Source: a virus. Taken from it: 34,856 nt of DNA. Each line of letters opens with the position of its first letter. Positions within the stretch are counted from its first letter, which is position 1. Where the stretch lies: the IMG/VR virus record IMGVR_UViG_3300038528_000023; one strand, 5' to 3'. The notes under the pieces were generated by a model, which saw only the letters and a program-made list of their open reading frames with translations, did not search any database and was not told the origin of the DNA. The position numbers were made by a program, and so were the translations under genes. Shown here piece after piece: positions 1-34,856 of this stretch.

Positions 1-891
1 CTTATGAGCTGGCTGGGCGTAGACATGCCAGCCAACCTTACCGGCGCCGGCGGCAAGATGATCGCTGGCCTGGTGTCGGGAATCCGCAACGCGGCCAGCG
101 CTGTGGCTGGCGTCCTGTCCGGACTCTGGGGAAACATTAAAGGCGCGTTTAGCGACGGCATAGCCGGTGTCGGCAAGCTGATCCTCAACTGGTCGCCGCT
201 GGGGCTTTTCTACAAAGCTTTCAAAGGCGTACTGGGCTGGTTCGGTGTAGACCTGCCCGAGAGCTTCACCGGCTTCGGAAAGCAGATTCTGGACGGACTG
301 GTGGGCGGCATCATGGGCGGCCTGAACAAGGTAAAAGAAACCATCACCGGCGCCGGCGGCAAGATGATCGCTGGCCTGGTGTCGGGAATCCGCAACGCGG
401 CCAGCGCTGTGGCTGGCGTCCTGTCCGGACTCTTGGGAAACATTAAAGGCGCGTTCGGTGATGGCCTGGGCGGCATTGCCAAGCTCCTGGTGAACTGGTC
501 GCCGATAGGCCTGCTCTACAAAGGCTTCTCCGCCCTTATGAGCTGGCTGGGCGTAGACATGCCAGCCAACCTTACCGGCGCCGGCGGCAAGATGATCGCT
601 GGCCTGGTGTCGGGAATCCGCAACGCGGCCAGCGCTGTGGCTGGCGTCCTGTCCGGACTCTGGGGAAACATTAAAGGCGCGTTTAGCGACGGCATAGCCG
701 GTGTCGGCAAGCTGATCCTCAACTGGTCGCCGCTGGGGCTTTTCTACAAAGCTTTCAAAGGCGTACTGGGCTGGTTCGGTGTAGACCTGCCCGAGAGCTT
801 CACCGGCTTCGGAAAGCAGATTCTGGACGGACTGGTGGGCGGCATCATGGGCGGCCTGAACAAGGTAAAAGAAACCATCACCGGCGCCGGC
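1..891 (+). repeat. In-frame tandem duplication inside the tape measure gene, period 534 bp (178 codons), with a nested ~110-bp sub-repeat
   Basis: Nt 1-357 are identical to 535-891. The sub-repeat ACCGGCGCCGGCGGCAAGATGATCGC... occurs at about 40-149, 346-455 and 574-683, with one mismatch in the middle copy. Confidence 0.9.
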
Positions 892-1311
892 CAGAAAGCC
901 ATCGGCTGGTTCAAGGGCGTGCTGGGCATCAAGTCACCATCACGTGTGTTCATGGGTGCCGGGCGGGATACCCTGGAGGGCTACCGCCAGGGCCTGCAAA
1001 AACAGGAACCCAAGGCCCTGAAGCAAGTGGACAGTTTCGGCAAGCGCGTGCGCCAGGCGGGTGCGGGCATTGCCATCGGGGCAAGCGCCCTGCCGGCCGC
1101 GGCCGGTGATGTCCAGTTCGACAACCGCCCACCGGTAACCGGAGCGGCCGCCACGCAGCAGCAGCCAGCGGGCGACAGCATCACCATCAACGTTAATGCT
1201 GCCCAGGGCCAGAGCGCTCAGGAGATCGCCGCAGAGGTTCAACGCATCCTGGCAGAGCGTGACAGAGCCAAAGCCACCCGCGCCCGCAGCGCCCTGTATG
1301 ACCGGGACTAA
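1..1311 (+). CDS. T: Tail tape measure protein, C-terminal part (continues from 32805-34856 across the circular junction)
   Basis: Open from nt 1 in frame 1 (track ORF 4..1311). Gly/Ala-rich repeats (AGGKMIAGLVSGIRNAASAVAGVLSGL). Located between the E/E' genes and gpU as in P2. Confidence 0.85.
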   Translation, partial: LMSWLGVDMPANLTGAGGKMIAGLVSGIRNAASAVAGVLSGLWGNIKGAFSDGIAGVGKLILNWSPLGLFYKAFKGVLGWFGVDLPESFTGFGKQILDGLVGGIMGGLNKVKETITGAGGKMIAGLVSGIRNAASAVAGVLSGLLGNIKGAFGDGLGGIAKLLVNWSPIGLLYKGFSALMSWLGVDMPANLTGAGGKMIAGLVSGIRNAASAVAGVLSGLWGNIKGAFSDGIAGVGKLILNWSPLGLFYKAFKGVLGWFGVDLPESFTGFGKQILDGLVGGIMGGLNKVKETITGAGQKAIGWFKGVLGIKSPSRVFMGAGRDTLEGYRQGLQKQEPKALKQVDSFGKRVRQAGAGIAIGASALPAAAGDVQFDNRPPVTGAAATQQQPAGDSITINVNAAQGQSAQEIAAEVQRILAERDRAKATRARSALYDRD

Positions 1312-1327
1312 CTGAGAGAGCTAAGCC

Positions 1328-1807
1328 ATGATGATGACCCTGGGCATGTTCGTGTTCGAGGTAAAATCCCTGCCTTACCAGCAGCTGCAGCGCGCCAGCC
1401 AGTGGCGACACGCCAGCCAGTCCCGCGTAGGCCAGCGGCCGGGTTACCAGTACCTGGGGCCGGGGGAAGACACCATCAGCCTGTCGGGCACACTGTACCC
1501 GGAGCTCACCGGCGGCCGAGTTACGCTGGACGACGTCCGCATTATGGCGGATGAAGGCAAAGCATGGCCGCTGATTGAAGGCTCTGGCCGGGTGTACGGC
1601 TTCTGGGCCATCACCGGTGTGAGCGAAACCAGCTCCGTGTTCTTTGCCGACGGCGTACCCCGCAAGATTGACTTCAGCATAGACCTGGTACGGGTAGACG
1701 AAGACAACTTCCAGGCCTTCCGGGATCAAGCCGGTACCAGCCGCGATGCCGGCATCGGCCTTGGCCTGTACGCACCGCGCCGCAGCGGCGGCGGGATGAT
1801 CGCCTGA
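1328..1807 (+). CDS. U: Tail protein U (P2 gpU family)
   Basis: The translation MMMTLGMFVFEVKSLPYQQLQR...GRVYGFWAITGVSETSSVFFADGVPRKIDFSIDL fits the gpU pattern. Its position is T-U-D. Confidence 0.85.
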   Translation: MMMTLGMFVFEVKSLPYQQLQRASQWRHASQSRVGQRPGYQYLGPGEDTISLSGTLYPELTGGRVTLDDVRIMADEGKAWPLIEGSGRVYGFWAITGVSETSSVFFADGVPRKIDFSIDLVRVDEDNFQAFRDQAGTSRDAGIGLGLYAPRRSGGGMIA

Positions 1808-2793
1808 TGCAGCACCGAGCCCCCTCTTACCGCCTGGTGGTGAACGGCACCAACATAACCCCCACCGTGAACGGCCGCCTGATCGACATGACGCTGGATG
1901 AAACGCCAGGAGACGAGGCGGACACCCTGACGATAGCCATCAGCGACCACGACCACCTGGTGGATATCCCGCCGAAGGGCGCGGAAATAGAAATGGCCAT
2001 GGGCTGGAAGGGCCAGACGCTGACCGAAAAAGGCGTGTTCATCGTGGACGAGGCCAGCTTCACAGGCCCGCCAAACCAGATAAGCATTACCGCCCGCAGC
2101 GCCGATATGCGCAACGATCTGCCAACCCGTAAAACCCGCTCGTGGCACGATCTTTCTCTGGGGGATATCGTCAGCGAGATCGCTGCCAGCAGCAGCCTGG
2201 AGCCAGTAATTTCACAGCGCCTGAGCGCCATCAGCATCGAGCACCTGGACCAGACCGACGAATCCGACCTCAACCTGTTAAGCCGCCTGGCAGAGAGGCA
2301 CGACGCCATCAGTGCCGTAAAGGCCGGGCGGCTGCTGTTCAGCCCCAGGGGAGAGGCCCGCACAGCCAGTGGCAATGCCCTGCCCAAGATATCGGTAACC
2401 CCACAATCAGGTGATCAGTACAGCTACCGGGAGATAGACCGCGACAATTACACCGGCGTGGTGGCCTTCTGGGACAACCTGGAAGAAGGCCGGCAGGTGC
2501 AGGCCATGGCCGGTACCGACGAGCGCGTAAAGCGCCTACGCAGCACCTACCCCAACGAAGACGAAGCCCTGGCCGCCGCCAACGCGGAACTGCAGCGGCT
2601 GGCGCGGGGTGAAGCCGAATTCAGCCTAACCCTGGCCGTTGGCCGCCCCGACGTGGGCCCGGAATGGCGCATGAGCGTGAACGGCCTGAAGCCCCAGATC
2701 AACGGGCGTCAATGGGTTATAACCCGCGCCAGCCATAGCCTCAGCGACAGCGGCCTTATCACTTCCATCAACGCAGAAACCCTAACCCAATAG
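1807..2793 (+). CDS. D: Tail protein D (P2 gpD / late control D family)
   Basis: 328 aa starting MQHRAPSYRLVVNGTNITPTVNGRLIDMTLDE, typical of gpD. The ATG overlaps the gpU stop (ATGA-type coupling). Confidence 0.85.
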   Translation: MQHRAPSYRLVVNGTNITPTVNGRLIDMTLDETPGDEADTLTIAISDHDHLVDIPPKGAEIEMAMGWKGQTLTEKGVFIVDEASFTGPPNQISITARSADMRNDLPTRKTRSWHDLSLGDIVSEIAASSSLEPVISQRLSAISIEHLDQTDESDLNLLSRLAERHDAISAVKAGRLLFSPRGEARTASGNALPKISVTPQSGDQYSYREIDRDNYTGVVAFWDNLEEGRQVQAMAGTDERVKRLRSTYPNEDEALAAANAELQRLARGEAEFSLTLAVGRPDVGPEWRMSVNGLKPQINGRQWVITRASHSLSDSGLITSINAETLTQ

Positions 2794-2802
2794 GAGTACC
2801 CC

Positions 2803-3408
2803 ATGTTTTACGTCTGGTTCTGGCTGTTACTGATCGACCTGCCCCTGGCCATCCTCCGCGTGCTGGTGGCCATAATTGGCCCGGCAGTGGTGCTGGTCGC
2901 CCTACCGTTCGCAAGGCCAAAGAGTCACCGCGGCAACCCAGAGTTTACCGGCTGGGAAATGTTGCACCTGCCCCGGTTTTTTGCGCCCTGGGATAACCCG
3001 GACTACGGCACCCTGGGCAACCGTGCCTACGGCACCAGCAAAGCCTACAACCCGTTCTTCTACAAAAACCCCACCGGCTTCTGGAGCCAGTGGTACTGGC
3101 TGGCCATCCGCAACCCGGTCAACGGTCTGAGCAGGATGGCACTGTTCAGTTGTGTGCAAGGCGCTTGCGATTACGTGAGGCACGAAGGGAGACTGGTTGT
3201 CGACAACGGAAAGTACGGGCGCCAGGTCGTCTGGGCAAAGGATGGCTGGCGCCTATTCACCGGCTTCTATGCCATGGTGCCGTACTGCCCCTGGTTTGAT
3301 TTTGAATGCAGGATAGGTTTTAAGCTGTTGCCAGACGATCCGGAGCGGGAGCGGCCCGTGGGGATGACGTTCATCATCAACCCGTTCAAGCGAGCCGCGC
3401 GGCGGTAG
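2803..3408 (+). CDS. Membrane-anchored protein of unknown function (cargo gene after D)
   Basis: AGGAG Shine-Dalgarno just upstream. The N-terminal ~35 aa are strongly hydrophobic (FYVWFWLLLIDLPLAILRVLVAIIGPAVVLVALPF), followed by a Trp/Tyr/Pro-rich domain (WYWLAIRNPVNGL). I do not recognise the family. Confidence 0.6.
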   Translation: MFYVWFWLLLIDLPLAILRVLVAIIGPAVVLVALPFARPKSHRGNPEFTGWEMLHLPRFFAPWDNPDYGTLGNRAYGTSKAYNPFFYKNPTGFWSQWYWLAIRNPVNGLSRMALFSCVQGACDYVRHEGRLVVDNGKYGRQVVWAKDGWRLFTGFYAMVPYCPWFDFECRIGFKLLPDDPERERPVGMTFIINPFKRAARR

Positions 3409-3414
3409 CGGATA

Positions 3415-3876
3415 CTAGTCTTCCCAAGGCTCCGGCAGCTCGCCTGTATCCAGCATTGTTTTCAGGCCCGGTTCATCGATGATCAGGCAGCCCCTTTCCC
3501 GGGCCCTGGCAACTTTGGCCGGGCCAGCATTCGGGCCACAGCACAGAAACGCCAGCCCTTTTGTAACATCCTTTTTTACCGCCATCTCACGGCCGATCAC
3601 CATATCTTCCAGCACGCTTCGTTGAACCCTGGGGAAACCCGTAAAGCAGATTTCCGGGCGGGTATCCACCCTGGGCGGTGGCGGTACGTACGGCTGGGTA
3701 AGGCTCGCCGCGCCTTCTTCCAGGTATTGATCGACCCGGTCTTTACGGAAGGTCCGGAACTGCTCATCAACGGTGCACACGCCCTGAATATATCGCCCTG
3801 TTTCCTTCCAGTGCCCCACGGTCCAGTCCGTGGTATGGCCCCGAGAATCGGTGTAGGTGAAAGAAAGCGACTCCAT
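3415..3876 (-). CDS. WYL-like N-terminal domain fused to a C-terminal BRCT domain
   Basis: AGGAGG Shine-Dalgarno 4-5 nt upstream. The N-terminus SFTYTDSRGHTTDWTVGHWKETGRYIQGVCTVDEQFRTFRKDRV resembles the WYL/Sm-like pattern (..R.FR.DRI). The C-terminus ICFTGFPRVQRSVLEDMV...VTKGLAFLCCGPNAGPAKVARARERGCLIIDE follows the LigA-type BRCT pattern. Confidence 0.6.
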   Translation of the reverse strand: MESLSFTYTDSRGHTTDWTVGHWKETGRYIQGVCTVDEQFRTFRKDRVDQYLEEGAASLTQPYVPPPPRVDTRPEICFTGFPRVQRSVLEDMVIGREMAVKKDVTKGLAFLCCGPNAGPAKVARARERGCLIIDEPGLKTMLDTGELPEPWED

Positions 3877-3912
3877 ACTGCCTCCTGTTTTGCTGCCTTA
3901 ATGAAAGAACCA

Positions 3913-4587
3913 CTAAAAAACGCGGCCAGATCGCCAGTAGCACTGCCCAACTATCTCAACCTGAGACATGTTTTCCGGGTGGATCACCTCCGGCTGGTAA
4001 ATCGGGTTATCGCTGGAAAGCCGGATCGACCCATCCGTCATCTTCTGAAGCCGTTTTATCCGCAAGCTGTCACCAATGCGAATGACAAATACACCATCTG
4101 GTTTCTTCCTTGAGCGATCGATAAGAACAGTGTCGCCATCGGCTAGCGTGCCATCCATCGAATCGCCGGAAACGCGGATTGCGACCAGGTCCTTTTGGTG
4201 CAGGCCCTCCCGCGTCAGCCAGTCGTTGCGGAACTTCAAATAGCTCGATATCTGTTCCTGGTTAAAGAACGAGCCGTTTCCGGCGCTGGCTTCTACGTCA
4301 TATAGAGGAACTTCAGTGTAATCCCGATCAGTGCCAGGGCCGGTGTGCCCGGGTACCGGCTCTCCATCACCGATACCTAAGAGTAGCCAGTCGAGGCTTA
4401 CGCCTTTCTCGAACCTAAGCTTTACACATTGGTCTAGCGGAATTGTCCCCCTGGCCTTCCAGTTGTATATGAGCTGAGGATTGACACCGAAATAAGCCGC
4501 GATGTCCTTATCTTTCTCTATGCCCAAAACATCTTTCATTCTGGTTAGAATTTCCAACCCATTATGTTTTTCATCAAACATTTTCAT
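3913..4587 (-). CDS. cI: CI-type immunity repressor, N-terminal HTH plus C-terminal S24 (LexA-like) autopeptidase
   Basis: HTH segment IAAYFGVNPQLIYNWKARGTIP. The S24 catalytic motifs are VSGDSMDGTL (Ser) and RIKRL (Lys). It is divergent from the early operon. Confidence 0.85.
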   Translation of the reverse strand: MKMFDEKHNGLEILTRMKDVLGIEKDKDIAAYFGVNPQLIYNWKARGTIPLDQCVKLRFEKGVSLDWLLLGIGDGEPVPGHTGPGTDRDYTEVPLYDVEASAGNGSFFNQEQISSYLKFRNDWLTREGLHQKDLVAIRVSGDSMDGTLADGDTVLIDRSRKKPDGVFVIRIGDSLRIKRLQKMTDGSIRLSSDNPIYQPEVIHPENMSQVEIVGQCYWRSGRVF

Positions 4588-4617
4588 TTCCGATAGAAAT
4601 TTAAAATCGCTTATTTG

Positions 4618-4647
4618 TTTACTAATAACCGTTTATGCGTCTATCAT
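4618..4647 (+). promoter_or_regulatory. Candidate rightward early promoter (-35 TTTACT, 18-nt spacer, -10 TATCAT)
   Basis: The hexamers were read in the 94-bp cI/early intergenic region. The predicted transcription start falls inside the palindrome at 4648-4672. Confidence 0.35.
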
Positions 4648-4672
4648 TCTGTGTAATTTAGCGTTACACAGA
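4648..4672. promoter_or_regulatory. Palindromic operator TCTGTGTAA-N7-TTACACAGA at the immunity switch
   Basis: Perfect 9-bp inverted repeat with a 7-bp spacer, lying between the -10 candidate and the first early gene. Confidence 0.55.
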
Positions 4673-4681
4673 GAATACACG

Positions 4682-4885
4682 ATGAACGGTACAAATAAAC
4701 CCAACTGCAGCCACCGCGCGCCTACTGGAGTGCTCACTGCAAAGCCCATAGCCCTGCGACTTCTTCGCGAGGAACGATCTGCGCTGGAGCAAGCCTCCGT
4801 TGCCGAAGGCCGTTCCATGGCATCCCAGGCCCGCATCTTCTTTCTGCGTGGCCTCAACGAATACCAGCGCAAACCGTCTGCCTGA
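4682..4885 (+). CDS. Small ribbon-helix-helix-like regulator in the Cro/Cox position
   Basis: 67 aa. The segment KPIALRLLREERSALEQASVAEGRSMASQARIFFLRGL fits a beta-strand/helix/helix RHH layout. It is the first gene of the rightward operon. Confidence 0.55.
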   Translation: MNGTNKPNCSHRAPTGVLTAKPIALRLLREERSALEQASVAEGRSMASQARIFFLRGLNEYQRKPSA

Positions 4886-4908
4886 CGCACTACTGAAGGA
4901 GGTGCTCG

Positions 4909-5130
4909 ATGTACCAGGACACAAAACGAATCAGGAAGAGCCGCGTCAGCCTCAACCTGGACGACTACGAAGCGGCCGTTATCAACGCCCTGGTGGATTA
5001 CACCGGGACAGATCGCGGCAGCCTGCTGCGTCAGATGCTGATTGCTCAGGCTGAAGCAGCTCTGTTGCCGACGACATCCAGCATGCCCGGCTCCGCCCCT
5101 CATTCCGAGGCGCACATTCGCAGCATTTGA
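4909..5130 (+). CDS. RHH (CopG/Arc-like) small DNA-binding protein
   Basis: Strong GAAGGAGG Shine-Dalgarno. The RHH-like segment is RVSLNLDDYEAAVINALVDYTGTDRGSLLRQMLIAQA. Confidence 0.55.
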   Translation: MYQDTKRIRKSRVSLNLDDYEAAVINALVDYTGTDRGSLLRQMLIAQAEAALLPTTSSMPGSAPHSEAHIRSI

Positions 5131-5142
5131 GGTCCTGAAAAG

Positions 5143-5331
5143 ATGCCGGAAATTACCCTGGAACTGACCGAGCAACAGGCAACGCTTCTGGAAGCCATTC
5201 GCCTGCAGCAAGGGCTGCAGACTCAGAGCCAGGCGGCTGAGTGGCTGGTAAAACAGCGCCTGCGCGGTGCCAGCATGCGACTGACCGGACGTAACCGCGC
5301 CCTACACGCCGTTGGCGGGGTCAAAAAGTGA
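5143..5331 (+). CDS. RHH-like small protein
   Basis: 62 aa. EITLELTEQQATLLEAIRLQQGLQTQSQAAEWLVKQRL has the same strand-helix-helix layout. Confidence 0.45.
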   Translation: MPEITLELTEQQATLLEAIRLQQGLQTQSQAAEWLVKQRLRGASMRLTGRNRALHAVGGVKK

Positions 5332-5342
5332 AGAGGAAACCC

Positions 5343-5669
5343 ATGGCTAGTTACGAATTTGCTCAGTACGTACCACCCAGAACGGTACGGGAATACAAGT
5401 TCTCCGTCCGTCTGAGCGAGGAAGATCACATCCGGCTGCTTTGGTGGGCCCGCAACTGCGGCACCGACGCTACCCGGCGTCGCGCAGAAGCCGTCCGGCA
5501 TTCCATCCAGCAGTTCCTGGAAGCCGCCGGCGTACCCTCCGCCGAGGAAATCGCCAGGGCCAGCCACAACCGCGGGCCGCGCCGGCGCGCGATTGACCGC
5601 TTTCTGGACCAGGCGGGCATCCCGGATGCGGAGGAGTTACACCGCCAATACGGCCACCACTCTCTCTGA
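5343..5669 (+). CDS. RHH-like small protein with an internal FL(E/D)xAG(V/I)PxAEE(I/L) duplication
   Basis: The ATG at 5343 follows a GAGGA Shine-Dalgarno, whereas the track ORF starts at GTG 5328. The RHH-like segment is KFSVRLSEEDHIRLLWWARNCGTDATRRRAEAVRHSIQQFL. Confidence 0.5.
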   Translation: MASYEFAQYVPPRTVREYKFSVRLSEEDHIRLLWWARNCGTDATRRRAEAVRHSIQQFLEAAGVPSAEEIARASHNRGPRRRAIDRFLDQAGIPDAEELHRQYGHHSL

Positions 5670-5679
5670 ACTATTAACC

Positions 5680-5708
5680 GCCAGGGCTAATGCTCTGGCT
5701 CTTTAGAG
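5680..5708 (+). terminator. Candidate intrinsic terminator after the RHH gene cluster
   Basis: Hairpin GCCAGGGC-TAAT-GCTCTGGC (8 bp including one G-U pair) followed by a TCTTTAGAGCTTCTTT tail, 11 nt after the stop at 5669. Confidence 0.45.
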
Positions 5709-5718
5709 CTTCTTTAGG

Positions 5719-5736
5719 GATTCCCCGGAGATTCCC
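5719..5736 (+). promoter_or_regulatory. Direct repeat GATTCCC x2 with 11-bp period upstream of the middle operon
   Basis: GATTCCC occurs at 5719-5725 and 5730-5736, between the terminator candidate and the ATG at 5757. Confidence 0.25.
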
Positions 5737-5756
5737 GAGCCGAAAACGAGGGCTTC

Positions 5757-5954
5757 ATGCACCAGCAGTCTGAAACCGAAACGGAGCTGATGGATTGGTT
5801 CGACAAACAGAGAACGGACACGAAGTTGCGCATCAGCGCCTACGTGATAAATACCGGAAAGCCGATGGCCGAAATACTCCGGTTTCTGAAAACCCTCGAG
5901 GAGCGGGACAGCCGCGACCATCTGGTTCATCCGGGCGGCAAACAATGGCACTAA
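5757..5954 (+). CDS. Hypothetical protein
   Basis: 65 aa with a GAGGG Shine-Dalgarno upstream. This frame has higher third-position GC than the overlapping 5795 frame. Its stop overlaps the ATG at 5945. Confidence 0.5.
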   Translation: MHQQSETETELMDWFDKQRTDTKLRISAYVINTGKPMAEILRFLKTLEERDSRDHLVHPGGKQWH

Positions 5955-6535
5955 GGGGCGCAGCAATCACCATGGCGAGCGACAACGCACAGCAAGCGGA
6001 AAACCCGGCAACCATGAGCCGGCTGACTCGGAACTTCCTGCACTTGAACTGCCCATCCTGCGGGGAGGCTTGTTCCATTCAGTCCAGCCGCAGCATACAG
6101 GAGCGCGGATCGGACGCTCTGGTGCAGTGCAGGAACCTTGAGTGCGGCTACCGGGGGTCCGTTCAGGTCTCCTACGGCCCGGTGCTGGAAGCCAGGCGCC
6201 CGACAATGCCGGAGGAAGGCCACCAGAAACTTCAGCCCGGCATTCGAAACAGCTTTCTTAGAATTTTCTGCCCGCACTGCCAGGGCGTGTGCCGTGTTCG
6301 CACCAGCGTGCAGATGATCCGGGCCCAGCGTCAGCTCTACGTGTTCTGCCAGGACGCAGACCATTGCGGGTACCGGGGCGTGGTGTTCATTACTCACACC
6401 GACCGCCTGTCACTGGACCCGGACGGCGGCCTGCGAGAGATACCGTTATCCCCGGAAGTCCGGGAGCAATGCCAGCAGGAAATGGAGCTGGCCTACGAGA
6501 AGTCCCAACCCAAGAAAAAGGAACCACAACGATGA
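5945..6535 (+). CDS. Tandem double Ogr/Delta-type zinc-finger late transcription activator
   Basis: It contains two Ogr-like modules: CPSC-X22-CRNLEC and CPHC-X22-CQDADHC. P2 Ogr is C-X2-C-X22-C-X4-C. The start is uncertain (ATG at 5945, 5972 or 6014). Confidence 0.75.
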   Translation: MALRGAAITMASDNAQQAENPATMSRLTRNFLHLNCPSCGEACSIQSSRSIQERGSDALVQCRNLECGYRGSVQVSYGPVLEARRPTMPEEGHQKLQPGIRNSFLRIFCPHCQGVCRVRTSVQMIRAQRQLYVFCQDADHCGYRGVVFITHTDRLSLDPDGGLREIPLSPEVREQCQQEMELAYEKSQPKKKEPQR

Positions 6536-6870
6536 ACGCGATCGCACAAAACATGACCGACTCCGCCTATGCCCAGCTTCTGGCTCTGCGCAATGGCCAC
6601 TACGACGCCCGCGAGTGTGTGGATATGACCATCGACAGCCTGATGGAGCAGTACCAATGCAGTCGGCGGCGGGCGGCACTGGTCACCACCAAGGCATGGG
6701 CGGATCTGGAAGCCACCGGCAAGCCGCCGGCCTACGTCGATGCCAGCCTCACTACCGGCAATACCGTGGTTATCCACGACGCCAGCGGCCGCACCAACAT
6801 CTTTTCAGTGCACGAGCTCCTGCAGCTGCGGGAGCTCGTGCACAACACCATCAATCGAATCAACGCCTGA
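6532..6870 (+). CDS. Hypothetical protein
   Basis: 112 aa with an ATGA overlap onto the upstream stop. I do not recognise the family. Confidence 0.55.
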   Translation: MNAIAQNMTDSAYAQLLALRNGHYDARECVDMTIDSLMEQYQCSRRRAALVTTKAWADLEATGKPPAYVDASLTTGNTVVIHDASGRTNIFSVHELLQLRELVHNTINRINA

Positions 6871-6885
6871 TCCGGAGCGCCCCGC

Positions 6886-9594
6886 ATGCAAGACCAGCTA
6901 AGGGCCGACATCCTTCTACGGCTCCAGAGTGACTACGAAGGCCTGGAGCGCGGCAAGTTCCTGCGCCGCCTGCGCTGCCACTCCTGTGGCAAGCGTGAAG
7001 CCTTCGTGGGCACCGACGAACCATGGATGGTGAAGTGCGGGCGTGAGAGCCGTTGCGGTGAACAGCACCACGTAAAGGAGCTGTTCCCGGATCTGTTCGA
7101 CAGCTGGACAGAGCGCTACGCCAGAACCGACCTGAAGCAAGGCGAAAAGCCCACCGGTACCGAAGTGGCCGATGCGTATATGAAGCACGGCCGCGGCTTC
7201 GATCTGGCTGTGGTGAAGGGCTGGTACAACCAGGAAACCTACTGGGATTACGAGCGCAACATCAGCAGCGCCACCGTGCGCTTCCAGATCAACGACCGCG
7301 ACCACTGGGAACGGCTGATCGACAAGCCCCACCGGTTCGGCAAAATGAAAGCCCACTTCAACCGGGGCGCCAACTTCAAAGGCCTGGCCTGGGCACCGCC
7401 CGGGCTGGACCTTTCCCAGGGCAAAGAGCTCTGGGTGGTGGAAGGCATCTTCGATGCGATCGCCTTGTGCCACGCCGGCATACCCGCCGTGGCCGCGTTC
7501 AGCTGCAACAACTACCCGGATAAGTTCCTGGACACCCTGACAGCCACCCGGGAAGAAGCGGGCCAAGACATGCCCCGCATCATCTGGGCCATGGACGGTG
7601 ACGAAGCCGGTGTTCGCTACATTGGCAAGTTTGCCAACATCGCCCGGTCACAGGGCCTGAAGGTAGGCGCTGCGGTTATCCCCCAGGAAGGCAAGTTCAA
7701 GCGTGACTGGAACGACGCCTGGCAGCGAGGCGAGCTGGTCAACGAACACGGCGAGCCGACCACCGACGAATTCCTTTACCAGGGCGACCTGGTCATTGCC
7801 CGCAGCGCTGGCGAGAAAGCCAACCGCATCTACACGCACACCAACCGGAAAGAATTCCCTTTCGGGTTCAACAACCGCCTGTTCTGGTTCAAGTTGAACA
7901 TGGACGAATTCCACAAGGCGATGAGCGACCTGGAGGAAAGCGACGAGCCGCTGACGGACAAGCAGATCGTTACCCGGGCCCTGGAACAGTGCAACGCGGT
8001 CATCGAGATCGCCAACTGCTACCCCACCGCCCTGTATTACCTGGCCAACAAGATCACCGATGAAAGCTGGTACTACTACCGTGTGGATTTCCCGCACGAC
8101 GGGCGGCCGGTTAAGAACACCTTTAGTGGCGGCCAGCTGGCCAGCGCCAGCGAATTCAAGAAGCGCCTGCTGGGCGTAGCGCCCGGTGCCGTGTGGACCG
8201 GTTCCAGCCATCAGCTGGACCGCCTGCTGAAGCAGCAAATCTCCGGCATTAAAACTGTCGAGACCATCGATTTCATCGGCTACAGCAAAGAGCACGAAAC
8301 CTGGGTATTCCCGGAACTGGCCGTTCACGCCGGGCAGATACACGAGCTGAACAACGAAGACTACTACGACATCGGCCGCATGAGCGTGAAAACGCTGTCG
8401 GAATCGGTAGCCCTGAACATCAACAAGAACTCCGCAGACTACCAGCGCGGCTGGGCTCAGGATCTGGCCAACTGTTTCGGCCCCAAGGGTGTGATCGCCC
8501 TGTCCTACTGGCTGGGCACGCTGTTCGCCGAGCAGATCCGCAAGGCACACAAAAGCTTTCCCTTCATCGAGATTGTGGGCGAAGCCGGCTCCGGTAAATC
8601 CACGTTGATCGAATTCCTCTGGAAGCTGGTTGGCCGTCAGGATTACGAAGGCTTCGACCCCAGCAAGGCCACTCTGGCCGCCCGTGCCCGTAACTTCGCC
8701 CAGGTCTCCAACTTGCCGGTGGTGCTGATCGAGTCCGACCGGGATCAGGACGGCGCCGGCGGAAAACAAAAGCAGTTCGACTGGGACGAACTGAAAACCG
8801 CCTATAACGGCCGTAGCGTGCGCAGCCGTGGCCAGAAAAACGGCGGCAATGACACCTACGAGCCGCCCTTTCGTGGCGCCATTGTGATCAGCCAGAACGC
8901 CCAGGTGAACGCCAGCGATGCCGTGCTGCAGCGCATCGTGCACCTGAACGTCACCCGCGAAAACCACAACGAAACCACCAAGGCCCTGGCCGAGAAGCTG
9001 GAGCGCACGCCCATGGAAAAGGTCAGCGGCTTCGTGCTGCAGGCCACCGCCGGCGAATCTAAGGTAATGCGCCTGGTGACTGAGCGCGCACCCCAGTACG
9101 AAAAAGCCCTGGCCGAGATGCCCGACATCCGCATCCACCGGATTGCGAAAAACCACGGGCAGCTTCTGGCCCTGGTGGATTGCCTGGGGCCGGATGGCCT
9201 GAAGCTGCTGCCCGAATCCTACCTTGAGCCAGCGCGGGAGATGGTTCAGGAAATGGCCCTGGAGCGCCAAACGTCCGTGAATGCGGACCACCCGATGGTG
9301 CAGGAGTTCTGGGAAGCGGTTGACTACATCGAGGGGCTGAACAGCTACCCGGTGCTGAACCACTACGGTGACGAAGCCAAGCTGATCGCCGTCAACCTGA
9401 AGCACTTCGAGCATGTGTGTGCAGAAGAGAAGCTGCGCATACCACCGATGAGCGAGCTAAAGCGCCACCTGAAAACATCGCGCAGCCGCAAGTTCATCGA
9501 ATCCAGCCGCACCGTCCGTTCCGTGATTCGCAGCCAGGGCAACAGTCTTGGCAGCTACAGCGTGCGGTGCTGGATCTTTGAGAAAGAGCTGTGA
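6886..9594 (+). CDS. Replication protein: Zn-finger + Toprim primase + P-loop helicase (P4 alpha / D5-like architecture)
   Basis: Cys cluster CHSCGK...CGRESRCGEQHH. Toprim motifs WVVEGIFDAIAL and AMDGDEAG. Walker A is GEAGSGKST and Walker B is VVLIESD. Confidence 0.8.
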   Translation: MQDQLRADILLRLQSDYEGLERGKFLRRLRCHSCGKREAFVGTDEPWMVKCGRESRCGEQHHVKELFPDLFDSWTERYARTDLKQGEKPTGTEVADAYMKHGRGFDLAVVKGWYNQETYWDYERNISSATVRFQINDRDHWERLIDKPHRFGKMKAHFNRGANFKGLAWAPPGLDLSQGKELWVVEGIFDAIALCHAGIPAVAAFSCNNYPDKFLDTLTATREEAGQDMPRIIWAMDGDEAGVRYIGKFANIARSQGLKVGAAVIPQEGKFKRDWNDAWQRGELVNEHGEPTTDEFLYQGDLVIARSAGEKANRIYTHTNRKEFPFGFNNRLFWFKLNMDEFHKAMSDLEESDEPLTDKQIVTRALEQCNAVIEIANCYPTALYYLANKITDESWYYYRVDFPHDGRPVKNTFSGGQLASASEFKKRLLGVAPGAVWTGSSHQLDRLLKQQISGIKTVETIDFIGYSKEHETWVFPELAVHAGQIHELNNEDYYDIGRMSVKTLSESVALNINKNSADYQRGWAQDLANCFGPKGVIALSYWLGTLFAEQIRKAHKSFPFIEIVGEAGSGKSTLIEFLWKLVGRQDYEGFDPSKATLAARARNFAQVSNLPVVLIESDRDQDGAGGKQKQFDWDELKTAYNGRSVRSRGQKNGGNDTYEPPFRGAIVISQNAQVNASDAVLQRIVHLNVTRENHNETTKALAEKLERTPMEKVSGFVLQATAGESKVMRLVTERAPQYEKALAEMPDIRIHRIAKNHGQLLALVDCLGPDGLKLLPESYLEPAREMVQEMALERQTSVNADHPMVQEFWEAVDYIEGLNSYPVLNHYGDEAKLIAVNLKHFEHVCAEEKLRIPPMSELKRHLKTSRSRKFIESSRTVRSVIRSQGNSLGSYSVRCWIFEKEL

Positions 9595-9608
9595 GGGAGG
9601 AAACCACC

Positions 9609-10091
9609 GTGGAACACACCTTCGACCAGGCCGCCGCCCTGCTGGACACCGGCCGCAACACACTGGCCCGCGAGCTTCGCAGGCTGAAGATGCTGGACAA
9701 ACACAACATGCCCGCCGGACCGTTCCGCGGGAAAGGCATATTCGTGGTGAAGACCGGCACCTATGAGCACCCAACCAGGGGCAAAACGCCCTACACCAAA
9801 ACCCTGATCACCGACCGGGGCCTGGAACTGATCCGGTACCGGCTACCGCCCAAAGAGGAAGCGCCCATGAACAACGAACCTGCAGATCAACCCACCGGCC
9901 GCGTGCACGACCTTGGAGAGCTGACCGTGATCAACGAAGACCACGGCCGCTGCCACCACCGCGTGGCCATGGTGGTGGTGTTCGATTCCCCCGAGCAAGC
10001 CCAGGCCTGCGTGAAAGCCGGATCCGTTCGCCTGGTCCCGGCCATGGACCTGAACCCGGACGCCACGGAGGCCCTGCGCCATGGCGGATAA
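9609..10091 (+). CDS. KilA-C/antirepressor-like DNA-binding protein
   Basis: The GTG at 9609 is preceded by a GGGAGG Shine-Dalgarno; the track ORF starts at GTG 9591. AALLDTGRNTLARELRRLKML...GKGIFVVKTGTYEHPTRGKTPYTKTLITDRGLELI fits the KilAC pattern. Confidence 0.5.
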   Translation: MEHTFDQAAALLDTGRNTLARELRRLKMLDKHNMPAGPFRGKGIFVVKTGTYEHPTRGKTPYTKTLITDRGLELIRYRLPPKEEAPMNNEPADQPTGRVHDLGELTVINEDHGRCHHRVAMVVVFDSPEQAQACVKAGSVRLVPAMDLNPDATEALRHGG

Positions 10092-10299
10092 AGCCGATAT
10101 CGCCGGGGACTACATAGAACAGTCCCTGGAACTAGCCCTGGCGAACCAGCGCAACAAGGCCACGGCCGCCAGTAACGACCCGTACTGCGAAGAGTGCGGT
10201 ACCGAGACCCCCGCCAAGCGGCGGGAAGCACTGCCCGGCTGTGCCACCTGCGTGGATTGCCAGCAGCTGCTCGAAGTGAAGACGCGGAATTACCGATAA
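10081..10299 (+). CDS. TraR/DksA-type C4 zinc-finger protein
   Basis: CEECGTETPAKRREALPGCATCVDCQ is the TraR/DksA C4 motif. Small proteins of this type occur in P2-like early operons. Confidence 0.7.
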   Translation: MADKADIAGDYIEQSLELALANQRNKATAASNDPYCEECGTETPAKRREALPGCATCVDCQQLLEVKTRNYR

Positions 10300-10330
10300 A
10301 TACAGGCCGGAAGGCCAGACGGAGAAGAAT

Positions 10331-10705
10331 ATGAATACGCTGACGCTAACCGAAGATCAGATGACCGAGAACCTGCACCTGGCATTAGAGGAAATCTTCA
10401 TGCAGGGCATGATCCTGAACCGCAGAAAGATCGTTCAGGCACACGTTAATTTTCATGGGCACACCTCTGCTGCTGATGTGCGGATCATGCCGGTGAACAC
10501 GGTGTGGCTCGAGGGCTTCGAATTGCCAGAACCATTGGGCGGTCTGGATATCCGCCTGTATTTCTATGAGTTTATGGACCTGACGCAGATGCACGAGGAC
10601 TACCGCGAGCGGATGGCCAGGCTGGAAACCTTCATCCGCTACCTGGATCACCTGATTACCATGAACAAACCCATCGAAGTCGAGCTGAAGGAGACTGCGG
10701 CATGA
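10331..10705 (+). CDS. Hypothetical protein
   Basis: 124 aa with a GGAGAAG Shine-Dalgarno, in a co-directional early operon. No motif recognised. Confidence 0.55.
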   Translation: MNTLTLTEDQMTENLHLALEEIFMQGMILNRRKIVQAHVNFHGHTSAADVRIMPVNTVWLEGFELPEPLGGLDIRLYFYEFMDLTQMHEDYRERMARLETFIRYLDHLITMNKPIEVELKETAA

Positions 10706-11022
10706 GCATCCAAGAAGCAACCAGGCAGGACTTCGAAGAAGGGCTTCGGGAAGACGGCATCCGGAAGCCAGTCCGCGCCCCACTCGGGGGCCTGATTGAC
10801 CGGACAGAACAGCAGATGACCGCCCTGATCAACACCAGCGCCAGCGACTGCGCCATCAGCCTGAACACTGATGCCGATCGCGACCCCGCCGGCACCATCC
10901 GAAAGGTACTGAGCGTGCTGCACCTGATGAACTTTCGCGGCATCGAGAAGAAGTCCCACCGCCAGGCCATGCTTCGTGCCGGCCGCAAAGCCCTGGCCGA
11001 AATCGGGGAGATTCCGCAATGA
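10702..11022 (+). CDS. Hypothetical protein
   Basis: 106 aa, start overlapping the upstream stop. No motif recognised. Confidence 0.5.
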   Translation: MSIQEATRQDFEEGLREDGIRKPVRAPLGGLIDRTEQQMTALINTSASDCAISLNTDADRDPAGTIRKVLSVLHLMNFRGIEKKSHRQAMLRAGRKALAEIGEIPQ

Positions 11023-11621
11023 GCCAAAAGCGTAACAACCGCAGAAAGCAGCACAGCGCAATTGCCCGAGACCAGCGCCTGTTTTCCCAGTGCCGATTGT
11101 GGACCTGGGAGGGCATGATCAGCCCCGCCGATGGCCAGCAATACACCACAGCCGAGAAGCGGACACCGTTCGGCTGGATAGATATGGGCCACGATTTGGC
11201 CCAGCAACTGCTAAAACGCCCCCGCAACTGGTCAGTGGCCGTTCGCGCCCTGTGCCGCGCCCCAGACGGAAAAAGCTGGATGGAAAGCCGCCTGTTCGAC
11301 CTGCCTAGCTACAACATCCAGCAGATCGAAGACCTATACCACGAGCTGCGGGCAGACACCCTCAGCGCCCAACGCACCGCCCAGGTGTATGACCTGGGCT
11401 GGATCTGCCAGACCTGGCACGGGAAGAAACCCGAGGATCCGCTGGAGCTCTGGCACTACCAATACGCCCCGGAGGAAGTTATTCGCCAGGTCACCGATAA
11501 CCAGAAAATCATCACCCGAATGGCCGGCCCGGGATTCAGCCAAGTGCGATACGACCGGTGGCAGCAGGTTAACCGAGAATACCTGGAAGACAGAAAGCGG
11601 GTTTCACTGGAGGGTTTATGA
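11019..11621 (+). CDS. Hypothetical protein
   Basis: 200 aa, start overlapping the upstream stop. No recombinase or nuclease motif seen. Confidence 0.55.
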   Translation: MSQKRNNRRKQHSAIARDQRLFSQCRLWTWEGMISPADGQQYTTAEKRTPFGWIDMGHDLAQQLLKRPRNWSVAVRALCRAPDGKSWMESRLFDLPSYNIQQIEDLYHELRADTLSAQRTAQVYDLGWICQTWHGKKPEDPLELWHYQYAPEEVIRQVTDNQKIITRMAGPGFSQVRYDRWQQVNREYLEDRKRVSLEGL

Positions 11622-11947
11622 CCGGCACCCAGAATAACGAATTGGCGAACAGGAAAATGGCTGACCTCAAAGGCGGCCACCTGGCCCGCTCGGCCGCCAT
11701 GCTCTGCCAGGATCCAGCCTTCCAGCTGTACCTCGACCGGGCCCAGAGCGTGAAAGGCAACGTCGAAATTCCGGACGGTACCCACACCGAAGAAGATGCC
11801 CGGGACCTGATCACCACCGCGTGCCAGATAAACAGTCGGGCAGAACTGGATCATAACGTCCGGGCTGCGACCAAGTTCCGGCAGATCAAGGCACACTTTC
11901 AGCGCTGGAAAAGCCGGCAGGACCGGCGGGAGGTGGCAACCCAGTGA
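11618..11947 (+). CDS. Hypothetical protein
   Basis: 109 aa, translationally coupled to its neighbours. No motif recognised. Confidence 0.5.
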   Translation: MTGTQNNELANRKMADLKGGHLARSAAMLCQDPAFQLYLDRAQSVKGNVEIPDGTHTEEDARDLITTACQINSRAELDHNVRAATKFRQIKAHFQRWKSRQDRREVATQ

Positions 11948-12183
11948 GACCGGTCTCCATTCAGACCTTTATCGAGGTGATCTATTGCGACGACAATGAG
12001 CCACCTTCGCTGGCCACCATCCGCCGCCGTTGCCCGGAAATCCCGGGCGCGTTCCGAGACGGCCGGCGCTGGCGAATCGATCTGGATACCTACCTCGAAA
12101 CCATGGAGCGGAGAATCAAAGGTATGCCGGAGAGCCCCCAGGAGCTAGGATTAATCCAAGATCTGGCAGAACAGTTGCAATGA
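11944..12183 (+). CDS. Excisionase/MerR-like HTH small DNA-binding protein
   Basis: GTG start overlapping the upstream stop. ATIRRRCPEIPGAFRDGRRWRIDLDTYLE resembles the excisionase-family HTH (..GRRWRI....L..). It is the last gene of the early operon. Confidence 0.4.
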   Translation: MRPVSIQTFIEVIYCDDNEPPSLATIRRRCPEIPGAFRDGRRWRIDLDTYLETMERRIKGMPESPQELGLIQDLAEQLQ

Positions 12184-12528
12184 CATGGCCCCACCACGCA
12201 GAAAACCTGGCCAGGAGTGGCTTGAGCCACGTCACCGATATGCTTATCTCTATTATATTCAGCATCTTAAAGCCTCTCCCAGCAGAATCCCCCCGCTCAC
12301 AAGCGCACATTCCCCGCCCCAGTAATCAATAACATACGTTAGCGTTGTCGACGTGCTGCCGCCGGTGACTGAGACCAAGACCAGGTATTGCCGCCCGCCA
12401 CACACCATCGCCACGAAGCCAAGGATGGAGTCTTTCTGTTTATGAAAGTGTGGATATTCTGGAGTGATATACGCGTGTGCGGGCGTGCGTGCGGGGCGTG
12501 CTGGCTCAGAATGTTTGGGGGGTTCGGA

Positions 12529-12788
12529 AAAGTGTAACAAACGTAATAAGTGTAATAATTGTATCTATCTATCTGATATTCCTAGAATTAAGTTGTTACA
12601 CTTTAGAAGATAAAAACGTAATGTTGTTACACTATCTAACTGTAGCGGAATGCCTATAGGCACCCTAATAAAATCAACGATGTAACGTTTTCGTTACGTT
12701 TTATTACACTTTAGGTGTAACAGAAAAACCCTATATATATCAGCAGCATAAAAGCCAATATCCGGCCCTGTTACGTTGTTACACTTTT
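12529..12788. repeat. AT-rich iteron array, core TGTTACAC / GTGTAACA (candidate ori or other protein-binding platform)
   Basis: The 11-mer GTTGTTACACT occurs three times (12592-12602, 12623-12633, 12775-12785). The inverse GTGTAAC occurs at 12532-12538 and 12715-12721. Degenerate copies lie at 12550, 12682, 12692, 12704 and 12770. A 12-bp palindrome TGCCTATAGGCA sits at 12651-12662. Confidence 0.7.
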
Positions 12789-12926
12789 CCGAAGCCCCCT
12801 ACTTTCTCAGGCTCCCAGCAACCAACAATCAATGACTTACGTGCGTACCCTTGTTGGTTATCCGTGGGCCTTGAATAATCGCAGTACCAAGAGCCCGCAG
12901 GTGGGGTGGGGTGACCGCGAGCTGTG

Positions 12927-12952
12927 GGCGTGAGCACCCCCGCCGGGGGGCG
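12927..12952. other. Candidate cos core (G/C-rich element downstream of the portal gene)
   Basis: GGCGTGAGCACCCCCGCCGGGGGGCG lies where P2/186 place their G/C-rich 19-nt cohesive ends, just beyond the 3' end of Q. The call rests on position and composition only. Confidence 0.25.
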
Positions 12953-12964
12953 TATGTCGGGCAC

Positions 12965-12989
12965 AAAAAAAGACCACCCGAAGGTGGCC
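12965..12989 (-). terminator. Rho-independent terminator of the Q-P late operon
   Basis: The minus strand reads GGCCACC-TTCG-GGTGGTC followed by T7, 28 nt after the portal stop codon. Confidence 0.8.
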
Positions 12990-13016
12990 AAAGGCTGACG
13001 CAGTCGCCGAAATCTG

Positions 13017-14003
13017 TCAGGTGTCGGGGGAGAGTTCCCCCAGGGTGTAAGGTTTGAACTTGATCACTTCCTTGCCCACGATGTCGTTCATCTCCAACAA
13101 GCGTTCCTGCAGGGGCTCCAGTTCGTTGGCGGCGAAGACGCGGGCCGCCTTCTCTGCGTCACCGAAGCCGGATGTGTTGGTGGGAATTATGCCCATCAGC
13201 TGGGGCGGAACCCGGTGCCCGGCCAGCTGGTCATCGCGGGTGGCATTTTTGATGTTCCAGAAATCATCCTTGGCAGCTACCTCGCTGACCGGGATCACCT
13301 GCAGGCCGTCCTTCTTGCCATTGGGGGCGTAGACGAACAGGTTTTTGAAGTTGCCCGGGCCCTTGCTTTCCTTCAGTGCATTTCTCAGGTTGTCGACATC
13401 ATCCGCGCTCTGGGTGGCGTCCGTCATGTACATCACGAAACCGGCATGGCTTCCGTTCTGGTAGTACTTGCGGCGGAACAGTGTGGCGGATTCGTTCAAC
13501 CAGGCGGACTGAAGCGAGCCCAGATAATCGGGAACACCGTACAGCTCCTGGTCAATGTCTGGCTCCATTAGGTGAACGACGCTCCCCATTGCGAATTCCG
13601 TGTGGTTCATCCAGTCATGAACCCACCAGAAGGATCCGGGCTTCACGCCTCGCCGGCAGTATTTCGCCAGAATCGGCTTCACCTGGATCAGTCGCCCCAT
13701 CCGGTTTTCCAGTTTTTCGCCGTAAAGGTTGCCGAACACCAGGTAATCCATCGCCATGCGCGCGAAGTCTTGCCGGCTCAGGTATTGAGTGGGCTGGAAG
13801 GTTTTCACCAGAATGTTGCGCTTAACCTGCAATGCGCTGCCATGGTGAGCGGTGGATCGGTAGGACTTGGCGAGTGCAGCCATATCGACCGGTGGTTCGT
13901 AGTAATCCTGGCCGGCCATCCAGCAGCCGGTGTAGAGCATGTCGTACCTGTCCATCACCGGTACCGGCTCACCAAAAGTGAACGCTTCAATGCTTTTGCT
14001 CAT
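13017..14003 (-). CDS. Q: Portal protein (P2 gpQ family)
   Basis: 328 aa. MSKSIEAFTFGEPVPVMDRYDMLY...HHGSALQVKRNIL is typical of P2/PBSX-type portals. It is adjacent to the terminase on the same strand. Confidence 0.9.
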   Translation of the reverse strand: MSKSIEAFTFGEPVPVMDRYDMLYTGCWMAGQDYYEPPVDMAALAKSYRSTAHHGSALQVKRNILVKTFQPTQYLSRQDFARMAMDYLVFGNLYGEKLENRMGRLIQVKPILAKYCRRGVKPGSFWWVHDWMNHTEFAMGSVVHLMEPDIDQELYGVPDYLGSLQSAWLNESATLFRRKYYQNGSHAGFVMYMTDATQSADDVDNLRNALKESKGPGNFKNLFVYAPNGKKDGLQVIPVSEVAAKDDFWNIKNATRDDQLAGHRVPPQLMGIIPTNTSGFGDAEKAARVFAANELEPLQERLLEMNDIVGKEVIKFKPYTLGELSPDT

Positions 14004-15766
14004 CAGTAAATCTCCATCATGCTGCCACCCTTTTCGGTGGGCCCTTCGAGGGGTTCATTCGACAACGCGTGCATCACCGCCCATGCCAGATCGGCATGGC
14101 CGGTGTCTTCACTGCGGCCGGACTTGTAGGTGAGCTGTCTCTGTGAATCTGTCATGGCACGTCGAATCGCCATGAAGCTTTGCGCCATATCGCTCCAGCC
14201 GGCATCGAACTGGAGCCGGCCATGGTCGATGATGTTCTGGGTTTTGATCACCAGCCGGGCCTTCACATCCGGCGAGTAGTTGAAACGGGTTACCGACGGG
14301 AAGAACTTTTCCACCAGCTCCGCCACGGCTTCACCCAGGCCGGTAGTGTCCATGCCGATAAACGACACGTTATAGCGTTTGGTCAGTTTGCGTATCTCTT
14401 CTGCCTGGCGCTCGTAATCCAGGCCACGAAGGCGGACCTTCTCCACCACCCGGTGAGGTTTATTGGAGGATTTTGAAGGCAGAACCACCACCAGGCCGGC
14501 GCCGTCGCCATCGTCCCCGCCGCCGGATGGGTCATAGCCCAGCCACACTTCCAGATCACCCAACGGCCTTTCGGCGTATGGCTTTAGTTCGCGCCACTCC
14601 ACCCAGCTGTCGACCATGCAGCGCTGAAGCTTGGCGAGCGGGAACACGGCGTGGGTGTCGTCAACGAACTGGCACATCAGCAGATTTGAGTATTCGTCCG
14701 CGGAGTACTCCATCTGCAGCTGGTCGATATCGAACAGGTCACAGCCGCCGGCGATGGCATCTTCTACCGTCACAATCTGGCGCCACTGCCCATCATCACA
14801 TGCCTTTCCTTCAGCCAGCGCGGCGTGCGATGTGTCGATGGACACCCGCTTATCTTTGGCCCGGCGCTTGTTGAACTGCTCGCCAGTCCAGAACGGATAG
14901 GCTTCGTGGGTGATCGCGGAAGGCGTGGAAATGTAGGTCTGGCTCCACTTCTTGTGCATGGCCATACCGGATGCGACTTTCCGGAACTGCTGGAAGCTCT
15001 GGATCCAGAAGTACTCATCCATGTACAGATCGCCGTGATAGCTCTGGGCTGTTCGCACGTTGGTACCGAGGAAATACAGGGTGGCGCCGTTGGGCAACAC
15101 CAGGGGATCACCGCGCAGTTCAACGCCGGCGGTGTCCTTGACGAACTGAACGATGTACTGCCGGAAAACATGAGCCTGGGCCTTCGACGCACTCAGGAAG
15201 ATCTTGTTCTTACCAGTGTGGAAGGCGTCCACGATCGCTTCGCGGGCAAAGTACCAGGTGGCGCCGATCTGCCGGGACTTCAGAATATTGCGGATCCGGT
15301 GGGTGAGCCCAGCCACCTTCCATTTGTGCTGGTAGTCAAACAGCGATTTATCGAAAGCGCTGGTCAGCTCTTCCAGCCCTTCATCGCCGATATCGTTCTT
15401 GGCCTTTCGCGGTGCCTTGTTGCGCTCCTGGATGTTCGGGTTCAGGTCTGATTCGCGCCCGGACTCTTCGTATTTATGCACCCTGGCCAGCCGTTCGATC
15501 TGCCGGCCCAACAAGTCAATTTCCTTGAAGTCCTTCCCCTCTTTTTCATCCTTGAACACCAGCTGAACCATGCGGGCTTCCAGCGAGCTCTCCACCCGCT
15601 GGATCGGCCCGGCTTCGTCCCAGCTGAACCGCTTTTTCCAGTTGTGAAACAGCTGAGGACTGATGCCCAGTTCATCGGCAATGCGCTGCGCTCGCCATCC
15701 CATCCAGTAGAGGGTGCGTGCCTTCACAAAGTGATCGCGGTAATCCGATTCGACAGTCTTATCCAT
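14003..15766 (-). CDS. P: Terminase large (ATPase) subunit (P2 gpP family)
   Basis: 587 aa with an N-terminal HTH-like segment. Terminase core motifs include RQIGATWYFAREA and DLYMDEYFW. The gene order Q-P is divergent from O-N-M. Confidence 0.9.
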   Translation of the reverse strand: MDKTVESDYRDHFVKARTLYWMGWRAQRIADELGISPQLFHNWKKRFSWDEAGPIQRVESSLEARMVQLVFKDEKEGKDFKEIDLLGRQIERLARVHKYEESGRESDLNPNIQERNKAPRKAKNDIGDEGLEELTSAFDKSLFDYQHKWKVAGLTHRIRNILKSRQIGATWYFAREAIVDAFHTGKNKIFLSASKAQAHVFRQYIVQFVKDTAGVELRGDPLVLPNGATLYFLGTNVRTAQSYHGDLYMDEYFWIQSFQQFRKVASGMAMHKKWSQTYISTPSAITHEAYPFWTGEQFNKRRAKDKRVSIDTSHAALAEGKACDDGQWRQIVTVEDAIAGGCDLFDIDQLQMEYSADEYSNLLMCQFVDDTHAVFPLAKLQRCMVDSWVEWRELKPYAERPLGDLEVWLGYDPSGGGDDGDGAGLVVVLPSKSSNKPHRVVEKVRLRGLDYERQAEEIRKLTKRYNVSFIGMDTTGLGEAVAELVEKFFPSVTRFNYSPDVKARLVIKTQNIIDHGRLQFDAGWSDMAQSFMAIRRAMTDSQRQLTYKSGRSEDTGHADLAWAVMHALSNEPLEGPTEKGGSMMEIY

Positions 15767-15811
15767 GCCGTCAGCCTAAAGGCTGCGGGAGTGGCGTTAT
15801 CGCATGTTCAT

Positions 15812-15832
15812 TTGTGAGGGGCGGCGTAACAA
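15812..15832. promoter_or_regulatory. TTGT-N13-ACAA dyad in the divergent P/O late promoter region
   Basis: TTGTgaggggcggcgtaACAA lies between the terminase start (15766, minus strand) and the scaffold start (15921, plus strand). Confidence 0.5.
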
Positions 15833-15920
15833 TCGGCGGCGGTTGGCTTTGTCGGGCTGGGGCCCGAATCTGGTGGCACACGCGAAAGACAGCATCTCGC
15901 ACCCCCGATTGGAGAGCAAC

Positions 15921-16748
15921 ATGAAAAAATGGTTTCGAGTGGCCACTCAAGGTGCCACTACCGACGGACGGGCAATCAGCCGCGCCTGGATCGAACAGAT
16001 GGCCGCGAACTTCAACCGGGAGAAATACGGCGCCCGGGTCTGGCTTGAACACATGCGCGGCATGTTCGCCGATGGGCCTTTCAAGGCTTTTGGTGACGTG
16101 ACTGCAGTGAAGGCCGAAGAGAATGACGCAGGCAAGCTGGAGCTGTTCGCGGAGATCGATCCCACCGAAGACCTAGTCAAAATGACAAAGGACCGGCAGA
16201 AGATTTACACCTCCATCGAGGTCGATCCCGAGTTCTCGGACACCGGCGAAGCCTATCTGGTAGGTCTGGCCGTGACTGATTCCCCCGCATCCCTGGGCAC
16301 CGAAATGCTCCAGTTCAGCAGTAGGGCCAAAAACAGCCCGCTGAATGCGCGGAAGCAGCGTGCGGAAAACCTCTTCTCAGAAGCCGTTGAAGCAGAGCTG
16401 GATTTCTCTGAAGCAGTCAGCGACCAGGGCAGCGGTGATCAAGGCGGTGAATCCATGCTGACCAAGGTAAAAGCCCTGTTCAGCAAACACCGCGACGCCA
16501 CGGCCGCCCGCTTCTCGGATTTCCGGGCCGATCTGGAGAAAACCCTGGAGCTGTTCGTGTCTGAAGGCCAGCATCTGCGCAGCTCTATGGACGGAGTCCA
16601 GCACGAGTACGCACAGCTGAAGCAGTCTCATGAAGCCCTTGAGCAGAGCTTCAACGAGCTGAAGAACCAGCTTGAAACCACGCCTCACCAACACAGTCCC
16701 CGCACGCCGGCCACCGGTGGTCAGAACGCTATCCTCACCGACTGCTGA
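15921..16748 (+). CDS. O: Capsid scaffolding protein (P2 gpO family)
   Basis: MKKWFRVATQGATTDGRAISRAWIEQMAANFNREKYGARVWLEHMRG parallels the P2 gpO N-terminus. A GGAGAG Shine-Dalgarno precedes ATG 15921. I reject the track start at 15804. Confidence 0.85.
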   Translation: MKKWFRVATQGATTDGRAISRAWIEQMAANFNREKYGARVWLEHMRGMFADGPFKAFGDVTAVKAEENDAGKLELFAEIDPTEDLVKMTKDRQKIYTSIEVDPEFSDTGEAYLVGLAVTDSPASLGTEMLQFSSRAKNSPLNARKQRAENLFSEAVEAELDFSEAVSDQGSGDQGGESMLTKVKALFSKHRDATAARFSDFRADLEKTLELFVSEGQHLRSSMDGVQHEYAQLKQSHEALEQSFNELKNQLETTPHQHSPRTPATGGQNAILTDC

Positions 16749-16761
16749 AGGAAGTCAGATT

Positions 16762-17769
16762 ATGCGCAACGAATCCAGAGTACAGTTCAACAAGCTCCGC
16801 CGCCGGATCGCGGAGCTCAATGGCGTAGAGTCCGCCGCCGAAACCTTCGCGGTGGAACCGTCCGTCCAGCAGCGGCTGGAACAGCGAATTCAGGAATCCA
16901 GCGGCTTTCTGAACCGGATCAACGTGATCGGCGTGGACGAAGTCAAAGGCGAGAAGATCGGCCTGGGCGTGGGATCCACCATTGCCGGGCGCACCGATGT
17001 GTCAGCCAAGGATCGCACACCGCGCGATCTGAGTGACCTGGGCGCGAACGGTTACGAGTGCTTCCTGACCGAATTCGACACCGCCGTGCCCTACGCCAAA
17101 ATCGACGCCTGGGCCAAGTTCCCCAACTTCCAGGCCATGTTGCGCGACGCGATCGTGAAGCAGCAGGCCCTAGACCGGATCATGATCGGCTTCAACGGCC
17201 TCAGCGCTGCATCCGAGACAGACCGGGTAGCCAACCCGCTTCTGGAAGACGTCAACAAAGGCTGGCTCCAGCACTACCGCACCACTTCCCCAGAGCGGGT
17301 AATGGATGAGGTAGTGGCAGCATCTGGCGAAGTCACTGTTGGCTCAACCGGTGACTACAAGAACCTGGACGCCCTGGTTTACGACGTGGTTCACAGCATG
17401 CTGGATCCGTGGCACCGGGAAAGCCAGGATCTGGTGGTGCTGGTTGGCCGCACCCTGATGAGCGACAAGTACTTCCCGCTGATCAACAAGGATAACGATC
17501 CGACTGAACAGCAGGCACTGGATCTGATCGTCAGCCAGATGCGCATTGGCGGCCTGCAGGGCGTGCAGGTACCGTTCATTCCGGACGGAACCATGATGGT
17601 CACCACCATGGAAAACCTGTCCATCTATTACCAGAACGGCGGCCGCCGCCGTCACGTCATGGACAACCCGAAGCGCAACCGCATCGAGAACTACGAGTCT
17701 TCAAACGAGGCCTACGTAGTGGAAGATTTCGGCGCCGGCGCCGTGGTCGAGAACATAACACTGGTGTAA
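16762..17769 (+). CDS. N: Major capsid protein (P2 gpN family)
   Basis: MRNESRVQFNKLRRRIAELNGVESAAETFAVEPSVQQRLEQRIQESSGFLNRINVIGVDEVKGEKIGLGV closely parallels P2 gpN. Confidence 0.9.
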   Translation: MRNESRVQFNKLRRRIAELNGVESAAETFAVEPSVQQRLEQRIQESSGFLNRINVIGVDEVKGEKIGLGVGSTIAGRTDVSAKDRTPRDLSDLGANGYECFLTEFDTAVPYAKIDAWAKFPNFQAMLRDAIVKQQALDRIMIGFNGLSAASETDRVANPLLEDVNKGWLQHYRTTSPERVMDEVVAASGEVTVGSTGDYKNLDALVYDVVHSMLDPWHRESQDLVVLVGRTLMSDKYFPLINKDNDPTEQQALDLIVSQMRIGGLQGVQVPFIPDGTMMVTTMENLSIYYQNGGRRRHVMDNPKRNRIENYESSNEAYVVEDFGAGAVVENITLV

Positions 17770-17779
17770 AGGGGGCGTA

Positions 17780-18613
17780 ATGGTTAGTCCAGCCAAGAAG
17801 CGCTTCGAAAAAGTCCAGGCCGCCCGGGAGGCGGCCAGGGCCGAAGCACAGGAAAAAGCCCGCAAGGCACAGGGAAAGCGGGAAGAGCAGGCCGCAAAAC
17901 GGGGCAGCGAAGCAAAGCCGAACCCGTTCCAGAAACAGCCATCGGGCGGCGGACCGCTTAGCCCGGCCGCCAAGCGCTACCAGCGCAAACTGGTTGAAAA
18001 GGAAGCATCGGCATCAACACCTGATCGCCCCACGGGCGACGCTTACGAACTGCACCTGGCAGCGATCATCGAGGACACCCGGCGATTGCACGACATCCAG
18101 AGCATCGAGCGCAAGGTAGAGGCCAAACGCGAACTGCTGCCCAACTACGAAGAGTATGTAAAGGGCGTACTGCAGGCCGCACCCGGGCACCAGGACGAAG
18201 TCCTGATGACGCTGATGGTCTGGTACCTGGACGTGGGTGATCTGGAAACCGGCTTGGATATTGCTGATTACGCCGTGGCCAACGGGCTGGAAACACCGGA
18301 CCGTTACCAACGGACCACCGCCAACCTGGTGGCTGAAGAAGTGGCCGTGTCAGCGCTGGAAACCGAGGGTGAAGACCCCGATGGAAAATTCATCCAAGCC
18401 GTTGAGCGCACTGTGAACATGTTCGGGGAATCCGACATGCACGACCAGGTAAAGGCAAAGCTCTACAAGGCTTACGGGTACCGCCTGCGTGACAGCGGCA
18501 AACCCGATCAAGCGCTGGATGCCCTCGACCGCGCCCTGAAACTGAACGATCGCGCCGGCGTGAAGAAGGACATCGAGGCGCTGAGGAAAGAACTGAAGAA
18601 TTCCGGCGAATAG
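17780..18613 (+). CDS. M: Terminase small (endonuclease) subunit (P2 gpM family)
   Basis: 277 aa. After a Lys/Ala-rich N-terminus, the core YELHLAAIIEDTRRLHDIQSIERKVEAKRELLPNYEEYV...LMVWYLDVGDLETGLDIADYAV is gpM-like. Confidence 0.85.
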   Translation: MVSPAKKRFEKVQAAREAARAEAQEKARKAQGKREEQAAKRGSEAKPNPFQKQPSGGGPLSPAAKRYQRKLVEKEASASTPDRPTGDAYELHLAAIIEDTRRLHDIQSIERKVEAKRELLPNYEEYVKGVLQAAPGHQDEVLMTLMVWYLDVGDLETGLDIADYAVANGLETPDRYQRTTANLVAEEVAVSALETEGEDPDGKFIQAVERTVNMFGESDMHDQVKAKLYKAYGYRLRDSGKPDQALDALDRALKLNDRAGVKKDIEALRKELKNSGE

Positions 18614-18716
18614 CCGGACCCGAGTCGGCACCCCGACGCCAGGCGGCACGGGGCCCTGAGCCAAGGCTACGCCACAAGCTCTACGGCCCCGTCCACCGCC
18701 TTCACACGGAGGCAAC

Positions 18717-19178
18717 ATGAGCCTGATTGCAGCCGGTGGTACCACCGAAACCATCACCATCACCAACGCCAGCTTCTTTCCTGATCTTCAACTTCAGAAC
18801 TTCCGGGAAGCGATGCGGATCGACGGCACGGTCACTGACAGCCGCGCCGTTCACGCCCTTGAGGCGGCGATGTACGAAGCCAACCAGCTGCTGGCCAAGT
18901 GGATGCAGGAACAGCAGGATGCCGGTGTTGACGCCATCGAGGATACGCCCCAGCCCACCTGGCAGCCTGCCGGTTATCACAAATCCCTTTACTTGCGTGC
19001 GGTCTGGTCACTGGCCAAGTCCAACCTGGTAGAGCGGTACCGAGACTATGACAGCACCGGCGCCGGGCACGACCGCGCTGAAGCCCTGGAAATGACGGAC
19101 GACGACTACCGGCGTGATGCTGCCTGGGCGCTTTCAGACATTCGAGGCAGGGCCCGAACCACCGTGGAGCTGATCTGA
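18717..19178 (+). CDS. L: Head completion/stabilisation protein (P2 gpL family)
   Basis: 153 aa. ITITNASFFPDLQLQNFREAMRIDGTVTDSRAVHALEAAM is the gpL pattern, and the gene follows M. Confidence 0.85.
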   Translation: MSLIAAGGTTETITITNASFFPDLQLQNFREAMRIDGTVTDSRAVHALEAAMYEANQLLAKWMQEQQDAGVDAIEDTPQPTWQPAGYHKSLYLRAVWSLAKSNLVERYRDYDSTGAGHDRAEALEMTDDDYRRDAAWALSDIRGRARTTVELI

Positions 19179-19384
19179 TGATAGAAGTCAGGGCGATACA
19201 GGGCGACACCTTGGACCGCATCTGCTACCGGGTTTATGGCCACACTGCTGGCGTCACTGAAGCCGCCTATGAAGCCAATCCGGGGCTTGCGAGCTTTGGC
19301 CCTACCATTCCCGCGGGGACCCTGGTGAAACTGCCAGAGGCAGACCGGCAACCCACTCAACCGACCGTCCAGCTGTGGAACTGA
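19178..19384 (+). CDS. X: Tail protein X (P2 gpX, LysM-like)
   Basis: 68 aa. VRAIQGDTLDRICYRVYGHTAGVTEAAYEANPGL is the gpX pattern. Confidence 0.85.
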   Translation: MIEVRAIQGDTLDRICYRVYGHTAGVTEAAYEANPGLASFGPTIPAGTLVKLPEADRQPTQPTVQLWN

Positions 19385-19393
19385 GGAGACGGC

Positions 19394-19807
19394 ATGCCTG
19401 AACAACGGGCCGAAGCGATGCAACTGCAAGAAATGGTCGCCCTCGACTGGGCGGCGAGACTCAGACAACTGGAAGATCTCCACCCCAGGGTAAACGCCCT
19501 GGAGAACGCCGTTTCTGACATCCGCGGCGACCTGCGGGAGTTCACTGTGAGCCAAAAGGAGCAGCAAAAAGAAACCAAGGAAGCGCTGGAGAAGTTCCTC
19601 GAGCAGAACAAGGAGTACATAGAAAAAAGCGATAAAACCACCGCTGAAGCGATCGATGGCTTGGGTAAAATCGTTTCCGGGCTTTCCCGAAAGGTCTGGT
19701 TTTTCGCGGGCGCAATCTGGGTGCTTATTGGCATCGCAGCGCTTGGTTTCACCCTGCGTAAAGAGCTTTTCAGCGCAGCACTGACCTTGATAGGAGCAAA
19801 CAGCTGA
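19394..19807 (+). CDS. Coiled-coil protein with a single C-terminal transmembrane helix (holin-position gene)
   Basis: 137 aa. The TM segment is VWFFAGAIWVLIGIAALGFTL. The gene is immediately upstream of the endolysin, but its topology is atypical for the P2 gpY holin. Confidence 0.4.
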   Translation: MPEQRAEAMQLQEMVALDWAARLRQLEDLHPRVNALENAVSDIRGDLREFTVSQKEQQKETKEALEKFLEQNKEYIEKSDKTTAEAIDGLGKIVSGLSRKVWFFAGAIWVLIGIAALGFTLRKELFSAALTLIGANS

Positions 19808-20604
19808 TGATCCGGATCGGAGACGTAGGACAGCATGTGGCCGCACTTCAACAGGCCCTGAAATCAACGGGTGTCGCCATTGAAGTGGATGGGTGGTTTG
19901 GCGACGCCACCGAAAAGGCGGTCATCCGCTTCCAGCGTGATCAGGGGTTAATGGTCGACGGTGTCGCCGGGCCGGCAACACTGGGCAGGCTGAACCCGAA
20001 CAGCACCCAAAACTCCGGAAAGGAGCTCTGCGAAAAAGACCTGAAGGCCGCCGCTCGAAAACTCGGGGTTCAGCTGGCTGCCATCAAGGCGGTAACCGAA
20101 GTGGAGAGCAAGGAAAGCGGCTTCCTGCCGTCTGGCCGTCCGGTCATTCTCTTCGAGCGTCACGTCATGTTCCGCCGACTGGATAATTCAGCACGCGCCC
20201 ACAATGCGGCCAAGTTCCCGGCCATCGTCAATGAAGACCCAGGCGGATACGTTGGCGGCGATGGTGAATGGCGACGATTGAAACGGGCCAGCGCTATCGA
20301 CCGATCCACTGCCATCGAGTCAGCCAGTTGGGGCCTGTTCCAGATCATGGGCTTTCACTGGCAGGGATTGGGGTACGCCTCCGCCGCTGACTATTCGGAA
20401 GCAATGCACCGAAGCGAGTGTGAACACCTGGAAGCCTTTGTTCGCTTCATCAAACAGGACAAAGCCTTGCACGCCGCATTGAAAGACCGGGACTGGCCCG
20501 CCTTTGCCGAACGCTACAACGGCCCGGCCTACGCCCGCAACCAGTACGACACCCGCATGGCCACAGCTTATGACCGGTACCGGCAGCTGGGGCGTGCCGC
20601 GTGA
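19807..20604 (+). CDS. Endolysin: N-terminal peptidoglycan-binding domain + C-terminal N-acetylmuramidase (DUF3380-type)
   Basis: PG_binding_1 pattern: VAALQQALKSTGVAIEVDGWFGDATEKAVIRFQRDQGLMVDGVAGPATL. The C-terminus SWGLFQIMGFHWQGLGY...FAERYNGPAYARNQYD is DUF3380-like. Confidence 0.8.
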   Translation: MIRIGDVGQHVAALQQALKSTGVAIEVDGWFGDATEKAVIRFQRDQGLMVDGVAGPATLGRLNPNSTQNSGKELCEKDLKAAARKLGVQLAAIKAVTEVESKESGFLPSGRPVILFERHVMFRRLDNSARAHNAAKFPAIVNEDPGGYVGGDGEWRRLKRASAIDRSTAIESASWGLFQIMGFHWQGLGYASAADYSEAMHRSECEHLEAFVRFIKQDKALHAALKDRDWPAFAERYNGPAYARNQYDTRMATAYDRYRQLGRAA

Positions 20605-20810
20605 AATTCACTCCGGAGCAGCTGGACGCCTGGCGCGTTGTCCCTCGCCTGTTGGTCATCCTTTACGGATGGTTGTGCTTTGACACTCACCAGTGGTTCA
20701 CCGCCCTGGGCGATCCGGCCACCCCTCAGCAGCTTTACGCCAGCGTGATCTGGGGCGGTGCCGCCGCCTGGTTTGGTTTCTACGTCAACAGCGGGCGAAA
20801 GCAGGAATGA
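20601..20810 (+). CDS. Small two-TM membrane protein (candidate holin/antiholin)
   Basis: 69 aa with a GTG start overlapping the endolysin stop. Hydrophobic segments are VVPRLLVILYGWLCF and VIWGGAAAWFGFYV. Confidence 0.5.
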   Translation: MKFTPEQLDAWRVVPRLLVILYGWLCFDTHQWFTALGDPATPQQLYASVIWGGAAAWFGFYVNSGRKQE

Positions 20811-21277
20811 AGGTTTACCTGGTAATCGGTTTAGTGGTCGCTGCCCTGTGCGGCGCCCTCTGGTACAGCATTGAGCGCAATCTGGCCACAAGCGGCAAGC
20901 TGGCTTCTGTGTCCGGGGCTCTGGATCGGCAAGAGCAGGAGCACAAGGACACGAAGGGCCGGCTTGCGGAAATGGTTGTTGCCCGTGACCGCCTGGCCGG
21001 CCGGATCCGGCGCATCGAAACAGTGGAAGCAAACCTTGAAGCCCAGCTGGACGCTGAGAAAGCGAAGCGGGCAGCCCTGGAGGAAGAGAATGAAGCGTAT
21101 AGGAATTGGGCTGGCGCTGACCTGCCTGGTGTTGTTGGCCGGCTGCTCCGGGAAAGTCCGCTATATACAGACCACCGATTACCTGGTGTGCGGCAACGTG
21201 AAGCCACTGGCGACGCCGGAACGCCACCCCAGCCGGGCAGCTCTGAAAAAGAACGCCAGCCTGCTGGATCTGATTGA
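20807..21277 (+). CDS. i-spanin (Rz/LysB-like)
   Basis: N-terminal TM MKVYLVIGLVVAALCGALWY followed by a charged coiled coil. ATGA overlap with the upstream gene. Confidence 0.7.
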   Translation: MKVYLVIGLVVAALCGALWYSIERNLATSGKLASVSGALDRQEQEHKDTKGRLAEMVVARDRLAGRIRRIETVEANLEAQLDAEKAKRAALEEENEAYRNWAGADLPGVVGRLLRESPLYTDHRLPGVRQREATGDAGTPPQPGSSEKERQPAGSD

Positions 21278-21389
21278 CCAGTACGCGGTTAAGCTGAACA
21301 CCCTAAACGAACGCATGGCAGAAATCGCCGATGAAGTGGGTGACTGCGAAACCCAAGCCCGAACCCTGAGCACGCCGGAGCCGCAATGA
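21090..21389 (+). CDS. o-spanin lipoprotein (Rz1/LysC-like), overlapping the i-spanin 3' end in another frame
   Basis: The signal MKRIGIGLALTCLVLLAGC carries an LAGC lipobox. The gene starts inside the i-spanin gene and extends 112 nt beyond it, the P2 lysB/lysC-type overlapped architecture. Confidence 0.7.
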   Translation: MKRIGIGLALTCLVLLAGCSGKVRYIQTTDYLVCGNVKPLATPERHPSRAALKKNASLLDLIDQYAVKLNTLNERMAEIADEVGDCETQARTLSTPEPQ

Positions 21390-21847
21390 AAAAACTGGAA
21401 GACCTACGCGGGCACATACTGGCCAACGTGCCAAACCTGAAGCGCAACCCGGAAAAGCTGCTGACCTTTATCGAAGATGGCAGCATCGAGTTCTGGGAGG
21501 GCCCGAACCTCAGCCACATGTACTCTTTTCCGATCCAGCTGATCATCACAGACTATTCCGGATCCGTGGACAACATCATCCTGCCGTTACTGTCCTGGCT
21601 CAAAGTCCGGGAGCCGGGGCACGATCCGAAGAATACCCTCAGCTTTGAGGCAGAGCTGCTGAAGAACGACAGCTACGACATCGCCATCACCGTCCAGGTC
21701 ACCGAACGGGTCATCGTGAAAGCCACCGAAGCGGGCCTGGACGTGGAACACATCCTGCCAGAGCCAGCCATGGAAATGGACGCCACGGAATGGGAGATCA
21801 TCATGGACCTTCATGGCCTGGAAGAGGATGTGCCGTTCGATGACTGA
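21386..21847 (+). CDS. R: Tail completion protein R (P2 gpR family)
   Basis: MKKLEDLRGHILANVPNLKRNPEKLLTFIEDGSIEF...IQLIITDYSGSVDNIILPLLSWL is gpR-like. Confidence 0.8.
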   Translation: MKKLEDLRGHILANVPNLKRNPEKLLTFIEDGSIEFWEGPNLSHMYSFPIQLIITDYSGSVDNIILPLLSWLKVREPGHDPKNTLSFEAELLKNDSYDIAITVQVTERVIVKATEAGLDVEHILPEPAMEMDATEWEIIMDLHGLEEDVPFDD

Positions 21848-22295
21848 CGATATTGACGCGCTGTCCGGGTGGGCCGAGCCATTGCTTCGCAAGATGGAGC
21901 CCGCTGAACGCCGCAAGCTGATGAAATCGATATCCCGTGGTCTGCGGAAGTCCAACCAGGAGCGCATGAAGAAGCAGGAAGGCCCGGACGGTAAGCGGTG
22001 GGAACCCCGAAAACCCCGGAAGTTGAAAGGCAAATCCGGCGGCATCCGCAAGAAGGCCATGTTCACCAAACTGCGAACGGCCAAGTTTCTGAAGATCCAG
22101 ACCGACCCGAACAGCGCCGGCCTGGCGTTTGGCGGCATTGCCGGTCGAATCGCCCGTACCCACCACTACGGCTTGCGGGCAAAGGTGGATCGGGATGGCC
22201 CGGTTTACGACTACCCGGCCCGGCCCCTGATCGGCACCACCCGGGAAGACCTGGAAATGATCACCGAAAAGATCCTGGAGCACATCTCCCCGTAG
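21840..22295 (+). CDS. S: Tail completion / virion morphogenesis protein S (P2 gpS family)
   Basis: MTDDIDALSGWAEPLLRKMEPAERRKLMKSISRGLRKSNQERMKKQEGPDGKRWEPRK is gpS-like. The start at 21840 overlaps the gpR end. Confidence 0.8.
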   Translation: MTDDIDALSGWAEPLLRKMEPAERRKLMKSISRGLRKSNQERMKKQEGPDGKRWEPRKPRKLKGKSGGIRKKAMFTKLRTAKFLKIQTDPNSAGLAFGGIAGRIARTHHYGLRAKVDRDGPVYDYPARPLIGTTREDLEMITEKILEHISP

Positions 22296-22304
22296 CCCCG
22301 CGTT

Positions 22305-22325
22305 TTGTCAGAAAGCCCCGGACAA
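22305..22325. promoter_or_regulatory. TTGT-N13-ACAA dyad upstream of gene V (site 1)
   Basis: TTGTcagaaagccccggACAA lies in the 76-bp S/V intergenic region. Confidence 0.5.
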
Positions 22326-22341
22326 CCGCCCCCGCTTCCTG

Positions 22342-22362
22342 TTGTCATCGCCCACGCGACAA
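22342..22362. promoter_or_regulatory. TTGT-N13-ACAA dyad upstream of gene V (site 2)
   Basis: TTGTcatcgcccacgcgACAA lies 37 bp downstream of site 1, with its centre only 20 bp before the V start codon. Confidence 0.35.
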
Positions 22363-22371
22363 ACTGGGGTT

Positions 22372-22956
22372 ATGGACAGGATCACTGAAGCATTCCGGCT
22401 TATTAACAACATCGTTCGCATCGGCACCATTGCCGAGGTGGACGTAACCGGCGCCCGCGCGCGAGTCAAAGCCGGGGATAACCTGACCGGGTGGCGGCCG
22501 TGGGCCTCAGCCAGAACGGGCACGACCATAGACTGGGATCCCCCCACCGTTGGCGAGCAGGTTGTGCTGTTCTCGCCGGCGGGCGATCTGGCCCAGGCCA
22601 TCATTTTTACCGGCATATACGCGGGCAACGCCCCGAAGGACAGTGCCGACCTTTGCCACCGGGAGTTTCCGGACGGATCGCGCATCACCTACGACCACCA
22701 GAAAAAGCTTTTGGATGTGCACCTGGCCGGAGACACCACCATCAACGTGACCGGCGATGCCACCATCAACATCGGCGGAGATGCCAAAACCGCCGTGGGC
22801 GGCAACTGCGACCTGGACGTGGCCAAGGTCTGCAAGGTTAACGCCCAGAAGATCCACCACAACAGCGGTAAAGGTGTCGTTACCCAGGGGCACATCTGCC
22901 ACTTCACCGGCAACCCCCACGGCGACGGCTCCAGCACCGTGACGGCAGGAAAGTAA
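22372..22956 (+). CDS. V: Baseplate spike / assembly protein V (P2 gpV family)
   Basis: ITEAFRLINNIVRIGTIAEVDVTGARARVKAGDNLTGWRPW aligns with the P2 gpV N-terminus. The C-terminus GHICHFTGNPHGDGSS is typical. I prefer the start at ATG 22372 to the track TTG at 22342. Confidence 0.85.
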   Translation: MDRITEAFRLINNIVRIGTIAEVDVTGARARVKAGDNLTGWRPWASARTGTTIDWDPPTVGEQVVLFSPAGDLAQAIIFTGIYAGNAPKDSADLCHREFPDGSRITYDHQKKLLDVHLAGDTTINVTGDATINIGGDAKTAVGGNCDLDVAKVCKVNAQKIHHNSGKGVVTQGHICHFTGNPHGDGSSTVTAGK

Positions 22957-22958
22957 TC

Positions 22959-23156
22959 ATGGCTATGAGCAAAAGCGCACTTAAAGGCCGGATTGTCAGC
23001 GAAATGGAAGCCGCCGGCGCCACAGCCGCCGGCCCACACAGCTGGGTGGAGCGCCTGGCCGAAGCGATCGCCTCTGCGGTGGTCGATGAGATTCAGCAGA
23101 ACGCACAAGTGCCGGTACCGGGCGGATCGTCCGCCGGCAGCTACAAGGTGACCTGA
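22959..23156 (+). CDS. Small hypothetical protein between V and W
   Basis: 65 aa, tightly packed between baseplate genes. P2 itself has no equivalent gene here. Confidence 0.5.
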   Translation: MAMSKSALKGRIVSEMEAAGATAAGPHSWVERLAEAIASAVVDEIQQNAQVPVPGGSSAGSYKVT

Positions 23157-23494
23157 TGGGAATGAACTCAGGCGATGGCCGATCACTGACCGGTAACGAC
23201 CACATCCGGCAAAGCATCACCGACATTCTGGCCACACCGCTGGGATCCAGAGTCATGCGCCGTGACTACGGATCGCTCATCCCGGCGCTGATCGACCAGC
23301 CGCTGAATAATGCCAACCTGCTGCGGCTTTATAGCGCAACGGTGACCGCTGTGTCGCTCTGGGAGTCCCGAGTAAGGATCAGCCGGGTAAATCGTACCGT
23401 AGACGCCAGCGGGAGGGCGGTCATTGAGATCGGGGCCACCATCAAAGACTCTGGCGAACAGCAGACATTCGGTGTTCCCGTGGGAGGTGTGTAG
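23156..23494 (+). CDS. W: Baseplate protein W (gp25/GPW family)
   Basis: HIRQSITDILATPLGSRVMRRDYGSLIPALIDQP is the GPW/gp25 signature. Confidence 0.85.
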   Translation: MGMNSGDGRSLTGNDHIRQSITDILATPLGSRVMRRDYGSLIPALIDQPLNNANLLRLYSATVTAVSLWESRVRISRVNRTVDASGRAVIEIGATIKDSGEQQTFGVPVGGV

Positions 23495-24399
23495 TGCCAA
23501 GCCATATAGATCTTTCTCTGCTGCCGGCCCCGACCATCATCGACCCGCTGGATTTCGAGACCATTCTGGAATCTAGGAAAAGCAGGCTTTTGGAGCTCAC
23601 CCCCGAATCAGAGCGCCAAGAGCTGGCCGAAACCCTGGCGCTGGAAAGCGAGCCGCTGACAAAGTTCCTCGAGGAGTCGGCATATCGAGAGCTCAATCTA
23701 CGCCAGCAGCACAATGAGCGCGCGAAGTCGCTACTTCTGGCCTATGCCACCGGCCCGGAGCTGGACCATATCGGCGTCACCTATTACCTGACTGAGCGCC
23801 TGACGCTGGACCCCGGAGAGCCTGACGCTAACCCGCCCACGCCACCAACCATGGAAAGCGACCCCGACTACCTGCGCCGTATCCTGCTGGCTCATGACGC
23901 CTTCAGCACCGCCGGCAGCCGCGAGGCTTACCGGTACTTCTCACTGAGCGCCACCCCGGCCGTAAAAGATGCCGAAGCCGTCCGGCCGATTGCGGGCGTT
24001 GTGCAGGTTTATGTCTTGTCCCGTGAAGGTGATGGCGAGGCCAGCCCTGAGCTGATAACTACCGTCGAGCTGGCGCTGAATGAAGACACCGTGCGCCCGC
24101 TCACAGATACAGTTCGGGCGGGCAGCGCCACGGTTCTGGAGTTCCAGGTGATTGCCGAGCTTGAAATACAGGATGGGCCAGATACCACCGTTGTCATTTC
24201 TGAGGCCGAACGCCGCGCCAAGCAATACGTGGAAGAGCGCCACGCCCTGGGTGCAAAAATCGTTCTGGGCGCACTGGAGGCCCGGCTTTATGCGCCCGGC
24301 GTTGAGCGGGCCACCCTGCTAAGCCCAACCGCAGACATAGGTGGCGACCGGAGCGAAGCGCCCTATTGCTCCAGCATTGAGGTGACGGCGAATGGCTAG
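23494..24399 (+). CDS. J: Baseplate protein J (P2 gpJ family)
   Basis: 301 aa with a GTG start overlapping the W stop. DLSLLPAPTIIDPLDFETILESRKSRLLEL is gpJ-like. Confidence 0.85.
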   Translation: MPSHIDLSLLPAPTIIDPLDFETILESRKSRLLELTPESERQELAETLALESEPLTKFLEESAYRELNLRQQHNERAKSLLLAYATGPELDHIGVTYYLTERLTLDPGEPDANPPTPPTMESDPDYLRRILLAHDAFSTAGSREAYRYFSLSATPAVKDAEAVRPIAGVVQVYVLSREGDGEASPELITTVELALNEDTVRPLTDTVRAGSATVLEFQVIAELEIQDGPDTTVVISEAERRAKQYVEERHALGAKIVLGALEARLYAPGVERATLLSPTADIGGDRSEAPYCSSIEVTANG

Positions 24400-25489
24400 C
24401 TTGCTGCCGCCAAACACCACCGCGCTTGAACGGCGAATAGAGCAAGTCTCTGCCGATCTGGTAGCGGCCATCGCCCCGTTTGACGCCCTTTGGGATGCCC
24501 AGCGCATGCCCGTGCACATGCTGCCCTGGCTGGGCTGGGCGACCGGCGTCGACCACTGGAGCACTGACTGGCCAGAACAGGTTAAGCGCGACGCCATAAG
24601 CGAAGCTATTCCTATTCGCCGCCGACGCGGAACCGTGTGGGCTGTCCGCCGAGCCCTGGAGGTTTTGGGCTTTAGTGATGTCGAGATCCTGGAGCACACT
24701 AGGCAGGATTCAGCCTGGCGCGAAGCCGGCGGCCTGTATGTCGATGGCAGCTTTACGGTCGATGGCACCGCTGTTCTCGGCGGACACCTGGTTAACCCGC
24801 CCAAAGTCGTCACCACCAACTGGGCTCAGTACGCCCTGGCTTTCAACATTGCAGACGCTCCGTTCACAGCCGCAGACCAGCGCCGTGTCCGGGACCGCGT
24901 CGAGAGCGCAGCCCCGCTCAGGTCCGAGCTTGTGGCGCTGCTGTATCAGTATGCCGCCACCTGGTCTGCAGAAATTACCGTCTCACCGCTAACCCAGACA
25001 GTGCAGCAGTCCTGGCAGGGCTGCGAGGGCGCACCTGTTCACCGGGCGCGCCAGCTCATGGGGTGCCAGTCCCTTTCCGGCGACTACCTCCCTCGAGTCC
25101 TTGACGGCTTCAATTCTTTGCGCGGGGACTACCAGCTCACCGGCCAGCAACCGACCGGCGAACCGCTGGACCAGGGCTGGGGCACCATCGACATACAGAT
25201 TAAGCAGCGCACCACCGCCGCCGCGCAAGCCTCAAGCCGGAACCACTGGACTCTGGGCGAAACCGAAACCGACACGCTGGATGCCAGCTGGGGCCTGAAC
25301 GAGATCATCGACGGCCACCGCTCCATTGACGGCACCTGGGGGCTCGCTCTTTCCCAGCTATACCAGGTCCGAAAAACACCACTGGACGGCATTCGGCTGC
25401 TGGGAGAAAAGACAACCATTAATTCCATCGGGACAGACGCCCATGCCGTGCTACGGGACCGCAGACAGCGCAAGGAGATTCGATTGTGA
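24392..25489 (+). CDS. I: Tail protein I (P2 gpI family) with a ~190-aa C-terminal extension
   Basis: MASLLPPNTTALERRIEQVSADL...MLPWLGWATGVDHWSTDWPEQVKRDAISEAIPIRRRRGTVWAVRRALEVLGF is gpI-like. At 365 aa it is about twice the size of P2 gpI. Confidence 0.8.
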   Translation: MASLLPPNTTALERRIEQVSADLVAAIAPFDALWDAQRMPVHMLPWLGWATGVDHWSTDWPEQVKRDAISEAIPIRRRRGTVWAVRRALEVLGFSDVEILEHTRQDSAWREAGGLYVDGSFTVDGTAVLGGHLVNPPKVVTTNWAQYALAFNIADAPFTAADQRRVRDRVESAAPLRSELVALLYQYAATWSAEITVSPLTQTVQQSWQGCEGAPVHRARQLMGCQSLSGDYLPRVLDGFNSLRGDYQLTGQQPTGEPLDQGWGTIDIQIKQRTTAAAQASSRNHWTLGETETDTLDASWGLNEIIDGHRSIDGTWGLALSQLYQVRKTPLDGIRLLGEKTTINSIGTDAHAVLRDRRQRKEIRL

Positions 25490-25845
25490 CAACCGTGATA
25501 CCCGCAACTGAAATATACCGGGCGAAGGTGGCGGCCGCAGCGGCTGCCGGCACCGCTGTGCCAGCCATAACCGCTGTGGCCTGGGGCACCGGGAGCGCGC
25601 CAACAAGCCCAGACGATCAGGCCCTGGCCAGCGAGGACCACCGGCAGGCGGTGGATTCCGCCGTGGCCGATGGCGTCACCCTGAAAATCGGCGCAACGCT
25701 GGAAGGCGACAGCGTGCTGGGGCGGTCCATTCGGGAAATCGGCCTGTTCGATTCCGAGGGTGACCTGGCCGCACGAAGAGTTCACAGCCCGCTGGAGCTG
25801 GATTCCGGCACCAGCATTGTCGCGACACTAGACCTACAGTTCTGA
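25486..25845 (+). CDS. Stand-alone tail-fibre N-terminal (tail-collar, DUF3751-like) adaptor protein
   Basis: AKVAAAAAAGTAVPAITAVAWGTGS...IREIGLFDSEGDLAARRVHSPLELDSGTSIVATLDLQF parallels the first ~140 aa of P2 gpH. It ends with its own stop codon. Confidence 0.6.
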   Translation: MTTVIPATEIYRAKVAAAAAAGTAVPAITAVAWGTGSAPTSPDDQALASEDHRQAVDSAVADGVTLKIGATLEGDSVLGRSIREIGLFDSEGDLAARRVHSPLELDSGTSIVATLDLQF

Positions 25846-25862
25846 TCAGACGAGGACCAACC

Positions 25863-27887
25863 ATGACACAGCAAATTACCATTACCGACCCGCAGTTCAG
25901 CGAAGAGCTGCGCGCCATTCAGACCACCGACCCGGCACATCCGGACACCTGGAACCCGCAGTTCACCGATCTGCTGGCCAATGACCACTGGCTGCGCACC
26001 CTGATCCTGCAAACCCAGAACCAGGTGGAAGACATTCTGGGCAGTGACCCTATCAACCTGTCAGATCGGCTTGACGCCCTGGTTCAATACGGCGCGCAAC
26101 GCGTTTTTGTTGAGCGTGCAGAACAAGTGCCTGAGTTTGTGATCGAATCCGCTGTGGGCGGCGATGACAGCATCGACCTGGTAAGCACTGCCGGCATTCA
26201 GCCTGGCCAGCACTATTTCATTGTTGACTCTGGAAACACCCAAAGCGTTCGGGTTCGTCAAGTGCTCTCGGATAAGCGCATCACGCTGTACGGCTCGCTC
26301 ACCAGCACCGTCGCTGTGGGCTCAACCCTTGGCCGCCTTGCTCCGGCAGAGTACGCAACGCCAGAGCTGACAGACATGGAGCGCGGCGCTTATTTGCACG
26401 TGCAGGGCTCAAACCTGGCAGCACGGTATTGGATCGGCAGTGCGTGGCAGAACCTGACAGCACGGGCAGACGGCAGCTGGAACATCCCCAGCAACGTCAC
26501 GCGCTTGCGCGTGATGGGCGTTATTTCCCGCGTCGCGATCATCACAGCCTTGCCGATCGGCGTCACCCGCCGCCCCGAAAACATCTCACCGGCCGCCGCC
26601 GCCACCGGTGTAACAGCAACGCCAGAGTTGGTCGGTTCGCCTTATTACCCCCTGTACGGCGTGCCGCAAAATCTCCGCCGGTTTTACATCTTCAGACTGA
26701 ACGAAGACGTGCCAGTCTACGAAGCCGACGAGACGCCGCTTGACGAAAATCCGATCGAAGCTCACACGGTTGCATCGCCAATAGACGTGGGCTCAGATCA
26801 CGAATGGCAGTACCAGGACGAAAACGTGGAAGGCGAGTGGGCGCAGCGCTCACCCCGCACCCGTTTCGGTACCGCTGACACCTACATCGACACGCCGAGC
26901 GTTACAAGCCCGGCAGCTGGCGCAACCGACATACCTGAGCAGCCGGTTATCGAGCTGTCCGCATTTAACGTAATCAGCGGCACAGACGAGCACGTGGCCA
27001 CGTCACTGCGTATTCGCGACAGCGCCGGCGGCATTGTTTACGACGTGATCCGCTCTGAAACGCAGCTCACCAGCGTCACGGTGCCCGCAGATATCCTGCA
27101 GCCAGGCCAGACTTACACTATTGAGCCGCAGTACCACGGCGCGGTCTATGGCGATTCCGCCCGCGGCGCCGGCAGCAGCATCACAACGTCTGCATCGTTT
27201 GTGCCTGATTTTGATACCGAGATCGGCGCACCCTACGGCGGCGGTTATGTCGCGGGCAAAATTGTCTCAGATTACGACGGTCAGACGTACGGCCTTGTTG
27301 TGTCGGACGGCGGTGGCGACAGCGTTAAGATGGGCGACGGAACAATGAGCTGGCGCACCGCTAACATGGCTGTGACCGGCACTGCAGGCGTGCCGCCGAT
27401 GACCCTGGCCGACGGCCGCACAAATCACAACGCCATTCTTGCGCTGAATAGCTTGTCTGAGTTTCCGGCTTTTAAGTGGATTGAAGACAACTGCAACGCG
27501 GCCCAGGGTCTGAATGGCCACACCGACTGGTACCTGCCAAGCCGCGACGAGCTTGAAATCCTCTATCGAAACTTCAAGCCCGACACCACGGCAAACAACA
27601 CCTCCGCTCGCCAAACTACGGGTTTCGGCGGTGATGGCGCCACTTTCGGTACTAACGCAAATTCGCGACCCACTCAAACTGGCTACACCGCAGGAGACCC
27701 AGCGCAAACCGACCGTGAAAGCTTCAAAGGCGCGTCCGCCGACGCTTTCGAGCCCAGCAACTACTGGTCATCGACGGAGGTCGATGCGAGCAGCGCCTGG
27801 GGCCAGAAGTTCAGCAATGGCAGCCAGTACCGGTACTACAAGACGAGCAGCACCCGGGTGCGTGCCGTCAGGAGGATTGCACTTTAA
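25863..27887 (+). CDS. DGR target: tail-fibre distal protein with C-terminal DUF1566 / C-type-lectin-fold variable domain
   Basis: GAGGA Shine-Dalgarno. The C-terminus HTDWYLPSRDELEILY...NYWSSTEVDASSAWGQKFSNGSQYRYYKTSSTRVRAVRRIAL has DUF1566-like motifs. The last 135 coding nt before the final 4 codons form the VR. Confidence 0.85.
   Translation: MTQQITITDPQFSEELRAIQTTDPAHPDTWNPQFTDLLANDHWLRTLILQTQNQVEDILGSDPINLSDRLDALVQYGAQRVFVERAEQVPEFVIESAVGGDDSIDLVSTAGIQPGQHYFIVDSGNTQSVRVRQVLSDKRITLYGSLTSTVAVGSTLGRLAPAEYATPELTDMERGAYLHVQGSNLAARYWIGSAWQNLTARADGSWNIPSNVTRLRVMGVISRVAIITALPIGVTRRPENISPAAAATGVTATPELVGSPYYPLYGVPQNLRRFYIFRLNEDVPVYEADETPLDENPIEAHTVASPIDVGSDHEWQYQDENVEGEWAQRSPRTRFGTADTYIDTPSVTSPAAGATDIPEQPVIELSAFNVISGTDEHVATSLRIRDSAGGIVYDVIRSETQLTSVTVPADILQPGQTYTIEPQYHGAVYGDSARGAGSSITTSASFVPDFDTEIGAPYGGGYVAGKIVSDYDGQTYGLVVSDGGGDSVKMGDGTMSWRTANMAVTGTAGVPPMTLADGRTNHNAILALNSLSEFPAFKWIEDNCNAAQGLNGHTDWYLPSRDELEILYRNFKPDTTANNTSARQTTGFGGDGATFGTNANSRPTQTGYTAGDPAQTDRESFKGASADAFEPSNYWSSTEVDASSAWGQKFSNGSQYRYYKTSSTRVRAVRRIAL
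27740..27874 (+). repeat. DGR variable repeat (VR)
   Basis: 135 bp collinear with the TR at a constant offset of 696 nt. There are 13 mismatches, 12 of them opposite TR adenines. Confidence 0.9.
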
Positions 27888-27922
27888 ACTTTTCTTTCCA
27901 CTTTTATTTGGGGTGTTTCGCT

Positions 27923-28264
27923 ATGAAGGCGAAAGAATTGCCGATTTATCGGGACACATTTGAGCTCATGAAATTGATCACCCAGATGACGCGGAATTTC
28001 CCGCGTGATCTGAAGATATCCCTGGGCGAGCGGTTGAGATCCGATTGCCTGGACATCGTGATCAACGTGTACCGCGCCAACGCGGCGCGAGATGGCCGCC
28101 GGCCGATAATCTCAGCCATTTTGGAGACCGTTCAAGTGGTTGAAATGACCATCCGGCTTTGCTGCGACCTTGCGTTAATCAGTAAAAAACAGCACGGCCA
28201 GCTGGTTGAGCGAACGGACGCTATCGGCCGTCAGGCCTACGGCTGGGAAAAGGCGAGTAAGTGA
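27923..28264 (+). CDS. avd: Accessory variability determinant (Avd-like four-helix-bundle protein)
   Basis: 113 aa. MKAKELPIYRDTFELMKLITQMTRNFPRDLKISLGERLRSDCLDIVINVYRAN matches the four-helix-bundle / 23S-rRNA-IVS protein family used as Avd. It lies between the target and the TR. Confidence 0.8.
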   Translation: MKAKELPIYRDTFELMKLITQMTRNFPRDLKISLGERLRSDCLDIVINVYRANAARDGRRPIISAILETVQVVEMTIRLCCDLALISKKQHGQLVERTDAIGRQAYGWEKASK

Positions 28265-28435
28265 CTTTTCAGGTAAACACGGCCAGAACGCGCAGGGCCA
28301 AGGCTTTGCGCGGCGAGCCAATAATCTCGGACTGCTCCCGCAGGGTTCGGCTTGCCCGGGCCCCGCGAAAAGGCGAAAGCCAGTTTCACGGCGGTTTTAA
28401 TATCCCGCGGTGCGACGTGACAGTGAGCAGCTTAA

Positions 28436-28570
28436 CGACGCTTTCGAGCCCAGCAACTACTGGTCATCGACGGAGAACGATGCGAGCAACGCCTGGAACC
28501 AGAACTTCAACAATGGCAACCAGAACCGGAACAACAAGACGAACAGCAACCGGGTGCGTGCCGTCAGGAG
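28436..28570 (+). repeat. DGR template repeat (TR)
   Basis: Non-coding copy of the VR. In the target frame it holds 12 AAC codons plus one AAT, and 43 adenines by hand count. It ends 6 nt before the RT start. Confidence 0.9.
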
Positions 28571-28576
28571 ATCATA

Positions 28577-29680
28577 GTGTTTACTGTTGAAGAGGTCTTT
28601 CAAGCTTATTACGATTGCCGCAGAAATAAGCGCAATGCGCTGTCACAGTGCGATTTCGAGCTGCGACTGGAGCGCAATCTCATGAAGTTAATGCGCGACC
28701 TTAACGCTGGCGCCTATCGCATTGGCCGGTCAATCGCATTTGTGGTCAGTTACCCAAAATGGCGCGAAGTGTGGGCGGCTCAGTTCCGCGACAGGGTGGT
28801 GCACCACATCATCTACAACCGGGTGTCTGACCGCTTCTATCGCCGGTTTATTCACGACAGCTATGCCTGCATCCCCGGGCGTGGCTCATTGAAAGGGGTT
28901 GAGCGGATCCACGGATTCATGCGCAAGGCGACTGAAAACTGGCAGCACCCCGCCTGCTTTCTGCAAGCCGATTTGGCGAATTTCTTTGTCAGCATCGATA
29001 AAGACATTCTGTTCAATTTGCTGCGCAAGCGAATAGACGACGATGAGACTCTCAATCTGACCGCTCAAGTGTTGTTTCACGACCCAACCCAGCGCCCGAT
29101 CGTGAACAGTCCGGCGTGGAAATTCCGCCACGTGCCGCACCACAAAAGCCTTTTCAATAGTGGTAACAAAGGGCTTCCGATCGGGAATCTATCGAGCCAG
29201 TTTTTCGCCAACGTTTATCTCGACGCTATGGACCAGTTCGTAAAGCGCGACCTGGGCGTGCGCTGGTACGGGCGTTATGTCGATGACGTGGTTCTGATCG
29301 GTAAAACGCCTGCAGAACTGAACGACGCGTTTGAGGCCATGAAAACGTTCGCGTTGACGCAGCTGGATGTACATTTCCACCCCAATAAAACGCAAAGAAA
29401 CAGCGTCTATCGCGGTATTAATTTCTGCGGCTACGTGATGCTGCCGCACCGCCGGTACGTTCGCCGGCGCAGCACAAATGCCATGAAAGCCGTAGCGCAC
29501 AGCGCCGAAAGACACGACAACCCAGAAGCCTGGGCCTCAAGAATGAACAGCTACCTGGGCATTTGCCAGCACGCCAACACCTACAACCTGCGGAAGTCGT
29601 TGGCCGTCGAAACCGGCATTGCCTTCCGTGGGCAACTAACGAAAGTCACCCCCTGCCAACCGAAGAGGACCGCAGCATGA
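28577..29680 (+). CDS. DGR reverse transcriptase
   Basis: 367 aa with a GTG start. It carries the DGR-specific motif LPIGNLSSQFFANVYL (I/LGxxxSQ), the catalytic YVDD, and SYACIPGRGSLKG. Confidence 0.9.
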   Translation: MFTVEEVFQAYYDCRRNKRNALSQCDFELRLERNLMKLMRDLNAGAYRIGRSIAFVVSYPKWREVWAAQFRDRVVHHIIYNRVSDRFYRRFIHDSYACIPGRGSLKGVERIHGFMRKATENWQHPACFLQADLANFFVSIDKDILFNLLRKRIDDDETLNLTAQVLFHDPTQRPIVNSPAWKFRHVPHHKSLFNSGNKGLPIGNLSSQFFANVYLDAMDQFVKRDLGVRWYGRYVDDVVLIGKTPAELNDAFEAMKTFALTQLDVHFHPNKTQRNSVYRGINFCGYVMLPHRRYVRRRSTNAMKAVAHSAERHDNPEAWASRMNSYLGICQHANTYNLRKSLAVETGIAFRGQLTKVTPCQPKRTAA

Positions 29681-30198
29681 GCAACAAATACGTTACCGCT
29701 TATTACCTGGACGCCAGAGACGGCCGCCCGGCCAACGAAGCGCCACTTCGCCACGGCCCGAAACGGCCCAGCGACAACCTGAAGGTCAGCGTAGTTGACC
29801 GGCGCCAGTCCCCCGCTCTGATCGTTGGGCACATTCCCTCCAGCGAGTCACCGGCTCCGGGCATGGTTCTGATCGATAAGGCCGAGCACGACAGCCTGGT
29901 GGCCGAGGTTGAGAGCTGGAGGATTGACAATGAAATGCGCGAGCTGCAGAAGTGGCGCGCCGGTATGGTGCTGTCCCGATTTCAAGCCCGCGCCGTTCTT
30001 CGCCGTTACGGTTACCGGGACCAGATCGAGCAAATGATGGCAGCGCCCGAGACCGACCCGCTCGCCGTGGACGCATGGAACGACGCCAGCGAGTTCCGGC
30101 GCCTGTCGCCAATGCTGAACGGCTTGGGCGCTCAGTTGGGCATTACAGATGATGAGCTTGATCTGATGTTTGAAGAGGGGATCGCCATCGAAGCCTAG
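29677..30198 (+). CDS. Putative tail-fibre assembly/chaperone-like protein (P2 gpG position)
   Basis: 173 aa with an ATGA overlap onto the RT stop. It is the last gene before the sheath gene. The function is inferred from position only. Confidence 0.35.
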
Positions 30199-30229
30199 GG
30201 TCACCCAAAAGCCAGGGACGGCTGGGGTT

Positions 30230-30250
30230 TTGTGCGTTTGTTGCAGACAA
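30230..30250. promoter_or_regulatory. TTGT-N13-ACAA dyad upstream of the sheath gene (PF position)
   Basis: TTGTgcgtttgttgcagACAA, with its centre 87 bp upstream of the FI ATG. Confidence 0.5.
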
Positions 30251-30326
30251 CTTAAACGAATGGCTGCGAGCGCCGCAGGGTTCATCATGGCACCTATACC
30301 CCGGCAAAACCAAACCAGGAGGCGCT

Positions 30327-31841
30327 ATGCCAGACCAATACCACCACGGGGTTCGAGTGCTCGAAATCAACGAAGGCACCCGGACCATCCGTACCGTTGC
30401 AACAGCCATCATCGGCCTTGTGGCTACCGCTCCGGAAGCGTCCACTGGCGTAAAAGCCGAGGCCGCAATCCGAACCATTGCCGACAACGGCGATATCATT
30501 TTCACCGCCTTGGAGGCAGGCACTTCCGGAAACCAGATCCGCGTCCGGTACGTCGACCCAGGCACAGCAGCGTCCACCCTGGAAGTGACCGTGGCCGGGC
30601 AAGACATTACCGTCAGTCTGGCCACTGACGCCGAGGCGGTTGTTACCAGCACCGCACAGGACATCGTCACCGCCGTTAACGGCAGCGCCGAAGCTTCCGC
30701 CCTGGTCTCTGCAGCCCTGGACGATGGCAACACCGGCGCGGGCCTGGCCAACATCGCGGACTACACCAAGCTCAGCGGGGGCGAAAACGAAGCCTTCCCG
30801 CTGAACACCCCGGTACTGGTTACAAACGTTCTGGACGCCATTGGCGATGCGGGCACCACCGGTACTCTGCCAGCGGCACTGGACGCCATTGCAGACCAGG
30901 CCAGCGCCATTGTGGTGGTGGTGCGGGTAGAGGAAGGCGCTGAAGCCAACGAAACCGAGGCCAACGTGATTGGCACTGTCACCCCGGAAGGCAAAAAGAC
31001 TGGCCTGAAAGCGCTGTTGGCCGCCGAACAGAACCTGGGCGTAAAACCCCGCATAATCGGCGTGCCCGGCCTCGACACTGAGAACGTCACCGCTGAAACC
31101 ATCAGCATTGCCCAGAAGCTGCGGGCCTTCGTGTACGCCAGCTGCTACGGCTGCGCCACTATCGAAGACGCCATCATGTACCGCAATGGCTTCGGTGCCC
31201 GCGAGCTAATGCTTGTCTGGCCCGACTTCGTCGCCTTCAACGTGAACACCGCAACCTCTGGCACCGCTCACGCTGTCGCCCGAGCCATGGGCTTGCGCGC
31301 CAAGATCGATCAGCAGGTGGGCTGGCACAAAACCCTGTCTAACGTTGCTGTGAACGGCGTAACCGGCATCAATAAAGACGTGCACTGGGATCTGCAAGAC
31401 CCCAACACCGACGCCGGGCTGCTCAACGCCAACGAAGTCACCACCCTGATCCAGCGTGACGGCTTCCGGTTCTGGGGTTCCCGCACCTGCAGCGCAGACC
31501 CCTTGTTCCAGTTCGAGAACTACACCCGCACCGCCCAGATCCTGGCCGACACCATCGCCGAGGCGCACATGTGGGCAGTGGACAAACCCATGCACCCGTC
31601 GCTGGCAAAAGACATCATCGAAGGCATCAACGCCAAGTTCCGCGAACTCAAAGCGCTGGGCCTGCTGATCGATGCGCGCGCCCGGTTCGATGCAGAAGCC
31701 AACACCAAGGACACCCTGAAGGCTGGCAAGCTCTACATCGACTACGACTACACCCCAGTGCCCCCGCTGGAAAACCTCCTGCTGCGTCAGCGCATCACCG
31801 ACCGCTACCTGGTCGACTTCGCTGCCCGCGTGAACTCCTAA
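30327..31841 (+). CDS. FI: Tail sheath protein (P2 gpFI family) with a ~115-aa N-proximal insertion
   Basis: [34 protein letters not shown] and the C-terminus [26 protein letters not shown] parallel P2 FI. The protein is 504 aa against about 396 in P2. Confidence 0.9.
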
Positions 31842-31854
31842 GGAGCATTGAACT

Positions 31855-32364
31855 ATGGCACTTCCCAAGAAGCTCAAACACTTCAACCTGTTCGGCAACG
31901 GTGACAACTGGCAGGGCCAGATTTCCTCCCTTACCCTGCCGCCCATGGTGCGCCAGATGGAAGAGTATCGCGGCGGCGGCATGAACGCCCCGGTCGATAT
32001 CGACATGGGCATGGAAAAGATGGAGTTCAGCTGGACGCCTGCCGGGCTGATTCCGGAGCTGTTCGACAACTTCGGTACCAACCGCCTGGACAGCGACATG
32101 CTCCGCTTTGCTGGCAGCTACCAGCGCGACGACACCGGCGAAACCGTACCGGTGGAAATCGTAGCCCGTGGCCGCCACCGCGAAATCAACATGGGCGATG
32201 CCGAAGCCGGCAGCGACAACACGCAGAGCATCACCACCACGCTCAGCTACTACAAGCTCACCATCGCCGGTGAAGAAATTGTAGAAATCGACGTGACCAA
32301 CATGGTCGAGCGCGTACGTGGCACCGATCGCCTGGAAGAGCACCGCCAGAACATCGGCCTATAA
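31855..32364 (+). CDS. FII: Tail tube protein (P2 gpFII family)
   Basis: MALPKKLKHFNLFGNGDNWQGQISSLTLPPMVRQMEEYRGGGMNAPVDIDMGMEKMEF is FII-like. Confidence 0.9.
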   Translation: MALPKKLKHFNLFGNGDNWQGQISSLTLPPMVRQMEEYRGGGMNAPVDIDMGMEKMEFSWTPAGLIPELFDNFGTNRLDSDMLRFAGSYQRDDTGETVPVEIVARGRHREINMGDAEAGSDNTQSITTTLSYYKLTIAGEEIVEIDVTNMVERVRGTDRLEEHRQNIGL

Positions 32365-32377
32365 GGAGCCCTAGCTC

Positions 32378-32668
32378 ATGGGCAAGAACGAAGCCAACAA
32401 CGTTACTGTTGCCCTGGACACGCCTATCCAGCGTGACGGTGAGAAAATCGAAACCATCACCCTGCGCAAGCCGATGGCCGGAGAGCTGCGAGGGCTGAGC
32501 CTGGCCGACGTGCTGAACCTGGACGTGGACAGCATTACCAAGCTGGTGCCCCGCATCAGTAACCCCATCCTTACTGAACACGAGGTCCGCAACATGGATC
32601 CCGCAGACCTGGTCGAAGCGGGCAAGGAGATTGCCGGTTTTTTGCTGCAGAAGCGGCACAAGGGGTAA
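32378..32668 (+). CDS. E: Tail assembly chaperone E (P2 gpE family)
   Basis: 96 aa. VALDTPIQRDGEKIETITLRKPMAGELRGLSLADVLNLDVDSITKLVPRIS is gpE-like. Confidence 0.85.
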   Translation: MGKNEANNVTVALDTPIQRDGEKIETITLRKPMAGELRGLSLADVLNLDVDSITKLVPRISNPILTEHEVRNMDPADLVEAGKEIAGFLLQKRHKG

Positions 32669-32808
32669 TCCCTCGCCGCGTTGACGACGCCATGGCAGAC
32701 GTGGCCGCCATCTTTCACTGGCGCCCCGCTGACATGGCCGATATGACCATAGCCGAACTGATGGAGTGGCGGGAGCACGCCCGCAAGCGCAGCCAGCCGG
32801 AGGAATGA
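32378..32808 (+). CDS. Tail assembly chaperone E+E' (programmed -1 frameshift product)
   Basis: Slipping -1 on T TTT TTG (32638-32644) opens a frame reading AAEAAQGVIPRRVDDAMADVAAIFHWRPADMADMTIAELMEWREHARKRSQPEE. It stops at 32806-32808, overlapping the tape measure start. Confidence 0.75.
32638..32644 (+). other. Slippery heptamer T TTT TTG for the E/E' -1 frameshift
   Basis: Same heptamer and same position (near the 3' end of E) as in P2. Confidence 0.75.
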
Positions 32809-34856
32809 TGTCTAAGAGCCTGGACCTTCAGGTCATCCTGGCAGCCCGCGACAAGGTCACCGGGCCGCTGAAGAAAATCAACGCATCATCCACCGGAACC
32901 GCCAAGGCCCTGAAAAAAAGCCAGCAGGAAATCAAGCAGCTGAAGGGTGCCCAGCGGGACGTTTCCTCGTTCCGTAAAATGGACCGCGCCATCAAGGACA
33001 ACGGCACCGCGCTGTCTGCCTCTCAGGAGAAGGTGCGGCAGCTGGGCCAGGAGCTCAAAAGCACCAGCAAGCCCACCGCGAAACTCCGCTCCGAATACAA
33101 CAAGGCCCGCAAGGAAGTTGAGCAGTTCACCCGTAAGGGTCAGGAGCAGAGGAAAGAGCTGGGCGCCGTTCGCAAGCGCCTGAAGGATGCCGGCATCAGC
33201 ACACGCAACCTGGCCGACGAAGAGCGCCGGCTGGCCGAGCGGATGAAGACCGCCAACGACCGCATTCAGCGCCAGAAACGACACCTGGAACAACTGGGCA
33301 AAGCCGACGTATCCGGCAAGTTCCGCAACATGACCGGCGAAGTCGGCAAGTTCGGGCGGCGTACAGCCATGCTGGGTGGTGCGGCCGCCGGTGGGATCTT
33401 CGCGGTGGCCAACTCAACGGCGACCTTGGGCGACAGCGTTGCAAAGACCGCCGACAAGATCGGTGTGGCCCTGGGGCCCTACCAGGAATTGCGCTACGCA
33501 GCAGAACGATCAGGCATATCCACGCAGAAGCTGGACAGCAACATGGTGGCCTTTACCAAGCGGCTGGGCGAAGCCAAGCAAGGTACTGGCGCGGCGCGCA
33601 AAGCATACGACCAGCTGGGCCTGTCATCGTCGCGGCTGGCCGAAATGACACCGGAAGACGCGCTGAACGTGGTGGCCGATCGGCTGGCTTCGGTGGACAG
33701 CCAAACCGAACGGGTGGCGCTGGCATCTCAGATGTTCAGCCGCGAAGGCGTTGGCATGGTCAACATGCTGAAAGACGGCAGCGGCGGCCTTAAGGAGCTG
33801 CGAAGGCAGGCGCAGGAAACCGGCTATGTGCTGAGCGATAAAGCCGCGCGGGATGCCGAGGTGTTCAAGGACTCGCTTCTGGACGCACAGCTAGGCTTGG
33901 CCGGCATGAAGAACACGATCGGTGCCGAGCTTATGCCCGCGATCAGCGACATGATGGGAGACCTGTCTGGCTGGATGAAAGAGAACCGGGACCACGTGAA
34001 AGCCTTCGCGAAGGATTTCGGGCAGCGACTCAAGGATGCCGTTCCGGTGCTTCGGGATATAGCGACGGGCGCTGCTTCTATGGCAGGCACTCTGGCGTCC
34101 ATAACCGGTGCTCTGGCTAAGGTGGTTGGTGGCTTCGATAACTTGGGCATGATCATCGCTTTCCTTTTCGCGATGAAGCCGGTCATGGCCATTCTGGCTT
34201 TCGGCAAGGCTATCTTTGCAGCCACAACCGCCGTTATAGGGCTGGCCGGTGGACTGCCCGCCGTGGCGGCTGGCGTTAAAGCAATCGGCGCCGCCCTGAC
34301 CGCCAACCCGATTGGCATCATCATTGCCGCCATCGGGGCGGCGGCCTACCTGATCTATAAGAACTGGGATGGCATAGCCAGCTGGTTCAAAGGGATCTGG
34401 GGTGAAGTGACTTCCGCCTTCGACGATGGCCTGGGCGGCATTGCCAAGCTCCTGGTGAACTGGTCGCCGATAGGCCTGCTCTACAAAGGCTTCTCCGCCC
34501 TTATGAGCTGGCTGGGCGTAGACATGCCAGCCAACCTTACCGGCGCCGGCGGCAAGATGATCGCTGGCCTGGTGTCGGGAATCCGCAACGCGGCCAGCGC
34601 TGTGGCTGGCGTCCTGTCCGGACTCTGGGGAAACATTAAAGGCGCGTTTAGCGACGGCATAGCCGGTGTCGGCAAGCTGATCCTCAACTGGTCGCCGCTG
34701 GGGCTTTTCTACAAAGCTTTCAAAGGCGTACTGGGCTGGTTCGGTGTAGACCTGCCCGAGAGCTTCACCGGCTTCGGAAAGCAGATTCTGGACGGACTGG
34801 TGGGCGGCATCATGGGCGGCCTGAACAAGGTAAAAGAAACCATCACCGGCGCCGGC
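32805..34856 (+). CDS. T: Tail tape measure protein, N-terminal part (runs off the window end and continues at nt 358)
   Basis: ATGATG start at 32805. No stop codon before the window end. Coiled-coil N-terminus, a hydrophobic central region (IIAFLFAMKPVMAILAFGKAIFAATTAVIGLAGG), then the repeat region. The joined product would be about 1001 aa. Confidence 0.85.
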   Translation, partial: MMSKSLDLQVILAARDKVTGPLKKINASSTGTAKALKKSQQEIKQLKGAQRDVSSFRKMDRAIKDNGTALSASQEKVRQLGQELKSTSKPTAKLRSEYNKARKEVEQFTRKGQEQRKELGAVRKRLKDAGISTRNLADEERRLAERMKTANDRIQRQKRHLEQLGKADVSGKFRNMTGEVGKFGRRTAMLGGAAAGGIFAVANSTATLGDSVAKTADKIGVALGPYQELRYAAERSGISTQKLDSNMVAFTKRLGEAKQGTGAARKAYDQLGLSSSRLAEMTPEDALNVVADRLASVDSQTERVALASQMFSREGVGMVNMLKDGSGGLKELRRQAQETGYVLSDKAARDAEVFKDSLLDAQLGLAGMKNTIGAELMPAISDMMGDLSGWMKENRDHVKAFAKDFGQRLKDAVPVLRDIATGAASMAGTLASITGALAKVVGGFDNLGMIIAFLFAMKPVMAILAFGKAIFAATTAVIGLAGGLPAVAAGVKAIGAALTANPIGIIIAAIGAAAYLIYKNWDGIASWFKGIWGEVTSAFDDGLGGIAKLLVNWSPIGLLYKGFSALMSWLGVDMPANLTGAGGKMIAGLVSGIRNAASAVAGVLSGLWGNIKGAFSDGIAGVGKLILNWSPLGLFYKAFKGVLGWFGVDLPESFTGFGKQILDGLVGGIMGGLNKVKETITGAG
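34425..34856 (+). repeat. Copy of nt 460-891 (and, for its last 357 nt, of nt 1-357)
   Basis: Identity was read directly. The track ORFs 34481..34687(-) and 516..722(-) also translate identically. Confidence 0.9.

Follow-up and report, generated by a model that had tools for sequence, protein, structure and literature searches.

The prototype diversity-generating retroelement (DGR) is that of the podovirus BPP-1, which is arranged mtd–avd–TR–brt, with a structured spacer of ~140 nt (Rfam RT-10) reaching from TR to brt (PMC5737381; bioRxiv 10.1101/2023.10.23.563531) and with a target site marked by an IMH at the VR 3' end and by a hairpin/cruciform further downstream (PMC3240598). A DGR acting on a split fibre was described in 2023 for the P2-like temperate Pseudoalteromonas phages ACA1 and ACA2 (Peduoviridae), where most of the divergence between the sister phages is due to the VR (PMC10612066), and DUF1566 is a recognised class of DGR target, referred to as CLec2 in the DGR literature and accounting for 14% of a curated DGR set (Wu et al. 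2018, PMC5758913). The original prediction for the locus described here gave it a high rating of interest and left it open whether a P2-like phage with a diversified DUF1566 fibre had been reported before; these publications answer that question and make the rating too high, and we regard the locus as a clear new example of a well-known DGR system and not as a new kind of system.

We are highly confident that the window (the whole 34,856-nt stretch of viral DNA that was analysed) carries a functional and currently active DGR which rewrites the distal fibre tip of a temperate P2/phiCTX-like (Peduoviridae-type) phage, most likely from the Halomonadaceae. The features of the cassette and the surrounding fibre module are as follows:

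25486–25845, plus strand: gpH-type N-terminal (baseplate-attachment) domain protein of 119 aa (Pfam PF12571, tail-fibre PHROGs)
25863–27887, plus strand: DGR target, probable distal fibre subunit of 674 aa (Pfam Lcl_C, predicted structures, gene order)
27740–27874, plus strand: VR, encoding target residues 627–671, with variation opposite TR adenines
27854–27874, plus strand: invariant G+C-rich 3' end of the VR (CCGGGTGCGTGCCGTCAGGAG), the same as TR 28550–28570 and in an IMH-like position
27923–28264, plus strand: avd (accessory variability determinant), 113 aa (Pfam bAvd, PHROG 3206)
28278–28437, plus strand: structured non-coding RNA in the avd–TR spacer, a trimmed relative of Rfam RT-15 (RF03018), supported by covariation
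28436–28570, plus strand: TR, with 43 adenines and 12 in-frame AAC codons, the same sequence in three related genomes (L001, L004 and L005)
28577–29680, plus strand: DGR reverse transcriptase (RT) of 367 aa, with a GTG start 6 nt past the TR and the motifs IGNLSSQ and YVDD
29677–30198, plus strand: fibre-module gene for a 173-aa protein in the P2 gpG position, outside the retroelement and with a homologue in a DGR-less prophage

The order of target, avd, TR and RT is the same as in BPP-1, the RT and Avd proteins are homologous, and in both systems the 3' end of a tail-fibre tip gene is subject to adenine-specific transfer from TR to VR, but BPP-1 is a podovirus with Mtd as the target whereas the window represents a P2-like myovirus with a DUF1566/Lcl_C target domain. 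All of the coordinates and counts in the original prediction were reproduced, as were the target, avd and RT reading frames. A repeat search returned a single pair of gapless 135-nt direct repeats with 90% identity, and in a base-by-base comparison 12 of the 13 mismatches lie opposite TR adenines (seven A→G, four A→T and one A→C); the chance of at least 12 of 13 falling at A is 3.3e-6 (hypergeometric, with 43 A in the 135-nt TR). The sole non-adenine mismatch, TR C28505 to G27809, turns an AAC codon into AAG. Eleven of the 12 AAC codons which the TR holds in the target frame are changed in the VR (to V, S, G, K, S, S, Y, Y, Y, S and T). The VR ends 13 nt before the target stop codon and thus lies at the 3' end of the ORF, and as self-BLAST of the whole window found no extra TR-like copies, we conclude that there is a single VR.

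Homology between the repeats stops at 27874/28570. The last 21 nt of the VR contain three adenines, all constant in the six VR/TR pairs we compared, in which the variable columns stop at index 113, and by analogy with the BPP-1 model this segment is a putative initiation-of-homing (IMH) site. No convincing post-VR hairpin or cruciform was found in the window, unlike BPP-1, the best candidate being a weak 7-bp hairpin 42 nt downstream of the VR (z −1.04); in a Vreelandella venusta relative (L022), a G+C hairpin (8-bp stem, 4-nt loop) was spotted by eye, without folding, after the VR.

Three genomes (L001, L004 and L005) share 99.5–99.7% identity with the window over 6.6–8.0 kb and 99.7–99.9% outside the VR, and these assembled contigs, like the protein cluster members considered below, are population consensus sequences and not reads of the source sample. 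Their TRs are identical to that of the window while their VRs differ from its VR at 15–16 of the 135 positions (11–12%), compared with 0.13–0.31% elsewhere, and homing must therefore have occurred later than the divergence of these genomes. The six VR/TR pairs have 30 variable VR columns, of which 26 are at TR adenines; G→T at VR index 66 in L002 and L004 is a non-adenine change. The 90% cluster of the target protein includes 14 members of the same length which have 14 distinct VR peptides but just six biallelic sites outside the VR. All 12 AAC positions vary among them, as do target positions 641, 648 and 652 (A-containing codons), and every residue seen at the AAC positions is reachable by A-mutagenesis with the exception of K649 in the window. 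The same cassette is found in prophages of V. venusta (L022) and Chromohalobacter canadensis (L032), where 10 of 10 and 17 of 17 TR/VR mismatches, respectively, are at TR adenines. Judged from these comparisons, diversification is demonstrably ongoing and one-way, with the VR changing and the TR constant, and the mutagenic-homing signature first read from one repeat pair is matched by VR-confined, adenine-specific variation in nature.

As the contigs are metagenome assemblies, in which a VR may be a consensus or chimera of co-existing variants, the VR differences might be attributed to ordinary recombination or mixed-population assembly instead of reverse transcription. We find this barely credible, since neither would limit the changes to TR adenines (26 of 30 columns, and 12 of 13 mismatches in the window with P 3e-6), limit the residues to those reachable from AAC, or spare the TR and the flanks. 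It is also very unlikely that the adenine pattern is a record of past mutagenic homing by an element which no longer works. Cassettes can be lost, as seen in two DGR-less relatives (L033 and L034) which have neither avd nor RT but still a VR-equivalent that looks diversified, and both the single non-adenine change in the window VR and the absence of a strong post-VR hairpin could be read as signs of such decay; against this, every ORF is intact with the catalytic motifs kept, the VRs of genomes 0.13–0.31% apart elsewhere have diverged by 11–12% beside identical TRs, and all 14 cluster members have different VRs. An active DGR is thus the reading we prefer.

The RT matches RVT_1 (E 2.8e-14) and PHROG 1423 (E 1.8e-98), and the DGR-type motifs [ILV]GxxxSQ and Y[MV]DD are present as IGNLSSQ and YVDD. 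Its best PDB match in a phmmer search is the Bordetella phage bRT 8ub7 (E 5.4e-40, compared with 1.6e-7 for the best non-DGR RT, which is group II-like), it has 30.7% identity with BPP-1 Brt across 95% of its length (tblastn), and its N-terminus is conserved from the first residues on among 12 homologues. These matches support the predicted membership of the DGR RT clade. Neither an RT outside that clade nor a VR that is invariant or varies without adenine specificity, the two outcomes named as refuting the original prediction, was observed. The Avd-like gene was also correctly recognised, with a Pfam bAvd score of 42.4 bits (cut-off 40) and a match to PHROG 3206 'Avd protein of DGR' (E 9e-26); the NCBIfam DivGenRetAVD score of 47.9 bits (E 1.3e-12) is below the equivalog cut-off of 80.

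The closest RTs, with 47–48% identity, belong to the Pseudomonas phages Cruim01, LPPA56 and SC_8_H2H8_2017 and a Gallionella MAG, which form an RT-15-bearing clade. Their DGRs have DUF1566 targets with C-terminal domains homologous to aa 454–674 of the window target, and they share its layout of avd, structured RNA adjoining the TR, and RT straight after the TR. However, they carry a tandem pair of short, stand-alone DUF1566 targets (~205 aa) with one VR apiece, whereas the window has one DUF1566 domain fused to a long FN3-like shaft, and unlike the window, Cruim01 and LPPA56 have no P2-type tail genes beside the DGR. As in the window, the ACA fibre is divided, with a 'hub attachment' polypeptide (gpH-N) encoded apart from the antireceptor, after which come avd, TR, RT and one small additional gene (PMC10612066), but the ACA RT is of another DGR lineage which groups with VHML/VP585-type RTs and the L024 RT (35%), and ACA1 and ACA2 are absent among the top 30 phage matches listed for the window RT. 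Furthermore, the ACA RT has an N-terminal extension translated from the TR while the window TR is out of frame with its RT, the ACA tail module differs from that of P2 (PMC10612066) while the window keeps the P2/phiCTX order, and the target domain differs, as there was no tblastn match between the ACA phages and the window target.

PHROG and Pfam assignments recovered the P2 gene order (Q, P / O, N, M, L; V, W, J, I, H; FI, FII, E, T, U, D), with portal and large terminase on the minus strand and scaffold, capsid, small terminase and head-completion protein on the plus strand; further matches were to Baseplate_J, Tail_P2_I, sheath, tube, tape measure and gpD, and the capsid is 60% identical to that of phiCTX. 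Gene order and hallmark proteins confirm a P2/phiCTX-like phage of Peduoviridae type. The P2-like chassis of the original prediction therefore stands, but the family name given there, 'Peduovirinae', is now Peduoviridae. The host is probably a salt-loving member of the Halomonadaceae.

Within the fibre module, homologues of gpJ (23494–24399) and gpI (24392–25489) precede the 119-aa protein, which matches Pfam PF12571 Phage_tail_fib (E 7e-7, over the curated cut-off), and the target gene follows in the gpH position, after gpJ–gpI–gpH(N) and before the sheath. The target is predicted to have an N-terminal helical segment, several FN3-like beta-sandwich domains (~aa 80–445) and a C-terminal DUF1566/Lcl_C domain (~aa 450–674; Pfam Lcl_C over aa 543–670, E 7.5e-12). 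The full-length AlphaFold model (pLDDT 75) has FN3 tandem domains and the lambda tail tip as structural matches, while the best PDB match of the C-terminal model (pLDDT 95.7) is the Legionella Lcl C-terminal domain 8q4e (E 1.4e-4), with 4eps also matched, and its BFVD fold matches include DUF1566 phage proteins, one of them annotated as a tail fibre protein. Thus the DUF1566 part of the predicted 'DUF1566/CLec-like' C-terminus holds, but the fold is of the Lcl_C type, with classical C-type lectins matched by Foldseek only at E about 1, and of the folds suggested for comparison, DUF1566 was matched (8q4e) while Mtd and TvpA were absent among the 50 Foldseek matches listed. The C-terminal VR motif YWSST...RVRAVRR resembles those in the published alignment of the DUF1566 class, where the VR also lies in a DUF1566-type domain (PMC5758913).

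A related protein, P0030 of L023, is a single polypeptide in which the gpH N-terminal domain is joined to a region homologous to target aa 201–674, and its N-terminus has 35% identity with the 119-aa protein. This fused relative and the gene order support the earlier identification of the target as the distal fibre protein, and we propose a fibre of two polypeptides, with the 119-aa protein as a gpH-type baseplate adaptor and the 674-aa target as shaft and tip, the DUF1566/Lcl_C tip presumably binding the receptor. We think it quite improbable that the active DGR acts instead on some other virion-associated or lysogen-expressed surface protein, such as an adhesin or exclusion factor. No Pfam fibre domain was found within the 674-aa target itself, Lcl_C/DUF1566 domains also occur in bacterial adhesins such as Legionella Lcl, DUF1566 DGR targets include LdtA, a chromosomal surface lipoprotein of Legionella pneumophila and not a phage fibre like the window target (PMC5758913), and the prophage variant of the ACA1 antireceptor was noted as unexpectedly abundant (PMC10612066); on the other hand, the gene is flanked by gpI/gpH-N on one side and the sheath on the other, as expected for gpH, P0030 joins both parts, the FN3-like shaft domains are like those of other tail-tip proteins, and a tail fibre protein is among the BFVD matches.

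The 173-aa protein encoded after the RT has no Pfam or NCBIfam match and only matches PHROG 6034, a family of unknown function, but it is 53% identical to the product of the gene directly after the target homologue in the DGR-less Vreelandella sp. EE22 prophage (L034), and N-terminal homologues occur in L032, L033 and L023; its position suggests a putative role in fibre assembly. One relative has an ACA1-type DGR at the corresponding position. Judged from these genome comparisons, the avd–RNA–TR–RT block has been inserted as a module, with the fibre gene on one side and the conserved 173-aa fibre-module gene on the other.

By analogy with BPP-1, from which we infer the priming and homing steps, the avd–TR–RT region would be transcribed and the RT together with Avd would make cDNA from the TR RNA, misincorporating at template adenines; this cDNA would replace the VR at the 3' end of the distal fibre subunit gene. 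Randomisation would affect the 12 positions encoded by AAC along with a few further codons that contain A, giving ~1e14 combinations from the AAC codons alone, and these positions would lie within the C-terminal strands of the DUF1566/Lcl_C domain, presumably the receptor-binding tip.

Unlike BPP-1, where the structured spacer follows the TR, the window RT starts 6 nt past the TR and the structured RNA is on the 5' side, adjoining the TR such that its 3' end is formed by the first TR bases. A cmscan of 196 nt matched it to RT-15 with 38 bits (E 7e-8), below the gathering score of 82, and the match was not reported by a scan of 951 nt. The alignment covers model positions 1–192, with one internal stem (41 positions) reduced to 6 nt in the window, and the RNA consists of a P1 hairpin (28281–28319) and a long-range helix (28329–28337 with 28425–28432) around three hairpins. 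Of the 41 pairs in the consensus of 13 distinct homologues, 16 have compensatory changes, and 98.7% of cells are paired; none of 500 shuffles matched the observed covariation and slid controls were 32–45% paired. This consensus, which was derived independently of RT-15, agrees with it in the P1 hairpin and in the long-range helix around the other hairpins, both supported by covariation. In the RT-15-bearing clade the RNA is a full RT-15 (172–188 bits), with one stem more than that of the window, and the copies in Cruim01, LPPA56 and the Gallionella MAG also end at the TR start. The spacer is a covariation-supported structured RNA which shares its overall architecture and genomic position with RT-15.

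The RT-15-like RNA is most likely the accessory RNA of an RT–Avd ribonucleoprotein. The region 3' of the TR, which in BPP-1 holds the essential spacer, showed no conserved structure. Between the spacer RNA and the TR 3' end, no conserved duplex of 5 bp or longer was seen, so the priming step cannot be mapped onto the BPP-1 scheme. We tentatively suggest, giving the idea somewhat less than even weight, that the RT-15 clade, including the trimmed Halomonadaceae variant, has a DGR accessory RNA that is permuted relative to BPP-1, with all of the conserved structure 5' of the TR, including a bulged-stem hairpin with a YAMG/UACG-type tetraloop that is similar to the Avd-binding stem-loop reported for BPP-1, and none 3', where the RT ORF starts 3–15 nt past the TR. 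If this is true, cDNA priming and termination would be organised otherwise than in BPP-1 cis-priming, and the orphan Rfam motif RT-15 would gain a function as the scaffold of a DGR ribonucleoprotein.

A repeat search of 25000–30500 found one long direct repeat, ungapped, 135 nt in length and 90% identical, formed by the variable repeat (VR) at 27740–27874 and the template repeat (TR) at 28436–28570 of the diversity-generating retroelement (DGR). In a base-by-base comparison 12 of the 13 mismatches are opposite TR adenines (7 A→G, 4 A→T and 1 A→C), which has a hypergeometric probability of 3.3e-6 for at least 12/13 given the 43 A in the 135-nt TR, and 11 of the 12 AAC codons in the target frame of the TR are changed in the VR. 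The repeat pair, its coordinates and the mismatch counts were thus all reproduced as the original prediction had described them, and neither self-BLAST nor short-word BLAST of the TR found a second target or VR in the window. An invariant G+C-rich 21-nt end (a putative IMH) is present, with the IMH and hairpin signals recognisable in part only, and the fold of a post-VR hairpin in the window is weak and non-significant. We note that, ~33 nt past its VR, the Vreelandella venusta prophage L022 has an 8-bp G+C hairpin (GGGCGGTG-GTGA-CACCGCCC, ~10052–10071; GTGA loop) resembling the BPP-1 target-recognition hairpin, whereas the window and its close relatives are without this type and show just a weak hairpin that covers the start codon of avd (27916–27934).

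The genes and domain associated with the repeats were assigned as follows.

Features of the DGR and matches to protein family models
aa 543–670 of 25863–27887: C-terminal domain of the target, Pfam Lcl_C (PF07603, formerly DUF1566), E 7.5e-12
27923–28264: avd, Pfam bAvd above threshold, PHROG 'Avd protein of DGR' at E 9e-26, NCBIfam Avd model at E 1.3e-12 and below its cut-off
28577–29680: reverse transcriptase (RT), RVT_1, PHROG 1423 at E 1.8e-98, with IGNLSSQ and YVDD motifs

The top match of the RT among solved structures is the BPP-1 DGR RT (8ub7, E 5.4e-40), followed by a group II intron-like RT at E 1.6e-7, and in tblastn searches it shares 30.7% identity with the BPP-1 enzyme Brt over 95% of its length and 47–48% with RTs of several Pseudomonas phages. 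On these comparisons the RT clearly groups with the DGR RTs. No promoter-like sites were found in 27600–30400, terminator-like sites were no more frequent than expected by chance, and a tRNA scan detected none.

Evidence for DGR activity comes from three related contigs (L001, L004 and L005) recovered by an IMG/VR scan with the RT as query, which are 99.5–99.7% identical to the window across 6.6–8.0 kb. Their TRs are the same as the window TR without any differences, and their VRs differ from the window VR at 15–16 of 135 positions (11–12%), compared with 0.13–0.31% in the flanks. Across six VR/TR pairs, TR adenines account for 26 of the 30 variable VR columns. The same pattern was seen in the 90%-identity protein cluster of the target (34 members), in which the 14 listed members of equal length vary at 12/12 AAC-encoded positions and at three further A-containing codons (641 GAT, 648 CAG and 652 AAT), with just six biallelic sites outside the VR. 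All residues found at the AAC positions in these 14 proteins are obtainable from AAC through adenine changes, bar K649 of the window itself. The original prediction had named an invariant VR, or one varying without adenine specificity, as evidence against a DGR; in the related genomes the VR is instead variable and adenine-specific and the TR is constant. Variation of this kind among near-identical genomes implies repeated homing since their divergence, and from these assembled contigs we infer that the DGR is naturally active, with priming and homing steps that would, by analogy, be those of BPP-1.

The sole non-adenine mismatch in the window pair, TR C28505 to VR G27809, converts AAC to AAG (K649), a residue which adenine mutagenesis of AAC cannot reach, and a second non-adenine change, G→T at VR index 66, adjoins a mutated AAC in both L002 and L004, two of the related contigs. 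Such changes could stem from rare RT errors at bases other than A or from ordinary point mutation.

The fibre is split between a 119-aa ORF (25486–25845) with a gpH-type N-terminal baseplate-attachment domain (PF12571) and the 674-aa target which starts 17 nt further on. In L023, a P2-like prophage without a DGR, both parts belong to one 656-aa protein, with the first ~100 residues matching the 119-aa ORF at 35% identity and residues 174–656 matching target residues 201–674 at 47% identity, and this joining of adaptor and target homologues in one protein supports our reading of the target as the probable distal portion of the tail fibre. A full-length AlphaFold model of the target (pLDDT 75) has a helical N-terminus followed by a chain of beta-sandwich domains, and its fold matches are FN3 arrays and the lambda tail tip. 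The full-length search was set aside as a guide to the tip, as the FN3 repeats dominated it and it was uninformative on that region, and for this reason the C-terminal domain was modelled on its own. The model of the last 225 residues, built from 70 homologues, is confident (pLDDT 95.7, pTM 0.93), and in the PDB it is best matched by the C-terminal domain of Legionella Lcl (8q4e, E 1.4e-4) and by 4eps, a fimbrial protein from Bacteroides. Of the folds suggested for comparison in the original prediction, DUF1566/Lcl_C was borne out and Mtd and TvpA were absent among the listed matches, with classical C-type lectins appearing only at E about 1. Searched against a viral structure library, the model matched DUF1566 phage proteins, among which are collagen-repeat proteins and one annotated as a tail fibre protein. 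The domain is common to more than 1000 proteins at E < 1e-6, the majority of those listed being stand-alone proteins of ~210 aa. The VR codes for the final four or five beta-strands of this domain, and we calculate a theoretical repertoire of 15^12 (~1.3e14) for the 12 AAC codons alone. By analogy with BPP-1, the target tip would bind the receptor.

The window, a JGI contig of 34,856 bp, is in P2 gene order, with the portal and large terminase on the minus strand and the scaffold, capsid, small terminase, head-completion and then lysis genes on the plus strand, downstream of which are gpV/W/J/I, the fibre region, sheath, tube, tape measure and gpD. It also includes a phiCTX-type primase and a CI/LexA-like repressor (3913–4587, minus strand), and the capsid shares ~60% identity with its counterparts in phiCTX and Halomonas phage vB_HboP_4908. 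At 6808–6843, ~45 nt upstream of the primase gene (902 aa, 6886–9594), is a near-perfect palindrome of 36 nt (94%) that could be an operator or origin-related site. Both window ends are inside a repeated tape-measure segment (1–357, 34500–34856 and 535–891 are 100% identical, and 450–891 and 34415–34856 share 99.3% identity). The window is probably a complete, circularly assembled genome, apparently joined through an internal tandem repeat of ~534 nt, so that the tape-measure repeat copy number is uncertain.

Target homologues were found in the chromosomes of V. venusta and Vreelandella sp. EE22 and in contigs of Chromohalobacter canadensis, Halomonas sp. and Motilimonas sp. In the V. venusta prophage (CP085241.1, around 416–434 kb) the genes between capsid and tape measure, both included, are ordered as in the window, and its 136-nt VR/TR pair has 10/10 mismatches at TR adenines; in the C. 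canadensis prophage the corresponding count is 17/17. Because these prophage relatives carry target homologues and matching cassettes, the host is most likely a member of the Halomonadaceae, an assignment based on the relatives. No integrase was found among the annotated ORFs of the window, although the relatives are integrated prophages.

Full-length target homologues without avd, TR or RT are present in Motilimonas sp. (L033) and Vreelandella sp. EE22 (L034), where the gene right after the target is homologous to the 173-aa ORF at 29677–30198 (53% identity in L034) and the sheath comes next. This position directly after the target indicates that the 173-aa gene is part of the fibre module, in the P2 gpG position, and judging from these gene orders the avd–RNA–TR–RT block is an insertion between the two. 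The 173-aa ORF has no Pfam match even at E 10 and no NCBIfam match. The VR-equivalents in both DGR-less relatives (L033 3501–6039 and L034 3501–6119) are still diversified-looking (Y/S/G-rich), suggesting that diversification preceded loss of the cassette. A further relative, L024 (8001–12943 of ENA contig k141_43844), has the chassis and 119-aa adaptor seen in the window followed by an 885-aa fibre with a different tip and an ACA1/VHML-type DGR, in which a 121-nt TR is in frame with a 422-aa RT (35% identical to the RT of Pseudoalteromonas phage ACA1) and 10/10 mismatches are at A. Since this DGR differs from that of the window, two unrelated DGR types occupy one slot in sister phages. The differences, almost all in the VR, among near-identical genomes, the sister prophages, the cassette-less relatives and the unrelated DGR at the same position together show that, in this group of phages, DGR cassettes behave as interchangeable units of the fibre locus.

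Beyond the original prediction, we found a structured RNA in the 171-nt avd–TR spacer, which by eye is seemingly more conserved between the window and V. venusta than the adjacent coding DNA. The corresponding spacer in Pseudomonas phage Cruim01 (RT 48% identical) is annotated as Rfam RT-15, and cmscan finds the full RT-15 in Cruim01, LPPA56 and a Gallionella MAG at 172–188 bits, in each case with the 3' end a few bases from the TR start. An Rfam scan of the whole window at gathering thresholds returned nothing and a permissive 951-nt scan missed RT-15; only in a 196-nt cmscan does 28278–28437 align to the full RT-15 model (38 bits, E 7e-8, short of the gathering threshold of 82 bits), and here 6 nt stand in place of an internal stem that spans 41 model positions. 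A single-sequence fold from the avd stop to the RT 5' end is no better than shuffles (z −0.19), and the structure is visible through covariation only. Pattern scans of IMG/VR and JGI metagenomes provided 13 distinct RNA homologues, each directly followed by an AAC-rich TR (one further metagenome match, L042, was discarded as chance), and the RNAalifold consensus has five helices and 41 pairs, 16 of which have compensatory changes. In the covariation test 98.7% of cells are paired and 0/500 shuffles equal the observed covariation, and slid controls are 32–45% paired. No conserved structure was found in the 150 nt 3' of the TR (the RT ORF start; −5.5 kcal/mol and 2 weak covarying pairs), nor any conserved BPP-1-like template:primer duplex of at least 5 bp at ≥90% pairing between the RNA and the TR 3' end.

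In BPP-1 an essential structured RNA, the Sp region (Rfam RT-10), is located between TR and brt (PMC5737381), where it wraps around the RT, binds to Avd and primes synthesis of the cDNA, and 207 of 278 Avd-type DGRs have a putative Avd-binding stem-loop downstream of the TR (bioRxiv 10.1101/2023.10.23.563531). In the clade of the window, the structured RNA seems to lie on the opposite (5') side of the TR. This RNA might be a true permutation of the BPP-1-type ribonucleoprotein, a reading towards which we are somewhat sceptical. With the orphan motif RT-15 or a trimmed variant directly 5' of the TR and no TR–RT spacer, the clade provides a natural test of the generality of BPP-1 RNA-guided priming. 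A literature search for RT-15 (RF03018) in DGRs gave nothing relevant past the original motif paper. It should be noted that in four Clostridia/Bacilli MAGs (L011, L012, L013 and L017) the Rfam RT-14 RNA adjoins distant DGR-type RTs, variously upstream or downstream, and RT-14 may be another orphan 'RT' motif acting as a DGR accessory RNA.

VRs of the DUF1566 type form an established class of DGR target (category 'd'/CLec2, which makes up 14% of a curated set, with a Legionella DGR as an example; PMC5758913), and a Mu-like Chromohalobacter phage with a DGR has been published (PMC9769972). In 2023 a DGR was reported from P2-like phages whose fibre is split, the Pseudoalteromonas phages ACA1 and ACA2, and according to the authors DGRs were absent from all other characterised P2-like phages (PMC10612066). 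The ACA1 record has the order seen in the window (gpJ, gpI, hub-attachment subunit, antireceptor, avd and RT) and the two DGRs are the same kind of system, but their RT lineages, target domains, TR frames and tail-module types are different, and a small gene placed like our 173-aa gene was grouped otherwise in the ACA1 study. The closest RTs are those of Cruim01, LPPA56 and the Gallionella MAG, which have two tandem DUF1566 targets of ~205 aa each (L025 1996–3301, L026 1980–3319 and L008 4579–5324), each with its own VR and served by one TR, whereas in the window there is just one target, which is fused to the fibre shaft. In the 38-kb P. aeruginosa phage Bise (L053, OR683401.1, 1–7029), a baseplate J/tail-protein module precedes an Avd-like 'four helix bundle protein' and an RT 55.6% identical to that of L024, which together look like a further unannotated DGR beside the tail genes of a contractile-tail phage.

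The element and the RNA findings leave the general picture of what DGRs are unchanged, and add to the few DGRs known from P2-like phages one that is well documented and naturally active. The natural controls are unusually good, as they include near-identical genomes differing almost only in the VR, the same fibre without a cassette and an unrelated DGR at the same site, and the sister prophages in sequenced isolates of Vreelandella venusta and Chromohalobacter canadensis could be induced for tests.
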